Shown: one piece after another, positions 1 through 64,000 of the stretch | Position numbering within the stretch: position 1 is the stretch's first letter | Layout of the letters: each line of letters opens with the position of its first letter | Assembly: GCA_947491025.1 (NCBI GenBank) | Contig: CANLIC010000002.1 | Coordinates: 197,123 to 261,122 of the forward strand | From: Myxococcales bacterium | Lineage (GTDB): Bacteria > Myxococcota_A > UBA9042 | Direction: 5' to 3' | Length of the DNA: 64,000 nt | Position numbers and translations under genes: made by a program | The notes under the pieces: generated by a model | The model's database searches: none | Told to the model about the DNA's origin: nothing | The model's input: the letters and a program-made list of their open reading frames with translations, nothing else

Positions 1-12190: not shown

Positions 12191-14938
12191 TCAAAATGAG
12201 TACGCGCAGCTGCCATTGATGCAGGTATCGGCAGTCGATGGCTGACCGTCGTCGCACTCTTTCGCCGTGTTGCATGCCTTGGTGGCGCAGGTGCGGGTGA
12301 GGAGCAGATCGTCGAGGTAGACGCCCTCGCCGTTGTTGGCGACGCTGTCGACGGTCTGGAAATCGAAGACGAGGTCGATGGTCTTGCCGGCAAAGGCCGA
12401 CAGGTTGAGCTTGACCTCGACCCAATTCTTGAGCTCGAAGCCAAGGGACGCCTTGTCCCAGAGCTTGATGCCGACGCCGCCGACGATGGCCTGAACGGTG
12501 AAGCGGTCGTAGCTGGTGCCCGCTTCGGTGTCCATCCACAACCAGACGCGGACCTGATGGCCCTCGCCCGCCTCGAGCTTGAGGCCCTTCCAGGTCACCT
12601 GGCCGCCCGTGGCGCCGTCGTCGAAGTTGCCCTTGGTCGGATTGCCATAGTAGAGCGCGCCCTTGCCGGTCTTGGCCTGTTTGCCGCTGACCACCTGCCA
12701 CTGGCTGGTCTGGAACTGGCTCGCCAAGACTAGCGGGCCCGTGCTGCCGTCCTCGAAGCCGAGCGACGCCACCTCAGGCACACAGCAACCGGGCTTCTGC
12801 AGCGGCCCGAAGCCGCAGATCCCGGCGAGGCAAGCGTTGTCGGTGCACTCGTCGCCGTCATCGCACTCCGACGGCCCCTGACAGCACTGGCTCTTGTGGC
12901 CGCAGACGTTCTTTTTGCACGTGTCGAGCGTACAGGGCTGGCTGTCATCGCAGTCAGCGGCCGAGATGCAGCAGCTGGCATCGGTCTTGGTCCACTGGCA
13001 GGGCAGGCCGACCGAAGGGCAGGCATCGAGGGTGCAGGGGTTGCTGTCGTCGCAGTCGGCGACCTTGTTGCAGCACGCCGAGCCCGGCTTCTTGATGTGC
13101 AGGCACTTGAGGCCGGAGCAGACGTCCGTCGTGCACGGGTTGCTGTCCTCGCAGTCGGCTGTCTTGGTGCAGCAGTTGGGGATAGGCACGTGATTGCAGG
13201 CGAAGTTGCTGCCACAGCTGTCGAGGGTGCAGGCGTTGTTGTCGTTGCAGAGGGTCGGGAGCTCGCAGTAGAGCTTGGAGGTGACGCTGCTGCAGACGCC
13301 GCCGGCACAGGTCTCAGCGGTGGCGCCGAGGCCGTCGTCACAGTCGACATCAGCCTGGCATGGCAGTGGCGCCTGGCAGCTGGTGATGACGGACAGCGAG
13401 TCGAGCCAGAACTTGCTGCCGGCCCAAACCGTAGCGCCCGGCTTGACCTCAAAGACCAGGCGCACCTCTTGGGTGGCCGGCCGTGCCGCGAAGCCGCGCA
13501 GGTTGATGGTGACTTGGGTCCATCCGACGAAGGGCGGTGCCTGCCACAGGTAGACGCTGCCGAGGCTGGTGTCTGCGCGTAGGCGGAATACATCGCCTGA
13601 GGAGCCACCGCTGAGCTGTCCGCGGTACCAGAAGGTCAGCGTGGGGGCGAGGCCGAGCGGCAGCTGGAGCTTCGGCAAGCGCGCTTCGGCCAGCGGTTGG
13701 CCGCCGGCAGTGGTTGCGCCGGTCACCTGGTAGCGCAGCGATTGTGCGCCCGCCTTGGCCTCATCAGGGCCAAAGGCGCCGATGCTGAAGACGCCGTGCT
13801 TGCTCGGCGCCAAGGTCGGCACAAGCGCATCTCCCGGCTCAAAATCGGTCTCAGCCAGCTGGGGCGTGCAGCAACCACTGCCCGCTTTGGGGCTGTAGGC
13901 GCAGGACGCCCCGTTGCAGCTGGCGCTGGCGCATGTTGCGCCGTCGGCGAGACCACAGTCGCTCGCGTTCTTGCAGCACTGCACCTCATGTCCGCATTGG
14001 CCATTGGCGCAGCGATCGTAGGTACAGATGACACCATCGTCGCACTCAAGGTGCTGCTGGCAGCAGCCAGGGCCCGGCACAAAGGGGTGGCTGCAAAGGC
14101 CGATGGCGGTGGCGCACTTGTCGTTGGTGCAAGGGTTCTCGTCGTCGCAGTCGGCGTCTTTTTGGCAGCAACCGTAGACCGGCAGGTCCTTGCAGGCACC
14201 GCCGACGCAGGCGTGCTGCGTGCAGACGTTCTGGTCCTCGCAATCGGCGACGCTCTCGCAGCAGAGCGCACCTTCGGGCGCCGTGTGCTTGCAGCCGCTC
14301 TGCGGATCGCAGGCATCCACCGTGCAGGTGATGCCGTCGTCGCACGTCAACGGCGGGTGCAGGCAGCCGGCGACAGGGCTGCAGCCGTCAGCGGTGCAGA
14401 GGTCGCCATCGCTGCAGTCGAGCAAGCCGTAGACGCAGCCGATGCCGGCCTGGCAAACGCCCTTGGTGCAGAGGTTGCCGTCTTCGCAATCATTGGTGCC
14501 GTGCGTGCAGCCGCCGACCTGGACGTCGCAGCCATCGACGGTGCACGGATCTTCGTCAGCGCAGTCGACAGGCTCCGAGTAGCAGCCGGTGAGCGGGTCG
14601 CAGCGGTCCTCGGTGCAGGGGTTGCCATCGTCGCAGAAGGCGGGCCCGGCGGCACATTGACCGGTCCAGCGGCTGTCCTTGCCGGCATCCTGTTCACCGG
14701 CGTCGTCGACCTCGCCGGGGTCGACGTCGGCCCCTGGGTCGGCGTCGCCTGGGTCGGCATCGGCACCGGTGCTGACGTCGTTTGCGGCGTCCTTGCTGGC
14801 GTCTTTGGCGGCGTCGGCGCCCGGCTCGGCCTCGCCGCACCCGACGGCAAGCAAGAGCAAGAACGCGAGCGCGCCCGCCCCGGCGGCCCCGGATGGCGTG
14901 CCATTCGCCCCTCCCCGATCCCGGAATCGCAGTGTCAT
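12191..14938 (-). CDS. Large secreted lipoprotein made of about 20 tandem Myxococcus-type cysteine-rich repeats (CxxDxDCxDxNxCTxDxC), with a C-terminal non-repeat beta-rich region.
   Basis: Signal and lipobox 'LAFLLLLAVGCGE'. The unit 'C.D.DC.D.NPCT.D.C' recurs, for example 'CDDGNPCTEDRCD', 'CEDGNLCTKGVCQ' and 'CDDSNPCTLDAC'. Confidence 0.8.
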   Translation of the reverse strand: MTLRFRDRGGANGTPSGAAGAGALAFLLLLAVGCGEAEPGADAAKDASKDAANDVSTGADADPGDADPGADVDPGEVDDAGEQDAGKDSRWTGQCAAGPAFCDDGNPCTEDRCDPLTGCYSEPVDCADEDPCTVDGCDVQVGGCTHGTNDCEDGNLCTKGVCQAGIGCVYGLLDCSDGDLCTADGCSPVAGCLHPPLTCDDGITCTVDACDPQSGCKHTAPEGALCCESVADCEDQNVCTQHACVGGACKDLPVYGCCQKDADCDDENPCTNDKCATAIGLCSHPFVPGPGCCQQHLECDDGVICTYDRCANGQCGHEVQCCKNASDCGLADGATCASASCNGASCAYSPKAGSGCCTPQLAETDFEPGDALVPTLAPSKHGVFSIGAFGPDEAKAGAQSLRYQVTGATTAGGQPLAEARLPKLQLPLGLAPTLTFWYRGQLSGGSSGDVFRLRADTSLGSVYLWQAPPFVGWTQVTINLRGFAARPATQEVRLVFEVKPGATVWAGSKFWLDSLSVITSCQAPLPCQADVDCDDGLGATAETCAGGVCSSVTSKLYCELPTLCNDNNACTLDSCGSNFACNHVPIPNCCTKTADCEDSNPCTTDVCSGLKCLHIKKPGSACCNKVADCDDSNPCTLDACPSVGLPCQWTKTDASCCISAADCDDSQPCTLDTCKKNVCGHKSQCCQGPSECDDGDECTDNACLAGICGFGPLQKPGCCVPEVASLGFEDGSTGPLVLASQFQTSQWQVVSGKQAKTGKGALYYGNPTKGNFDDGATGGQVTWKGLKLEAGEGHQVRVWLWMDTEAGTSYDRFTVQAIVGGVGIKLWDKASLGFELKNWVEVKLNLSAFAGKTIDLVFDFQTVDSVANNGEGVYLDDLLLTRTCATKACNTAKECDDGQPSTADTCINGSCAYSF

Positions 14939-15031
14939 CGACGCCTCCCGCTCCGTCGCGCAAGGTAGCAGCCTCGCTGTCGCTTCACCAGATGCGGCGC
15001 TTCGCTCTGCACGGCGTGGCTGCCCAGGGGC

Positions 15032-16684
15032 CTAGCGAAACGCACCTGCGGCCCAGAGCGCCGCCACGCGCGCCGGCGAGGGATCGGCGACCCAGCCTGC
15101 GCCGGCGCGCCGTGCGCCTTCGGCCAAGGCCTCGAGGGTCTCGGCACGGGCGGCGACGTCGGCGCGGATGAGCCCGAGCACCGTATCGGCGTCTTCGCCG
15201 TCGGACGCGAACGTCGACAGGTCGGGCGGCACCTCGTCGACGCTGACCAGGACCACGCGATGGCCAGCGCCGCGCAACGCAGCAACGCCGCGCCAGAGCC
15301 GCGACAGGTGGCCGCGCATCCCGCGAAAGTCGCTGACGAGCAGCAAGGCGAAGGGCCCCTTCTTCGCCCTGGCCGCGACCTCAAGACCAGCGATCAGCCC
15401 CTCGACACGCTCGGCGGGCGACAGCGGCGCGCGGTACGGCAAGGCGATGTCGGCGGCGCGACAGTAGCGGCGCAGAATCGAGAGGTCGGCGCGTGGCGAG
15501 GGTTCTGGGCCGCGCTGGGCGGGGTGACGCTCGCGCTCGGGCAGCCGGGCCAGGGCCGCCATGACGGTCCGCTGCCGCCACGCCACCCACGACGCCGCGT
15601 CCGTCGCCGCCGGCAGCCGAACGCGCTCGACCGCGCCGAGGTGATCGGCCACCAGCTGCAGCAGGGCGTCTTCGGGCAGCGGCGTCAACCGCTCGGCGAC
15701 GACACGGCGCACGTCGAGCAAGGCGCGGTCGCACTGCCGCAGGGCCACCACGCCCTCATAGACGGGGCTGCGATCGACCACCTCACCGTCAACGAGGGCG
15801 AGGCCAAGCGGCAGGTTCTCGCGCGCGGCGGCCTCGGCCAGCGAGTGGCAGAGGTCGAGGCCGAGATCCAGCGCAGCCCGGCCCAAGACGCCATCGCGCA
15901 TGGTGGCGCCGCAGTCGAGGACCGCGAAGATCGCCCGCGCGCGCTCATGTTCAAAGACGCGGCTCATCAAGCGCCCGCGGCGCGCGCTGGCCTTCCAGGC
16001 GATGTGCTTGAAGGGATCGCCCGGCAGGTGTTCGCGCAGCTCGCGCAGCTCGTCGCCCTGCCCCGCCACCCGATCCGGCCGAGTGCCGCCGGCGCTCCGC
16101 AGCACCTTTCGACGCGTCTCGGCCAGCTGGCGGGCGTCCAGGCGCCAGCTGCGCGGCAGCACCGCGACCTCATATGGACAGGGCAGAAAGATGTCGGCCC
16201 GCACGAGGCCAGCGGCGTCCGTCGCCTCGCAGCGGACGCCGAAGACGCGGTGAATCGCTGCGGCCGCCGGGCGCGCCTCGACCTTGACGACTGCGGCGTA
16301 GGCGTGGATCGGCCGCAGCGCCGAGCCGTCGAAGCGGAGCTCCATGCCATCCGTGGCGACGAACGCGATGGGGCGAACGACGACGCCGTCGAGGTCGGGC
16401 GCGACGTCCACGACGAGCTCGAGCGCTACCGGCTGGCCGACGCGGTGGCTGCGCAGCTCGAGGGCGCGGGTGCTGGCGCGGGCGACCGGCGCGCGGAGCT
16501 GGGCGCGCAGCCCGAGCGGCGGCACGAAAGGGCGCAGGTGGCTGCGCAGGCGCCGAAGCTCCAAAAAGACCCCGCCCGCTGCGCCCGCCGCGATCAGCAC
16601 CGCCGCCGGCTGGCCGAGCAGCCAGCCTGCGCCGGCCAAGGCGGCCACTGCGACGAGGAGCCGTTCGCCGCGCGCCGCGAGCAC
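15032..16684 (-). CDS. DUF58-family protein (vWA-like, MoxR-associated).
   Basis: Motif 'GDPFKHIAWKASARRGRLMSRVFEHE' matches the DUF58 'GDDxRxIDWKAxAR' signature. It lies immediately downstream of MoxR with a 1-nt gap. Confidence 0.8.
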   Translation of the reverse strand: MLAARGERLLVAVAALAGAGWLLGQPAAVLIAAGAAGGVFLELRRLRSHLRPFVPPLGLRAQLRAPVARASTRALELRSHRVGQPVALELVVDVAPDLDGVVVRPIAFVATDGMELRFDGSALRPIHAYAAVVKVEARPAAAAIHRVFGVRCEATDAAGLVRADIFLPCPYEVAVLPRSWRLDARQLAETRRKVLRSAGGTRPDRVAGQGDELRELREHLPGDPFKHIAWKASARRGRLMSRVFEHERARAIFAVLDCGATMRDGVLGRAALDLGLDLCHSLAEAAARENLPLGLALVDGEVVDRSPVYEGVVALRQCDRALLDVRRVVAERLTPLPEDALLQLVADHLGAVERVRLPAATDAASWVAWRQRTVMAALARLPERERHPAQRGPEPSPRADLSILRRYCRAADIALPYRAPLSPAERVEGLIAGLEVAARAKKGPFALLLVSDFRGMRGHLSRLWRGVAALRGAGHRVVLVSVDEVPPDLSTFASDGEDADTVLGLIRADVAARAETLEALAEGARRAGAGWVADPSPARVAALWAAGAFR

Positions 16685-16685
16685 C

Positions 16686-17707
<1,022 letters not shown>

Positions 17708-17711
<4 letters not shown>

Positions 17712-19486
17712 CGAGGCTCCTCTGCCGGCCCGGCTCCGTGACCCGCCGCAGCGACCGCTGATGGCGCAAGCCTACCGCCTTCGACCGCTATGGCGCCAGC
17801 CACCTCGCGGATCGCTGGCGAGGAGCGCTCGCCGCGGCCATGGAGCCCGGCGGGTCTGGTGTGACTCAGCACGTGCTCGGCCCACTCGATTTCAGCGGCG
17901 AGGCTGGCAAACCGGCCGCGGTCGATGGGTTCGGCGGCCAACGCCACCTCGCCGAAGGCGGCGACGACCTCGTCGAGGCGGCGCGCCGTCGCGCGGGTAA
18001 TGCCACCTTGGGCACGCAGGCGCTCGATCAGCGGCGGTAGACGGGCCAGCGAGGCGTCGGGGGCCGGCTCCTCTGTGGCGTCTGCAGCGCCTCCCCCCGG
18101 GCGCAAAGGCGCAGGGCGCCGAACGCCACTGGGGTCGTCACCCTCGAGCTCGCGCGCGGCAGCGTGGAGGCGTCGGGCAAGGCGCTGCGCCAGCAGCCGC
18201 GCCGGCTGCCGAAAGTCGGCCTCGGGCCGCATCATCCACGCTTCGATGGTCTCCTGCAGGCGCCCCCGGGCGGGTGCGCCCCCAGCGCTCGGCGGCAGGC
18301 GTGGCGGCGGCAGCCGCCCGAAGCGCCACAGGGGCAGGAGCAGCGCGGCCAATGTCAGCGCGCCCCCGAGCCAACGCGCGGCGGGTGTCCGCAGGGCCGC
18401 CGCGAGGCCGTCCAGGGCCGCGGCCAGCGCCTGCAGCGCGCCCGGCGGGCGGCCGCTCGGCCTGAGATCGGGGGCCGGCCGAAAGACGCCGGACACCTGG
18501 GCCAGGTTCGGCAGCAGGGCGACCTGGCAGGGCTCGCCGCGGAAGCAGCCCCACCGCATCAGGTTGGCCGCGAACTGCTTGTTGCCGTGAAAGGTCCGCA
18601 GCATGCCGTCGATGAGCACGCTGGAATCGGCGAGCGCGAGGACCCGGCCGCGACCGAGCTGCACTTCGCTGAGGAACGACCGCACGCCATCCTCGTAGCG
18701 GCCATGCACATGGCGGGCGATCGTGCCACGCTCATGGCGCGTGGCGGCGCCCGCAGGCTCGGTATTGGCAGCGGCCTGACTGGTGATCGCCGCGGGGTGG
18801 TTGAGCACCAGCTCGTGGACCTGATAGCCGAGCACCCCGCCGAGCGCCGCGCCGGGAAACCGCAGCAGCCCTGGCCGGCCCTCCACGAGCCCGGGCGCCG
18901 CGCCGGGCCTGTCGTGGAGCGCGAGGCCGAACGGCTCCATCCAGCTTGCGCCGGCACGAAAATCGTCGGCGATGATCAGCCTGCCGCCCGCGCGGACAAA
19001 GGCCAAAAGCTGTTGTCGTCCGTCCGTTCCGAGGACGACGGTGGGCGCCACGACGACCAAAATCTCGTCGCCGCGCAAGGACGCAAAATCCAGCGTGCGA
19101 CGCACCTGGAGCTTGACCTCCGCCTCCTCGGCCGTGGTCCGCAAGTAGCGCAGCGCGTTCCATCCCGGACGATCCGGGTCGAAGTCGACGCCCGTCGCGT
19201 CCGGCAGCGATCCCTCCGCCCAATCCATTGCGGCCGTGGCTTGGCCCGCCGCCGCTCCGGCCTCCGCCGCTGCGCGCGAGACCGCCACTCCCGTCGTCGC
19301 GGCCTTCGCAGGCGGCAGCGGCCCCGCCCAGGCGGCCGTGAGCGCCGAGGATCCCAGCGCCGCGGACGCCGCCACCGCGAGGCCGAGCGCGACCCGCACA
19401 GCCGCGCCCCCCCGAGCGCCAGGCCCAACCTTCGGGCACTTGACCTCAAGGCGCGCGCGCCCGCGCCAGGCGGCCTGGATGCTCAC
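17708..19486 (-). CDS. MoxR-operon accessory protein with a signal peptide, a periplasmic DUF4350-like domain, one TM helix and a cytoplasmic tail.
   Basis: There is a 4-nt overlap with moxR. N-terminal signal 'VALGLAVAASAALGSSA'. The 'LLAFVRAGGRLIIADDF' region resembles DUF4350/GldG-like domains that accompany MoxR-DUF58. TM helix 'LGGALTLAALLLPLW'. The family assignment is tentative. Confidence 0.55.
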
Positions 19487-21312
19487 GACCCGGCCTCGTC
19501 GGCGCGCTGCAGCGCCTGTTCAGCGACGCCGATGGCGGCATCGTCGGCGCGCGGGCCGTAGAGGGCGACCTCGGTGGCTTGCACCGCGGCCCGGCTGGCG
19601 ACATGACCGCGGCGGCGGGCGCCCAGCCAGCGCGCCTCGGCGCTGCGCGGCGTCTCGCGGGCCCAGTCGAGGGCGCGACCGGTAGCTTGGGCGATGCGTC
19701 GCGAGAGCGCGTGCCGCAGCAGAGCCCGAAGGCTCGTCGGCAGCAGCGTGCAGCCGTCGAGGGCGCCATCGTGCGGAAGGGCAACCTCGAGCGCCAACGC
19801 CTGGTGACCCGCCGCCTCGACGCGTAGCACGAAGGTACCCGCCGGAACTGCGCGCCATTCGAATGCGCCGTCGGCCGTTTGGACGTCGCGCAATACCTGG
19901 CCGCCAGCCTCGAGGAGAACGCGGGCGGCCAAGGGGCGGCCATGTTCGCCGTCGAGGACCTTGCCGCGCACCGCGTCGAGCTCGTGGCCGGTGCCCGGCC
20001 GCAGCGCATCGAGCCGCACGCCGGCTGCGATCTGGACCTCGGCGTCGATGCCGCGCCGCCGCAGCCAGGCCCGCCGCCCTGCCCGTACGGCGAGCACCAG
20101 GAGGAGGGCAGCCAGCAGGCTCGGGTACGCCAGTGCGACTGGCGACGTCGGTGGCGGTACGTCGACGGCGATGACAGGACTGAAGGCGGGCGCGCACCAG
20201 GGCTCGTCCAGCGCTGCCTCGGCGACGAGCCCAAGCGGTCCCGGCCCGAAGAGCTCCTGGAGGGCATCGTGGCGCAGGTGGGCCGCAAAACGGCCTTCTT
20301 GGTCGGTGGTGACCTCCCCGAGGCGTGCACCGCCGCCGTGGAGCACCACCTGCGCCGCCGGCGCTGGCACGGGATCGGCCCCTTCGCGCCAGGCGAGGAC
20401 CCTGCCACGCAGGCAGACGCGGTCGTCTGCGCAAGCCACCGCTTCGCCTGCGCCACCGAGCGCGTCGAGCTCGACCCGCAGCGCCAGCGTCACCGGGACG
20501 GTCAGGGTGAACGTCGTCTCCGCGGTCTGCTCGGTTGGCGGCAGTACCAAACGCAGCTCACGCGCCCCGGGTCGTCGCCAGAGCGCAGGCCCGAGCGCCA
20601 CGGCCGCGCTGCCAGCATCGTCGAGGTGCAGCAACGCGGCGTGGCGGCCATCGACCTCGAGCGTGGCCGTGGCGCCGGCGACCGGGACCCCGCCAACCGC
20701 GGCGTCGACCTCGACCGTGAGCGTGCCGTCGTCCGTCGCGGGCGCTTCGGGCTGCACACGCAGCCGCAACCGCACCGGCGCCTGCCCTGGCGTCAACTGG
20801 GCGCTGGCTTCGGACCCCGCCAGGCGCGGATCTCCCGCGAAGACGGCGCCCACGCGAAGCTGCTCTCCAGCAGGCAGCAGCAGCCGCGACACCGCATGGC
20901 GAAACGCACCTTCGCCGCCGGTGCGTACCGCCGCCTCGGCCCCAGCCTGAGGCTCGGCCTGCCCACTCTGGACGGCGTTCCCTTCTTCGTTGGCACGGAT
21001 AGACACCACGACGGTGGCGTCCTTGATGCCGCGGCCGAGGCTGTCGCGCAGGTGGCCATGCACCTCGACCCGGCCTTCCACCTGCTCGAGCGCCAACTCC
21101 AGCCGCGTCCGCGCCTGGACCCGCAGCCGTGCCGCCTCCGCCTCGGTCGCGACCAGCGCCAGGCCCAAGCCGGCGCACGCCGTGAGCACCAAGGCGACGC
21201 TGCGCCGGTCGCCCCGCCGCGACGCAAGCCGCGTCGCCGCCCAGGCCGCCAAGCGGAGGCCCCGCCGCGGGCTGCGGTCGCCTCCTCTGCGCTTGGCCGA
21301 CCCGGCCGCCAT
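19483..21312 (-). CDS. Membrane protein with repeated carboxypeptidase-regulatory-like (CarboxypepD_reg) beta-sandwich domains; first gene of the MoxR operon.
   Basis: The track ORF 19483..22896 has an N-terminal third that overlaps a better + strand gene, so the start is trimmed to the in-frame ATG at 21312, followed by the signal-like 'SVALVLTACAGLGLALVA'. Repeats such as 'GKVLDGEHGRPLAARVLLEAGGQVLRDVQTADGAFEWRAVPAGTFVLRVEAAGHQALALEV' match the CarboxypepD_reg pattern. It shares a 4-nt overlap with the next gene. Confidence 0.5.
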   Translation of the reverse strand: MAAGSAKRRGGDRSPRRGLRLAAWAATRLASRRGDRRSVALVLTACAGLGLALVATEAEAARLRVQARTRLELALEQVEGRVEVHGHLRDSLGRGIKDATVVVSIRANEEGNAVQSGQAEPQAGAEAAVRTGGEGAFRHAVSRLLLPAGEQLRVGAVFAGDPRLAGSEASAQLTPGQAPVRLRLRVQPEAPATDDGTLTVEVDAAVGGVPVAGATATLEVDGRHAALLHLDDAGSAAVALGPALWRRPGARELRLVLPPTEQTAETTFTLTVPVTLALRVELDALGGAGEAVACADDRVCLRGRVLAWREGADPVPAPAAQVVLHGGGARLGEVTTDQEGRFAAHLRHDALQELFGPGPLGLVAEAALDEPWCAPAFSPVIAVDVPPPTSPVALAYPSLLAALLLVLAVRAGRRAWLRRRGIDAEVQIAAGVRLDALRPGTGHELDAVRGKVLDGEHGRPLAARVLLEAGGQVLRDVQTADGAFEWRAVPAGTFVLRVEAAGHQALALEVALPHDGALDGCTLLPTSLRALLRHALSRRIAQATGRALDWARETPRSAEARWLGARRRGHVASRAAVQATEVALYGPRADDAAIGVAEQALQRADEAGS

Positions 21313-21789
21313 GCCCTGCCCTCCGCTCCGCGCCGCCCGCAGCGTCGACGCCCGGCGGAGCAACCCCGGCCATGCTGCCGCAGTTCCCGCCGCGTCACCA
21401 TCGGCCAGCCCCCGCACCCTTTGGACGCGCGAGGCGGCTTGCAGACTTAACCACGGCCGGTTCGCGCGCCGCGGCTGGTGCAGCGCCGAGGGCCCCCACC
21501 AAGGGTCTAGCGCGCTCCGAGCAGCCAGCCGGCCGCTGAGCGCCGCGCGCCGAGCGCCGCACAAGGGCTGCTGACGTCGAGCCGGGTCGCGCACCCGTGG
21601 GATGGCCCGGCGATCGATCGCGCCAGTTGGGGCCGGTTGCACGCTCTCATACCCCATGGTAGCGTCCACACACGGAAGCTGGCGGGTAAGTCCCTGAGGT
21701 CCCCGAATCCAGCGGTGGTCAAGAGAGCAGGCCGAGGCCAGCGACGGCGATGAGCCGATTGCAGCAAGGCGAGGCCCACTCGCGACCCA

Positions 21790-22884
21790 ATGACGAGGAA
21801 AGCGACCATGCAGTTGAACGTGACGCACAAGTCGGATCTTAGGACCCTTCTCGGGCTGCGGATCGCGCCGCTTGGCACGGCGCACACGGCGAGCCGCTTG
21901 GCTGTCGGACGCCGGGCCACGGGCATCGCGCTCATGGCTCTCGCATTGATGGGCGGCGCCTGCGCCGAGATCGAGATTGCGGATCAGGAGTCGGCAGCGC
22001 GCCTGGCCGACCGGCGCACCGAGCTCGAAGAGGTCAACGTCCTGGTCGCCTACCAGAAGAAGCGCAAAGAAGAGGCGGTCTCGGCCGGCGAGCACCCCGA
22101 CAAGTACGATGACGCCACGCTGCTGCGCGAAGAGGACCGCTTCAAGCGCATTTGGAAGAAGCAGCGCGAGATCGCGTTCACCAAGTTCTTCGAGCGCTGC
22201 CAGAAGCTCTCCAAGGACGTGGTCAATCGGTGCAACATTGTGGCCAGCAACGAGAATGTTGGCGCCTGGCAGATCGACAAGTGCTTGGAGGAGCGGCCCG
22301 AGGCCCACTACGACCCGATTCGCGTCGCCGTCGTCTCGCTGCTGGTCCTCTTGTTCGCGGTCGCGGCCTGGATGCTGTACCGGCAGACCCGCCGCAACAT
22401 CGACCCCGTCGCCAAGGCCGGCCCCCGGCTGCAGATGAAGGCGACGCAGGGCGCTCGCTCGACTGTCCTGGAGGGCAGCTACAAGGGCCACCGCCTGCGC
22501 ATCGAGTCGGCGGCACCCGAGGCCGATGGCGGCGACAAGTACGTGCGTGTGCAGGTCCTCGACGGCATCCCGGCGTCGCTCGTCGTGCGCTTTGGGCCCG
22601 TCGCGCCGCCGACCGGTCTCGACCTGCCGGACCTGGACGCGCCCGAGATCTCCGACGCCCGCGTCCCCGAGGGCTACAAGCTGCGCCTCTCGGACGGCGC
22701 CTCGGCGGAGGAGCTGCTCGGCGGCGACGTCGGCTTCCAGCTGCGCGAATTCGATCCGATCGACGTGCGCATCCACGACGGCCACATGACGGTTACGACG
22801 TGGTTCATCATGGCCGAGCCGGATCAGGTCGTCGAGCTCGTGGACCTCGTGGTCGCCTCGGCTGAGACGTACAAGAAGGCCTGA
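21790..22884 (+). CDS. Hypothetical membrane-anchored protein rich in Lys/Glu and apparently lower in GC than its surroundings.
   Basis: Unlike most ORFs here it has a diverse, K/E/D-rich composition. It has the lipobox-like 'LMALALMGGACAE' and the TM helix 'VAVVSLLVLLFAVAAWML'. No known motifs were recognised. The start may instead be 21808. Confidence 0.5.
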   Translation: MTRKATMQLNVTHKSDLRTLLGLRIAPLGTAHTASRLAVGRRATGIALMALALMGGACAEIEIADQESAARLADRRTELEEVNVLVAYQKKRKEEAVSAGEHPDKYDDATLLREEDRFKRIWKKQREIAFTKFFERCQKLSKDVVNRCNIVASNENVGAWQIDKCLEERPEAHYDPIRVAVVSLLVLLFAVAAWMLYRQTRRNIDPVAKAGPRLQMKATQGARSTVLEGSYKGHRLRIESAAPEADGGDKYVRVQVLDGIPASLVVRFGPVAPPTGLDLPDLDAPEISDARVPEGYKLRLSDGASAEELLGGDVGFQLREFDPIDVRIHDGHMTVTTWFIMAEPDQVVELVDLVVASAETYKKA

Positions 22885-22982
22885 TCGCCGCCGCATCCCT
22901 GCTGCTGATCCTCGCGCTCGGCGCGGGCGCAGGTCTCGGCGCCCTGCTGGCCGTCGCTGGCAACGCCTTCGATCTTGTCGGC

Positions 22983-23909
22983 TTGCAGCCGCTATTGAGC
23001 GCGCTGATGGGCGCGCAGTTCCTCGTCTTCGCCGCGCACCTGCTCGACGAACGGCGCGCAGCGGTCCACCTTGCCGCCGCTGCCGGCCTCGCCACCGCGG
23101 TCGCGCTCAGCGGAGCCTTGGTGGACGCAACGCTGCTGCGCCAGCGTCTTGCGCGGGACCTGACCGACTCTGGCGCCCTGCTCGATGATCCCGGGCTGCT
23201 GCGGGCGCAGGGCGAGGCCGGTGCGGCTCGCCTCGCCACTGCGCAGGGAGGCGCAGCGCTCGCTGAAGCGGCCCTCGATGAGCGGCTCCTTGTCGACACC
23301 GGCAAGGACGGGCTCCGAGGCGCGCTGGCGCTCCGGCTGCAAAGCGGGCTGCCGATGTTGCGCGTAGGCAGCGCCACGCGGGTCTTGCCGATGCCGCCGG
23401 AGCTGCACCTCGGATTCCTGGCGGCGATGGCGGCGTTGATCGCGTTGATATGCGCCCGGGCGCTGGAATCCCTGCGGCAGGAGCCGCGCTGCCCTAGCTG
23501 CGGCGGACCGCTGCGTTACGCAAGGCAGGCAGCCGTCAGCGAGGCCGGGGCCGTGGCGCTGCAGGTCGCTTTCGCGGCCCGCCGCGCAGGCGCCGAAGCC
23601 GTGACCGCGGACGGCGCCCCGGTGGCTTCCGCGCCTGGCGGGGAGGCCGCACAGGCCCAAGATTCCGATGCAGCCCTGCCGGCCGCGCCAGCGTTGGCCA
23701 CCGGCCCCGCCCTCTCCGCCATCGTCGCCGCGCACAGAGGGCATTCCGTGGCGCTCGAGCGTGGCGTCTGCCCGCGCGGCTGCCGCGGGGCGCTGCTGGA
23801 TCTCCGCCGAATGCGCGGCCGTGGCCTGCAGCTGCGTCGTCCAGGCCCTCTCGGCCGGCTGTGGCTCGAGGACGCGACCGAGACGCCTCGCGCCACAGCC
23901 GGTGCCTAA
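22983..23909 (+). CDS. Hypothetical membrane protein; low confidence.
   Basis: It has a hydrophobic N-terminus, a second TM segment 'LGFLAAMAALIALICARAL' and CPSCGG / CPRGC Cys pairs. The competing minus-strand ORFs are Arg-rich junk. The frame is open upstream to 22866 and there encodes another TM helix. Confidence 0.3.
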   Translation: MQPLLSALMGAQFLVFAAHLLDERRAAVHLAAAAGLATAVALSGALVDATLLRQRLARDLTDSGALLDDPGLLRAQGEAGAARLATAQGGAALAEAALDERLLVDTGKDGLRGALALRLQSGLPMLRVGSATRVLPMPPELHLGFLAAMAALIALICARALESLRQEPRCPSCGGPLRYARQAAVSEAGAVALQVAFAARRAGAEAVTADGAPVASAPGGEAAQAQDSDAALPAAPALATGPALSAIVAAHRGHSVALERGVCPRGCRGALLDLRRMRGRGLQLRRPGPLGRLWLEDATETPRATAGA

Positions 23910-23914
23910 AGCGA

Positions 23915-24898
23915 TCAGCGCGCGGCGAGCAGGACGCGCTCGCTCTGCCGCCGCAGGTGGGCCCGCCGCTCGGCGCTGCCCTCGGGCTCCAGCCAGGGCA
24001 AGGGCGCCGCGTCGGTGCTGAATTGGAGCAAGTCGCCGAGACCGAAGGGGACGCGCCGGTGCGCGCCGTCGATCCACAACACGCCGTCGGTGGTGTGGGA
24101 GCGCAGCCGTAGCACGTCGACCTTGCCGGCGATGACCGGTGCGTCGTCGCCGACGCTCAGCGGAAACAGCTCGCGGACCCGGAACTGCACCCGCCGGTCG
24201 TCGAGGTCCTGAATGTCGCCACCGGCCGAGCGAATGGCGCCCGTCGAGCCGGCGGCGGTGGCGATCCAGAGACCTGATGACTTCTGGCGCTGGCTTCGCC
24301 CATCGGCCTCTAGCGTATAGCGCGTCGTCTCGGCGGGCTCGCGGTGGGCAAAAAGGGCGTCGTTCAGCGCAGCGTCGGCGATGGGCACACCGTTGAGGTG
24401 GATCCGCATCCGCCAGAGGGCGCGGCTCCGGTACTCACCGGCGAGGATGCGACCGAGCACGGCCTCGAACGACGCTGCGCTGCCCGCGCAGAAGTAGCCG
24501 ACCGACGACAGCGGCGCGCTGTTGACGCCGAGCATCGGCGGCCCGTCGCTGCGGGCATCGCCGGCGACGTGGTGCGAAGCGCGCAAGAAGGTGCCGTCGC
24601 CGCCGACCGTGACGATGAGGTCGGCATGGGCGGCATCGCGTCGGCGCAGGCCCGAGACCACGCGCACCTCGCAGCCAGCGGCGCGCAGGGCCGCCTCGAC
24701 GCTGACGCAGGTCGCCTCGTGCTCGTCGTGGGCCTGACGCAGCCGCTGCGCCATTGCGCCGCCCTCGGCGAGCACACGCGCGACTCGGCTATCGCGCTGC
24801 AGGGCCTGACGCTCGATGGCGCTGGTCTTGCGCACCACAACCACACGGCCGGCGGTGACGATCTCGCCGACACGGTGGCGCTTGCGCGCTGCGGGCAT
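23915..24898 (-). CDS. nadK: NAD(+) kinase (ATP-NAD kinase family).
   Basis: GGDG motif 'DLIVTVGGDGTFL', 'LGVNSAPLSSVGYF' in place of NxGxLGFL, and 'IATAAGSTGAIRSAGGDI' in place of the TxxGSTAYSxSAGGP motif. Only a 1-nt gap separates it from the upstream histidine kinase gene. Confidence 0.7.
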   Translation of the reverse strand: MPAARKRHRVGEIVTAGRVVVVRKTSAIERQALQRDSRVARVLAEGGAMAQRLRQAHDEHEATCVSVEAALRAAGCEVRVVSGLRRRDAAHADLIVTVGGDGTFLRASHHVAGDARSDGPPMLGVNSAPLSSVGYFCAGSAASFEAVLGRILAGEYRSRALWRMRIHLNGVPIADAALNDALFAHREPAETTRYTLEADGRSQRQKSSGLWIATAAGSTGAIRSAGGDIQDLDDRRVQFRVRELFPLSVGDDAPVIAGKVDVLRLRSHTTDGVLWIDGAHRRVPFGLGDLLQFSTDAAPLPWLEPEGSAERRAHLRRQSERVLLAAR

Positions 24899-24899
24899 A

Positions 24900-26657
24900 T
24901 CAGTCCGCGTGCCCGGGCTGCTCGCGCGGCAGCGACACGCGGAAGATCGTGCCGCCGCCCTCGCGCCGGCGAAAGCTCAAGGTGCCGTCGTGGGCCTCGA
25001 CGATGTTGCGGGTGATGTCGAGGCCGAGACCAAGGCCCTTGTCGCCTTTGGTGGTGAAGAACGGCTCGAAGATGCGGGCGGCGATCTCTTCCGGGATGCC
25101 GGCGCCGTTGTCCTCGACCTCGAACCAGGCAATCTGGTCGTCGCCGCGCACCCGAATGACGATCTGCCCGTGCCGCGAATCGGTGGCGTCCGAGGCGTTG
25201 CGGACGAGGTTGATGAGCACCTGCCGCATGCGGTCGCCGTCGAACTCAGCCAGCACGGGCTCGGGGGCGTCGACCTGCAGCACGATGGCGCGGATGCGGG
25301 CGTCGCAGCGGACAAAGCGCACCACGTTGGCCGTCACCGCCGACAGATCTTGCAGCGACATCGAGATCTCAGCGCTGGCGCCGCTGGCGAAGCGGCGAAT
25401 CTCGTCGACCAGGCCGAGGATTCGGCGCTGCGCCTCCAGCATCAGCTCGGTCGCCTCTTGAATGTCCTCATCGTCGGGGTATTGCCGGCGCAACATGTCG
25501 GCCAGCAGGAAGGGGCTGAGGTGGTTCTTGACCTCGTGGGCGATGCCGCTGGCGATGCGGCCGACCGCGGCCATCTGCTCGGCACGCACCAAGCGATCTT
25601 GGGCCGAGATCAGCTGCGACTGCGCTTCCTCCAGCTCGCCGATGGTGCGTTCACGGGCCTCAGCCAGCTCGAGGTTGTCGACGGCAGTGCCGATCATGGA
25701 GGCCACAATGCCGAGCAGGTCGAGGTCATCCTCGGAGAAGCCGTTGATGGTGCGGACCGTCTCGAGCTCGATGAGGCCCGTGACGCGATCGCCGACGATC
25801 ATCGGCACCGCCAGCACCGAGCGCACGTCGTTCAGCACGACCGACTCGGAGGCCGAGAAGCGCTCGTCGGCCACAGCGTCGCTGGCGATGACGCCGCAGC
25901 GGTCGCGGATCACCAGCTCGGCGACGGTCTCGCTCATGCGGATCGCCCGCGGGTCCTCGTCGCGATCGTCTGAGGCGCGGACGGCCAGCGGCTCGAGGTG
26001 CCCGCTGCCGCGATGGCGCACCACGTAGGCGCGATCGGCGCGCAGGACCTTGCGGATGAGGCCCAGCACATCGTGCAGCATCTGGGCTTGGCCGTTGCCC
26101 GCCTGCAGCGTCTTGGCGACCTCGTGCAGGACCGCGAAGTTGCGCGTCTGCTTGACCAGAAACGCGATCTGCTCAGGGGTTCGCGGGAGCCCAGCGTCGG
26201 TGTCGCCGATGCCGATGGCCGAGAAGTAGTCCTCCGGGCGCATCGTGCCGAGATCCGGAATGGTACCAGACGCGATCGGCTTGACGAGGTGGGCCGTGGG
26301 GGCATCGACCTTGGGTGTCGAGCTCGGCAGGCTGCCGGAGAGCGCGACCTCGAATTGCGAAGCGCCGATACGTACGATATCAGAGCGAAAAAGGCGCTCG
26401 CGCATGACGCGCTTGCCGTTGACGTAGGTACCGTTGTGGCTCTCGAGGTCTTCGACGAAGAGCACACCGCTGTCGAGAAAGAACCGCGCATGGCGGCGGC
26501 TCATCCGGCGGTCGGGGACGAACACATCGCAGCTCGTGGAGCGGCCGACGAACAAATCCTGTGCAACCGGAAAGATCTGGCCTTCCAGCTCGCCGCTCAA
26601 GACGTGAAGCGTGTAGTCGGCCGTCGACAAGGCAGGGCTCCGTCTTCCCTCTCGCAC
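24900..26657 (-). CDS. Sensor histidine kinase with N-terminal FHA and central GAF domains.
   Basis: FHA: 'FVGRSTSCDVFVPDRRMSRRHARFFLDSGVLFVEDLESHNGTYVNG'. GAF: 'VLGLIRKVLRADRAYVV'. HisKA H-box: 'IASGIAHEVKNHL'. HATPase: 'LINLVRNASDA ... DNGAGIPEE ... GLGLGLDI'. Confidence 0.85.
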   Translation of the reverse strand: MREGRRSPALSTADYTLHVLSGELEGQIFPVAQDLFVGRSTSCDVFVPDRRMSRRHARFFLDSGVLFVEDLESHNGTYVNGKRVMRERLFRSDIVRIGASQFEVALSGSLPSSTPKVDAPTAHLVKPIASGTIPDLGTMRPEDYFSAIGIGDTDAGLPRTPEQIAFLVKQTRNFAVLHEVAKTLQAGNGQAQMLHDVLGLIRKVLRADRAYVVRHRGSGHLEPLAVRASDDRDEDPRAIRMSETVAELVIRDRCGVIASDAVADERFSASESVVLNDVRSVLAVPMIVGDRVTGLIELETVRTINGFSEDDLDLLGIVASMIGTAVDNLELAEARERTIGELEEAQSQLISAQDRLVRAEQMAAVGRIASGIAHEVKNHLSPFLLADMLRRQYPDDEDIQEATELMLEAQRRILGLVDEIRRFASGASAEISMSLQDLSAVTANVVRFVRCDARIRAIVLQVDAPEPVLAEFDGDRMRQVLINLVRNASDATDSRHGQIVIRVRGDDQIAWFEVEDNGAGIPEEIAARIFEPFFTTKGDKGLGLGLDITRNIVEAHDGTLSFRRREGGGTIFRVSLPREQPGHAD

Positions 26658-26886
26658 CTACGGCTGCCGCGCAGTGGATGACACGGCAGCCCAGCCCAAC
26701 ACGATAGGACGTATACCAGCCCTGGCACAAGTCCCCGGATGGGCCTTGGTTCTGGCGCAGCCATGGCACGCGTGCGCCGCTCCCTCGCCCTCGGTCCGGC
26801 CCATCGAATTACTTGCCGAACCGGGGTGAAGCCCGATCCTCTGGGCGGGTACCTGCGCCACCGCGCCGGCCCCACTTGGAGCGACC

Positions 26887-27729
26887 GTGTCGCAACCGCA
26901 GGACATCACAACCATCAACCACGACTTCGCCGGGGCACCGGTGCTTGAGGCCGTGGGGCTGCAGCGCAGCTTTGGGACGCAGCAGGTCTTGCGCGGCGTC
27001 GATCTCGAGATCGAAGCGGGCGTCGTGACCGTCATCATCGGGGGCTCCGGGTCGGGCAAGAGCGTGCTGATCAAGCACCTGATCGGCCTGATGCGGCCGG
27101 ACGCCGGCGAGGTGCGCTTTCACGGAAGGTCGCTGGCCGAAATGGGCGGTCAGGAGCTCATCCGCTTCCGTTCGCGCATCGGCATGCTCTTTCAGAACGG
27201 GGCGTTGTTCGACTCGATGTCGGTCTACGAGAACGTGGCCTTCCCGCTGCGCGAGCACCGTCGCGGCATCGCCCGCAGCGAAGAACGCGATCGCGTGCGG
27301 ACGGCGCTGCTCGAGCTCGGTCTGCGCGACATCGAGCACAAGTTCCCCTCTGAGCTCTCCGGCGGCATGCGCAAACGGGTGGCGCTGGCACGGGCGACGA
27401 TCCTCGAACCTGAGATCATCTTCTACGACGAGCCGACCACGGGCCTCGATCCGGTCATGATCAAGCAGGTCGACGACATGATCGCCGAGACGCAGCAGCG
27501 TTTGAAGGTCACCTCGATCGTGATCTCGCACGATATGGCCTCGACCTTCCGCATCGCCCAGCGGGTCGCCATGCTGTACGAAGGCCGCATCATCGCGGAG
27601 GGCACACCGTCCGAGCTGCTGACGATCGACGACGAGCGCGTCCGGCGCTTCATCCACGTTAGCGGCACCGGCCCGCTCCAGATGCAGGCGGCGTCGGCAG
27701 GGGCGGACATGATGGCGGGGCAGCGATGA
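26887..27729 (+). CDS. ABC transporter ATP-binding protein, MlaF/Mkl-like.
   Basis: Walker A 'GGSGSGKS', signature 'LSGGMRKRVALARA' and Walker B 'IIFYDEPTTGLD'. A 4-nt overlap links it to the downstream MCE gene. Confidence 0.85.
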   Translation: MSQPQDITTINHDFAGAPVLEAVGLQRSFGTQQVLRGVDLEIEAGVVTVIIGGSGSGKSVLIKHLIGLMRPDAGEVRFHGRSLAEMGGQELIRFRSRIGMLFQNGALFDSMSVYENVAFPLREHRRGIARSEERDRVRTALLELGLRDIEHKFPSELSGGMRKRVALARATILEPEIIFYDEPTTGLDPVMIKQVDDMIAETQQRLKVTSIVISHDMASTFRIAQRVAMLYEGRIIAEGTPSELLTIDDERVRRFIHVSGTGPLQMQAASAGADMMAGQR

Positions 27730-29342
27730 ACGAGCTGCGCGCCACCCTGCTCGTCGGCCTGCTCGCGGTCACCAGCGCTGCGCTGGTCATCGTCGGCGTC
27801 CTCAACACGCGCGACGACATCGGCAACGAGGACTCGACGTACCCGGTCGATGCGGTCTTCGACGATGTCACCGGCATCGCGGCAGGCACCAAGGTCACCA
27901 TCGCCGGTTACCCGGTCGGCGAGGTCGTCGCCGTGCAGCTTCGCGGCACGGAGGTGCTGGTCCAGCTTCGGCTGCGGCAAGAGGTCGCGCTGTACTCGGG
28001 CGTCGAGCGCGAGGGCAAGCTCGTCAACGCGGCGATGCTGACGCGGGTCCAGGCCAGCTTGCTCGGCGACTACTACCTCGAGCTGCGTCCAGGCGCTCAG
28101 GGCAAGCGGCTGGGCCGCGGCGACCGCGTCCCCATCGTCGTGACCGCCACCGCGATCGAGGCCACGCTCAAGCGCCTGGAGACGGCGGCTGGCGTCATCC
28201 CCAACGTCAACCGGATCGCGGACGACGTGGCGGCGATCACCGGCAACGCGCGCAAGGTCTTCGGCAGCGACGACGGCGCCAAGCGTTTCGACGAGATCGC
28301 GGACAACCTGCTGTCGACCAGCCGCAACCTGACCGAGGCGACCGACCTCATCCGCAAGCGCTTCGAGACCGGGTCGTTGGCGCACGGCGGCGAGCTCGAT
28401 CGCACCATCGCGTCGGCCACTTCACTCCTTCGCGAGGCGACGGCGGTGACGGGCGCGGTGCGCGGCACGGTGGCCAAGGGCAGCGACTCGGCGCTGCGGA
28501 GCCTGGACCACGTCGAGGTGGTGACCCGCGGCGTGCGGGCCATGCTCGGGCGCAACGAGAACGGCCTCGAGAAGGCCGTGGCCTCGCTGACGACCACGCT
28601 CCAGAAGGTGGAGGACACGCTGACGCGCCTCGATGGCGTGGTCGCCAACCTCGAGGACGTCACCGCACGCACCCGCCGCGGCGAGGGCTCGGTCGGACGG
28701 CTGCTGACCAACGACACGTTGGTGCGCGAGGCCGAGGCGATGGTGAAAGAGACTCGCGGCTTCGTGAATCGTTTCGTGAACCTGCAAACCGGCATCGACT
28801 ACCAGACCAACTACTACCAGGGCGGGGCCACCGCGGACCGCGAGGCGTGGCGCTCGCAGCTCAGTCTTCGCGTGCAGCCGAGCCCGGAGAAGCACTACCT
28901 GGTGACGATCTCGAGCGATGTGCTGCCCAATACCACGACCCTGGTGCGGCGCACCGAGGAGACCGGCACGGGCGGCGCCGCCAGCACGACGCTCGGCATC
29001 TTGGAGCGCGGCGACACCGTGAAGCTCGGCTTCCAGTACGTGCGGCGCTTTGGCCCGGTGGCGCTACGCGGTGGCCTCATCGAGTCGCGCGCCGGCTTCG
29101 GCGTCGATGCCCACGCTTGGAGCGACCGCCTCACGGCCTTTGCCGAGGTGTTTCAGCTCACCGATCACCGGCCGCGGGTGCGGGCCGGCCTCATCGCGCG
29201 CTTGCTGCCTTTCGCCTATTTGCAGGCGGGCGGCGACTTCCTGCTCACCGGCGATCGGGCGCTCTATTTCGGCGCCGGCTTGTTCTTCCGCGACGACGAT
29301 CTGCTCTTGCTCTTTGCGTCGGCGCCGACCGTCCAATTCTGA
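27726..29342 (+). CDS. MCE-family (MlaD-like) substrate-binding protein, long form with a coiled-coil C-terminal extension.
   Basis: N-terminal TM helix 'LLVGLLAVTSAALVIVGVL', then the MCE domain 'VDAVFDDVTGIAAGTKVTIAGYPVGEVVAVQL'. Size 538 aa. Confidence 0.8.
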   Translation: MNELRATLLVGLLAVTSAALVIVGVLNTRDDIGNEDSTYPVDAVFDDVTGIAAGTKVTIAGYPVGEVVAVQLRGTEVLVQLRLRQEVALYSGVEREGKLVNAAMLTRVQASLLGDYYLELRPGAQGKRLGRGDRVPIVVTATAIEATLKRLETAAGVIPNVNRIADDVAAITGNARKVFGSDDGAKRFDEIADNLLSTSRNLTEATDLIRKRFETGSLAHGGELDRTIASATSLLREATAVTGAVRGTVAKGSDSALRSLDHVEVVTRGVRAMLGRNENGLEKAVASLTTTLQKVEDTLTRLDGVVANLEDVTARTRRGEGSVGRLLTNDTLVREAEAMVKETRGFVNRFVNLQTGIDYQTNYYQGGATADREAWRSQLSLRVQPSPEKHYLVTISSDVLPNTTTLVRRTEETGTGGAASTTLGILERGDTVKLGFQYVRRFGPVALRGGLIESRAGFGVDAHAWSDRLTAFAEVFQLTDHRPRVRAGLIARLLPFAYLQAGGDFLLTGDRALYFGAGLFFRDDDLLLLFASAPTVQF

Positions 29343-29535
29343 CGCGCAGCCTCTTCGTCGACGACGGCAATCCCAGGCCGGAAAATGCGGTCCGAGGCAT
29401 TGCAGGGGCAAAGGCCAGCGAGCCAAGGCGCCAAGGCGCCAAGGTGCGGCAAGCGCTAGGCGATTTCGGCTGGATGCCACGAAGCTCGAGTGGGCCCAGA
29501 CAGCCTGATAGCGCGCCGGATCCGCAGACCGGCGC

Positions 29536-30795
29536 TCAGGCGCTGACGACCGGCTCCGTCGCACGCCGCAGACGCAGCAAGGCCAACGCGACGAGCTTGG
29601 CCCGCTCGACCAGGCTGGCGCGCTCGATGCGCTCCTCGGGCGCGTGGTAGCCTGTGCCCACCGGACCCAAGCCGTCGACCGTCGGAATCCCCAGAGCTGC
29701 CGTGAAGTTGGCGTCGCTGCCGCCGCTGGTCTCGATCGCTGGCAAGGGCAGTCCGAGGTCGCGGGCAGCGCCGCGGAGCAGGCCGAGCAGCGGGTCGGCG
29801 CTGGCATCGACCATCGGCCAGGGCGGCCGATGGAAGCGGCCGCGCACCGTGACGCGTACCCCCGTAGCAGCCTCGACGGCAGCCGCGGCGGCGCGCAGGC
29901 CCGCCTCCAGGCGGGTGACTTCGGCCGCGGTGCGGGCGCGTGCGTCGATCTCAAGCACGCAGCGCTCGGCCACGACGTTGCGGGCTGTGCCGCCGGCGAT
30001 CGTGCCGACGTTGAGGCAGGAGCCGGCAGCGGCGGCGTCGGCATCGGTGAGGGCGCCCAGCCGGAGGCAGAGGTCGGCTGCGGCGATGATCGCGCTGCGC
30101 CCCTCGCCCGGTGCGGCGCCGGCGTGCGCCGCTGCGCCAGCGACCTCGACGCGGAAGGCGCCGACCGCGGCGCGGCCCGTGACCACGGCGAACCCTGGGC
30201 GCCCCGGCTCGAAGTCGAGCACGGCGTCGCAACCTTCGCAGAGCCGCTCGATCAAAGCCCGCGACGTCGGTGAGCCGACCTCCTCGTCGCTGGTCAGGAG
30301 GACCCGCAAGTCCAGACGCGGCAACCGACCCGCCCGCGCCACGGCCTGAATCGCGGTGGCGGCGACGACCAGACCGCCCTTCATGTCGGCGACGCCGGGG
30401 CCGTGCAGGTGCTCGCCAACGCGCGCCATGCCGACAAAGCCGTTGGCGGCGTCGTGCACGGTGTCGACATGGCCGAGGATGAGGACCTTGGGCGCCGCGC
30501 TCGCGTCAGCGCCATCGACAGGCGGCGCAGGCTGACGGCTAGCGAAGAGGTGACAGAGGCCGCCGGCCGCCTCCAGGATCTCGGCGCGCAGGCCGATTGC
30601 CTGGTAGCGCTTGGCGAGAAGGTGGATGGCCTGTCGCCGCCCATCGAGCTCGCTTGGCCCGGTGGAGAGGTCGACCAACACACGCAGCTCCTCGACCATC
30701 GCCGCCTCGCGGCCGTCGAGCCAGTCGAGCATCCGCCGCTCGATGGCCTCGTCGTCGCCCCCGGAGGCGCCTCCCTGTGCCGGCGACTGGCTCAT
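29536..30795 (-). CDS. M20-family metallopeptidase (ArgE/DapE/carboxypeptidase G2-like).
   Basis: Motifs 'LILGHVDTVHD' and 'GVADMKGG'. The start was trimmed to the ATG at 30795, which overlaps the yaeQ stop (ATGA), because the longer track ORF (to 30981) would overlap yaeQ by 190 nt. Confidence 0.8.
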   Translation of the reverse strand: MSQSPAQGGASGGDDEAIERRMLDWLDGREAAMVEELRVLVDLSTGPSELDGRRQAIHLLAKRYQAIGLRAEILEAAGGLCHLFASRQPAPPVDGADASAAPKVLILGHVDTVHDAANGFVGMARVGEHLHGPGVADMKGGLVVAATAIQAVARAGRLPRLDLRVLLTSDEEVGSPTSRALIERLCEGCDAVLDFEPGRPGFAVVTGRAAVGAFRVEVAGAAAHAGAAPGEGRSAIIAAADLCLRLGALTDADAAAAGSCLNVGTIAGGTARNVVAERCVLEIDARARTAAEVTRLEAGLRAAAAAVEAATGVRVTVRGRFHRPPWPMVDASADPLLGLLRGAARDLGLPLPAIETSGGSDANFTAALGIPTVDGLGPVGTGYHAPEERIERASLVERAKLVALALLRLRRATEPVVSA

Positions 30796-31388
30796 CTTCC
30801 CTCCGGGGCCACGGGCCAGCTTGTGGGCGCCCCGGCGCGCGCGTCCAATCGCGTCAGCTCGCCCTCCAGCACTTCGCCGTCGCAGTCGAGAAAGAGCTGG
30901 CCCTCGTTGAGGGTCGCCGTCCAGGCCATCGAGCGCGAGCCGATCGCCTCCAGACGTTGCAGCAGCGCCGGCGTGACCCAATACAGCTCGAGCGACTCCA
31001 GATTTCGGGCCCGCTGGCTGTGCAGCTCGCGCACCATCGAGCGCGCCTCGTCGATGTCAGCGAAAAGCGCGATGGTGCGGGCGTCCTTGTGGCGGCCGAG
31101 CGCGCGCACCAGGCGCTTGACCTGCGAAGGCGCGCCACACTCGATCCAGGCCGTGACCTCGCCGGTCAGATCGCGAACGCGGACGTCGGGCTCGGCGACC
31201 AGGACCCAGCCTTCGCCGTCCTCGATGCCCTCGTCGAAGAAGAAGACCCACGACAAGAAGCGCAGCAGGATGTGCTCGTCGGGCTCATCGGGGTGCTGCG
31301 CCAGCGTGATCTGGCGCTGGGCATAGACGCCGCGATCGACGTCGCTGAGCTGCAGCCGCACCTGGCAGCGAAACGCGCGGCTGAGCAT
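30792..31388 (-). CDS. yaeQ: YaeQ-family protein.
   Basis: The N-terminus 'FRCQVRLQLSDVDRGVYAQRQITLAQHPDEPDEHILLRFLSWV' matches the conserved YaeQ N-terminal signature. Size 198 aa. Confidence 0.75.
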   Translation of the reverse strand: MLSRAFRCQVRLQLSDVDRGVYAQRQITLAQHPDEPDEHILLRFLSWVFFFDEGIEDGEGWVLVAEPDVRVRDLTGEVTAWIECGAPSQVKRLVRALGRHKDARTIALFADIDEARSMVRELHSQRARNLESLELYWVTPALLQRLEAIGSRSMAWTATLNEGQLFLDCDGEVLEGELTRLDARAGAPTSWPVAPEGR

Positions 31389-31406
31389 GGTAATTCCGTG
31401 GCTGGT

Positions 31407-32219
31407 TCAGCGTCCGCGCAGGCTGGCGACCACAAAGTCGCGGTTCATGCGGGCGATGGCGCTAACGCTGATCTCTTTCGGGCAGGCAGCCTCGCACTCG
31501 TACTGGTTGGTGCAGGAGCCAAAGCCCTCGAGGTCCATCTGGGCGACCATCGACAGCACGCGCTGGTGGCGCTCGGGCTGACCTTGCGGCAGCAGGCCGA
31601 GGTGGCTGATCTTGGCTGCGGTAAAGAGGCTGGCGCTGGCGTTCTTGCAGGCGGCGACGCACGCGCCACAGCCGATGCAGGCGGCGTACGAGAAGGCCTC
31701 ATCGGCGTCCTGCTTGTTGACGGGCGTCGAGTTGGCGTCTTGGGCCTGGCCGGTGCGCACCGAGATGTAGCCGCCGGCCTCGATGATGCGGTCGAAGGCG
31801 CCGCGGTCGACCACGAGATCGCGCAGCACCGGGAAGGGCTTGGCGCGAAACGGCTCGATGACCAGCGTGTCGCCGTCGCGGAACGAGCGCATGTGGAGCT
31901 GGCAGGTCGTCGTGCCCTTGTCGGGTCCATGCGGCACGCCATTGATCTGCAGCGAGCAGGCGCCGCAGATGCCCTCACGGCAGTCGTGGTCGAACGCGAT
32001 CGGCGCCTCACCGCGGGCCTCGAGGCCCTCGTTGACGACGTCGAGCATCTCGAGGAACGACATGTGCTCGCTGATGTCGCGGGCCTCGTAGGTCGCAAAG
32101 GCGCCCCCGGAGCGGCGATCGGCTTGGCGCCAGACGTGCAAGGTCAGGTTCATCGTCGGCTCCCCTTCTCCCTCACGGCGCCGGCGCTGGCGGCGGCGCC
32201 TTGCCTCTGAACGTGCCAC
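31407..32219 (-). CDS. sdhB: Succinate dehydrogenase / fumarate reductase iron-sulfur subunit.
   Basis: 2Fe-2S motif '[11 protein letters not shown]', 4Fe-4S motif '[11 protein letters not shown]' and 3Fe-4S motif '[12 protein letters not shown]'. Confidence 0.9.
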
Positions 32220-32262
32220 TTGGCTCGGGCGCTGCGCCCGTCGGCGCTTGCCCCGCTGCGCG

Positions 32263-34185
<1,923 letters not shown>

Positions 34186-34354
34186 GGCGTGCTCCGTGGC
34201 GGTGGGCGGCAGGGACAGGGGCGTTCACGCAGGCGTCGAGCGGCGCGGGCGTTGGCGTTGGCGGCGGGTTGACGCGTGGCGCGCCGAGCGCCCACCACAT
34301 GCCCGCGCAGGAGCTCCATGCCCCACCAGCCCCTGCCGGCGGGCGCAAGGGCGA

Positions 34355-35086
34355 CTACGACACCCCCTGGCCGACCAGTCCGAGCAGGATGGCCAAGGGC
34401 ATCGCGATGTTGCCGGCGCCAACCGCCAACCCGACGGCCGGCCCGAGCTTGTCGATGAGGGGCGCGTAGCGCGGCGTGCGCAGGCCCAGGGTCTGGAAGA
34501 TGCTCGACACGGCGTGGTGCAGGTGGAGCGCCAAGAAGACGTTGGCGACGATGTACGTGCCAGCAGCGATCGGGTTGCGGAAGCCCACGATCACCATGCC
34601 GTAGACGTCGTGCATCCCCCCGGGCAGGGTCCGAGCGTAGGCGGCTTGGTCGACGGCGCCAAACGTGAAGTGCGCGAGGTGGTAGAGCACGAAGAAGAGC
34701 AAGGCGAAGCCAGAGACGCGCATGTAGCTCGACGAGAAGGTCGAGACCTGCGTCGTGCGCACCCGGTAGTCCACGGGCCGGGCAGCGCGGTTCAGCTGCG
34801 TCAGGCGAATCGCGGCGTACACGTGCGCGACGAAGACCACGAGCAGGAAGATGCGCGCCACCCACAAGAGCCCGCCCAGGCTCTGCAGCGCGGCGGCGTA
34901 GCGGTTGAGCGGATGCACCCCGTCAGCGGGCATCGGCATAAACACCTGCAGATTCGCGACCATGTGCTGGGCGACGAAGCCAACCCAGATGAGGCCGGTC
35001 ACCGCCATCAGCAGCTTGAGGCCGATCGTACGCTGCAGCAGCGCCCCGAAGACGCCGGCTCCAGTTCCCGCGGTCGCTGTCGCCAT
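34355..35086 (-). CDS. sdhC: Succinate dehydrogenase cytochrome b subunit (single membrane anchor, type B / cytochrome b558-like).
   Basis: The track ORF extends to 35458, but its Arg-rich N-terminus overlaps mdh. The ATG at 35086 has a GGAGGG RBS upstream. The product is a 243-aa protein with 5 TM helices and conserved His residues ('FVAQHMV', 'VFVAHVYAAI', 'LYHLAHF', 'LALHLHHAV'). Confidence 0.75.
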   Translation of the reverse strand: MATATAGTGAGVFGALLQRTIGLKLLMAVTGLIWVGFVAQHMVANLQVFMPMPADGVHPLNRYAAALQSLGGLLWVARIFLLVVFVAHVYAAIRLTQLNRAARPVDYRVRTTQVSTFSSSYMRVSGFALLFFVLYHLAHFTFGAVDQAAYARTLPGGMHDVYGMVIVGFRNPIAAGTYIVANVFLALHLHHAVSSIFQTLGLRTPRYAPLIDKLGPAVGLAVGAGNIAMPLAILLGLVGQGVS

Positions 35087-35109
35087 CGCGCCCCCTCCGC
35101 CTTGCCCGA

Positions 35110-36102
35110 TCAACCGAGCAGATCTTTGACGACCTCGCGCTCCTGGACCAGCTCGGCGACGGTGGCGTCGATCTTGCCACGCGCGAAGTCCGAGACCGGC
35201 AGGCCCTGCACAATGCTGTAGCCACCCTTGCCGTCGCTGCGCAGCGGGAAGCTCGAGATCAGGCCCTTCTGCACGCCGTAGCTGCCGTCGCTGACCACGG
35301 CCGCCGAGAAGAAGCGGCCCGCGGGCGTGGCCTGCTCGAACGCTTTGACGTGGTCGATGGCGGCGCTGGCAGCGCTGGCTGCCGACGACTTGCCGCGGGC
35401 GGCGATGATCGCGGCGCCCCGCTGCTGCACGGTCTTGATAAACGGGCCGCGCAACCACTCGTGATCGCTGATGACTTCCGTGACGGGCTTGCCGCCGATC
35501 AAGGCGTTCTCGAAGTCCGGGTACTGCGTCGCGCTGTGGTTGCCCCAGATCGCGACGTTGCTGACATCGGCGTTGGTGACACCGGCCTTCTGCGCCAGCT
35601 GGGCGACGGCGCGGTTCTGGTCGAGCATCGTCATCGCCGTGAAGCGCTCCGCCGGCACGCCCGGGCAGTTGCTCGCGGCGATCAAGGCGTTGGTGTTGCA
35701 GGGGTTACCGACCACCAGCACCCGCAAATCTGCGGCGCCGCGGGCGAGCGCACGGCCCTGGCCCGTGAAGATCGGGCCGTTGTCGCGGATGAGGTCGTTG
35801 CGCTCCATGCCCGGCCCGCGCGGCTTGGCGCCCACCAACAGCGCCCAGCTCGCGCCCTCAAAGGCGACCTCTGGCGAACCGGTGCAGGTCACAGCTTGCA
35901 GCGTGTCGAAGCCGCAGTCATGCAGCTCCATCGCGATGCCCTCGAGGCCGCGCTGGACCTCTGGGACGTCGACATCGAGCAGCTTGAGGTGCACGGGGCG
36001 ATTGCCGAACGTCTCGCCGGACGCCAAGCGAAACAGCAGGCTGTAGCAAATCTGACCAGCGGCACCGGTGACTGCGACGACGATCGGCTTGGCAGACGAC
36101 AT
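35110..36102 (-). CDS. mdh: Malate dehydrogenase (NAD-dependent, LDH-like MDH2 clade).
   Basis: N-terminus 'IVVAVTGAAGQICYSLLFRLASGE', and 'GNPCNTNALIA', the characteristic GxPxNTNALI motif of cytoplasmic-type MDH. Confidence 0.9.
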   Translation of the reverse strand: MSSAKPIVVAVTGAAGQICYSLLFRLASGETFGNRPVHLKLLDVDVPEVQRGLEGIAMELHDCGFDTLQAVTCTGSPEVAFEGASWALLVGAKPRGPGMERNDLIRDNGPIFTGQGRALARGAADLRVLVVGNPCNTNALIAASNCPGVPAERFTAMTMLDQNRAVAQLAQKAGVTNADVSNVAIWGNHSATQYPDFENALIGGKPVTEVISDHEWLRGPFIKTVQQRGAAIIAARGKSSAASAASAAIDHVKAFEQATPAGRFFSAAVVSDGSYGVQKGLISSFPLRSDGKGGYSIVQGLPVSDFARGKIDATVAELVQEREVVKDLLG

Positions 36103-36401
36103 GGGTTGGGACTCCTTGGGCGGGGTGCGTGGCTGCGGCGCGATGCCGGGGCGTCGGCAGGTGAGTGGTGACGGCGCCCCGCTACGACGGGCTGACCACC
36201 GATGGGCTCACCACCGATGGACTCGGCCCCCCTTCGACGGGCCGAAGCTGGCGTCGATCGCCGCCTTGGCGGCGTGGCGAGAGGCGCCCGCAGGCCGTTC
36301 GGCGCGCCGTTCGCGCCGACCTCGGCGGCGAAACTCCACACCCGCACACCCGGCGTGTCAAGGTCGCCGCACGCAAGGGACGTCGCTGCAGCCGCTGGCG
36401 T

Positions 36402-36923
36402 CTATCCCACCGCGGGTGCCCCGTCTTCGGTGTCGGGCCCGTGGCCGTCCGTCTGCGCTTCCTTCGCCGCCAGAGCGAGGGCTTCGGCCCGGCCATAACG
36501 GCTGGCGTCAGCGGCGAGCAGTGCCGCGGCATCGCGCTCGGCTTGCGGGTTGCGCTCCTGACCGCGCAGAAAGATCTCCAGGCCCTGCGCCGTCACCGGC
36601 TCCCAATCGACGCCGGTAAAGGGGGCGCGAGGGCCGCGCACCAGGTAGCCATCGAAGAGCGAGCCGAGCAGATCGAGCAGGACGGCCTTGCGTTGCTCGT
36701 CGACGGCCTCGCTGCGCGTCCGGCGGGCGCGCGCCTCGACGTCGTAGCAAAAGGTGCCGTCCGCGCTGCGTACGCCAAGGGTCAGCGCCAACCAGTCGGC
36801 GTCGCGCGCGCCGGAGACGGCGAACGCCTCGCCCTCGCGCATGCGCCCGACGAAAAGCGCGTCGAGCATCCGTGCGATCCGCCGACCCTCCTCAAGGCCG
36901 AGCCAGCTGCGGCCTGCGATCAT
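36402..36923 (-). CDS. Hypothetical protein.
   Basis: Start trimmed to the internal ATG at 36923, since the upstream part of the track ORF is Arg/Pro-rich junk. No known motifs were recognised. Confidence 0.4.
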   Translation of the reverse strand: MIAGRSWLGLEEGRRIARMLDALFVGRMREGEAFAVSGARDADWLALTLGVRSADGTFCYDVEARARRTRSEAVDEQRKAVLLDLLGSLFDGYLVRGPRAPFTGVDWEPVTAQGLEIFLRGQERNPQAERDAAALLAADASRYGRAEALALAAKEAQTDGHGPDTEDGAPAVG

Positions 36924-37038
36924 GGCTGCTCCTCGCGCCCGCCCGGTCGTGCGTAGGCGGGGACGCCCTGCGCGCCCTGGGTCCGGCGCCGCCGTCCGAG
37001 GCCAGCAGCCTGTCGCTCGCACCGACCGCGCGCCTGGC

Positions 37039-37824
37039 TCAAAAGTCCCACCACAGGTCGACGTAGGGCAACGCAGGCAGAGTCCACTTGGCGGCGACGA
37101 CGGCTGGGTCTGGGCTCGAGATCGGTCGCAGGGCAAAGGCGCCCTTGGCGACGCCCAGCACCAGGTGGACGCCGCCGACCGTGAAGGCATAGGCCAGCGT
37201 CTGGGTCGAGCGGTCGACCCCGAACGCGTCGACGCGGACGTTGCTGGTCGCCAAAATCAGGTGCCGCTCGGCCATGAGCCACGTCGCCGTCGCGATCAGC
37301 TCGACGCCGCTGGAGAGCCCGTAGTCTGTAATCGTCGTCTTCTCATCGTCGGCCCCAGGGGCGGCGCCCGGGGCGGTGGTCACCGTCAAAGTGCGATCGA
37401 CGTTCCCCGAGTAACCAGCGCCAAGGGTCAGAGCGACGCGATCGGCCAGGTAGCGGGTGGCGAGGGCGCCGAGATGTAGCCCGCCGGCCACCCCGCTGGT
37501 GAAGGCCGGGTGGAAGCTCTGCTTGTAGCCGACATAGGCCGCGAGCACCCAAGTGTCGTCGCCGACGATTCGCACCCGCAGATCGAGGTTGGGCACCAGC
37601 AGAAGATTGAGCAGCGGGTGGCTCGACAGCGTCACGGAGTCGTTGACGCCGTACATGGCTGGCGCAAAGACACCCACGGTCATGCGGCCTTTCTCAAGCG
37701 TATCGGCCGTGCCACGGACGACGTCCTGGACACGCCGCCAAGCCTGCGCCGGCGACGCCGACAGGGCGATGGCGCAGGCCGCGATCGCGCCGAGAAGCGC
37801 GCGCTGAGGTCTACGAGCGATCAC
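37039..37824 (-). CDS. Putative outer-membrane beta-barrel protein.
   Basis: Signal peptide 'LLGAIAACAIALSASPAQA'. Alternating hydrophobic beta-strand pattern. C-terminal 'YVDLWWDF' ends in an aromatic residue, as is typical for OMPs. Confidence 0.55.
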   Translation of the reverse strand: MIARRPQRALLGAIAACAIALSASPAQAWRRVQDVVRGTADTLEKGRMTVGVFAPAMYGVNDSVTLSSHPLLNLLLVPNLDLRVRIVGDDTWVLAAYVGYKQSFHPAFTSGVAGGLHLGALATRYLADRVALTLGAGYSGNVDRTLTVTTAPGAAPGADDEKTTITDYGLSSGVELIATATWLMAERHLILATSNVRVDAFGVDRSTQTLAYAFTVGGVHLVLGVAKGAFALRPISSPDPAVVAAKWTLPALPYVDLWWDF

Positions 37825-38381
37825 GCCGCCCCGCCCTGCGCGCCCTGCCCCATCGCCGCCCCCCTCAGCCCAGGCCCACTGCGCACGCCCGCTCCGAGCC
37901 AGGAGCGGGCGGTCGCTGACGCGTGCAGCGGCATGCGAATCATGGCGCCTGCGTTCTCAAGGGTAGAGCGCAGGCCCAAGCGTGGCAAACTTCACGCTTG
38001 ACACCGCCGGTCGTCGTCCGTAGACACCGCGGCCCGCTCCGGAGCCTGCGCGTCACCGGGGTGGAGCCGGGGCAGCCGACCCACACCGGGCCGGCCAGCG
38101 ACGGCGGACCCCACGGGCGGCCCTCCGGTTGACGGTCGGCGAGCAGCCCGAGAGGGCGAGACGATTGACAACCCGGGCGAATCCCTCTACACAGCGCGTC
38201 CCGCCGCGACCCGGTGTGCCGCAAGGTGCACCGCCGAGGCGGGTGGGTGGACGGCCTGTGCGGCCGCACCCAAGACCGACACTCCTAGGCCGATTGTCGG
38301 TTGTTGCGTTTGGAATTCCGTGTCTTGTGCGACACCAGCTGTCCCCTCCGTGGGACGGCCCCATGGGTCGCGATCTTCGAC

Positions 38382-38457
38382 AGGCGCGTAGCTCAGTTGG
38401 TTAGAGCGCCACGTTGACATCGTGGAGGTCAGCGGTTCAACTCCGCTCGCGCCTACC
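38382..38457 (+). tRNA. tRNA-Val (anticodon GAC).
   Basis: Cloverleaf folded by eye: acceptor AGGCGCG/CGCGCCT, D-arm GCTCAGTTGGTTAGAGC, anticodon stem CCACG/CGTGG with loop TTGACAT, T-arm AGCGG-TTCAACT-CCGCT, discriminator A, then CC. Confidence 0.85.
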
Positions 38458-38653
38458 GTTGTTGCCTGTCCAACCTGCAAGCCTGCCGCGCTGGCCCCGC
38501 GTCGCAGGCTGCTGACCAGGAACTCCCCAACTCGCGCCGGGCGCGAATCGCTGGGGATCCCGCCGCCGGCACGCGCCGGAGTGTGGGGGCCCGAGTCCTC
38601 GGGTAGCTCCGTCGGTCCGTACACCGCGACATCTACGAGAGGTTCACTCCAGA

Positions 38654-39289
38654 ATGGCTTTCCGCCGACCGCCAGAAGAAGAGCGCCCCGATGCAGCCGC
38701 CGCGCGTGCTCGCGAGCCCCGCGTCAATCACCGCATTCGGGTGCCCGAAGTCCGGCTGATCGGAGTCGATGGCGAGCAGCTCGGCATCGTGGCCACCGAG
38801 GTCGCGCTCCGGATGGCGCAGACCGATGGCGTCGATCTGGTCGAGGTCGCTCCGACGGCTCGTCCGCCGGTCTGCCGTCTGATGGACTTCGGCAAGTTTA
38901 AGTACTTGCAGAAGAAGCGTCAGCAGGAAGCCAAGCGCTCCTCGACCCACATCGAGGTCAAAGAGGTCAAGTTCCGTCCCAAGACCGAGAAGCACGACTA
39001 CGAGACGAAGATGGCGCACGCGCGCCGCTTCATCGAGCAGGGGCATCGGCTCAAGGTGACGGTGATGTTCCGCGGCCGAGAGATGGCGTTCACGGACGCT
39101 TCTCGGATCAAGCTGGAGGAGATCGCCCGGCACCTTGCAGACGTCGCCGTCATGGACGTGGCGCCCAAGGTCGAGGGCCGGACCATGAGCATGATGATGA
39201 ACCCGAAGCGCGGCGCTGGTGCGGCGCCCGTAGCCGGCGCGCCAGGCACGGGCGGCAAGTCCGCCGGTGGCAACGAGGCGGACGCGTAA
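38654..39289 (+). CDS. infC: Translation initiation factor IF-3.
   Basis: 'RIRVPEVRLIGVDGEQLGIV ... GVDLVEVAPTARPPVCRLMDFGKFKY' aligns with the E. coli IF-3 core. The true start may be a non-ATG codon near the listed start. Confidence 0.85.
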   Translation: MAFRRPPEEERPDAAAARAREPRVNHRIRVPEVRLIGVDGEQLGIVATEVALRMAQTDGVDLVEVAPTARPPVCRLMDFGKFKYLQKKRQQEAKRSSTHIEVKEVKFRPKTEKHDYETKMAHARRFIEQGHRLKVTVMFRGREMAFTDASRIKLEEIARHLADVAVMDVAPKVEGRTMSMMMNPKRGAGAAPVAGAPGTGGKSAGGNEADA

Positions 39290-39442
39290 GGTTCGAGGGA
39301 GATGCGCTGCCGCAAGGCCGCCTCCCGGGAAGGATTCGCAGCACCAGAGGGTGCGACGGCTTGAGGCGCCGACGGACGCCGACAGCATGGACAGCACCGA
39401 CGCCGACAAGCGCCGGTCGCATCGACAGAGGGTGAGGGACCG

Positions 39443-39640
39443 ATGCCAAAGATGAAGACCCGCCGCTGCGCCGCCAAGCGGCTCAAGGTGCGCCCGAGTG
39501 GCAAGATCAAGTGCAAGCACGTCAACCGGCGCCACTTGCTCGAGTGCAAGGGCCGCAAGCGCAAGCGCCAGCTGCGGGGCACGACCTCGGTCAACGCTGT
39601 CGACGTCGGGCGCTTGGCGCACTGCCTGCCCTACGGCTGA
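39443..39640 (+). CDS. rpmI: 50S ribosomal protein L35.
   Basis: 'MPKMKTRRCAAKRLKVRPSGKIK' matches the L35 N-terminal consensus. Size 65 aa. Confidence 0.9.
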   Translation: MPKMKTRRCAAKRLKVRPSGKIKCKHVNRRHLLECKGRKRKRQLRGTTSVNAVDVGRLAHCLPYG

Positions 39641-39813
39641 GCCAGCTTGCTACGGAGGCCGCGCCGGACCGCCTAGGCCCGGCATGGCCAAGCCGTTGTC
39701 AGGCTTGATGATGCTCGCGCGACGGCGCGCTGGCAGAGAAGACATGAACTAGGGTCCTGGACCCGTGGCGAGCTGAGCGGTGGAGACCGCTTGGCTCCAA
39801 GAGAGAGGGTGCG

Positions 39814-40161
39814 ATGCGTGTCAAGAAGGGCTTCAAAGGCCACCGCCGCCACAAGAAGTTCCTCAAGATGGCCAAGGGCATGCGGGGAGCGCGTTCGCGC
39901 CTGTACCGCACGGCCCGCGAGCAGGTCCTGCGTGGCCTGAAGATCGCCTACAAGGAGCGCCGCCGTAAGAAGCGTACGTTCCGCGCGCTGTGGATCGTGC
40001 GTATCAACGCCGCTGCCCGTGCGCTCGGCGTGCGCTACTCCGAGCTGGTGCACGCACTCGGCAAGGCCGAAATCAGCCTCGACCGCAAAGTTCTTGCAGA
40101 AATGGCCGTAAAGGATCTAGACGGATTCCGCGCCGTGGTGGAAGCTGCGCGCGCGGCATAG
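39814..40161 (+). CDS. rplT: 50S ribosomal protein L20.
   Basis: 'MRVKKGFKGHRRHKKFLKMAKGMRGARSRLYRTAREQV' matches the L20 consensus. Confidence 0.95.
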   Translation: MRVKKGFKGHRRHKKFLKMAKGMRGARSRLYRTAREQVLRGLKIAYKERRRKKRTFRALWIVRINAAARALGVRYSELVHALGKAEISLDRKVLAEMAVKDLDGFRAVVEAARAA

Positions 40162-40192
40162 GCCGCTGAAACCACGTCCGAGTTCAACGAGA

Positions 40193-40216
40193 GCGCGCCG
40201 GTGAGGCGCCCTTTCC
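40193..40216 (+). terminator. Weak candidate intrinsic terminator after rplT.
   Basis: Hairpin GCGCC-GGTGA-GGCGC followed by CCTTTCC. The stem is short. Confidence 0.25.
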
Positions 40217-40322
40217 GCGACCGGGAACCCTGCCCTCCACGTGGGGGCGACAGATGGCAGCTGGCGCGAGGTCGCCAGGGCCCCAATAGGACGCCGCAGT
40301 GCCCTGCGGCCAGGAGGCAGTG

Positions 40323-40601
40323 ATGACGAAGGCCGATATCGTCGATGCGGTGTACGACCGCCTGGGTGGCTACAGCAAGCGCGACGCCGCGGAGCTCGTG
40401 GAGCTCGTGTTCCAGATCCTCAAGGACACCCTCGAGAAGGGTGAGAAGGTGAAGGTGTCGGGCTTCGGCAACTTCGTCGTCCGCGAGAAGAAGTCGCGCA
40501 TGGGCCGCAATCCGCAGACCGAGAAGCCGATTGAGATCAGCGCCCGCAAGGTCCTGACCTTCAAGCCTTCGCAGGTCCTCAAGTCGCAGCTCAACGGCTA
40601 G
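40323..40601 (+). CDS. ihfA: Integration host factor subunit alpha.
   Basis: 'MTKADIVDAVYDRLG ... GFGNFVVREKKSRMGRNPQTEKPIEISARKVLTFKPS' matches the IHF/HU fold. A strong AGGAGG RBS lies 7 nt upstream of the ATG at 40323. Confidence 0.85.
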   Translation: MTKADIVDAVYDRLGGYSKRDAAELVELVFQILKDTLEKGEKVKVSGFGNFVVREKKSRMGRNPQTEKPIEISARKVLTFKPSQVLKSQLNG

Positions 40602-41019
40602 GCGCCGCTGCCTTGGCTGCCAAGGCGCTGGCCCTGGTCGCAACTGACGACCCGCCGACCGACCGTCGCCCCACCGCGAGATCCAGCCATGGATCGCGGC
40701 GCAGCGACGGCCGGTCGGTGCGTTTTTGCGGAGATGTCGCGGAGTCGCCGGCGCGGACTTGCAACCGCGCGCTGTTCGACGGACGATCGCGTTGCCGCGC
40801 CGCATAGGTGCGATGAACGGCGGCCTACGCGTCGACGTCGGTCATGGTGGCGCTTCGGCGCCGCCGCCAGCGGGCGAGACCCGAGTCGGACGTGCGCCGC
40901 CGGGCACCGAGCCGGGGTGGGCCACGGACGTTGCGCGCCGGCGGCGCATCGGGGCGCGAGCCGGAATCCAGGCGGCGCGTGGCCGGCAGTCGATGCCAGG
41001 CAGGGGGACCGAGGCTTTG

Positions 41020-41598
41020 ATGGGCGAAGCGATGACGACCGAGCCGGGGGCGGCCCAAGAGGCCAGATCTGCGACGGCACCTCCGGGCAAAGCTCGACGC
41101 AGCGCCGTGGCGGCCAAGGGCACGGACGACGCGCCGGAGCGGGCGCTGTGGCGCATCGGCGAGGTCGCCGAGAAGCTGGGCGTTCCGACCCACGTCATTC
41201 GTTTCTGGCAGACGCAGTTCCCGGCCCTGCAGCCGGCGCGGACTGGCACTGGTCGCTTCATCTACACCTCGGCGCAAGTCGACCAGCTGCTGCGCATTCG
41301 CCAGCTCCTGCACGTCGAGCGGATGACGATCGCCGGCGCCAAGCGTGCGCTGCGCTCGGGCAAGGCGCGCGTGCTGCTGGCGTCCAGCGCGGCGGCGGCG
41401 CAAGACGAGTTCGCGGCAGAGCGTCGCGAGGTCGCGGCAGCACTCGGGGAAGTCGAAGCCTCGGCGCCAGAGGCGCGAAGGGCGCCGAACCAGGCCACGC
41501 CGGCAGTGGACCCGGAACGCCTTGAGTCGCTGAGGGGCCGCGCCCAGGCGCTGCGGCGCAGCCTCGAAGCGATGCGGGTCCAGATCGAAGAGGCCTGA
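41020..41598 (+). CDS. MerR-family transcriptional regulator.
   Basis: HTH 'WRIGEVAEKLGVPTHVIRFWQTQFPALQPARTGTGRFIYTSAQVDQLLRIRQLL'. The start was trimmed from the track's 40726 to the ATG at 41020. Confidence 0.7.
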   Translation: MGEAMTTEPGAAQEARSATAPPGKARRSAVAAKGTDDAPERALWRIGEVAEKLGVPTHVIRFWQTQFPALQPARTGTGRFIYTSAQVDQLLRIRQLLHVERMTIAGAKRALRSGKARVLLASSAAAAQDEFAAERREVAAALGEVEASAPEARRAPNQATPAVDPERLESLRGRAQALRRSLEAMRVQIEEA

Positions 41599-41675
41599 AG
41601 CGCCCCAACGCGCCTTGGCAGCCAAGGCGGCGCTCGCTGCGGCCCATCCGCGGGCGCAACCGGAGGAACCTGACG

Positions 41676-42533
41676 ATGGTGCATCGCCCACTGAGCCTGC
41701 AGCAGGCCCTGGAGCTCAAGCGCGCGCTCGGCGCCCGCGGCGTGCCCGTGGCGGGCGGCACCGACCTCATCGTCGGCATCCGCAAGGGCCGCCCTGCCCC
41801 GGCCGAGATGATCGACCTGAGTTTGGTTCCTGATCTCGATGGCATCGAGCGCGTCGGCGACCAGCTGCGAGTCGGTGCCCGGGTCAGCCACGCCCGCCTT
41901 GAGGTGATGGATCTCGGCGCCCTGGCCGCGGCCTGCGAGACGGTCGGCGGCCCGCAGATCCGCAACCTCGGCACCATCGGCGGCCAGCTCGGCACGGCGT
42001 CGCCCGCTGGCGACGTCTCGGTGGCGCTGGTCGCCCTCGACGCCACGGTCGAGCTCGCGTCGGTGGACGGCCGGCGGACGCTGCCGCTCTGCGACTTCTT
42101 CGTCGGGCCAGGCCGAACCGTGCTGCGCCCCGACGAGCTGGTGCTGGCGGTGACGGTCCCGCTGAATCGGCGGTCGGCCTTCTACAAGATCGGCAAGCGC
42201 GAGGCGGTGGCGATCTCGCTGCTCATGGCGGCCGTGTCGGTCGATGCCCATGGCCACGTCGCCATCGGCATTGGCTGCGCGGCGCCTGTGCCCATGCGGG
42301 CGCGCGACGCAGAAGCGTCCCTGCGAACGCACGGCTGGAGCGCCGAGAGCATCGACGCCGCGGCGGCGCTGGTGAGCGCGGAAGTGCGCCCGATCAGCGA
42401 TCACCGGGGCAGCGCCGACTATCGGCGGGCCATGGCCGGCGCGGTGGTGCGGCGGCTCTTGACGCAGCTCTGGCGCGAGGGCGCGCCAGCCGCGTCGCGA
42501 ATCGGCGCCGACGGCGCGAGGGGGACAGCATGA
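41676..42533 (+). CDS. Xanthine-dehydrogenase-family molybdoenzyme, FAD-binding subunit (CoxM/XdhB-like).
   Basis: 'LSLQQALELKRALGARGVPVAGGTDLIVGIRKGR' matches the FAD_binding_5 domain. It shares a 4-nt overlap with the next gene. Confidence 0.85.
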   Translation: MVHRPLSLQQALELKRALGARGVPVAGGTDLIVGIRKGRPAPAEMIDLSLVPDLDGIERVGDQLRVGARVSHARLEVMDLGALAAACETVGGPQIRNLGTIGGQLGTASPAGDVSVALVALDATVELASVDGRRTLPLCDFFVGPGRTVLRPDELVLAVTVPLNRRSAFYKIGKREAVAISLLMAAVSVDAHGHVAIGIGCAAPVPMRARDAEASLRTHGWSAESIDAAAALVSAEVRPISDHRGSADYRRAMAGAVVRRLLTQLWREGAPAASRIGADGARGTA

Positions 42534-43099
42534 AGCTGGTCGAGGACAACGGCGGCGGCGACGGCGCGCAGCGGGCAGCGCCCGGCGGGACCCCCTGGCA
42601 CTGCTCGCTCAACGGCCGCGAGGTGGCCACCGCCATCGATCCGCGCGAGACGCTCTACGACACGCTGCGCGAGCGCCTGCGCCTGACCGGTACCAAGGGT
42701 GCCTGCCTCGAAGGCGAGTGCGGCAGCTGCACGGTGCTGCTCGATGGCCTGCCGGTGACGAGCTGCCTGGTGCTGACCGTGCAAGCGGACGGGCGCCAGG
42801 TGACGACGATCGAGGGCCTGGCAGACGGTCCGAACCTGTCGATCTTGCAGGATGAGTTCGTGCGCGCTGGCGCGGTGCAGTGCGGCTACTGCACGCCGGG
42901 CCTCTTGGTCGCCGCGACGGCCCTGCTGCGTGACAATCCGACGCCGACCGCCGATCAGGTGCGCCGTGGGCTCGAGGGCAACCTCTGCCGCTGCACCGGC
43001 TACATGAAGATTGTCGACGCGGTGCTGGCGGCGGCGACGCGCCAGGGCGCGGCGGCGGGCGCCAGAAGGCCGCTGTCCGCGGTGGGAGGTGGCTCGTGA
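42530..43099 (+). CDS. Xanthine-dehydrogenase-family molybdoenzyme, [2Fe-2S] subunit (CoxS-like).
   Basis: 'CLEGECGSCTVLLDG' and 'CGYCTPG ... CRCTGY' give the two 2Fe-2S cluster motifs. Confidence 0.9.
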   Translation: MKLVEDNGGGDGAQRAAPGGTPWHCSLNGREVATAIDPRETLYDTLRERLRLTGTKGACLEGECGSCTVLLDGLPVTSCLVLTVQADGRQVTTIEGLADGPNLSILQDEFVRAGAVQCGYCTPGLLVAATALLRDNPTPTADQVRRGLEGNLCRCTGYMKIVDAVLAAATRQGAAAGARRPLSAVGGGS

Positions 43100-45417
43100 A
43101 CGCGCCAGTGAGGCCGCCACATGCCATCGGCCGCTCCGTGCTGCGCGCCGACGTGCGCGACAAGGTGACGGGCGAGGCGCGCTACGGCGGCGATTTGCGG
43201 GGGCCGGAGACGCTGAGCGCCGCGGTGGTCCGCAGCCCGCACCCGCACGCCCGGATCCTCGGCGTCGACGCCGCCGCCGCGCGCGCCCTGCCCGGGGTGG
43301 TGGCGGTTTTCGGCCGCGACGACATCGATGGCACCAACCGTCATGGCCTGATCAAGCGCGACCATCCGGTGTTCTGCGACGAGGTGGCGCGCTACCTCGG
43401 CGACGCTGTCGCGCTGGTGGTGGCGACCTCGCCGGAGGCCGCCGAGCACGCCTGCAAAGCCGTACGCGTCGACTACGAGGCGCTGCCGGTGCTCGGGAGC
43501 ATGGACGAGGCCATGGCGCCAGGCGCGCCCGCGATCTTCCCGACCGGCAACGTGCTGAGCCAACAGCTGATCCGCAAGGGCGACGCCGACGCGGCGCTTG
43601 CGACGGCCGACGCGATCGTGCGCTGCCGCTTCAAGATGCGCGGCGTCGACCACGCCTTCCTCGACGTAGAGGCTGGCTACGCCGAGCCCGAGGGCGACGG
43701 TGTCGTCATCTGCGCGAGCGGACAGTGGATCCACGAGGAGCGGCGGCTGGTCGCGCTGGCCATCGGCATCCCTGTCGAGCGGGTCCGCATCGTCCAGCCT
43801 GCGACTGGCGGCGCATTCGGCGGTCGCGAGGACATCTCAATTCAGATCTACCTCGGCCTCGCCGCGCTCAAGCTCGGCCAGCCCGTGCGCATCCAGTACA
43901 CGCGCGAAGAGTCGATGGTTGCGCGCCACAAGCGCCACCCCATCGAGGTCGACTACACGCTCGGCGCCAAGGCCGACGGCACCTTTGTCGCCGCCAAGGT
44001 CATGATTCGCTCGGACGAAGGGGCCTACGCCTCGACCGGACCGGCGGTGCTCCGCAAGGCGGTGAGCCACTGCACGGGGCCTTACCGCGTGCCCAACATC
44101 CACTGCGATGGCGTGGCGATCTTCACCAACACCTGCCCAACCGGGGCGATGCGGGGCTTTGGCGCCTGCCAGCTGGCCATCGCCTACGAGGGTGCGGTCG
44201 AGGCGATGGCGCGCGAGCTCGGCATCGACGTGGTGACCCTCAAACGCAAGAACCTGCTGCAGGACGGCGATCGACTGACCACCAACCAGGTCGTCAACGT
44301 GGCGAGCGGCGGCGAGGTCCTCGAGGCCGCGCTGACGAAGTTCGGCTGGGAGTCGCGCTCCCGCAGCGCGCCGGCGCCGCATTTGAGGCGCGGCTTTGGT
44401 GTCAGCAGCATCTGCTTCGGCCTCGGCTACGGCGACGGCTACCCCGATCGCTCGTTTGCGCGGGTCCGGATCGCCGAAGATGGGGTCGTCGAAGTGCTCT
44501 CGTCCGGCGTCGACGTCGGTCAGGGCCTGCACGGTCTGCTCGGCCAAATTGCCGCCGAGGTGCTCGGCGTCGAGCCCGGGGACGTGCGCGTCATCGGCCA
44601 CGACACCGGCACCACGCCCGAGTCTGGCTCGTCCTCGGCGACGCGGCAGACGGTGTTCACCGGCAATGCGGTCAAGCTCGCCGCCTCCGAGGTGCATCGG
44701 CAGCTCATGGACGCCGCCGCCATCACCCTCGGCCTGCATTGGGACGACCTCGTGATGGCCGATGGCTGCGTCGTCAGCGCCCACGGCCCAGAGGTGAAAT
44801 TGCCGCTGGCCTTCGTGGTGCGGGCGGCGCGCGAGCGGGGCTATGCGCTCGATCATACGGCGCTCTACCAGCCGCGCACGGTTCCGGGCGGAGCGTCCGA
44901 CGGTCTCTCGCCGCGGGCGTTCTTGACCTACATGTTCGGCAGCCACGTCGCCGAGGTGCTGGTCGACATCGAGACCGGTGAGGTAAAGGTCCAGCGCATC
45001 GTCGCCGCCCACGACGTCGGGATGGCGATCAACCCACGCGAGGTGGCCGGCCAGATCGAGGGCGGCGTAGCGCAAGGGCTCGGCATGGCGCTCATGGAGG
45101 AGATCGTCACCCGCGAGGGCAAGATCCTCAACGCGAGCTTCACCGACTACATCATTCCGACGATCGTCGATGTGCCGCCGATCGAGGCCGTCATCGTCGA
45201 GCGACCCGACATCGAGGGTCCCTTTGGCGCCCGCGGCGTCGGCGAGCCGCCCCTGATCGGGACGGTGCCGGCGATCCTGGCCGCGATCGCAGACGCCATC
45301 GGCCTGCCGGTCCGCGAGACGCCGGCGACCTCCGAGCGAGTCTGGCGGCTGTTGCAGACCTCTCCGGCCTGGAACGAGGCGCCGCAGTCCGAACCGGCAA
45401 GCGCCGGTCAGCGCTGA
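43096..45417 (+). CDS. Xanthine-dehydrogenase-family molybdoenzyme, molybdopterin-binding large subunit (CoxL/aldehyde-oxidase-like).
   Basis: At 773 aa it has the a/b hammerhead and Moco-binding domain layout ('GGAFGGRE', 'GQGLHG'). A 4-nt overlap links it to the FeS subunit. Confidence 0.9.
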   Translation: MNAPVRPPHAIGRSVLRADVRDKVTGEARYGGDLRGPETLSAAVVRSPHPHARILGVDAAAARALPGVVAVFGRDDIDGTNRHGLIKRDHPVFCDEVARYLGDAVALVVATSPEAAEHACKAVRVDYEALPVLGSMDEAMAPGAPAIFPTGNVLSQQLIRKGDADAALATADAIVRCRFKMRGVDHAFLDVEAGYAEPEGDGVVICASGQWIHEERRLVALAIGIPVERVRIVQPATGGAFGGREDISIQIYLGLAALKLGQPVRIQYTREESMVARHKRHPIEVDYTLGAKADGTFVAAKVMIRSDEGAYASTGPAVLRKAVSHCTGPYRVPNIHCDGVAIFTNTCPTGAMRGFGACQLAIAYEGAVEAMARELGIDVVTLKRKNLLQDGDRLTTNQVVNVASGGEVLEAALTKFGWESRSRSAPAPHLRRGFGVSSICFGLGYGDGYPDRSFARVRIAEDGVVEVLSSGVDVGQGLHGLLGQIAAEVLGVEPGDVRVIGHDTGTTPESGSSSATRQTVFTGNAVKLAASEVHRQLMDAAAITLGLHWDDLVMADGCVVSAHGPEVKLPLAFVVRAARERGYALDHTALYQPRTVPGGASDGLSPRAFLTYMFGSHVAEVLVDIETGEVKVQRIVAAHDVGMAINPREVAGQIEGGVAQGLGMALMEEIVTREGKILNASFTDYIIPTIVDVPPIEAVIVERPDIEGPFGARGVGEPPLIGTVPAILAAIADAIGLPVRETPATSERVWRLLQTSPAWNEAPQSEPASAGQR

Positions 45418-45418
45418 G

Positions 45419-45844
45419 GTGGCGCTCGCGTTCGCGCTGACGCTGCTCGTCGGCCTCGCCATCGTCGTCCAGGGCGGGATCAACGCCCGCCTCGGCCAGC
45501 AACACAGCCTGTGGCTGCTGGTGACCATCGGCAACGCCGTGGCGGCGCTGGGCTCCGGGGCGGCATGGCTCTGGCTGCGCCGCAGCGGCCCGATGGTGGC
45601 GGAGCTGCAGCGGGTGCCCTGGCTGGTTTTGGTGCCGAGCGTGGCGGGCATCGCGATCGTGGCCGGGATGCCGGCAGCGATCGCGCGGGTCGGCGTCGGC
45701 CGGGCCGTGGTCCTTGTCATCGCGGTGCAGCTGGTCGCAGGGTTGCTCTGGGATCGCTTCGGTGTCGGCGGGGCCTTGAGCGCCCAGCGGCTCGCCGGCG
45801 CGGCGCTGGTCATGCTCGGGAGCTGGCTCGTCGTGCGCGGCTGA
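45419..45844 (+). CDS. Small DMT-superfamily membrane protein (YdcZ/DUF606-like), 4 TM.
   Basis: Of 141 aa, almost all are hydrophobic helices. It starts 2 nt after the molybdoenzyme large-subunit stop. Confidence 0.5.
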   Translation: MALAFALTLLVGLAIVVQGGINARLGQQHSLWLLVTIGNAVAALGSGAAWLWLRRSGPMVAELQRVPWLVLVPSVAGIAIVAGMPAAIARVGVGRAVVLVIAVQLVAGLLWDRFGVGGALSAQRLAGAALVMLGSWLVVRG

Positions 45845-46035
45845 GGCGGCACGGTGCTCGGGACGGTCAGGAGCTGGCTCGTCGCCGGGGCTCCGGCGGG
45901 GCGTCGCGGGGTCCGCGGCCGGCCCTTCCGCTCCATCCAACGCCCTGACCTGCCGCGGGCGCTACCCCAGCGCCGCGACCTGTGCTATCCGCCCCCGGCC
46001 GCGCGCACCACCGCGCGCCGCCAGAGGCAGTTCGC

Positions 46036-46995
46036 ATGACGCAGGTCACCTTCGATCTCCAAGCCACGGCGGCCGCAGAGGCGCCAGAGGACGAGCTGAC
46101 CGCTCGCCGCGCCCAGGAACTTTGCGCGCACCTGCTGATTCACCGCTGGCTGCCCAAGCGCAGCACCCGCGACCTGATGATCGACGACGGCTTGCGCCGC
46201 AGCGTCGATCGCCGCTTGGCGGGCGTCGGCCTTCAGCTCATCGATTCGTACACCTCCAACTACTTCGCGGTACGCCTGCTGCCGGCGATCGAGGGCGACG
46301 TCCGCTTTGACTGGTCGACCAACGCCCGACTGCCGCGCGGCGCGGTGGCGCTGCTGGTCATCCTGTGGACGCGCCTGGTGCTGCCACGGCGGGTCGCCAG
46401 CGATGAGGCCCGACGCGCGCGCGACGATGCGCAGCAGCGCGCCATCCAGCGCGGCGAAGATCCGGCGCTCGCCGATGCGGCGCAGGTGCAGGGCGACCGG
46501 CTGCCCGCGCCCACCGTCGCCCGGACCGCGCTCTACGCGGAGTTCGGGCACCGCTTCGGCAAGATCGCGTTTGCCAGGTACCTCTCGCAGCTCAAGAGCG
46601 CCGGCCTCGTGCTCGAGAATCGGGCCGGCCTGCTGCGCGAGGGGCCCCTGCTCGACGTGCTGGTCGACGGCGTCACGATGGCGCGCAAGCTGCGCGACTC
46701 GGTGCTCTGGGACCTGCTGGAGCGCGACGGCGGCGCGGCGCATGAGCCCGAGATCCCGGGCCTGACTCCAACGGCCGCCCCTGCGGCACCTGCCGGCAGC
46801 GCCTTCGCGGTGGCCGCCACAGGAGGGGCTTCGAGCGACGCATTGGGCGCCGCCGCGGGCGCCTCAAGGAGCGAAGCCGGCAGCGCCGCGGCGTCCGACG
46901 CCGACGACGCGCCGCCAGCAGACGGCGAAGCGCAAGCCCAAGCCGAACTCGAGGCCATCGACGATGACTTTGACGACTGGGCGGACGACGCCTAG
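46036..46995 (+). CDS. Hypothetical protein with two winged-helix-like segments and a strongly acidic C-terminal tail; possible KITE-like (MksE/MukE/ScpB-like) partner of the downstream SMC-family ATPase.
   Basis: Start at the ATG at 46036, since the track's GTG at 45982 adds an Arg/His-rich leader. wHTH-like segments 'FARYLSQLKSAGLVLENRAGLLREGPLLDVL' and 'ELCAHLLIHRWLPKRSTRDLMIDDGLRRSVDRRLAGVGLQLID'. The tail '...EAQAQAELEAIDDDFDDWADDA' is acidic. Its stop lies 23 nt before the ATPase gene. Confidence 0.5.
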   Translation: MTQVTFDLQATAAAEAPEDELTARRAQELCAHLLIHRWLPKRSTRDLMIDDGLRRSVDRRLAGVGLQLIDSYTSNYFAVRLLPAIEGDVRFDWSTNARLPRGAVALLVILWTRLVLPRRVASDEARRARDDAQQRAIQRGEDPALADAAQVQGDRLPAPTVARTALYAEFGHRFGKIAFARYLSQLKSAGLVLENRAGLLREGPLLDVLVDGVTMARKLRDSVLWDLLERDGGAAHEPEIPGLTPTAAPAAPAGSAFAVAATGGASSDALGAAAGASRSEAGSAAASDADDAPPADGEAQAQAELEAIDDDFDDWADDA

Positions 46996-47018
46996 GGCGC
47001 CAAGGAGTAGGCCGATTC

Positions 47019-49859
47019 ATGTTTACGTTCAAGGCCATCGAGCTGCTGAACTGGGACTGGTGGGCGCACATCCGCCTGCCGCTCGACGACGACGTCGTGC
47101 TGGTCGCCGGCCCCAACGGCTCGGGCAAGACGACGTTCCTCGACGCCTTGCGGGTGCTGCTCAACGCCACGCGCCTGTCGACCTCGCGCAAGCTGCCGCA
47201 ATACCTGCGCGAAGACACCGGCGTCGCCGTCGTCAAGGCCGTCGTCGACAACCGCCACCGCCGCGCCGTCGGCCGCCGGCCCTTCGCCCACCTCGGCCTC
47301 TTCGGCGACGAGGCGACGCTGGCCTGCGTCATGGAACGGCGCGCCGGGGCCTGGGAGCGCAAGTACCTGATCTTGGATGGCGATCCGCCCATCGACGCTG
47401 TCCGCACGGCGACGCCGGCTTGGAAGCCGATGGAGTTCTCGCGCGAGCTCGAGGCCGCCGGTGTGCCGCGGACGCTGCTGCGCATCCTCGCCCTCGAACA
47501 GGGCGAGACGCACAAGCTCGCCGAACGCAGCCCCGAGCAACTGCTGGAGTATGTGCTGGAGATGCAGGGCGACAAGGCCGCCCTGGAGCGCTACGACGAG
47601 GCGCGCAGCAGCTACTTGCAGAGCCAGCGCGATCTCTCCGACTTTGAAGAGAAGCTTGGCACGGTGCGGCTGCACGTCGACGGCCTACGCAAGGACGCTG
47701 AGGCCTATCAGCGCTACACGGAGCTGGTCGAGGCCGAGCGTGAAGTGCGCGAGGAGCGGCTGCCAGCGGCCCGCTGCGCCGCGCTGCGCCTGCAAGTCCA
47801 GGCCGCGCAAGAGGATGTCGACCGCGCGCGCCGCTCTGCCGCCGAGGCGGATGGCGTACTCGGCAGCTTCGACCGCGAGAGCGCCGAGCTCAAAGCGGCC
47901 GCCGCCGACATCCGCCACGAGGTCGAGCGCCGCAAGGGCTTGTACCAGCAGCTGATCTCCGCCAAGGAGCGCCTCGACGGCGAGGCGCGCGACCTGCGCC
48001 GCTGGGCGACCGAGGTGGCCGAGACCGGCGCTGCACGCGGCGACGTCGACGTCGTGGCGCTCACCGCGGAGCGCGAGCGGCTGCTCGAGTCCGAGGCGGC
48101 GCTGCGGGCCGAGCTCAACGGCCTCATCGGCCAGATCAACCGGCTACGCGGCGAACGCGAGACCCTCGACAGCGGAAGCCAGCGGCCGCCGCCGGACTGG
48201 GTCGAGCGCATGCAACGCGAGCTGCGCAGCCGCGACATCGCCGCCGTGCTGGTCGCCGACACCATCGAGATCGCCGACGAGCACTGGCACGTCGCCGTCG
48301 AGTCGGTGCTCGGCCGCGAACGCTTCACCATCCTGGTCGACTCCAAGGACACGGCCGCTGCGCGCAAGATCGCGCAGCAGCAGCGCTACCGTTGCTACAT
48401 CTCCGACCTGCAACGCGGCAGCGGCAAGCCGACGACGGTGCGCTCGCGGCCCGGCTCGGCGCTGTCGGTGGTGCGCCTGCGCGATGACCGCGTACCTGAA
48501 GCGATTTTGCGCATCCTCGACAGTGTGCAGCTGGTCGAGAGCGTCGACGACGGCCTCAAGCTCGGCCGCGGCGAGACCAGCATCACGCCCGACGGTTACC
48601 GCCAGGACGCCCGCGGCGGCATCTACGTCGGCCAGACCGAGCTCTATTGCGGCGCCGGCGCTGGCAGCCACCGCAAGGGCCGCATCGACGACGAGCTCGC
48701 CGAGCTGCGCGGTCGCCGCGACACCCTGCAGCGCAGCTTGGAGCCCTCGCAGCAGCGGTTGCGCGGCATCGATGAGGCGCTGGCGGCGGCCAAGGCCCGC
48801 GAGCGCTTGCTGGGCCGCGCCGGCGACATCGACACGCTGCAGGCCCGCATCGACGCCCTCGACGCCGAGCGGCGGGCGGCGAGCGAGCGTCTGATGGCCG
48901 TGCTGCAGGAGGTCGACGACCACAACCGCGAGCTGGTCGCCAAGGAGCGCCGGCTCTCTCTGCTCGAGTACCGCCACCGCGAGGCCCAGATCGAGCGCGA
49001 TCGCGGCCGGGTGTCGATGGCCGGCGCCGAGAGCCGCCGCGACCGCCTGCAGATCGACCTGCAGGACGCCGAGGCGCGGGTGCCCGAGCGCCTGCGCCAC
49101 CCGGCGGCGATGGCGCTGCTCGAGCCGGAGGTTGTGCTCATCGAGCGCCAGGCCGCGCTCCGGCAGCGGATGGCCGCTTGGACCGGCCCGCGCGACGGCC
49201 GCGCCGTAGCCCTCTGGCAGCGCGCGCACTCCGAGCTGGTCGAGTCCGAGCGCTCGATGGCCCTGCGCCGGCGCGAGCTCGACGCCAGCACAGAGGAGCT
49301 CGCGCTCGCCCGCCGCGCCTATGTCCGCGTCGTCGAAGAGACCATTCGGCGCTACCGCCGCAACGTGCTGCGCCTGGGCGAGCTCTGTCGCGTCGACGTC
49401 AAGGTGGCGGTGCCGGGCGCCGAGGCGCTGCGCGGCGACGCCGAGGGCCTGGTTGGCCGTGTCGGGCTAGAGGTCAAGGTCGGCTTTGACGGCAAGCGAC
49501 CGGTGGCGGTGCATGACCCCGAGCTCTCGGGCGGCCAGCGGGTGGTGTCGTCGCTGATCCTGCTGATGGCGCTGACGATGAGCGATGAGGGTGATACGGC
49601 GGGCTTTTTCATCCTCGATGAGCCCTTCGCCCACCTCTCGGTCGAGCGCATCGACGAGGTGGCGCGCTTTCTGCTGGTGACGCGGGCGCAGTTCCTCATC
49701 ACCACGCCGACCACGCACAACCTCCTGGTCTACAACCCGGCCGGTCTGACGCTGAATCTGCGCAAGAAGCCGGCGCAGCAGCGTTTTGCGCCGGTGCCGA
49801 CCTTCCTGCGCCGCGAACGCGAGCTGCCGACCGCGGCGGGCCCCGCGGCGCCGACCTAG
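47019..49859 (+). CDS. MukB/MksB-like SMC-family ATPase (946 aa).
   Basis: The N-terminal head 'FKAIELLNWDWWAHIRLPLDDDVVLVAGPNGSGKTTFLDAL' parallels MukB '[38 protein letters not shown]'. About 600 aa of heptad-rich coiled coil follow. The C-terminal head 'LSGGQRVVSSLILLMALT ... FFILDEPFAHLSVERI ... QFLITTPT' parallels MukB 'LSTGEAIGTGMSILVMVV ... LLFLDEAARLDARSI ... QLIIAAPE'. An AAGGAG RBS lies 8 nt upstream. Confidence 0.8.
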   Translation: MFTFKAIELLNWDWWAHIRLPLDDDVVLVAGPNGSGKTTFLDALRVLLNATRLSTSRKLPQYLREDTGVAVVKAVVDNRHRRAVGRRPFAHLGLFGDEATLACVMERRAGAWERKYLILDGDPPIDAVRTATPAWKPMEFSRELEAAGVPRTLLRILALEQGETHKLAERSPEQLLEYVLEMQGDKAALERYDEARSSYLQSQRDLSDFEEKLGTVRLHVDGLRKDAEAYQRYTELVEAEREVREERLPAARCAALRLQVQAAQEDVDRARRSAAEADGVLGSFDRESAELKAAAADIRHEVERRKGLYQQLISAKERLDGEARDLRRWATEVAETGAARGDVDVVALTAERERLLESEAALRAELNGLIGQINRLRGERETLDSGSQRPPPDWVERMQRELRSRDIAAVLVADTIEIADEHWHVAVESVLGRERFTILVDSKDTAAARKIAQQQRYRCYISDLQRGSGKPTTVRSRPGSALSVVRLRDDRVPEAILRILDSVQLVESVDDGLKLGRGETSITPDGYRQDARGGIYVGQTELYCGAGAGSHRKGRIDDELAELRGRRDTLQRSLEPSQQRLRGIDEALAAAKARERLLGRAGDIDTLQARIDALDAERRAASERLMAVLQEVDDHNRELVAKERRLSLLEYRHREAQIERDRGRVSMAGAESRRDRLQIDLQDAEARVPERLRHPAAMALLEPEVVLIERQAALRQRMAAWTGPRDGRAVALWQRAHSELVESERSMALRRRELDASTEELALARRAYVRVVEETIRRYRRNVLRLGELCRVDVKVAVPGAEALRGDAEGLVGRVGLEVKVGFDGKRPVAVHDPELSGGQRVVSSLILLMALTMSDEGDTAGFFILDEPFAHLSVERIDEVARFLLVTRAQFLITTPTTHNLLVYNPAGLTLNLRKKPAQQRFAPVPTFLRRERELPTAAGPAAPT

Positions 49860-49989
49860 CGGCGGCCTTGGTCGGGGTGTCGAGGCCCCGCTGGGCGCCG
49901 CGCCGATCGTCGTTTCCCGATGCAATTTTCCCGCCCACGCGACATCTTGCAGGGACGCATGCGGCCAAGTGCCGCCGAGGGAGCACGCC

Positions 49990-51024
49990 ATGGTTTGGGG
50001 ACCCACCAACCGGCCGCAGCCGGGACAGCAACAGCAAGGCCCGCAGACCGGCCCCCACGCCCCCGGCGGCGGTGGACCGGCGCAAACGCCCCAGGCCCCG
50101 GCGGCTCCCGGCGGCGGCGCGCTGAGCAATCCGCTCTTCTCGGGCGATCACGTCCTGGAGCAAGTCGCCAAGGGCAACGGCACCTTGCGCAAGGGCAGCC
50201 GTGGCCCCGCCGTGCGCGCTCTACAGACCTACCTGAGCAGCGTAGGCCTCGGCTCGATGCTCGGCCGCGCTGGCCCGGACGGCGACTATGGCACCGGCAC
50301 CGTGAACGCGGTCAAGGCGTGGCAGAAGGCCAAGGGCCTCGGCGACGACGGCGTGGTCGGCGCCGACACCCTGGCGCGCATGGACAAAGACACCGCGCAG
50401 GTACAGGCGCCGCAGCCGACGACCCAGAACGCCGCCAACACGTCGGCGCCGAGCGCCGGCGCGCCGGGCAGCCGCAACGGCGGGTTGCCGGCCGACTTCC
50501 AGAAGATGTGGGACGCCCACCCGCACAACTACCTGGCAGACAGCAGCCAGAACATCGACAGCGCCAAGCTGCAAGAGCAGCAGGGCTGGAGTCCCGACCA
50601 GTACTCCAACACCTGCGCCATTCGCCTCTCGATCATGTGGAACCAGCTCGGCGGCGGGTATCGGCTCACGCCAGAGAAGGCCAAGGCCGCCGGCCTCGAT
50701 CCGGGCCGCTTGCCCTACTCGCGCAAGACCGGCTGGTACTACATCCTCTCGGCCAAAGAGATGTGGATGTACATGGAGAAGCACATGGGCAAGCCGCATG
50801 CCCAGTGGCCGGCGAACGGCAAGCGCTTCAAGGACGGGGCCGCGTTCGACGAGGAGTTCCGCTCCAAGATCGAGCCCGAGATCGCCGGCCGCAAGGGCGT
50901 CGTGGCCTTCGACAAGATCTTCGGCTACTCGGGCACCGGCCACGTCGACATCTTCAACGGCACGCAGCTGTCCGACGCCGCGAGCTGGTACCCCTGCCAG
51001 TCGCTCAAGGTCTGGTACATCTAG
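49990..51024 (+). CDS. Peptidoglycan-binding domain (PG_binding_1) fused to a Tae4-family (papain-like Cys/His) gamma-D-glutamyl-mDAP amidase domain; no signal peptide.
   Basis: PG_binding_1: 'LRKGSRGPAVRALQTYLSSVGL ... DGDYGTGTVNAVKAWQKAKGLGDDGVVGADTLARM'. Tae4-like catalytic motifs 'NTCAIRLSIMWN' (compare Tae4 'NACPIRMSYVLN') and 'GTGHVDIFNGT' (compare 'RGHVTLWNGS'). The N-terminus 'MVWGPTNRPQPGQQQQGPQTGP...' is Gln/Pro/Gly-rich and low complexity. Start trimmed to the ATG at 49990. Confidence 0.75.
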   Translation: MVWGPTNRPQPGQQQQGPQTGPHAPGGGGPAQTPQAPAAPGGGALSNPLFSGDHVLEQVAKGNGTLRKGSRGPAVRALQTYLSSVGLGSMLGRAGPDGDYGTGTVNAVKAWQKAKGLGDDGVVGADTLARMDKDTAQVQAPQPTTQNAANTSAPSAGAPGSRNGGLPADFQKMWDAHPHNYLADSSQNIDSAKLQEQQGWSPDQYSNTCAIRLSIMWNQLGGGYRLTPEKAKAAGLDPGRLPYSRKTGWYYILSAKEMWMYMEKHMGKPHAQWPANGKRFKDGAAFDEEFRSKIEPEIAGRKGVVAFDKIFGYSGTGHVDIFNGTQLSDAASWYPCQSLKVWYI

Positions 51025-51330
51025 CCCCCGGAATCGCATCTTCGGCCGCGCGGCGCCTGCGCCGGGGCTGGGAGGCGCTGAGCGCCAGGCTCTAACGTTG
51101 CCCTGCGCCGCGCTGGCGACGGGCGGACGGCAAGCGCCTCCGCGACGAAGCCAGGCACGCCCGGCGGCTGCGCATCGGCTCTGCCTTCGCGCCCGCGCAC
51201 GACCTGGGCGACGCCTTGTCGACGCGGCAAAGACGTCGCCGGGGCGCCCGCGCCATTGCCAGCGCCCGAGGACCGCGCCAGCATGCCGGCGCGCGCCCTG
51301 CGCCTGTTGCCGGGCCGCTGAGGAGCCGCC

Positions 51331-52986
<1,656 letters not shown>

Positions 52987-53019
52987 GCCGATGGCCGCAG
53001 ACGCAGGAAGAGGCGTGGC

Positions 53020-53805
53020 CTAAGCGTTGGCGCGGGCCCGCAGCAGCAGCGCCGCCATCTCCAGCCAGCCATCCGCTGCTTCAGCGACGACGTAGCGCGG
53101 CAGGGCGGGGATGACCGCGCGCTGCTCGAGGACCTGCGCGCAGCCGACCGGTAGCCCAAAGCGCCCCGGCAGCCAGAAGCCGGCGTCATTGGGCGCGTCG
53201 CCGATGGTCAAGATCGCGTCGGCCATGACGCCCTCGCCGGCCAGCAGATCGAGCACCGCCCTGCCCTTGTCGGCGGGGTCGAGGCTGAGGTGAATGTGGA
53301 CGTTGCTCCACAGCAGGTGCACGCCCAGCGCCTCGGCCCTTTCGCGCATCGCAGCCAGCGCGGCGTCTTCGCGGCCGTCGCGTTCAAAGGCGAGGTCGCA
53401 GAGGCGGCAGAAGGCGTCCTCGGCCTCGCGCAGCGGCGGGTCGTGGGCGATGGCGGCGGCGACGGCGCGCAAGCGCTCACGATCGGGGCGTTGGTAGAGG
53501 GCGGTGACGGCCCGGCCCGGTTCGACCAGCGCGAGGCCGTTCTCGGCCAGGGCGCGGCGGACACCGGGCAGGTAGCGCGCGAGGCCCAGCACCTCGCCGG
53601 CGGGGCGGCCGCTGACCGGCAGCACCTCGACGCCCGCGCGGACGAGGGCCGTGATGGCGGCCATCACCTCGCCGTCGAGCCGGCCGTCGCGGGTCATGGT
53701 GCCGTCGATGTCGCTGGCCACGAGGCGAATCGCCCGCAGCTGCGCCCCATCGGCGGTGGCGAGGGGCTGCGGCTCGCGCTCGGTTTCGTGCGGCGGTTGG
53801 CTCAC
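53020..53805 (-). CDS. HAD-superfamily hydrolase (HAD-IIB, Cof/sugar-phosphate phosphatase-like).
   Basis: Motif I 'LVASDIDGTMT'. The C-terminal 'TIGDAPNDAGF' is a motif IV DxxND-like element. A 4-nt overlap links it to the upstream TPR gene. Confidence 0.7.
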   Translation of the reverse strand: MSQPPHETEREPQPLATADGAQLRAIRLVASDIDGTMTRDGRLDGEVMAAITALVRAGVEVLPVSGRPAGEVLGLARYLPGVRRALAENGLALVEPGRAVTALYQRPDRERLRAVAAAIAHDPPLREAEDAFCRLCDLAFERDGREDAALAAMRERAEALGVHLLWSNVHIHLSLDPADKGRAVLDLLAGEGVMADAILTIGDAPNDAGFWLPGRFGLPVGCAQVLEQRAVIPALPRYVVAEAADGWLEMAALLLRARANA

Positions 53806-54986
53806 GCGCCGGCTCCAGCCTGCAGCTCGCGCAGGCGCCTTCGCAGCCGACGTGCGTCCTCAAAGCGTCGCTTGGGCAGCTTCAAGTAGGCCTCGTACTG
53901 AACGATGGCGCCGGGCTTGTCGCCGGTGGCGTCGAGCACCTCGCCGAGGGTCATGCGTGCCAGCGGGGAGCTCGGCTCCAGCGTCGCCGCCTCGCGCAGC
54001 CGCTCGATCGCGTCGGCTTTGCGCCCGGCGAGCAGCAGCGCCCGGCCGAGCGCGACGTGGTTCTCGACCTGCGGCCTGATGCGCTCGAGGTCGGCCTCGC
54101 CCTCGACGATGGCGTCGGCGACACGTCCGACGTGGCTGAGCACAACGACGCGCAGCGCCCGGGCCTGGGCGTAGCCCGGACGGTAGACCAAGGACTTGTC
54201 GACGGCGTCGAGCGCCTGCGCCCAGCGATGGCGGGTGGTGTAGGCGAGCCCGAGATTGTAGAGCGCGCTTGCGTGGTTGGGCGCCTCTCTGAGCGCGGCG
54301 TTGTAGGCATCGATGGCGTCTGACCACTGGCCACGGCGCAAGCGGGCGTTGCCGAGGTTCACCAGCACACGCACATCTTTGGGCGCCACCTTGTGGGCCT
54401 GCTCCAGCGCGCTGAGTGCGGCCTGTTCCTCACCGTGCTCCATGAAGAGCACGCCGAGGTTGGACCAACCGCCGTAGAGCGCTGGCTGCAGCGCGACGGC
54501 CCGCTCGAGATGGGCGCGAGAGAGGTCGAATTCCCCGGCCTCCATGTGGATGAGGCCCAGATGGTAGTGCGCGGTCCAGCTCTTGGGCTCCTTCTGGACG
54601 TAGGCCTGGAGGTGCCGTTTGGCCGCCGCGACATCGCCCTCGCGCAGCGCGCGCTGGCCGTCCGCGAGTCCGTCGCGCAGCGGTTCAGCCTCGACGCCGC
54701 TGCCGATCGGCGCATTGGAAGTGGCGCGGTCTTCGTCGTAGAGCAGCGCGCCGGCGCCGCCGCAGGCGACAAGCACCGCGAGAGCGGGCAGGAGGCGTGA
54801 GGGAAGGCGCAGGCGTCGTGCCAACGTCGACGCGGGCTCAGTCGGCGGGCGGGCATACATGGCCGGCAGGCTAGTGGGTCGCGGGGCGGATCGCAACCTT
54901 GCCCTGCGAAAGGCCAGGGCGAATCGCGCGGGATCACGCGGCCGGAGTGCGCCAGCGCCGGCCACCTGCGGCCCGCCGCGAGACAC
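53802..54986 (-). CDS. Secreted tetratricopeptide-repeat protein.
   Basis: Signal and TM 'LLPALAVLVACGGAGALL', then at least seven TPR units (W-LG-Y-A-F-A-P patterns such as 'AHYHLGLIHMEAGEFDLSRAHLERAVALQP'). Confidence 0.8.
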   Translation of the reverse strand: MSRGGPQVAGAGALRPRDPARFALAFRRARLRSAPRPTSLPAMYARPPTEPASTLARRLRLPSRLLPALAVLVACGGAGALLYDEDRATSNAPIGSGVEAEPLRDGLADGQRALREGDVAAAKRHLQAYVQKEPKSWTAHYHLGLIHMEAGEFDLSRAHLERAVALQPALYGGWSNLGVLFMEHGEEQAALSALEQAHKVAPKDVRVLVNLGNARLRRGQWSDAIDAYNAALREAPNHASALYNLGLAYTTRHRWAQALDAVDKSLVYRPGYAQARALRVVVLSHVGRVADAIVEGEADLERIRPQVENHVALGRALLLAGRKADAIERLREAATLEPSSPLARMTLGEVLDATGDKPGAIVQYEAYLKLPKRRFEDARRLRRRLRELQAGAGA

Positions 54987-57900
54987 TCAAGGCGCTGGCG
55001 CAGAACCGCCAAGGGGCGCCAATTCGCCCGCGCCATCGCTGGCTTCGACGCGCAGCCCGGCGACAGCATGCCAGCGGGCGGCGCCATCCCAGCCGGTGCT
55101 GCAGAGCCAGCGGCCATCGGGCGAAAAGGCGACGGCCGACACCCGCTGGGTGTGGCTGCGCAGCACAGCGACGGGCTGGCCGGAGGGCCAGCGCAGGACG
55201 TGGACGCCGCCGGAGAGTGTCGCCACGGCCAGCAGATCACCGGTCGGCGCCAGTGCCAGGTCGAAGATGCGCTCGCCCTCGATGGCGTACGCCGGCCCCG
55301 CGCTGCCGTCCTGTAGCGAGAACGCCTGGACGAACCCAGGCTTGGCGGCGATGAGGGCGCGACGGGACGGGTCCATCTCGCAGACTTCGCCGCCCGGCAG
55401 GGTCGCGACACGGCGCATGCGCGGCATCGCGGCGCCCTCGACCTCGAAGGCCACCAAGGCGCCGTGCACGTCGACCGCGCAGGCGAGGCGTCCATCGGCG
55501 GAGGCCGCACCATCGAGCCCCGCCCCAAGCTCCTGGCCCAAGGCCTGCCACGGTGCAGCGGCGTCGGGCGGCACGACGTCGATGGACGACGAGTAGGAGA
55601 GCAGGAGGCGCCAGCCACCGGCCAGCTCGATGACGCGCCGCCGCCCGTTGATCTTGGGCTCGGGCCGCGGGCGCAAAGCGCGGTCCAGGCTCCGCAGACC
55701 CGGCTCACCGGCGAGCGCTGCGCTGAGCCGGCTGCCGTCGATGGCGAAGGCGACCGCCTTGGTCACACCCTCTGCGGCGGGCATGCCGCCGACCTCGACG
55801 CCATCGCGGGTGCGAAAGACGCGGACGCGCCCGCGCCCGTCCGCGAGGGCCAGCCGCTCGCCGTTGGGTTCAAAGGCCAGCGAGGTCAGGCCGGTTGGCG
55901 GCCCGGGCGGAAGAAGCCAGGGCGCCATCGGGCTGGGCAAGCGCAGGCGCTGCAGCTCGGCGCCGTCGCGCAGCCAGATCTCAGGCTCGATGTCGCCGCC
56001 CGGGCGCGCTGCGGCGGCGGGGACGGCAAATGCTGCGTCCTGCCCTGAGAGTCGCAGCAGGAGTGCGCCGTCTTCGACGCGGACGACGCCGACGCCCTGC
56101 TCGCCGACGACGAGGGCGTTGGGCGCGCCGCGGGCTGTGTCGAGCGCGCGCACCTGGCCGAGGCCGTAGTCGCGCTGCCAGCCCACTGGGGCGCCCGGAT
56201 CGGCTGTGAAGGTGCCGACCATGCCGTCGTGGCAGCCGATGAGCCATGTCCGGGGCGACCCCGGCAGGGCGCCTGTGGCCTCGGCGATGGCGATGGCGCC
56301 GCGGTGGGCACTGCCGAAAGGCGTCTCACGCCGACGCGCGCCGGCTGCGACAGCGAGGGCCTCGGGGGCCGCTTCGAGCGCTGTGGCCGCGATCGGCAGC
56401 TCGATCAGCGTCGCATCGCTGCAGATCACGGACAGTCCGCCGCCGTCGCGCCAGATCGCTGCCGCCATCGCGGTGCTCGTACCGCAAAGGGGCAGGTCGA
56501 TGGCGGATTCGGCGGCGGCGCGCTGCAGGCTGACGAAGCCGCCGCCGAGCCGCAACGCGGCCAAGGCGCCATGCAGGCGTGAAGGCCCCGGCTGCCACCC
56601 TGAACCGCCCATCGTCGGCAGCGCCTGCGAGCGGACGTCGCCACCCGGTCCAAGGCGCGCGACCTCGCCGCCCAACGTCGCCCAGACGCCCTCGGCGTCG
56701 AGGCGGGCGTCACGGGCATCGCTGGGATGGCGCCAGCGCACGGCGCCCTGGACGCTGAGGTCGAGCAGGGCCAGGCTACCAGCGCCACGGCAGAGCACGG
56801 CGTCGCCGGTCGCGCCTGGCTCCTCGTCGCGCGCCCACGCGAGCGCATGGCACCGCTCGGGTAGCGTCAGGGTCGCAACGACGCTCGGCCGCGCCATCGC
56901 CATCGTCGATGCCAGCACGGCGCGGCCGCGTGCGACGTCGGCAGGTGCCAGCGCGCCCGAGATCGCTAGCGCCCGCGCGGCTGGCGCCTCAGCCTCGAGC
57001 AGGCGGCCGGCCGCCAGGTGTCCCTCGGCGGCCGTCAGAAGCGCCGCACCGAGGGCCCTGTCCGCCGCAGCGCGGGCTGACGTAGCCGATGCCTCGGCCT
57101 GCAAGGCGCGGTCACGCTCGCGCTGCAGGCTGAAGAAGGCGAACGCGACGACGGCGATGAGCAACAGAAAGGCGACGGCAGCGACGCGCAGGGGCGCCCG
57201 CCAGGCCCGCATCAGCCGCTGGAGCTGCTGTCGCGGCGAGTAACGGTAGGCGGCGACGGCCCGGCCATCGACCAAAGCCTCAAGGTCCTCGAGCAAGGCG
57301 CCGGCGTCGGCGTAGCGCTCGGCGGGCGAGCGAGCGGTCGATTTGGCGAGGATCGCCTGCAGCTCGGCGGGCGCCTCATCGATGGCGCCTGCGGGCGAAA
57401 AGAGCGCCTGCAGGGTGCGGCCGAGGGCGTAGACGTCGCTGCGGGCGTCGGCGCCGGCCCCCGGGCCCGAGAGCAGCTCGGGCGCCATGTAGCCGGGGGT
57501 GCCGACCACAGCCTTGGCGGCCCGGCGGTCGACATCGTCGCGCAGGTCCAGGGCGAGGCCGAAGTCGCCGACCTGCGCGACTCCGCTCTCGTCGAGGAGC
57601 AGGTTCTCGGGCTTCAGGTCGCGGTGGATGATGCCCTGGCGGTGAGCGTGGCCGATGGCGGCGATCGCAGGCAGCAATTGCCGCAGCAGGCGCATCCGTT
57701 CGCCGAGGGTTTCCGCGGCCGAGATGGCGTCGGCGAGGGTGCGACCGGGCAGCAGGCGCATGGTGTAGAAGGGCTGGCCGGCGGCATCGAGCCCGGCGTC
57801 GTGGATGGCGACGATGCCGGGGTGATCGAGGCGCGCGGCGATTTGCGCCTCGTGCCGCAGCCTGGCCACATCTGCGACGGAGGCCGTGGCCCCGATCGCC

Positions 57901-58160
57901 AGCGACTTGCGGGCGACGCGCCGGCCGAGCCGGCCATCGGTGGCGGCGATGACTTCGCCCATGGCGCCGCGCCCGAGCAGCCCGCCGGTCTGATAGCGAT
58001 CGGCCTCGGAAAGGGCGAAGTCGTCGGGCTTGCTGTCGCCGTCTCCAGGGACGCCGCTGGCCGCTGCGTTGGCGTCGGCGCCCCAATCCCAGCCGCTGGC
58101 GGCGCGCAGCTTGGGCGCGGCGTCTTCGGGCTCGCCGTCGCGCGCCTCAGGTCCGGTCAT
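54987..58160 (-). CDS. Transmembrane Ser/Thr protein kinase with a large extracytoplasmic WD40/PQQ-like beta-propeller region.
   Basis: Start at the ATG at 58160, giving a 14-nt overlap with the upstream FHA gene. Kinase motifs 'LGRGAMGEV', 'HRDLKPENLL' and 'DFGLA'. TM helix 'VAAVAFLLLIAVVAFAFFSL'. The repeats 'AVAFSPDGRWLCSTGWDGAARW' and 'LAFEPNGERLALADGRGRVRVF' are WD-like. Confidence 0.85.
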   Translation of the reverse strand: MTGPEARDGEPEDAAPKLRAASGWDWGADANAAASGVPGDGDSKPDDFALSEADRYQTGGLLGRGAMGEVIAATDGRLGRRVARKSLAIGATASVADVARLRHEAQIAARLDHPGIVAIHDAGLDAAGQPFYTMRLLPGRTLADAISAAETLGERMRLLRQLLPAIAAIGHAHRQGIIHRDLKPENLLLDESGVAQVGDFGLALDLRDDVDRRAAKAVVGTPGYMAPELLSGPGAGADARSDVYALGRTLQALFSPAGAIDEAPAELQAILAKSTARSPAERYADAGALLEDLEALVDGRAVAAYRYSPRQQLQRLMRAWRAPLRVAAVAFLLLIAVVAFAFFSLQRERDRALQAEASATSARAAADRALGAALLTAAEGHLAAGRLLEAEAPAARALAISGALAPADVARGRAVLASTMAMARPSVVATLTLPERCHALAWARDEEPGATGDAVLCRGAGSLALLDLSVQGAVRWRHPSDARDARLDAEGVWATLGGEVARLGPGGDVRSQALPTMGGSGWQPGPSRLHGALAALRLGGGFVSLQRAAAESAIDLPLCGTSTAMAAAIWRDGGGLSVICSDATLIELPIAATALEAAPEALAVAAGARRRETPFGSAHRGAIAIAEATGALPGSPRTWLIGCHDGMVGTFTADPGAPVGWQRDYGLGQVRALDTARGAPNALVVGEQGVGVVRVEDGALLLRLSGQDAAFAVPAAAARPGGDIEPEIWLRDGAELQRLRLPSPMAPWLLPPGPPTGLTSLAFEPNGERLALADGRGRVRVFRTRDGVEVGGMPAAEGVTKAVAFAIDGSRLSAALAGEPGLRSLDRALRPRPEPKINGRRRVIELAGGWRLLLSYSSSIDVVPPDAAAPWQALGQELGAGLDGAASADGRLACAVDVHGALVAFEVEGAAMPRMRRVATLPGGEVCEMDPSRRALIAAKPGFVQAFSLQDGSAGPAYAIEGERIFDLALAPTGDLLAVATLSGGVHVLRWPSGQPVAVLRSHTQRVSAVAFSPDGRWLCSTGWDGAARWHAVAGLRVEASDGAGELAPLGGSAPAP

Positions 58161-59043
58161 CGACGGTGTCGCCGGGGTAGAGCAGCAGCTCGACCTGGCC
58201 GGTGCCGCCGGCGCGCACGAGGTCTGGGCGGATGCGCTCGTCGCGGAGTCGTCGCCGCAGTCGCGCCACGCTGACGTCCCATTTACGGCGGAGCTGGGCG
58301 CGGTCGCCCTCGTCGCGCCAGATCTCGCCGGCGACAACCTCCCAGCTGGTTGGGCCCGCCAACGTCACCAGCTCGCTCAGGATGCGGGCGCCGATGCCGT
58401 CCAATGCGCTCGGCGCCTCGCCAGCGCGGTGGATGTGGACGGTGTCGTAGGCGGCGACGATGTGGAGCTGCGCCACCAATCCGCCCTCGACGCGGGTGCC
58501 GACGCCGGCGCCCTCCAGCGAGACACCGAGCGAACGCAGCGCGAAGCCCTCGACGTCGATGACCTCGCCAGGCTCGAGATCGCGCGCAGGCTGGCCCCGG
58601 ACCTGAATGCGATAGCGCTCGCCGACGGGCCAGAGGTGGGCGGCGGCATGTTCGACGTAGCGTCCGACCAGCGAGGGCCGCGGCGAGAGCAAGAGGCTGC
58701 TGCTGCCGGCCAGGATCTGCCGCGCCAGCCCTTCGCCCTCGACCGCGAGCACGGCCTTGGGCAGCTCGACCTCCAGCACCGAGAAGAGCAGCCCCGGCGC
58801 CAGCTCGAACTCGACGCCCGGCTGCAGCACCAGGTCCTGCAAGGGCTTGCCGTCGACAGCGAACATGCCGCGCAGGCCGAGCAGGCGCAGCTCGCCGCCG
58901 CGCAGGCTGACCATGGCGTGGGCCTCGGAGACGCGGGCGTCGTCGACCATCAGCGCCGCCGACGGCATGCGGCCGATGAGGTCGCCGGCGCCGAGCACCA
59001 CCGAAGACTCGTCGGGCGCCAAGAGGCGGACCGTCGCGCGCAT
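58147..59043 (-). CDS. FHA-domain protein with a C-terminal OmpR/PhoB-type winged-helix (Trans_reg_C-like) DNA-binding domain.
   Basis: Start trimmed to the ATG at 59043, because the track ORF upstream is Ser/Arg junk overlapping the MFS gene. FHA: 'VVLGAGDLIGRMPSAALMVDDARVSEAHAMVSLRGGELRLLGLRGMFAVDGKPL'. The C-terminus 'LSELVTLAGPTSWEVVAGEIWRDEGDRAQLRRKWDVSVARLRRRLRDERIRPDLVRAGGTGQVELLL' matches the Trans_reg_C pattern. Confidence 0.65.
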   Translation of the reverse strand: MRATVRLLAPDESSVVLGAGDLIGRMPSAALMVDDARVSEAHAMVSLRGGELRLLGLRGMFAVDGKPLQDLVLQPGVEFELAPGLLFSVLEVELPKAVLAVEGEGLARQILAGSSSLLLSPRPSLVGRYVEHAAAHLWPVGERYRIQVRGQPARDLEPGEVIDVEGFALRSLGVSLEGAGVGTRVEGGLVAQLHIVAAYDTVHIHRAGEAPSALDGIGARILSELVTLAGPTSWEVVAGEIWRDEGDRAQLRRKWDVSVARLRRRLRDERIRPDLVRAGGTGQVELLLYPGDTVDDRT

Positions 59044-59056
59044 CGCCAACGCCTGC

Positions 59057-60607
59057 CTAATGGCCGCCGCCGGCGCCCTTGGGTGCTGCGTTCCACATGC
59101 GGCCGGCGAGCACGAGGCCGATGACGGCCACGGGCAACATGACCAGCGGCCAAATGAGCCAGTTCTCGACCTGCTTCGCCGCGGCCTCTTTCGGCAGCAG
59201 CCCAGCGTAGAGCAGCGCCTGCAGGCCGGAGCCGAGGTAGACGAGGCCATCGATGATGCCGACCGCGACGCCGACATTGCGCTTGCCGCCGAAGTCCATG
59301 CTCGCCGTCCCCGAGAGCATGCCGTGGACGCCGATGATGCAGAGCGACATGGCGACGACGATCCAGCCGCTGAGCCCGGTCGGGCCCTGCAGCGCGGCCC
59401 AGAGCGAGATCGCGCCGACGACCATGCCGCCATAGAGGAAGGCCGACACCGGCCCGCGCCGCGACTGGAAGAGCCTGTCCGAGATGACGCCGGCGAACAT
59501 GCCGCCGAGGATGCCGGCGACGCAGAGCATCATGCCCCAGTTGGCGAAGGCGAAATCGCCGATGTGCCCGGTCGCTTTGGCGAAAACGATGCCGTACTGC
59601 ATGATGGCCTGGCGCAGGAAGCCCGAGCAGAACTCGATGGCGGCGATGATGAGGATGACCGGGTTGGTCAGCATGCGCCGCCCGACCTCGAAAACGCCGA
59701 GCCGTGGCCCGGTGTCGCCTGACGACGCGTCGCCGGTGTCGAAGTCGAGCTGGCCGGCATCGCCGGGCGTGTCGCGCACCCACATCGTGGTCGTCACCGC
59801 CAGCACGCCGAGCAGTGTCGCCGGGATGAAGAAGACCCACCACACCTCGCGGGCGCCGGCCGCGGCTGCGCCAATGGTCGCGCCCGCGCCTGCCACGGCG
59901 ACGCTGCCTGCGCCGGCGATGAGCGGTGCGTTGTCGACGATGAGGCGTCCCCAGTCGTAGGCGAAGTAGACGCCGAGCGAGATGAGGATGCCGAAGATGC
60001 CGCCGAACACGCCCCGCTCGCGGACATGGAACCAGGCGGCGTTGACCTTGACGATGGAGACCGCCCCAAAGCTCTGGAAATACATGTTGATGGCGTAGAG
60101 CACCGAGTAGGTCGCCGCCACCTCCGGCCCCTTGTGCAGCAAGCCGAGGTTGCCGGTCAGCAGGTCCATGGTGGCCACGCCCATCAGCAGGTTCGCGATG
60201 GAGGCGCCGATGGTGGCGAAGATCATCGTCTGGCGGCCGCCGACCCTGTCCGCCAGCGGGCCGTTGATGAGGAAAGAGAAGCCGTAGACGATGGTGCCGA
60301 CGCCGAAGATCTGGGAGAAGTCCGCGATCGACATCAGATCGCCGAGCGCGTTCTTGCTGACCGTCAGGTTGTAGCGGCCCATGTAGAGGAAGGAGTAGGC
60401 GAGGCCGAGCGGTAGCCAGTTGAAGCGGCGGCGGACGATGAACGCGGGGCTGTGGCCGAGGTCGACCTTGGGCAGGCGGCCGACGATCAGGGCGATGACG
60501 ACCAGCAGCAGCACGATCGGGGCCAGTTGCTCGTACCAAATCGGGGCGGCTGGCTGGGACATGTTGGGCTCCGGCGTCGCCGCGACCGGTCGGACGAGGC
60601 GCCTCAA
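59057..60607 (-). CDS. MFS transporter (organophosphate:Pi antiporter/UhpC-GlpT-like).
   Basis: 12 predicted TM helices. 'LGLAYSFLYMGRYNLTVSKNALGD' resembles the OPA-family N-terminal signature. The overlapping ORF 58950..60635 in another frame was rejected. Confidence 0.8.
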   Translation of the reverse strand: MRRLVRPVAATPEPNMSQPAAPIWYEQLAPIVLLLVVIALIVGRLPKVDLGHSPAFIVRRRFNWLPLGLAYSFLYMGRYNLTVSKNALGDLMSIADFSQIFGVGTIVYGFSFLINGPLADRVGGRQTMIFATIGASIANLLMGVATMDLLTGNLGLLHKGPEVAATYSVLYAINMYFQSFGAVSIVKVNAAWFHVRERGVFGGIFGILISLGVYFAYDWGRLIVDNAPLIAGAGSVAVAGAGATIGAAAAGAREVWWVFFIPATLLGVLAVTTTMWVRDTPGDAGQLDFDTGDASSGDTGPRLGVFEVGRRMLTNPVILIIAAIEFCSGFLRQAIMQYGIVFAKATGHIGDFAFANWGMMLCVAGILGGMFAGVISDRLFQSRRGPVSAFLYGGMVVGAISLWAALQGPTGLSGWIVVAMSLCIIGVHGMLSGTASMDFGGKRNVGVAVGIIDGLVYLGSGLQALLYAGLLPKEAAAKQVENWLIWPLVMLPVAVIGLVLAGRMWNAAPKGAGGGH

Positions 60608-60707
60608 GGATGGACCCGCTGGGGGCGCGCGGCAAGGGCGGGGCCGGAGCTGGGCTGGGCCACGGCGCGGGAGATCGCTGTCACAGGACCGTGTGCGCGC
60701 CGAACCG

Positions 60708-61394
60708 CTAGCGCAAGCGCAGCGCCTCGCGGGCAGCGTCCGGCCGCGGCAACAGGGCCTCCTGCGTCAGCGGCCCCTCGCGCACCAGCAGCCAGTAATC
60801 CGGCAACGGCACATCGAAAGCCAATGCGTCCGTCGGGCCAACGCGAAAGATCTCCCAGCCGAGCAGCAGCTCCATCGAGCCGGCCTCGACGGCCACGAGC
60901 GGGCAACGGCCAGCGCGCGCCGGCCAGTCCCAGAGGTGGTTTCCGGCGTAGCGGTACTCGAGGTAGTGCGATCCCTGCCAGCCGCGCGGGAAGCGCAGGC
61001 CGCGCGCCGACCGCACCTCGTAGTGGCCGAACGCGAGCTGCGCCCCGGCCCCGTCGCGGCGAGGCGCAGGCGGCGAGGCCCAGCCCGTCTGCTCGACCTT
61101 GACGTTCCAGCCGCGCAGGACATCGGTCACGGGGTCGCGGTGAAAGGTCTTGCGGAAGGTGCGCCACAGCAGCGCGTGCATCCAGGCCGGCAGCGAGAGA
61201 TCGATGCCGGTGTAGCTGGTATCGGCGAGCGCATCGAGGTCGAGCGGCGCGGCGGTCTGGACGATCTCGTGCAGCGTGCGGGCGTCGGCAGCGACGAGGG
61301 CAGCGATGCGGGCGGCGCGGGCGGCGTCTGCCTGTGATGCCTGCGCGGCTGCTGCCGGCGAAGCAGACGGAGCGGCGTGGGAAGGGCCTTGCAT
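60708..61394 (-). CDS. Hypothetical protein.
   Basis: 228 aa with no recognised motif. It lies immediately downstream of the GMC oxidoreductase with a 0-nt gap. Confidence 0.4.
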   Translation of the reverse strand: MQGPSHAAPSASPAAAAQASQADAARAARIAALVAADARTLHEIVQTAAPLDLDALADTSYTGIDLSLPAWMHALLWRTFRKTFHRDPVTDVLRGWNVKVEQTGWASPPAPRRDGAGAQLAFGHYEVRSARGLRFPRGWQGSHYLEYRYAGNHLWDWPARAGRCPLVAVEAGSMELLLGWEIFRVGPTDALAFDVPLPDYWLLVREGPLTQEALLPRPDAAREALRLR

Positions 61395-62875
61395 CAGCAG
61401 ATCTCCTCGGGTGATGCCCCGGCGACGCGCGCGGCGCAGAGGGTGGCGAGCGCGGCGATGGCGATCTGCGGGTTGACGCCGGTGGAGGTCGGAAAGACAC
61501 TAGAATCAGCCACATAGAGCCCGTCGACGGCGTGATGACGGAAGTCGGGGCGCACCACGCTGGCGGCCGGGTCGCTGCCCATGCGGCAGGTCCCGAACAT
61601 GTGGGTGATCGCCGCCGAGTAGGCCATGGGCGATCGCGGTCCGGAGTGTTCGAGGGCCGCCAACTCCGCAGGATGACGGACATCGCGAGAGAAGCCGCGG
61701 ACGCCGACGTCGACGCGCTCGGCGCCGGCGGCGAGGAACATGCGGCCCATCACCGCCGCGCCGCGTCGGAAGCTGGCGACGTCCTCGCTGCTCGGGCTCC
61801 ACTGCACGAGGGTGCGGCCGGCAACGAGGCGCACCCTGCCCTCGGCGCGCGCCCGGACGGCGACGCCCCAGTCGAGCCAATGCGCCAGCTCGGCGACCTC
61901 GGCGCTGAGGGCGCGCCCGACCCCGGCCATGCGGGCGGCGAGCACGGTGAGATCGAAGCCCAGCGTCTCGAACTTCAGGCCCTCATGGCGCAGCCCGATC
62001 ACCTCTTGGCCCTGGGTGGCGCCCTCCCACATCCGCACCGGCTCGCGGAAGTAACCGGCCGCCGACACGCCGGGATGGCACTGAAAGTGGCGACCGACCG
62101 GGCCATGACCGATGCGGCTACGCAGCAGCAGCGCTGGGGTCTGCACCGCGCTCGCCGCCAGCACGATGGCGTGGTCGGCGTGGCAGATGAACTCGCCCTC
62201 CGGGCCCCGGCAACGCACGGCGCGCGCCCTGCCCCCGACGACGTCGACCGCCAGCGCCTCGGTCTCCGTCAGCAGCCGTAGGTTCGGGCCCAGCGCTGGC
62301 GCCAACAGGGCGAGGTCGAACGAGCGCTTGCGGCCCGCCGGGCAGCCTTGCATGCAGCGGCCGAGGCCCTCGCACTCCGGGGCGTTGCGGCGAATCGGCC
62401 GGTGCTCGAGCCCGAGCGCCTCAGCGCCAGCGGCCATGAGCGCCGCCTTGCGCCCGGCGATCGCGGCGGGCGTCGGCGCGACGCCGAGCGCAGCCTCGAT
62501 GCGGTCCGTCACCGCCTCGATCGCCGCCCATGGCAGCGCCTCGTGGAGGGCCGGGTCGCGCCGCAGCCAACCTTGGTGGACGTCCTCCGGCAGCCGCCAG
62601 CAGATGGCGCCGTTGGTCGGCGAGGCGCCGCCGACCATGCGCGCCTGGATGTACGGCAAGGGTGCCCGGCCGAGGACCACCTGCGCGCCCATGCCGCGCC
62701 AGTCGCGCGCCATGCTGGAGAACGCCGGCAGCGGAAAGTCCGGCGGTTTTCGCCAAGTCCCAGCCTCTAGCACCAACACCGAGAGGCCGCGCCGCGCCAG
62801 CTCGACCGCAGCGGCGCAGCCGGCGGGGCCGCTGCCGACGACGACAACGTCGGCGCGCAGGTCGCCGGCCCTCAT
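61394..62875 (-). CDS. GMC-family FAD-dependent oxidoreductase.
   Basis: Start trimmed to the ATG at 62875, since the track ORF to 63304 has an Arg-rich leader. FAD motif 'DVVVVGSGPAGCAAAVELARRGLSVLVLEAG'. The C-terminus 'GTCRMGSDPAASVVRPDFRHHAVDGLYVADSSVFPTSTGVNPQIAIAALA' is the GMC_oxred_C region with the catalytic His. Confidence 0.85.
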   Translation of the reverse strand: MRAGDLRADVVVVGSGPAGCAAAVELARRGLSVLVLEAGTWRKPPDFPLPAFSSMARDWRGMGAQVVLGRAPLPYIQARMVGGASPTNGAICWRLPEDVHQGWLRRDPALHEALPWAAIEAVTDRIEAALGVAPTPAAIAGRKAALMAAGAEALGLEHRPIRRNAPECEGLGRCMQGCPAGRKRSFDLALLAPALGPNLRLLTETEALAVDVVGGRARAVRCRGPEGEFICHADHAIVLAASAVQTPALLLRSRIGHGPVGRHFQCHPGVSAAGYFREPVRMWEGATQGQEVIGLRHEGLKFETLGFDLTVLAARMAGVGRALSAEVAELAHWLDWGVAVRARAEGRVRLVAGRTLVQWSPSSEDVASFRRGAAVMGRMFLAAGAERVDVGVRGFSRDVRHPAELAALEHSGPRSPMAYSAAITHMFGTCRMGSDPAASVVRPDFRHHAVDGLYVADSSVFPTSTGVNPQIAIAALATLCAARVAGASPEEIC

Positions 62876-63303
62876 GGCGCGTCCGCCGGCGGCAGCGTGT
62901 CGAGTGGCGCCGCGCCGCGAAAGGCCTGCTGGCTGCGCGGATCGTCGAAGTAGGCGAGCGCGGCGACGAGGCGCAGCACCTCGATCAGTGGCGCCAGCAG
63001 CGCGCCGAGGACGGGCAGATCGCCGGCGCGGTGCAGGGCGGCGTCGCGGCGTTCGGGATCGGCGCCGCTGCCGGCACAGCCCAAGGCGCCGAGGTAGAGC
63101 ACGCCGACGATGAGCACCGCGGCGTCGAGGCCGAGGCGGAGGTGCAGCGGCGCAGCGGCGGCAAAGCGGGCCCAGAATTCGGGCCAATCGAGGGTGTCCC
63201 AATCTGGCGCGCTGGGCAGAGGGCGCGGAAGGACGGCCGCGAGCAGGCGCTCGCTGCGCGGCCTGCGCTCCAGCTTGCCCTCGCTCGCGCTGGCCAGCGT
63301 CCA
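62872..63303 (-). CDS. Possible small two-TM membrane protein translationally coupled (ATGA) to the GMC oxidoreductase. The 5' end is undefined.
   Basis: The frame is open from 63627 to 62872, but its upstream part overlaps ung and is Ser/Thr/Arg-rich. The 3' part encodes 'LGLDAAVLIVGVLYLGALGCAG ... LPVLGALLAPLIEVLRLVAALAYF'. There is no in-frame ATG after 63627, so a non-ATG start is needed. Confidence 0.3.
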   Translation of the reverse strand, partial: WTLASASEGKLERRPRSERLLAAVLPRPLPSAPDWDTLDWPEFWARFAAAAPLHLRLGLDAAVLIVGVLYLGALGCAGSGADPERRDAALHRAGDLPVLGALLAPLIEVLRLVAALAYFDDPRSQQAFRGAAPLDTLPPADAP

Positions 63304-63421
63304 CCTCCTCGTCTCGACACGGTAGTGCCGGGCGTCGGCGCTGGCGAGGGGCCTCCGCGAGCGGTCTCGATGGGGCGTAGGCCCAGGCGTGGTGGACCAG
63401 CTCGGCGTCGGCCGCGGCGGT

Positions 63422-64000
63422 TCAGTCCGGCAGGCGCCAGTCGATCGCGGCCGAACCGTGCGCGACGAGGTAGGCGTTGGCGCGGGAGAAGTGCCGGCAG
63501 CCGAGAAAACCGGCGTGCGCCGAGAGCGGGGAGGGGTGCGGCGCCGTAAGCAGCAGGTGCCGTTTGCCGTCGAGGAACGCCGCCTTGCGCTGGGCGTGCC
63601 GACCCCAGAGCAGAAAGACCAGGCCATCGCGCTCGCGATCGAGGGCTTGCAGCACCGCGTCGGTGAAGGGCTGCCACCCCTTGTCGGCGTGGCTGCCGGC
63701 CTGACCGGCGCGGACCGTCAGCGAGGCGTTGAGCAGCAGCACGCCCTGGCGCGCCCAGGCGCTGAGGTCGCCATGGCGTGGCCGCGGCAGGCCGAGATCG
63801 CTCTGCAGCTCGCGGAAGATGTTGGCGAGCGAAGGCGGCACCTCGACGCCGCGCCGCACCGAAAACGACAGGCCATGTGCCTGCCCTGGGCCGTGATAGG
63901 GGTCCTGGCCGAGCAGGACGACGCGCACCTGCTCGAATGGCGTGGAGTCGAGGGCGGCGAAGATCTCGGCGGCAGGTGGGTAGACGGCCTGGCCAAGCTC
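63422..64000 (-). CDS. ung: Uracil-DNA glycosylase (family 1 UNG); its N-terminus continues beyond the window edge.
   Basis: '[22 protein letters not shown]' is the UNG water-activating loop. The in-frame upstream translation '...[20 protein letters not shown]' matches the UNG 'VYPP...F.AF....F' region, so the track's listed GTG start at 63928 is internal. Confidence 0.9.

What the first reader, a model, noticed from the sequence alone, without database searches (positions are those of the whole stretch)
46036..49859. Two-gene SMC-family module (KITE-like acidic-tail protein plus MukB/MksB-like ATPase) with no kleisin, second KITE protein or nuclease
The 946-aa ATPase has the MukB/MksB-type head architecture. 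Its N-terminal 'LLNWDWW...AGPNGSGKTT' and C-terminal 'LSGGQR...ILDEP...LITTPT' are split by about 600 aa of coiled coil. It is several hundred residues shorter than canonical MukB/MksB/JetC. In all described Muk/Mks/Wadjet systems the ATPase works with a kleisin (MukF/MksF/JetA) and a KITE dimer (MukE/MksE/JetB), and defence variants add a Toprim nuclease (MksG/JetD). Here the only partner is a 319-aa protein with two winged-helix-like segments and a poly-acidic tail (DDDFDDWADDA), reminiscent of SSB/MukF-type interaction tails. It is tightly coupled (23-nt gap, strong RBS), and no kleisin or nuclease is encoded anywhere in the 64 kb. The pair sits as an insertion between a molybdoenzyme operon and fumarase. 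It may be a minimal, previously undescribed condensin-like or anti-plasmid/anti-phage SMC system, or a divergent fusion in which the small protein combines kleisin and KITE functions.
Basis: partly seen in the sequence, partly recalled or inferred. Interest (0 to 1): 0.8.

Follow-up and report, generated by a model that had tools for sequence, protein, structure and literature searches.

The report
Condensin-like gene pair, third partner elsewhere
These two genes encode two of the three subunits of a DNA-organising SMC machine descended from the Wadjet anti-plasmid family; it has lost its DNA-cutting enzyme, and in related genomes of this group of Myxococcota the third subunit is encoded elsewhere, so the pair is not a new "minimal" system.

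Summary
Both ORFs are real: A is 319 aa (46036-46995) and B is 946 aa (47019-49859), with a 23-nt gap and an AAGGAG RBS. B is a short-armed SMC ATPase with intact ATPase motifs and a central SMC-type hinge. A is a KITE protein; its closest whole-protein structural match is JetB.

The 64 kb holds no kleisin or JetD. However, relatives show the pair is two-thirds of a MukBEF-like/Wadjet-group complex:
- Distant relatives are F-E-B-G operons with a Pfam-confirmed JetD nuclease.
- Closer relatives are F-E-B without a nuclease.
- The window's clade has only E-B.

In that clade, a roughly 460-aa MukF/JetA-like kleisin gene sits at an unlinked locus. It was found alone in 29 species-representative Myxococcota MAGs. 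Two MAGs carry F and E/B on different contigs under the same locus-tag prefix. The F and B trees are congruent.

The pair is not an insertion. It occupies a conserved core-genome site downstream of infC-rpmI-rplT-HU-merR, and the molybdoenzyme operon is what was inserted.

The nuclease-free lineage also replaced the C-terminal winged-helix domain of its KITE subunit with an acidic tail.

Verdict: a new variant of a known kind. The kleisin-less "minimal SMC" reading is not supported. F in the window's own genome is inferred, not shown.

The parts
46036..46995 (+). Gene A: the KITE subunit (MksE/JetB-like), 319 aa. The structured core is aa 20-232 (nt 46093-46731) and forms two tandem winged-helix domains. 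Aa 233-319 (nt 46732-46992) is a disordered Ala-rich linker ending in the acidic tail DDDFDDWADDA.
46996..47018 (+). 23-nt intergenic spacer with the ribosome-binding site AAGGAG (47002-47007), 11 nt before the ATG of B. A and B are therefore read as one operon.
   Evidence: Sequence read directly. E and B are adjacent on the same strand in every locus that carries both.
47019..49859 (+). Gene B: a short-armed SMC ATPase (MksB/JetC-like), 946 aa. Features: Walker A aa 31-38 (nt 47109-47132); Q-loop aa 160-162; hinge aa 412-515 (nt 48252-48563); signature LSGGQ aa 836-840 (nt 49524-49538); Walker B FFILDE aa 863-868 (nt 49605-49622); H-loop aa 899-901.
   Evidence: Pfam SMC_N 55 bits, AAA_29, AAA_23, SMC_hinge 37 bits. 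PADLOC JetC1 104 bits. Profile against PDB: Smc3 94 bits, JetC 64 bits. Motif positions. The ATPase motif residues are invariant across 18 homologues down to 28% identity. Homologues are 922-968 aa.
38654..41598 (+). Conserved upstream synteny block: infC (38654-39289), rpmI (39443-39640), rplT (39814-40161), HU/IHF-type gene (40299-40601) and a merR-family regulator (41020-41598). In relatives L001 and L004 this block directly precedes E-B.
   Evidence: Pfam on the window ORFs. The same order with E-B about 100 nt after merR in L001 and L004. The window organism's own contig L012 shows the same.
41676..45844 (+). A lineage-specific insertion between merR and gene A: a coxM/S/L-like molybdoenzyme operon (41676-45417) plus ydcZ (45419-45844). 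It is not part of the SMC system; it is listed because it explains the apparent context.
   Evidence: Pfam. Absent from this position in L001 and L004. Present in L012-L015.

Best explanation
Genes A and B encode the KITE subunit (MksE/JetB-like) and the SMC ATPase (MksB/JetC-like) of a nuclease-free member of the MukBEF-like/Wadjet group. In this Myxococcota clade the third subunit, a MukF/JetA-type kleisin of about 460 aa, has been moved to an unlinked chromosomal locus.

Inferred mechanism, by homology with MukBEF and JetABC: B dimerises through its hinge. The kleisin bridges the neck and cap of the B heads. A dimers sit on the kleisin. ATP binding and hydrolysis by B drive DNA entrapment and loop extrusion. 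With no JetD nuclease, the output is DNA organisation, not cleavage.

The pair sits at a conserved core-genome site next to infC-rpmI-rplT-HU and has been inherited vertically. Together these point to a domesticated chromosome-maintenance role, like MksBEF of Pseudomonas aeruginosa or MukBEF, not a mobile defence island.

Shown: subunit identities, the operon series, the unlinked kleisin in clade genomes, and the synteny. Inferred: complex assembly, loop extrusion, the housekeeping role, and the presence of F in this particular genome.
For: Identity of B:
- SMC_N, AAA_29 and SMC_hinge match above Pfam cut-offs, and PADLOC JetC1 scores 104 bits.
- All ATPase motifs are invariant across the family.

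Identity of A:
- Distant orthologues weakly hit DUF4194 and MksE.

A graded series of relatives, classified with local HMMs:
- E 33-38% identical to A: all 14 distinct loci with enough downstream sequence carry a fourth gene, G. Twelve are F-E-B-G and two are cut upstream of E. Seven of seven G proteins tested hit Pfam JetD_C/DUF2399 above the gathering score.
- E 39-48% identical, plus L059 (52.6%), Aquabacterium (34%) and Ca. Uabimicrobium (30%): F-E-B without G in 11 distinct loci.
- E at least 52% identical: E-B only, in all 9-10 distinct loci with at least 1.3 kb upstream. The one exception at that identity level is L059, which groups outside the E-B clade in both trees.

F is a kleisin:
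- The top seven Foldseek PDB hits are all JetA or MukF. JetA 9qe0_E has E 8e-4 and probability 0.95; MukF 9gm7_C has probability 0.97.

F is unlinked in the clade:
- 29 of 32 F loci in GTDB species-representative genomes have no E or B nearby. All are Myxococcota-type MAGs, and 25 of the 29 have at least 3 kb downstream.
- MAG FJ100 has F (03955, 60-kb contig) and E+B (05875, 49-kb contig) on different contigs. DCQ06 has F 03360 and B 13975.

Co-evolution: neighbour-joining trees of B and F share a topology. The split clade is monophyletic, sister to L059/(L006, L060), and has two matching subclades.

Core-genome context:
- YaeQ-sdhBA-mdh-...-infC-rpmI-rplT-HU-merR-E-B is shared between the window and L004.
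- No relative of A was found on 72,556 plasmids or in IMG/VR.

Literature:
- Nuclease-free Wadjet-group members are recognised (PMC7617805).
Against: - No F gene was found for the window's own genome.
- JetD could, like F, be encoded at a distant locus. This could not be searched. It is absent from all E-B loci and from the 10-kb flanks of all 29 orphan F genes.
- The direction of change (loss of G versus gain) rests on midpoint rooting plus the published tree, in which a nuclease-free Lentisphaeria FEB operon nests among FEBG operons.
- No experimental data exist for any member.
- A itself fails every curated family threshold.
- The trees are simple neighbour-joining trees without support values.
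Confidence: 0.8

Rival explanations
1. It is still a Wadjet-type anti-plasmid defence system. The JetD/MksG nuclease, like the kleisin, is encoded at another locus, and the complex cleaves small circular DNA after loop extrusion.
For: The nearest nuclease-bearing relatives are true F-E-B-G operons. The kleisin shows that subunits of this system can be unlinked. JetD elsewhere in these genomes could not be searched.
Against: No G hit lies within 10 kb of any E-B locus or of any of the 29 orphan F loci. The contiguous F-E-B relatives in four phyla also lack G, even with 4-8 kb of downstream sequence. The KITE C-terminal wHTH domain, present wherever JetD was seen, has been replaced in the whole G-minus lineage. 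The locus sits in a vertically inherited housekeeping neighbourhood, and no relatives were found on plasmids or phages.
Confidence: 0.12
2. One reading: a genuinely minimal two-protein SMC system without a kleisin. A either contacts the B heads directly through its winged helices or acidic tail, or combines the kleisin and KITE roles.
For: No kleisin lies in 64 kb. F could not be shown for this exact genome. The long tail of A (aa 233-319) is specific to the window's subclade.
Against: Orphan F genes are conserved at 49-100% identity to the query F across the 29 species of the same clade, and they co-evolve with B. Two MAGs demonstrably carry both F and E/B. The core of A is the same length as in three-gene systems and has no kleisin-like domains. 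Acidic tails also occur on E proteins that have an adjacent F. The tail of the nearest clade members is only about 15 aa.
Confidence: 0.05
3. A decaying remnant of a Wadjet operon that lost its kleisin and nuclease and no longer functions.
For: Two of the four ancestral genes are missing from the locus.
Against: Both ORFs are intact with high GC3. All ATPase motifs are invariant. A has 34 invariant columns across 37 sequences. The pair is kept at the same syntenic site across lineages in which B identity falls to 56%.
Confidence: 0.02

Closest known systems
Wadjet (JetABCD / MksBEFG / EptABCD), specifically the short-MksB lineage (MksB about 905-960 aa) in Data S1 of the Wadjet-group census in PMC7617805. 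Examples: Janthinobacterium sp. Marseille, Desulfuromonas acetoxidans and Azoarcus sp., all FEBG.
   Same: Homologous SMC ATPase of the same unusual length. Homologous KITE subunit. Homologous MukF/JetA-fold kleisin. Same F-E-B gene order in relatives. Family HMMs for A, B and F directly recover JetD-containing operons.
   Different: No JetD/MksG nuclease. The kleisin gene is unlinked. The KITE subunit lacks the C-terminal third wHTH domain and carries an acidic tail instead. The context is core-genome, not a defence island. That the metagenomic FEBG relatives found here belong to that published clade is inferred from MksB length and from the Lentisphaeria entry; it was not tested with sequences.
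Nuclease-free MksBEF (for example in Pseudomonas aeruginosa), and the nuclease-free FEB operons of the Wadjet-group census. One of these is Lentisphaeria bacterium GCA_022969115.1, whose 930-aa MksB is MCJ8330090.1.
   Same: Three-subunit SMC-kleisin-KITE complex without a nuclease. [quoted passage not shown] Chromosome-organisation role proposed. The Lentisphaeria entry probably belongs to the same family as B: P0142 is also 930 aa, from a Lentisphaeria MAG, and 33% identical to B.
   Different: Here the operon is split into E-B plus a distant F. The census pipeline required consecutive F, E and B hits, so this arrangement would not be recorded. Identity with MCJ8330090.1 was not verified. 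There is no experimental link to P. aeruginosa MksBEF.
MukBEF (Escherichia coli)
   Same: Same subunit logic. F has the MukF fold. No nuclease, chromosomal, vertically inherited. Regarded as a Wadjet-group member that became a housekeeping condensin (PMC7617805).
   Different: From general knowledge, MukB is about 1,486 aa with much longer arms, and mukF-mukE-mukB are contiguous. Pfam MukB N-terminal scores 14 bits against a 23-bit cut-off.
Smc-ScpAB
   Different: TIGR02168 scores 80 bits against a 567-bit cut-off. The arms are about one third shorter. The partner kleisin has the MukF/JetA fold, not the ScpA fold.

Membership tests
MukBEF-like / Wadjet group of SMC complexes (Mks) | SMC-type ATPase: split ABC head (Walker A, Q-loop, signature, Walker B, H-loop), two antiparallel coiled-coil arms and a central hinge. 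| tested here: met
   all motifs present and invariant; hinge at aa 412-515. PADLOC JetC1 104 bits. JetC 8dk2_C 64 bits by profile.
MukBEF-like / Wadjet group of SMC complexes (Mks) | KITE subunit (MukE/MksE/JetB: tandem winged helices) encoded next to the ATPase. | tested here: met
MukBEF-like / Wadjet group of SMC complexes (Mks) | MukF/MksF/JetA-type kleisin encoded in the same operon. | tested here: not met
   Absent from the window. A homologous kleisin is adjacent in outgroups and unlinked in genomes of the clade. Whether this genome has one could not be tested.
MukBEF-like / Wadjet group of SMC complexes (Mks) | Sequence homology of all subunits to bona fide members. | tested here: met
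   HMMs of A, B and F hit F-E-B-G operons whose G passes Pfam JetD_C.
Wadjet defence system sensu stricto (JetABCD) | JetD/MksG Toprim nuclease (Pfam JetD_C PF09983 / DUF2399). | tested here: not met
   No G hit in the window, in any E-B locus or near any orphan F. The Pfam sweep of the window found a Toprim domain only in GyrB. A copy elsewhere in the genome could not be searched.
Wadjet defence system sensu stricto (JetABCD) | Restriction of circular plasmids. | not testable with these tools
   Requires transformation assays.
Pfam DUF4194 (PF13835) / MksE (PF21980) | Score above the curated gathering threshold. | tested here: not met
   A has no hit at E up to 1. Distant orthologues score 16.7-21.4 bits against 32.7, and 17.8 bits against 27 for MksE. 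Membership rests on fold and operon homology, not on the Pfam models.
Smc-ScpAB | TIGR02168/TIGR02169 equivalog score, with ScpA and ScpB partners. | tested here: not met
   80 bits against 567, and 32 bits against 729. The partners have the JetB and MukF/JetA folds.
MukBEF sensu stricto | MukB N-terminal domain PF04310 above cut-off, with a MukB of about 1,480 aa. | tested here: not met
   14.4 bits against 23; B is 946 aa.
Lamassu (LmuB) / Rad50-SbcC / RecN | Family-specific profile match; no hinge (zinc hook or short coiled coil); characteristic partners. | tested here: not met
   LmuB 52 bits, well below JetC1. Rad50 and RecF models fall far below their cut-offs. An SMC hinge is present. 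The partner is a KITE protein.

The most novel reading that the evidence does not exclude
A Wadjet-type plasmid-defence complex was domesticated step by step in one traceable lineage. First it lost the JetD nuclease, and the third winged-helix domain of its KITE subunit was replaced by an acidic tail. Then, in a freshwater and soil Myxococcota clade, it became a fixed core-genome condensin next to infC-rpmI-rplT-HU, with its kleisin gene moved to a separate locus. This would be an independent replay of the proposed origin of MukBEF and MksBEF from a defence system, with the intermediate stages still living. It would also be the first SMC-kleisin-KITE complex known to keep working with its operon split.
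Probability: 0.4. Interest if true: 0.6.

Novelty: new variant of a known kind. Interest (0 to 1): 0.4.

Why it matters
How defence SMC complexes (Wadjet) relate to housekeeping condensins (MukBEF, MksBEF) is an open question. Reviews propose that loss of JetD turned one into the other.

This lineage offers a graded series within about 30-60% sequence identity: F-E-B-G, then F-E-B, then E-B with a distant F. A domain swap in the KITE subunit tracks presence or absence of the nuclease. The molecular changes that accompany the switch could therefore be tested by comparison and reconstitution.

There is also a practical point. Operon-based censuses and defence-system finders that require contiguous F, E and B genes will miss or mislabel these loci. 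Automated annotation currently calls the proteins "hypothetical" and "AAA family ATPase".

The finding does not reveal a new kind of kleisin-free SMC machine.

Tried and rejected
- A as a ScpA-like kleisin (my first idea, from its two WH-like segments). Rejected: the fold matches JetB, Nse1 and ScpB, which are KITE proteins, and a separate kleisin family exists.
- A-B as a laterally acquired island. Rejected on synteny, on composition (one search shows no GC anomaly) and on the absence of relatives from plasmid and viral collections.
- Finding F in the window. tblastn and HMM searches found nothing.
- Finding the F of the window's own organism. I looked up large-contig F proteins (P0217, P0220, P0213, P0218) and listed cluster members. 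None came from the window's assemblies, and no accession numbers were returned.
- Synteny between orphan-F loci and the window, in case F lay just outside it. None was found.
- A conserved partner next to orphan F. The contexts differ: CoA-transferase/NamZ, era-der-recN, mevalonate genes.
- Profile search of A against PDB sequences. No hits.
- The afdb50 fold library was unavailable.
- The sigma-70 promoter and intrinsic terminator scan found nothing around the pair. This is uninformative in a 72% GC myxobacterial genome.
- A 393-aa ORF after an IS1071-truncated B homologue on Variovorax plasmids is not similar to this lineage's JetD.
- Verifying that census entry MCJ8330090.1 equals P0142. 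The sequence is not in the stored part of the supplement.

Full report
**1. The observation**

The window has about 70-73% GC around the finding, with no compositional break. Two same-strand ORFs are present as described. A runs 46036-46995 (319 aa) and B runs 47019-49859 (946 aa). Their third-position GC is 0.85 and 0.91. Homologues of A begin at the same MTQ, so the ATG at 46036 is the start. The gap is 23 nt and contains AAGGAG at 47002-47007.

B carries these motifs:
- Walker A at aa 31
- Q-loop at aa 160
- LSGGQ at aa 836
- Walker B FFILDE at aa 863
- H-loop at aa 899

All are invariant across 18 homologues down to 28% identity.

The middle of B is not one long coiled coil. Pfam SMC_hinge matches aa 412-515 at 37 bits against a 22.5-bit cut-off, leaving two arms of roughly 200-220 aa.

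**2. What the two proteins are**

B matches SMC_N, AAA_29 and AAA_23 above threshold. It scores 104 bits on a PADLOC JetC1 model. It falls far below the curated cut-offs for Smc (80 against 567 bits), Rad50, RecF and the MukB N-terminal domain. A family profile hits cohesin Smc3 at 94 bits and JetC at 64 bits among solved structures.

A has no hit in Pfam, NCBIfam, PADLOC or PDB sequences. It does have 69 homologous clusters, all "hypothetical" proteins from Myxococcales or Deltaproteobacteria MAGs. They share a conserved core of about 215 aa and a variable tail.

**3. The missing partner exists**

Gene neighbourhoods of relatives changed the picture. More distant homologues of B all have three co-directional, often overlapping genes:
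- an unannotated protein of 453-475 aa (F)
- an A homologue (E, 251-314 aa)
- B (928-953 aa)

These come from Aquabacterium commune, Candidatus Uabimicrobium, an unnamed MAG and a divergent Myxococcales MAG.

F is absent from the window by tblastn and by HMM.

A profile search with F returned 41 clusters. Two of them are decisive:
- FJ100_03955 is F on a 60-kb contig. The same MAG's FJ100_05875 is the A homologue P0033, with B, on a 49-kb contig.
- DCQ06_03360 is F, and DCQ06_13975 is B.

Scanning one genome per GTDB species with the F alignment gave 32 loci, all Myxococcota-type MAGs. By local HMMs, 29 carry F alone and only three carry F-E-B. Of the 29, 25 have at least 3 kb of downstream sequence.

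**4. A graded series**

A metagenome scan with the A alignment gave 60 more loci. I classified all loci with HMMs for F, E, B and G.

| Identity of E to A | Architecture | Informative distinct loci |
|---|---|---|
| at least 52% (B at least 52%) | E-B only, no F upstream | all 9-10 with at least 1.3 kb upstream |
| 39-48%, plus L059 (52.6%), Aquabacterium (34%) and Uabimicrobium (30%) | F-E-B, no fourth gene | 11 |
| 33-38% | F-E-B-G | 14 of 14 (12 with F seen; two cut upstream of E) |

L059 is F-E-B despite 52.6% E identity. In both trees it groups with the F-E-B loci L006 and L060, outside the E-B clade.

Seven of seven G proteins tested pass Pfam JetD_C (PF09983) and DUF2399. The family is therefore anchored to bona fide Wadjet systems with an unusually short JetC.

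In a midpoint-rooted neighbour-joining tree of B, the E-B-only loci form one clade. That clade nests inside the nuclease-free F-E-B group and is sister to L059/(L006, L060). The tree of F, orphans included, has the same topology, down to two matching subclades. The unlinked kleisin has therefore kept co-evolving with the ATPase.

**5. Context**

The pair is not an insertion. On the window organism's own longer contig, and in the window itself, the order is infC-rpmI-rplT-HU-merR-[coxMSL-ydcZ]-A-B. In L001 and L004, E-B follows merR directly.

The window also shares the further upstream block YaeQ-sdhB-sdhA-mdh with L004. gyrB lies 37 kb upstream.

A has no relative on 72,556 plasmids or in IMG/VR. 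B hits only an IS1071-truncated gene on Variovorax plasmids. This is a vertically inherited core-genome locus.

**6. A correlated domain change**

- All 24 distinct E proteins of the nuclease-free lineage end in an acidic tail, with net charge -4 to -15 over the last 30 residues.
- 33 of 35 E proteins of the JetD lineage instead carry a further 55-85 aa with a winged-helix signature (G[ED]R...RY...). All 16 whose JetD gene was seen are among them. That segment hits MarR_2, HTH_IclR and MksE models weakly.

It does not replace the kleisin. Its function is unknown. A DNA-mimicking or self-inhibitory contact with the head DNA-binding surface is a speculation.

**7. Mechanism**

By homology with MukBEF and JetABC (PMC7617805, PMC10586767), B should dimerise at the hinge. 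F should bridge neck and cap and dimerise through its N-terminal winged helix. A dimers should bind the F linker. ATP turnover should drive DNA entrapment and loop extrusion.

Without JetD no cleavage is expected. Together with the core-genome position, this favours a chromosome-organising role. All of this is inference; nothing here tests activity.

The main rival is that JetD, like F, is encoded elsewhere. I could not search for it genome-wide. It is absent from every E-B locus and from the flanks of all orphan F genes.

**8. Comparison with the literature**

The Wadjet-group census in PMC7617805 lists nuclease-free FEB operons and a clade of short MksB proteins of 905-960 aa. Most of these are FEBG, for example in Janthinobacterium, Desulfuromonas and Azoarcus. 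The clade also includes one Lentisphaeria FEB operon with a 930-aa MksB. That entry is probably the same family as B homologue P0142, but I could not verify this.

The census pipeline required consecutive F, E and B hits, so the split arrangement would not appear in it. Full-text searches found no description of this clade, of an unlinked mksF, or of the KITE tail swap.

**9. Verdict**

The exciting reading, a kleisin-less minimal SMC, is not supported. This is a nuclease-free, split-operon variant of the Mks/Wadjet group.

The remaining uncertainties:
- F has not been seen for this exact genome.
- JetD elsewhere in the genome is not excluded.
- The housekeeping role is inferred.

Noticed in passing
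window 41676-45844: The coxM/S/L-like molybdoenzyme operon plus ydcZ lies between merR and gene A in this organism (L012-L015). It is absent from that position in relatives L001 and L004, so it is a lineage-specific insertion into an otherwise conserved gene order.
   Followed up: partly
window 49990-51024 (+): Directly after B lies a 344-aa protein combining a peptidoglycan-binding domain (PG_binding_1) with a Tae4-type T6SS amidase effector domain. No obvious immunity gene or T6SS genes lie nearby.
   Followed up: no
E proteins of loci L081-L121 compared with L001-L080 and window 46732-46992: The KITE subunit's C-terminus switches between an extra winged-helix domain (lineage with JetD) and an acidic disordered tail (lineage without JetD). 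There are almost no exceptions. L093 lacks the wHTH motif and is acidic at its C-terminus; L084 lacks the motif but its C-terminus is near neutral (net -2); the downstream sequence is missing for both.
   Followed up: partly
L017/L018 6246-9392: In one group of MAGs the orphan kleisin gene sits 42 nt downstream of a 570-aa RecN-like SMC_N/AAA_23 gene, in an era-der-recN-F-pyrD arrangement. Other orphan F genes have different neighbours, so this is probably coincidental.
   Followed up: partly
L046, L049, L058 (record titles): Three MAG records titled "uncultured Enterobacteriaceae bacterium" or "Klebsiella pneumoniae" carry Myxococcota-type F genes (65-68% identical to the query F) on 59-68% GC contigs. 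The taxonomic labels of these records look wrong.
   Followed up: no
window 5987-8758 (+): gyrB lies about 37 kb upstream of the pair, and the region is rich in housekeeping genes (sdhAB, mdh, infC, rpmI, rplT). The locus may be near the replication origin, but no dnaA, dnaN or oriC was looked for.
   Followed up: no
window 12191-15031 (-): A 946-aa ORF, by coincidence the same length as B. It is not an SMC protein: it contains Dictyostelium-type CTDC repeats and an InhA-like MAM domain. Weak paralogues sit next to orphan F genes in L040-L043 and L047.
   Followed up: no
L122 (Variovorax sp. RA8 plasmid 2, 175832-187151): The only plasmid-borne relatives of B are C-terminal halves truncated by an IS1071 transposase. 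Each is followed by a 393-aa hypothetical gene that does not match this lineage's JetD HMM.
   Followed up: partly
window against L012: The window differs from the 290-kb ENA contig of the same organism at 506 of 20,960 compared positions, while A and B are identical in protein sequence. The window therefore comes from a closely related strain or a different assembly. Indels were not separated from substitutions.
   Followed up: no

Follow-up and report, generated by a model that had tools for sequence, protein, structure and literature searches.

A gene encoding a peptidoglycan-binding domain joined to a Tae4-type amidase domain lies directly after an SMC-like gene in the window (the whole 64-kb stretch of DNA analyzed here). 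Tae4-type amidases are small T6SS cargo toxins that are accompanied by Tai4/Rap immunity proteins. The locus raises the question of what such an enzyme does beside an SMC-like gene. A sequence-only reading had raised two possibilities: that the amidase acts as an effector arm of the SMC-family module, or that it was left behind by a mobile element which had brought this module in. We examined the gene, its relatives and their surroundings, and weighed these suggestions against the alternatives of an exported toxin, an endolysin and a wall enzyme of the producer.

Gene and domain architecture

The features of the locus are summarized in Table 1. The same 344-aa product, with a mass of 36.6 kDa and two domains, was present in an independent public gene call on the identical contig. 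The start MVWGP was common to orthologues, family members beginning with either MVWGP or MPTPQ, and a purine-rich stretch at the Shine-Dalgarno position recurred in five clade-A loci. Purifying selection acts on the gene: dN/dS was 0.13 between the window amidase and that of its closest orthologue (L009) and 0.14 between those of L011 and L012, values drawn from the two closest pairs only because extreme GC3 bias compresses dS. Consensus scans for promoters and terminators between 49700 and 51500 found nothing. A sigma-54-like reading of a conserved GCATC-TGCA stretch was dropped by eye, because the GG was missing at the right spacing.

Table 1 Features of the amidase locus, with positions given in the window.
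Feature	Coordinates	Strand	Basis
G+C-rich hairpin directly after the SMC-like gene stop	49859..49901	+	Clade-A comparison, folding energy
Shine-Dalgarno-like GAGGGAG	49977..49983	+	6 nt before ATG; read directly from sequence
CDS of PG_binding_1 and Tae4-type amidase	49990..51024	+	ORF list; ATG at 49990, stop included, 344 aa
N-terminal Gly/Pro/Gln-rich segment, residues 1-45, predicted disordered	49990..50124	+	pLDDT 45-62, composition, hydropathy
Peptidoglycan-binding domain, residues 46-135, PG_binding_1 helical bundle	50125..50394	+	Pfam, pLDDT 84-97
Pro/Ala/Gln-rich flexible linker, residues 136-165	50395..50484	+	pLDDT about 50
Tae4-family papain-like cysteine amidase domain, residues 166-344	50485..51021	+	Pfam PF14113, Foldseek, invariant columns
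Cys209 codon TGC, predicted nucleophile	50614..50616	+	Aligned with Ssp1 Cys50; codon checked
His318-Val-Asp320 codons, predicted catalytic His and Asp (H+2)	50941..50949	+	Aligned with GGHIDL of Ssp1/AtTae4
Asp329 codon (H+11)	50974..50976	+	At least 90% conserved in alignment A2

The two domains proposed from the sequence alone were recovered by Pfam above the respective cut-offs. PG_binding_1 (PF01471) covers residues 71-131 with 57.9 bits (cut-off 23, E 1.2e-15), and Tae4 (PF14113) covers residues 205-329 with 51.4 bits (cut-off 27, E 1.5e-13). Gly, Pro and Gln made up 64% of residues 1-45. A conserved PGGGALxNPLFSGDHVLE helix precedes the PG_binding_1 bundle within residues 46-135, and this domain matched those of L,D-transpeptidase, phiKZ gp144, SleB and SleC. 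The linker varied in length in the family alignment A1, and its dN/dS was near 1 in more distant pairs. The amidase domain includes a conserved N-terminal helix, FxxMWDAHPHN, which falls outside the Pfam envelope. The AlphaFold model of the 344-aa protein had a pLDDT of 87 and showed the papain-like fold (NlpC/P60-CHAP type) of the Tae4 family. When it was compared with the PDB by Foldseek, ranks 1-11 were all Tae4/Ssp1 structures (E 2.7e-8 to 3e-5), with target-normalised TM scores of 0.65-0.75.

Active site

The motif NTCAIRLS aligned with NTCAIRVS of Agrobacterium tumefaciens Tae4 (AtTae4) and NTCAVRMS of Ssp1. The Cys aligned with Cys209 is the catalytic one, as indicated by the entry for the Ssp1 C50A mutant, and Cys209 was invariant across 81 sequences. 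GTGHVDIF aligned with GGGHIDLV and GGHIDLI of AtTae4 and Ssp1, so that His318 and Asp320 correspond to Ssp1 His133 and Asp135, respectively. Cys209, His318 and Asp320 were all invariant in alignment A1 (23 family sequences), and the catalytic Cys and His named in the sequence-only reading were thus borne out. Judging from spacing rather than structural superposition, Asp329 may correspond to Asp139 of Enterobacter cloacae Tae4. The triad of Ssp1 is Cys50-His133-Asp135, and Asp139 is a triad residue of the E. cloacae enzyme (PMC3852654). We concluded that the gene encodes a real, conserved peptidoglycan-binding and Tae4-type cysteine amidase.

Absence of an export signal

No signal peptide was detected at the annotated start or at any upstream start. 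The highest Kyte-Doolittle mean over 19 residues was 0.82, and the protein contains no hydrophobic segment anywhere. The open reading frame can be extended in frame to 49786; the extension is Arg-rich, reaches back into the 3' end of the SMC-like gene and has no h-region, which agrees with the earlier statement that a Sec/Tat signal is lacking. The PG_binding_1-bearing homologues of alignment A2 likewise had no signal peptide, and the hydrophobic N-terminal extension of one homologue (P0039) probably reflects a wrongly called start. This alignment also includes two short relatives that consist of Tae4 only (P0045 and P0118); their N-termini were hydrophobic and Sec-like, an indication that the Tae4 subfamily acts outside the cytoplasm.

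Distribution and genomic setting of the family

The PG_binding_1-Tae4 family comprised about 30 loci, all from uncultured Myxococcota and all leaderless. Apparently it is vertically inherited, as the identities of the Tae4 and SMC-like proteins track each other (91/95, 75/82, 68/78 and 66/78%, and 56/57 and 54/58% in the MAGs EXR79 and DCQ06). The window is core chromosome, carrying gyrB, sdhAB, mdh, rplT, IHF and fumarase genes. Tae4 orthologues at 52-61% identity were found in other housekeeping contexts. Neighbours of family members included GTP cyclohydrolase, deformylase, DnaJ, RNase III and TatA, and in three loci the amidase gene was directly upstream of T2SSE/T2SSF (PilB/PilC-like) genes. 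The leader and peptidoglycan-binding module were also searched for in combination with other toxin domains. A word-indexed search with the N-terminal 139 residues alone returned three fragments only, and an exhaustive search with residues 1-140 returned 10,641 matches, swamped by multi-repeat PG_binding_1 proteins. A literature search on Tae4 in myxobacteria found nothing relevant.

Relatives with 45-69% identity over residues 166-344 carried an N-terminal DUF4157/eCIS_core domain, which is a marker of eCIS toxins (PMC8213781). The window amidase gave no Pfam match to this domain (PF13699). Within about 5 kb of the DUF4157-Tae4 loci, no eCIS sheath, tube or baseplate genes were found, only an AAA+ ATPase gene, which encodes about 660-860 aa and follows the fusion gene in six loci.

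The core-chromosome setting, the housekeeping neighbours, the apparently vertical inheritance and the three loci with T2SSE/T2SSF genes would all suit a housekeeping peptidoglycan enzyme of the producer, either a cytoplasmic gamma-D-Glu-mDAP amidase for muropeptide recycling or a dedicated wall remodeller for an envelope-spanning machine. We nevertheless regard such a role as distinctly unlikely. Soluble muropeptides in the cytoplasm offer no evident target for a PG_binding_1 domain, and remodelling enzymes for envelope machines normally bear signal peptides or lipoboxes. In addition, a basic recycling step would not usually be restricted to one lineage, as this family is, and sister proteins join the Tae4 domain of this subfamily to DUF4157, the marker of eCIS toxins.

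Relationship to the SMC-like module

The amidase gene is on the same strand as the SMC-like gene and follows it after a gap of 130 nt. This adjacency was kept in five related genomes and limited to them, the closest clade (clade A). The module consists of a partner of about 250-340 aa (337 aa in the window) and an SMC-like ATPase of about 930 aa. If the amidase were the effector arm of this Mks/Wadjet-like module, sensing of foreign DNA would lead to lysis and abortive infection. The distribution of the two genes has already largely refuted this. In Myxococcota relatives with 65% and 58% SMC identity, the module is likewise found in the infC-rpmI-rplT-IHF core region, but the Tae4 gene is missing and the next gene downstream is on the opposite strand; more distant modules were also free of the amidase. 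Tae4 orthologues outside the closest clade, including those at 52-61% identity, never adjoined the module, and in EXR79 and DCQ06 the two genes were about 1,000 locus tags apart.

Other observations also spoke against this role. Having no leader, the amidase would need a holin to gain access to the wall, and no holin is present. Neither the amidase nor the 337-aa partner corresponded to a PADLOC model; the JetC matches of PADLOC to the SMC-like protein fell mainly in the coiled coil, and a weak JetD-like neighbour was seen only in a distant Burkholderiales relative. The earlier label "MksB-like" is thus only loosely right for the ATPase. The hairpin after the SMC-like stop was conserved: among five clade-A loci its GGGG...CCCC core was invariant and its outer stem variable, with an MFE of -25 to -31 kcal/mol and z-scores of 0 to -3.3. 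As it has no U-tract, it was not among the results of the terminator scan; it may perhaps separate the SMC-like and amidase transcription units. From the distribution across relatives, we concluded that the amidase is independent of the SMC module and that its position is a lineage-specific accident with no functional link. A role as effector arm is therefore very improbable, and nearness to an SMC/Wadjet-like gene is here no sign of a defence effector. The presence of the module at the same core locus without Tae4 also lends no support to the idea that the amidase is left over from a mobile element by which the module arrived.

A candidate WG-repeat partner in other genomes

In 14 PG_binding_1-type loci, which span at least five different upstream contexts, a gene for a WG-repeat protein (PF14903, E down to 6e-85) of about 300 aa lay 4-219 nt downstream; it directly followed the amidase gene in about half of the family loci. 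The WG-repeat protein is a candidate inhibitor or immunity partner of the amidase. Lipoprotein-type signals were found in five of the 14 proteins, and the other nine had no room for a signal peptide, which is unlike an expected periplasmic immunity protein. The 64-kb window contained no WG-repeat gene. As the gene is not adjacent in half of the loci, the window included, the partner is not obligatory, at least in cis. No relevant paper emerged from a literature search on an immunity function of WG-repeat proteins. If the two form an effector-inhibitor system, this would be the first tested role for WG-repeat proteins.

Proposed function

Our preferred reading, to which we assign a probability of roughly 0.55, is that the protein is an anti-bacterial two-domain peptidoglycan hydrolase, exported by a non-Sec route and directed against other bacteria. 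The PG_binding_1 domain, behind the disordered Gly/Pro/Gln-rich N-terminus, would anchor the protein to murein, and the flexible linker would join it to the Tae4-family cysteine amidase. The latter is predicted to hydrolyse the gamma-D-glutamyl-meso-diaminopimelate bond in stem peptides via Cys209-His318-Asp320. The amidase would exit the producer through a T6SS, some other contact-dependent system or vesicles, and attack mDAP-type peptidoglycan from the periplasmic side of the target cell during predation or competition. In the clade of the window, the gene has probably been relocated without its WG partner to the spot after the conserved two-gene SMC-like module. In favour of an exported toxin, the same Tae4 subfamily behaves as a toxin cassette, as seen in the DUF4157 fusions of close relatives. 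On the other hand, the housekeeping setting and vertical inheritance fit a housekeeping or autolytic wall enzyme as well, and genes for a T6SS, an eCIS or a phage were absent both from the 64-kb window and from within 10 kb of seven orthologues. The two-domain protein of 36.6 kDa is also larger than the single-domain Tae4/Ssp1 effectors of about 160-176 residues, which are loaded through Hcp.

A special case of the exported toxin is a canonical T6SS cargo effector, with the T6SS and a Tai4-type immunity gene elsewhere in the genome. Sequence, fold and active site all place the protein in the Tae4 family, which is consistent with this; T6SS effectors have no signal peptides, and a PG_binding_1 domain is also present in at least one T6SS effector structure (PDB 4nso). 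However, neither the 64-kb window nor the regions within 10 kb of the seven orthologues showed T6SS linkage (Hcp, VgrG, PAAR and TssB/C), and the T6SS or prophage contexts that the sequence-only reading had proposed to look for among orthologues did not appear. No Tai4/Rap-type immunity gene stood beside the window amidase, where the 130-nt upstream and 306-nt downstream spacers held no coding ORF; this agrees with what had been noted from the sequence. The partner, where present, is a WG-repeat protein instead. We consider the canonical cargo effector possible but unlikely.

The earlier comparison of the layout with those of endolysins and delivered toxins was a fair one, and a domesticated endolysin or autolysin has to be weighed against the exported toxin. 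Such an enzyme would stay in the cytoplasm, inhibited by the WG-repeat protein in many genomes, until membrane damage or a holin-like factor frees it to break open the producer cell, either as a developmental event or to release vesicles, DNA or particles. Gram-negative phage endolysins have the same layout, with an N-terminal PG_binding_1 domain, a C-terminal catalytic domain and no signal, and in its peptidoglycan-binding domain the protein resembles endolysins, phiKZ gp144 among them. An intracellular inhibitor would agree with the apparently cytoplasmic location of most WG partners. On the other side, no holin, prophage or lysis-cassette genes were found in the window or in the seven orthologue contexts. 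Among 50,697 phage genomes there was no full-length relative, and at no place was even 25% of the query covered; 116 phage records matched only residues about 51-133, that is, the peptidoglycan-binding part. IMG/VR yielded just three weak Tae4-like matches (26-27% identity), and the catalytic domain is far closer to T6SS Tae4 than to phage CHAP proteins (TM 0.75 vs 0.33). We consider a domesticated endolysin or autolysin unlikely, on a par with the canonical cargo effector.

A more specific form of the exported toxin would make the amidase and the WG-repeat protein an undescribed effector-inhibitor pair, a core, vertically inherited weapon of a predatory lineage of Myxococcota that is exported by a non-T6SS route with its N-terminus as an uncleaved secretion signal, and in which the clade of the window uncoupled the enzyme from the inhibitor. 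We regard this full combination as quite improbable. Routes that come into question for it include a Tad-like/Kil apparatus, a needle-less T3SS-type predation apparatus and outer-membrane vesicles, and the candidate signal is the conserved disordered N-terminus, which starts with MVWGP and is rich in Gly, Pro and Gln. Should the amidase and the WG-repeat protein prove to form an effector-inhibitor system, the amidase would become a candidate for the enzyme with which uncultured Myxococcota lyse their prey.

Comparison with known systems

Endolysins of the phiKZ gp144 type share the order of a wall-binding domain followed by a catalytic domain and the lack of a signal, and their peptidoglycan-binding domain is similar (PDB 3bkh, E 2.7e-6). 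Their catalytic domain is a lytic transglycosylase or lysozyme, whereas that of the window amidase is of Tae4 type; no phage genome in the collection matched the Tae4 domain, and the prophage and holin context of phage endolysins is missing. The DUF4157 (eCIS_core)-Tae4 fusions of Myxococcota contain the closest sister Tae4 domain, occur in the same phylum and are also leaderless. They differ in having an HExxH-containing eCIS marker domain in place of PG_binding_1, and an AAA+ ATPase gene as neighbour in place of the WG-repeat gene. The effector in PDB 4nso, which we take to be Vibrio cholerae VgrG3, likewise combines a peptidoglycan-binding domain, which matches that region of the amidase, with a wall-degrading domain, and is leaderless and delivered. 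In contrast to the window amidase, effectors of the VgrG3 type are fused to a VgrG spike, have lysozyme-like chemistry and are encoded in a T6SS cluster with an immunity gene.

With the Tae4 family itself (Tae4 of Salmonella, Enterobacter and Agrobacterium, and Ssp1/Ssp2 of Serratia) the window amidase shares PF14113, the fold, the NTCA(I/V)R and G-H-(I/V)-D motifs, the Cys-His-Asp(H+2) triad as in Ssp1 and the absence of a leader. Its identity to solved Tae4 proteins is about 20%, and its length is 344 aa compared with about 160-176. Unlike those effectors, it adds a disordered N-terminus, PG_binding_1 and a linker, has no T6SS cluster or Tai4/Rap-type immunity gene nearby, and belongs to a family that is found only in uncultured Myxococcota, among housekeeping genes. 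The locus presents a Tae4 catalytic domain that is free of T6SS linkage and comes in a different package, with a wall-binding domain, a disordered leader and a core-genome position.

Domain structure and active site of the amidase

The amidase ORF coincided exactly with the gene proposed in the sequence-only reading, and a public gene prediction for an identical metagenomic contig gave the same product. Pfam assigned residues 71–131 to PG_binding_1 (E 1.2e-15) and residues 205–329 to Tae4 (PF14113; E 1.5e-13), both well over the curated cut-offs. An AlphaFold2 model generated with 81 family sequences had a mean pLDDT of 87, with residues 1–45 and about 140–165 disordered. The top 11 PDB matches in Foldseek were all Tae4 or Ssp1 (E 2.7e-8 to 3e-5; target-normalised TM 0.65–0.75), followed by PG-binding domains of endolysins, spore-cortex lytic enzymes, and L,D-transpeptidases.

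The family profile aligned NTCAIRLS of the amidase with NTCAIRVS of Agrobacterium Tae4 and NTCAVRMS of Serratia Ssp1, and GTGHVDIF with GGGHIDLV and GGHIDLI, which agreed with the catalytic Cys and His recognised earlier. The Cys corresponded to the nucleophile replaced in the Ssp1 C50A entry. The triad of Ssp1 is Cys50-His133-Asp135, and Asp139 of Enterobacter cloacae Tae4 fills the role of Asp135 (PMC3852654). Asp320, at H+2, was invariant across the 23-sequence alignment. Asp329, at H+11, was at least 90% conserved in the family; from its spacing, we take it to be a candidate counterpart of E. cloacae Asp139. The C-terminal domain is thus a Tae4 family member by sequence, fold, and active site, and homology strongly supports a PG-anchored cysteine amidase predicted to cut the gamma-D-Glu-mDAP bond via Cys209-His318-Asp320.

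No hydrophobic segment was present along the 344 residues, the in-frame extension 5' of the ATG was Arg-rich and overlapped the SMC-like gene, and the MVWGP start was common to the orthologues. The earlier observation that the protein lacks a Sec/Tat signal was therefore confirmed, and a signal peptide hidden at an upstream start was looked for and not present. Gly, Pro, and Gln made up 64% of residues 1–45. The gene has evolved under purifying selection: dN/dS was 0.13 against a 91%-identical orthologue and 0.14 between the amidases of L011 and L012, two loci of the window's clade, and constraint was weakest in the linker.

Distribution of the family

About 45 clusters with the PG_binding_1 + Tae4 layout emerged from 5.8 billion proteins searched; their taxon-bearing source names were all Myxococcales, Myxococcota, or Deltaproteobacteria MAGs. 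Scanning one genome per species gave 57 loci, and almost all carried the labels Myxococcota, Myxococcales, Bradymonadia, Kofleriaceae, or unclassified proteobacterial MAGs. All PG_binding_1-bearing members began with MVWGP or MPTPQ and continued with a stretch rich in Gln, Pro, Gly, and Asn and with the conserved motif PGGGALxNPLFSGDHVLE, and a signal peptide was absent from every one checked.

Sister proteins shared the amidase domain (45–69% identity) and differed in their N-termini, which were a short unique leader in some and, in many, DUF4157/eCIS_core, which has been described as marking eCIS toxins (PMC8213781). P0045 and P0118, both short relatives, carried Sec-like hydrophobic N-termini. 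At six Myxococcota loci, an AAA+ ATPase gene (about 660–860 aa) lay 3' of the DUF4157/eCIS_core–Tae4 fusion gene; about 5 kb of surrounding sequence held no genes for a sheath, tube, or baseplate.

Genomic surroundings of the amidase

The window is core chromosome, with gyrB, sdhA/B, malate dehydrogenase, rplT, IHF, class I fumarase, a MoxR cluster, and a Ser/Thr kinase. Neither the 64 kb nor the 10-kb Pfam-annotated regions flanking seven amidase orthologues contained T6SS, eCIS, phage, or holin families. This bore out the reported lack of nearby T6SS genes and gave no sign of the prophage or T6SS context envisaged for orthologues. The local search for a Tai4-type immunity gene was likewise negative, as had been noted. 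Phage genomes matched only the PG-binding part of the amidase, IMG/VR gave three weak Tae4-like matches, and viral predicted structures fitted far worse than T6SS Tae4.

Several other features were observed in the window. A xanthine-dehydrogenase/CO-dehydrogenase-like gene set sits between a MerR-type gene and the SMC-like unit, and this insertion is missing from L001, a 75%-identical relative. A 915-aa protein combines Dictyostelium-type CTDC repeats (E 4e-30) with an InhA-like MAM domain, which is unusual in a bacterium. The cluster of MoxR, DUF58, and DUF4350 genes looks like a MoxR-vWA-type system.

Positions of the amidase gene, its neighbours, and the loci compared
Feature	Locus	Position	Strand	Remark
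Amidase ORF	window	49990–51024	+	ATG to end of stop; 344 aa
GAGGGAG ribosome-binding site	window			6 nt 5' of amidase ATG
SMC-like unit	window	45982–49859	+	946-aa ATPase, 337-aa partner
G+C-rich hairpin	window	49859–49901	+	immediately 3' of SMC-like stop
Xanthine-dehydrogenase/CO-dehydrogenase-like three-gene set, YdcZ-type exporter	window	41676–45844	+	FAD, 2Fe-2S, molybdopterin subunits
CTDC-repeat protein	window	12191–14938	-	915 aa
MoxR AAA+ ATPase, DUF58, DUF4350 cluster	window	15032–19486	-	
WG-repeat gene	L004	11047–12123		3' of amidase; 11 further loci besides L004, L006, L013
WG-repeat gene	L006	11121–12038		3' of amidase
WG-repeat gene	L013	11015–12046		3' of amidase
dnaJ, PG_binding_1-Tae4, T2SSE/T2SSF	L016, L022, L027	about 9800–14300		three related MAGs
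DUF4157-Tae4, AAA+	L041, L044, L046, L051, L057, L058	about 10000–12600 in each		
SMC-like module relatives	L067, L068, L069			

Relation to the SMC-like module

Members of the SMC-like family (about 930 aa) occurred in Myxococcota, Lentisphaeria, Planctomycetota, and Burkholderiales. In Myxococcota, the gene pairs with a 250–340-aa partner, with partners 62% and 48% identical to the window's. Closer relatives (58–100% SMC identity) hold the two-gene unit at a conserved position in the core genome, downstream of infC-rpmI-rplT-IHF and a MerR-type gene. In those at 65% and 58%, no amidase follows and the next gene (MopE-like, TatD) is on the opposite strand; modules further removed, in Myxococcota and Roseateles, have no amidase either. 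Distant relatives have modules of three (421+249+930 aa in L068) or four genes (439+236+938+390 aa in Roseateles, the last a weak JetD match), and the family appears to be a divergent Mks/Wadjet-like lineage whose nuclease was lost in Myxococcota.

An SMC-like gene lay upstream in only 5 of 31 distinct PG_binding_1-type amidase loci, all from the window's clade (66–100% amidase identity). In two MAGs that carry both genes, their locus tags differ by about 1,000 (EXR79_11695 and EXR79_16975; DCQ06_08725 and DCQ06_13975), with similar amidase/SMC-like identities to the window proteins within each (56/57% and 54/58%, respectively). The two genes are therefore neighbours through a lineage-specific rearrangement. 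The amidase had been proposed as an effector arm of the module or a remnant of the element that brought it; neither proposal was supported, and the chief practical outcome is that the SMC connection is not real. The hairpin follows the SMC-like stop in all five clade loci, namely the window, L001, L009, L011, and L012, with an invariant core, variable outer stems, and no U-tract, and weakly hints at separate transcription units.

A recurrent WG-repeat partner

Among 26 PG_binding_1-type loci that could be read for 1 kb or more past the amidase gene, a WG-repeat gene was directly 3' of it in 13; a fourteenth pair was on a shorter contig outside this set. The genes were separated by 4–219 nt or overlapped by a few bases. 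The WG gene matched PF14903 (E down to 6e-85) and encodes about 300 aa with 5–7 repeats. The pair occurred behind at least five unrelated upstream contexts, including GTP cyclohydrolase I, ACT-deformylase, radical SAM, and aminotransferase, and two amidases with other N-termini (L039, L040) also had the partner. No WG gene was found beside the amidase or elsewhere in the sequence available for the window and its clade, and ten further loci had neither WG nor SMC neighbour. In three of these ten, T2SSE/T2SSF (PilB/PilC-like) genes were directly 3', where the amidase could conceivably serve pilus or secretion-machine assembly.

Five of the 14 WG proteins carry an N-terminal lipoprotein-type signal; the other nine have no room for any signal, as the frame opens only a few codons past the amidase stop. 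Most partners look cytoplasmic. Our literature search found no link of WG repeats with Tae4 or immunity and nothing on the function of the pairing, and the recurrent partner appears unreported.

Proposed role and comparison with known systems

As to site and target, we infer that the amidase would be an exported anti-bacterial enzyme, because inter-bacterial toxins are what its catalytic family is otherwise known for, sister proteins of the same sub-family bear the eCIS toxin marker or Sec signals, and a PG-binding domain makes sense solely outside the cytoplasm. The tightly linked partner gene also favours this role, such linkage being typical of effector-inhibitor pairs. An autolysin or domesticated endolysin, and a housekeeping wall-remodelling enzyme, are both live alternatives, since we see no export route, the gene lies in a housekeeping setting, the majority of WG partners appear cytoplasmic, and in half of the family no partner is present in cis.

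We found no published description of the PG_binding_1 + Tae4 architecture, though it is present in databases. Having neither local T6SS linkage nor a local Tai4-type immunity gene, the system does not qualify as a Tae4-Tai4 T6SS pair, and the amidase resembles modular Gram-negative endolysins in layout only.

Follow-up and report, generated by a model that had tools for sequence, protein, structure and literature searches.

Five genes that follow each other closely on one strand raise the question whether they form one signalling pathway or whether the functional unit is smaller than the run of genes in which it lies. Within the window (the whole stretch analysed, 64,000 nucleotides of a contig from a Myxococcales bacterium), the first-pass annotation had joined an MFS transporter, a regulator with FHA domain and winged helix, a transmembrane Ser/Thr kinase, a TPR protein and a HAD phosphatase into a single cassette, whereby the TPR protein was considered a possible co-sensor and both the transporter and the phosphatase were considered possible outputs. 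Here, regulator and kinase are suggested to constitute, probably, a two-gene Ser/Thr signalling module rather than parts of a five-gene cassette, for which a switch consisting of a linker threonine (Thr183), the FHA domain and the winged helix is proposed.

Layout of the locus

All five ORFs were recovered on the minus strand at the coordinates assigned before (Table 1), and three of the four tight junctions were exact: reading the sequence gave a 13-nt gap between the MFS stop (59057) and the regulator ATG (59043) and a 14-nt overlap of the kinase ATG (58160) with the regulator stop (58147), while the GTG of the HAD gene (53805) overlaps the TPR stop (53802) by 4 nt (GTGA). The remaining junction, between kinase and TPR gene (54987/54986), amounts to 0 nt only if GTG 54986 is taken as TPR start. 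An independent gene call, available for an ENA contig near-identical to the window (L083, 99.90% identity), starts this gene at ATG 54860, which leaves 126 nt behind the kinase gene and gives the protein a signal peptide of normal lipoprotein type, closed by the lipobox L-V-A-C. The same gene call places the MFS start at ATG 60562 rather than at TTG 60607. Moreover, position 60607 does not end the run, since further co-directional genes extend up to the UDG gene, and any upstream limit set for the cassette is therefore arbitrary. Scans of the five-gene block revealed neither sigma-70-like promoters (by consensus) nor convincing terminators, which at 71% G+C is weak evidence either way. Co-transcription of the MFS and regulator genes is likely given their 13-nt distance, and the MFS, TPR and HAD genes may be co-transcribed with the regulator-kinase pair in this genome.

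Table 1. Features of the locus, with coordinates in the window
Feature	Coordinates	Strand	Basis
HAD-IIB phosphatase, cytoplasmic, 261 aa, motif I DIDGT	53020..53805	-	TIGR01484
TPR lipoprotein, 352 aa from ATG 54860, lineage-specific downstream neighbour	53802..54860	-	Pfam, L083 gene call
Hanks-type Ser/Thr receptor kinase, 1057 aa, conserved partner gene	54987..58160	-	Pfam, motifs, adjacency
Kinase: extracytoplasmic domain, ~709 aa, predicted WD40-like	54990..57116	-	profile vs PDB, blade HMM
Kinase: single transmembrane helix, aa 319-348	57117..57206	-	hydropathy scan
Regulator, 298 aa, FHA / FHA-like / predicted OmpR-type winged helix, conserved core gene	58147..59043	-	AF2, family
Regulator: C-terminal winged helix, predicted OmpR/PhoB-type, aa 193-296	58156..58467	-	profile vs PDB, Pfam, hhalign, AF2
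Regulator: recognition helix of the winged helix, RRKWDVSVARLRRRL			
Regulator: Thr183 codon, inter-domain linker, candidate phospho-acceptor	58495..58497	-	conservation, AF2 disorder
Regulator: second, degenerate FHA-like beta-sandwich, aa 97-175	58519..58755	-	AF2 sub-model, Foldseek
Regulator: N-terminal FHA domain, aa 1-93	58765..59043	-	Pfam, Foldseek, conservation
MFS transporter, 501 aa, ~10-12 TM, lineage-specific upstream neighbour	59057..60562	-	Pfam
Hypothetical protein, 228 aa	60708-61394	-	
GMC oxidoreductase	61394-~62870	-	
UDG	63422-	-	

Conservation of the pair and of its neighbours

GTDB species genomes contain 327 loci of the regulator family, all of them in Myxococcota-type MAGs and Paraliomyxa miuraensis. 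At 50% identity (E<=1e-3) the family falls into 896 clusters, and it is length-invariant (~298-300 aa, nearly all clusters ~300 aa). Neighbourhoods were counted for the best 80 of the 327 loci. In 62 of these, the next gene downstream, read in the same direction, encodes a homologous kinase; in 5 the kinase gene is divergently oriented and in ~4 it lies immediately upstream, so that a kinase gene adjoins the regulator gene in any orientation in ~71 of 80. No other family recurs beside the pair in more than 7 of the 80 loci. The pairing is thus conserved, and both partners diverge jointly: regulator distances correlate with those of the kinase domain (Mantel r 0.87) and of the ectodomain (r 0.89; p = 0.001 and partly confounded by species phylogeny). 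Among the same 80 loci, at least 11 assemblies encode 2-3 regulator paralogues, which share 43-58% identity within a genome and vary at positions of the recognition helix. The 14-nt overlap is also present in the close orthologues L081 and L082, and regulator and kinase appear to be translationally coupled, cognate partners. The earlier proposal of these two as a functional pair consequently stands.

The three remaining genes behave differently. The MFS gene is kept beside the pair only in L001, L081 and L082, the TPR and HAD genes only in L001, and none of the three was found next to it in the other ~77 loci examined. Elsewhere, the flanks of the pair frequently lie on the opposite strand (downstream in 14 of 27 loci, upstream in 16 of 28), and its co-directional neighbours have functions unrelated to one another. 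MFS transporter, TPR lipoprotein and HAD-IIB phosphatase are therefore lineage-specific neighbours outside the conserved system.

These data bear on the view that all five genes are one operon and one pathway, in which the TPR protein would aid the ectodomain in sensing a periplasmic cue while the MFS protein (as organophosphate importer) and the HAD phosphatase would be regulated outputs. Close spacing in one direction, the lack of predicted terminators and the likely co-transcription across the 13-nt gap are in line with it, as are the identical set and order of the five genes in L001 and the linkage of the MFS gene to the pair in L081 and L082. In L001, however, collinearity continues to the fumarase gene, which identifies the shared order as general synteny, and in L081 and L082 an AHSA1 gene is inserted between the MFS and regulator genes. 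Further, the likely TPR start opens the 126-nt gap behind the kinase gene, and the position of the regulator gene downstream of the MFS gene does not obviously place the transporter under the regulator's control. Among the neighbours, the MFS protein matches Pfam MFS_1 (E 2e-18), the TPR protein Pfam TPR families (down to 8e-33) and the phosphatase TIGR01484 (HAD-IIB; 47.4, cut-off 41.8) and Hydrolase_3 (6e-7), with TA0175, listed as hypothetical protein, as PDB match (E 4e-6). The previous designation of the transporter as OPA-type, however, was not retained, as OPA-family NCBIfam models score far below their cut-off (91 vs 407.75), and no PDB match was obtained for the protein. Considering that only regulator and kinase recur, the one-pathway interpretation is unlikely, and with it the assignment of co-sensor and output functions, for which no recurrence beside the pair was found outside the closest relatives.

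The receptor kinase

The kinase matches Pfam Pkinase (1e-33) and WD40 (1e-11), and its catalytic motifs (G-loop, VAxK, HRDLKPxN, DFG, GTPxYMxPE) are intact. The hydropathy scan identified one hydrophobic segment (peak 2.84), and the partner kinases of related loci possess the same architecture with a single TM helix. Searched against the PDB, the ectodomain profile retrieved the WD40 proteins 2ymu (7e-99) and PkwA (5yzv, 5e-71, the second-best match), whereby these matches cover only profile positions ~520-640. Canonical WD40 repeats are restricted to the last ~120 aa, and an iterated blade HMM detected weaker repeats from ecto-residue ~75 onward; C211 and C232 are invariant. The earlier description of a single TM helix followed by an extracytoplasmic domain holds, and so does, as judged from its sequence, the probable WD40-like nature of the latter. 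PkwA-type kinases likewise fuse a Hanks kinase to C-terminal WD40 repeats, whereas in the window kinase the TM helix between kinase and repeats places the repeats outside the cytoplasm, and across most of the ~700-aa region the divergence is too great for WD40 models to match.

Domain structure of the regulator

The regulator, for which NCBIfam holds no name, was modelled by AF2 with a pLDDT of 89. Its N-terminal FHA domain exceeds the Pfam gathering cut-off when the trimmed protein is used (21.5 bits vs 20.7), is matched in 38 of 40 homologues and resembles the FHA domains of GarA, FhaA, EmbR and OdhI (Foldseek, E ~1e-5, TM 0.66-0.78). All 120 of 120 homologues share G24-R25, S39-E40-A41-H42 and R58, among them the two principal pThr ligands, R25 and S39. 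Nonetheless, the domain is non-canonical: the conserved Asn expected in the beta6-beta7 loop gives way to an invariant R58-G59, and the phosphate-binding Ser is directly followed by Glu (E40), a position usually basic or Asn in canonical FHA domains. As a consequence of both deviations, pThr binding is not assured. The second, FHA-like sandwich (sub-model pLDDT 88.5) is devoid of phosphopeptide-binding motifs and has weak Foldseek matches to the FHA domains of MDC1, EssC and Rv0020c (E 0.02-0.15, probability 0.9-0.99). The linker that follows harbours Thr183, which is kept in 120 of 120 homologues and falls into the sole segment with pLDDT <50 (aa 181-188); position +1 is Arg in 70% and position +3 is Asp or Glu in 52% of the homologues. 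By conservation and modelled disorder we infer Thr183 to be the putative phospho-acceptor.

Some FHA interactions were reported to be independent of phosphorylation, and a functional pair may be envisaged in which this holds for the regulator too, the kinase acting by another route such as direct phosphorylation of the DNA-binding domain. The invariant Glu40 and the lost Asn would fit this, as would two properties of the kinases: no Ser/Thr is present in the activation loop of the window kinase, and apart from the P+1 loop the kinases revealed no conserved Ser/Thr that could serve for docking. The invariance of R25, S39 and H42 argues otherwise, and an invariant Thr within a disordered linker is what one would expect of a phospho-acceptor, which renders a phosphorylation-independent FHA domain improbable.

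For the C-terminal domain, the regulator profile retrieved the DNA-binding domain of AdeR from the PDB (E 0.0029), and OmpR/PhoB DNA-binding domains make up 7 of the 10 matches at E<=10. Pfam Trans_reg_C is matched in 7 of 40 homologues (best E 1.3e-3), the winged helix of the window regulator itself remaining below Pfam significance. Alignment by hhalign to the DNA-binding domains of E. coli PhoB and OmpR (P 0.005 and 0.008) brings helix 3 into register, and the AF2 model comprises a beta-sheet, then three helices and a hairpin; Foldseek matches the domain only weakly to OmpR-type DNA-binding domains (E 0.13-0.64). Within the domain, conservation peaks in the recognition-helix signature R-x-x-D-V-x-x-x-R-L-R-x-x-L, which aligns in register with PhoB, OmpR and AdeR. 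Hence, the FHA assignment made before is upheld, and the winged helix, although very divergent, still appears to be OmpR-type.

This divergence, which keeps the window protein below Pfam significance and goes along with weak Foldseek matches, could alternatively mean that the protein is a kinase adaptor or regulator and no transcription factor, its FHA domain docking on the kinase and its winged-helix-like domain serving protein-protein contacts or localisation. Consistent with this, the regions upstream of the pairs yielded no common DNA motif, and neighbouring target genes are not conserved. On the other hand, the strongest conservation coincides with the recognition helix, most PDB profile matches are OmpR/PhoB DNA-binding domains (7 of 10) and the paralogues vary at positions inside this helix, making an adaptor function unlikely.

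Proposed mechanism and relation to known systems

For the favoured two-gene module we infer that Thr183 is phosphorylated, that the FHA domain binds pThr and that the regulator binds DNA and controls a regulon, steps which would be connected as follows. The large, fast-evolving WD40-like ectodomain of the single-pass Hanks kinase would sense a signal outside the cytoplasm, whereupon the activated kinase would phosphorylate Thr183 in the disordered linker. The regulator's FHA domain would then bind pThr183, either in cis, as in a GarA/OdhI-like switch, or in trans, resulting in dimerisation (receiver domains dimerise as well), and this binding would alter DNA binding by the winged helix.

Among known systems, PknH-EmbR of Mycobacterium tuberculosis comes closest; it consists of a Hanks receptor kinase and, encoded next to it, an OmpR-like transcription factor that contains an FHA domain. 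Both systems combine a membrane Ser/Thr kinase with a regulator joining FHA domain and OmpR-type winged helix. Phosphorylation by PknH is reported to enhance EmbR binding to embCAB promoters, and EmbR is reported to be a substrate of several kinases, namely PknA, PknB, PknH and PknJ (review PMC6213207). The regulator described here differs in its one-to-one relation with an adjacent kinase, such pairs having been multiplied as paralogues, and the kinase differs from PknH by its WD40-like ectodomain. One of the top structural hits for the regulator's FHA domain is that of EmbR (2fez/2ff4, E ~1e-4). EmbR is arranged as winged helix, BTAD and C-terminal FHA domain, whereas in the regulator the FHA domain is followed by the FHA-like sandwich, the linker and the C-terminal winged helix; no Pfam match to BTAD was obtained for it, and it is shorter (298 aa vs 388 aa for the EmbR chain in the PDB).

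The actinobacterial switch proteins GarA and OdhI, which match the FHA domain best in structure (6i2p, 7rj3, 4qcj; TM 0.66-0.78), are phosphorylated by a kinase on a Thr in a flexible segment, to which their own FHA domain subsequently binds, and this is the logic proposed for the regulator. Yet GarA and OdhI lack a DNA-binding domain and control metabolic enzymes, carry their phospho-acceptor in an N-terminal ETTS motif instead of the proposed internal linker, and do not share the Glu after the phosphate-binding Ser or the absence of the loop Asn. In Myxococcus xanthus, certain NtrC-like enhancer-binding proteins possess an FHA domain in place of the receiver domain and link Ser/Thr kinases to transcription, but through a sigma-54 AAA+ activator instead of an OmpR-type winged helix, and they are not known to form one-to-one pairs with a neighbouring WD40-ectodomain kinase.

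As in OmpR/PhoB two-component systems, a membrane sensor kinase gene adjoins that of a cognate winged-helix regulator sharing the recognition-helix signature, and the pairs were multiplied as paralogues with partners diverging together. Unlike in these systems, receiver domain, Asp phospho-acceptor and histidine kinase are missing, and the proposed chemistry is Ser/Thr phosphorylation with the FHA domain as reader. The regulator-kinase pair hence looks like a two-component system transposed to Ser/Thr phosphorylation, the regulator being in effect an OmpR-type response regulator whose receiver domain was swapped for phosphothreonine-reading hardware.

Gene organization of the region

The window (G+C content 71%) is chromosomal DNA, which carries amongst others gyrB and the genes of an SMC protein, the succinate dehydrogenase flavoprotein (sdhA), a xanthine-dehydrogenase-type enzyme, a class I fumarase and UDG. 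With gyrB, SMC, sdhA, fumarase and UDG the window is ordinary chromosome, and its interpretation as a mobile or defence island was rejected for this reason. Between positions 52639 and 64000 it was found to be 99.90% identical to the ENA metagenome contig L083 (sample ERZ27265269), and the closest GTDB genome is the wastewater Myxococcota MAG HK-STAS-MYXO-50, whose regulator locus is referred to as L001. Gene starts were checked against the sequence and against an independent gene call on L083, whereby the five minus-strand open reading frames reported by the first-pass annotation were found to be present as described (Table). The tight junctions claimed along with them are found between the MFS and regulator genes (gap of 13 nt), between the regulator and kinase genes (overlap of 14 nt) and between the TPR and HAD genes (overlap of 4 nt, GTGA), whereas the distance from kinase to TPR gene is 0 nt only when the GTG start of the latter is used and amounts to 126 nt with its ATG start. 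With the ATG start the protein has a plausible signal peptide of the lipoprotein type that ends in L-V-A-C, the long open reading frame possesses a single hydrophobic segment (aa 63-84), and RRLRLPSRLLPALAVLVAC-GG matches the lipobox pattern [LVI][ASTVI][GAS]C; the TPR protein is thus predicted to be a lipoprotein.

Table. Positions of the genes in the window and of the domains within the regulator
Feature	Position	Strand	Remarks
MFS transporter	59057-60562	-	501 aa
Regulator	58147-59043	-	298 aa
Ser/Thr kinase	54987-58160	-	1057 aa
TPR protein	53802-54860	-	352 aa; alternative GTG start at 54986, 394 aa
HAD phosphatase	53020-53805	-	261 aa
Regulator, FHA domain	aa 1-93		AF2, Foldseek, Pfam
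Regulator, second beta-sandwich	aa 97-175		weak FHA resemblance
Regulator, OmpR/PhoB-type winged helix	aa 193-296		mainly profile evidence
Kinase-TPR gap	54861-54986	-	sigma-70-like pair
GMC oxidoreductase and 228-aa protein	60708-62870	-	1-nt overlap
PG_binding_1/Tae4 protein	49786-51024	+	both domains in one protein
Second Ser/Thr kinase	8866-12174	-	canonical WD40 propeller
Dicty_CTDC-repeat/MAM-domain protein	12191-15031	-	946 aa
DUF58 and DUF4350 proteins	15032-19519	-	downstream of the second kinase

Upstream of the MFS gene the same-strand run goes on with a 228-aa hypothetical protein, a GMC oxidoreductase and UDG, and hence the upstream edge of the proposed cassette is arbitrary. A promoter and terminator scan of positions 52500-64000, which is uninformative at 71% G+C, detected no promoter-like sites, and its terminator-like sites did not exceed chance level. 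The kinase-TPR gap holds the hexamers TTGCGA and TAGCCT, separated by a 17-nt spacer and ending 7 nt before the ATG, a weak sigma-70-like pair below the scan threshold; a TPR-HAD transcript started from it would be leaderless. The GMC oxidoreductase and 228-aa genes lie between UDG and MFS, the 228-aa protein matching no Pfam or NCBIfam family. In L001 and in the related loci L081/L082 the MFS gene comes directly after an OmpA-like gene, and neither of the two genes was found in the available sequence upstream of MFS; both look like a local insertion in the lineage of the window. To this insertion we attribute that, when the sequences preceding MFS were aligned for the window, L001 and L081/L082, the blocks common to L001 and L081 had no counterpart in the window. 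On the other strand, the window encodes a protein combining PG_binding_1 and Tae4 (type VI secretion amidase effector 4) domains; no T6SS genes were seen among its examined neighbours, and the protein may act on its own as a secreted peptidoglycan amidase.

The MFS, TPR and HAD genes in related loci

For the MFS protein, general MFS_1 membership was the only assignment obtained. The OPA-type label given to it by the first-pass annotation is not supported, as its scores against TIGR00881 (91.1 versus a cut-off of 407.75), GlpT (50.2 versus 632.55) and UhpC (54.6 versus 564) are far too low and phmmer identified no PDB match at E<=0.001. The HAD assignment was confirmed: the protein passes the TIGR01484 cut-off (47.4 versus 41.8), possesses a DxDGT motif I (VASDIDGTM) and has TA0175 as closest structure (E 4e-6), and is accordingly classified from its sequence as a bona fide HAD-IIB hydrolase.

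All three genes accompany the regulator and kinase genes solely in L001 (regulator 62% identical), where collinearity runs on to the convergent fumarase gene, as it does in the window. In L081/L082 (65% identical) an AHSA1 gene stands between MFS and the regulator, which is followed by the kinase, and in the loci L002 to L004 (57-61% identical) MFS, TPR and HAD are already absent. Such a pattern is typical of general synteny among close relatives and does not speak for a functional cassette. In the source organism the genes may be co-transcribed, especially MFS with the regulator. The five genes had been read as one transcript and one phospho-relay, with the TPR protein as co-sensor and the HAD and MFS proteins as outputs; of this cassette, only the regulator-kinase module is conserved. 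The initial observation was therefore largely right and its interpretation half right. In annotation, the five genes should not be carried forward as one unit, and MFS, TPR lipoprotein and HAD should not be counted as part of the system.

A conserved regulator-kinase pair

The regulator belongs to a tight, unnamed family, for which a first search returned at least 455 homologues of about 298-300 aa. Among 185,579 GTDB species genomes 327 regulator loci were identified, and 896 clusters (50% identity, E<=1e-3) were obtained among 1.84 billion representatives. The best 80 of the 327 loci, which were searched with the window proteins, derive from Myxococcota-type MAGs and Paraliomyxa miuraensis, of which strain SMH-27-4 (L032) has a pair. 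Many of the MAGs with the pair are labelled Alphaproteobacteria, Rickettsiales, Enterobacteriaceae or Klebsiella, which are probably taxonomic mislabels of deposited bins. At least 11 assemblies of the best 80 loci possess two or three paralogues, and the paralogous regulators of one genome share 43-58% identity.

In 62 of these 80 loci a kinase gene follows the regulator gene immediately downstream on the same strand, the encoded partner kinase being composed of a kinase domain, one TM helix and a homologous ectodomain of 620-700 aa. In 5 of the 80 loci the kinase is divergent upstream, and in about 4 it directly precedes the regulator; the others are mostly truncated contigs or have no detectable kinase. 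Upon clustering of the neighbouring open reading frames of the 80 loci, no family besides the kinase occurred in more than 7 loci. Where a full-length downstream kinase is present, 14 of 27 genes following the kinase and 16 of 28 genes preceding the regulator have the opposite orientation, and co-directional neighbours are mutually unrelated (ECF sigma factor, EEP nuclease/phosphatase, FAD oxidase, CLC channel, GlgC, EF-G and Dicty_CTDC-repeat proteins). Pairwise distances of the regulators correlate with those of the partner kinase domains (r = 0.87) and of the ectodomains (r = 0.89; Mantel p = 0.001 for both), with the ectodomains diverging much faster (mean distance 0.73 versus 0.48). Conserved adjacency and correlated distances argue that the pair is inherited, and apparently was duplicated, as a unit. 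From these comparisons, the conserved entity is a two-gene receptor-kinase/FHA-winged-helix module, which is confined to Myxococcota and has multiplied into paralogues.

Domain structure of the regulator

The AF2 model of the regulator (pLDDT 89) comprises three domains. The FHA domain postulated by the first-pass annotation is corroborated by Pfam FHA (PF00498), which the trimmed 298-aa protein passes marginally (21.5 bits, gathering threshold 20.7) and which matches 38 of 40 homologues (best E 3.3e-7), and by its beta-sandwich fold, as Foldseek matched the FHA domains of GarA, FhaA, EmbR and OdhI with E 1e-5 to 1e-4, TM (target) 0.66-0.78 and rmsd 2-3 A. The phosphothreonine-binding motifs Gly-Arg and Ser-x-x-His are present as invariant G24-R25 and S39-x-x-H42, with R25, S39 and H42 each conserved in 120 of 120 homologues. 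The conserved Asn of the FHA beta6-beta7 loop is absent, the loop reading L-R58-G59 with invariant Arg, and Ser39 is followed by an invariant Glu where FHA domains are expected to have a non-acidic residue. On account of these two deviations the domain is considered an atypical FHA domain with putative pThr binding. Thr183 is likewise invariant (120 of 120 homologues) and resides within the sole disordered segment of the AF2 model (aa 181-188), a linker ahead of the winged helix; among the 120 homologues, position +1 is Arg in 70% and position +3 Asp or Glu in 52%.

Assignment of the C-terminal domain as OmpR-type winged helix was upheld in part. Profile similarity supports it: the family profile identified the AdeR DNA-binding domain in the PDB (E 0.0029), 7 of its 10 PDB matches at E<=10 are OmpR/PhoB DNA-binding domains, and hhalign with the DNA-binding domains of E. 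coli PhoB and OmpR (P 0.005 and 0.008) is in register at the recognition helix, with RRKWDVSVARLRRRL of the regulator aligned against DRTVDVHIRRLRKAL. Single-sequence hhalign and the PDB profile search were here used in place of a native OmpR-family profile. Pfam Trans_reg_C (PF00486), however, gave no match at E<=1 with the window regulator, hence the gathering threshold was not reached, and gave weak matches in 7 of 40 homologues (best E 1.3e-3). The AF2 secondary structure fits a sheet/three-helix/hairpin arrangement. Foldseek with the 96-298 sub-model, however, returned only weak matches (2hqn, the HP1043 DNA-binding domain, E 0.64; EmbR 2ff4, E 0.13) and no strong OmpR-type one, so that the assignment derives mainly from profile evidence. 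A tblastn search of the window and all loci with the E. coli PhoB/OmpR DNA-binding domains revealed just one canonical response regulator.

Paralogous regulators differ at recognition-helix positions, which is consistent with distinct targets. When the 250-nt stretches ahead of 77 regulator genes were searched for common k-mers, only G+C-rich ones came up, at control frequency, and no motif was found. As specificity may vary between paralogues, this search had low power.

The partner kinase

The kinase is of the Hanks type (Pfam Pkinase, 1e-33), with intact G-loop, VAxK, HRDLKPxN, DFG and APE motifs, as read from an alignment of 28 partner kinases. Most partner kinases start the activation segment with DWG, as opposed to DFG in the window kinase, whose activation loop contains neither Ser nor Thr. 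A search of the partner kinases for a conserved Ser/Thr docking site was negative outside the P+1 loop. One transmembrane helix spans aa 319-348, and the C-terminal region of about 709 aa (aa 349-1057) must be located outside the cytoplasm. This ectodomain is homologous among the partner kinases and possesses two invariant cysteines, C211 and C232. Its strong WD40 matches (2ymu, PkwA) involve only the last ~120 residues, where canonical repeats reside, and an iterated blade HMM followed weaker WD-like repeats back to residue ~75 of the ectodomain. The periplasmic propeller suggested earlier, which if complete would have about seven WD40 blades, is therefore plausible but only partly supported.

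The window encodes one further Ser/Thr kinase, whose WD40 propeller is fully canonical (Pfam Beta-prop_WDR3_1st, 1.4e-53) and which has no FHA-winged-helix partner. It adjoins a Dicty_CTDC-repeat/MAM-domain protein, and in L002 (L002:14033-16285) the FHA-paired kinase is likewise followed by a Dicty_CTDC-repeat protein, so there may be a recurrent association of kinase and secreted-repeat protein. The genes downstream of the second kinase encode DUF58 and DUF4350 proteins, DUF58 being typical of MoxR/BatA-type clusters.

Proposed mechanism and comparison with known systems

To our knowledge, few cognate pairs of kinase and transcription factor exist, such as PknH-EmbR. Of the characterised systems PknH-EmbR is the closest, as it likewise consists of a receptor Hanks kinase and an OmpR-like regulator with an FHA domain. 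In M. tuberculosis, phosphorylation was reported to enhance promoter binding of EmbR (PMC6213207). Regulators of the EmbR/SARP type possess an N-terminal winged helix followed by BTAD and a C-terminal FHA domain, whereas in the window regulator the order is reversed and an FHA-like domain is added; given this and the lack of a Pfam BTAD match, EmbR/SARP membership was rejected. Identity as a response regulator was also rejected, since no Response_reg match was obtained and the partner is a Hanks, not a histidine, kinase. No description of the regulator architecture was found in Pfam, NCBIfam or the literature searched, and the literature search returned no family of FHA-then-winged-helix regulators paired with WD40-ectodomain kinases, an absence which is no proof.

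The suggested mechanism assumes that the kinase would phosphorylate Thr183 of the regulator and that the FHA domain would bind pThr183, either in cis, resembling the GarA/OdhI switch, or in trans, resulting in dimerisation. This binding would gate DNA binding by the winged helix, and the FHA module would thereby take over the part that the receiver plays in response regulators of the OmpR type. Reservations about this mechanism arise from the atypical residues of the FHA domain, from the activation loop of the window kinase, from the negative search for a docking Thr and from the k-mer search that gave no motif. The pairs resemble two-component systems built from Ser/Thr parts, and pairs of histidine kinase and response regulator also duplicate as units. 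A genuine Ser/Thr two-component system, in which one-to-one pairs of kinase and regulator were duplicated and diversified as units and the invariant linker Thr, bound by the FHA domain of the regulator itself, takes the role of the receiver Asp, is a tentative reading to which we give somewhat less than an even chance.

Targets of bacterial Hanks kinases are described as pleiotropic, not exclusive (PMC4601284). The unnamed family of about 900 clusters, by contrast, bears the marks of dedicated pairs, in that the two genes keep a fixed adjacency with translational coupling, the partners diverge jointly and paralogues have multiplied. With Thr183, R25/S39 and the recognition helix a testable model is provided of how phosphothreonine signalling could take the place of the receiver in OmpR-type regulators. 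If the reading as a Ser/Thr two-component system is true, it would represent an independent bacterial invention of insulated, paralogue-specific phospho-signalling from eukaryote-like parts, and would offer a tractable system for kinase-substrate specificity.
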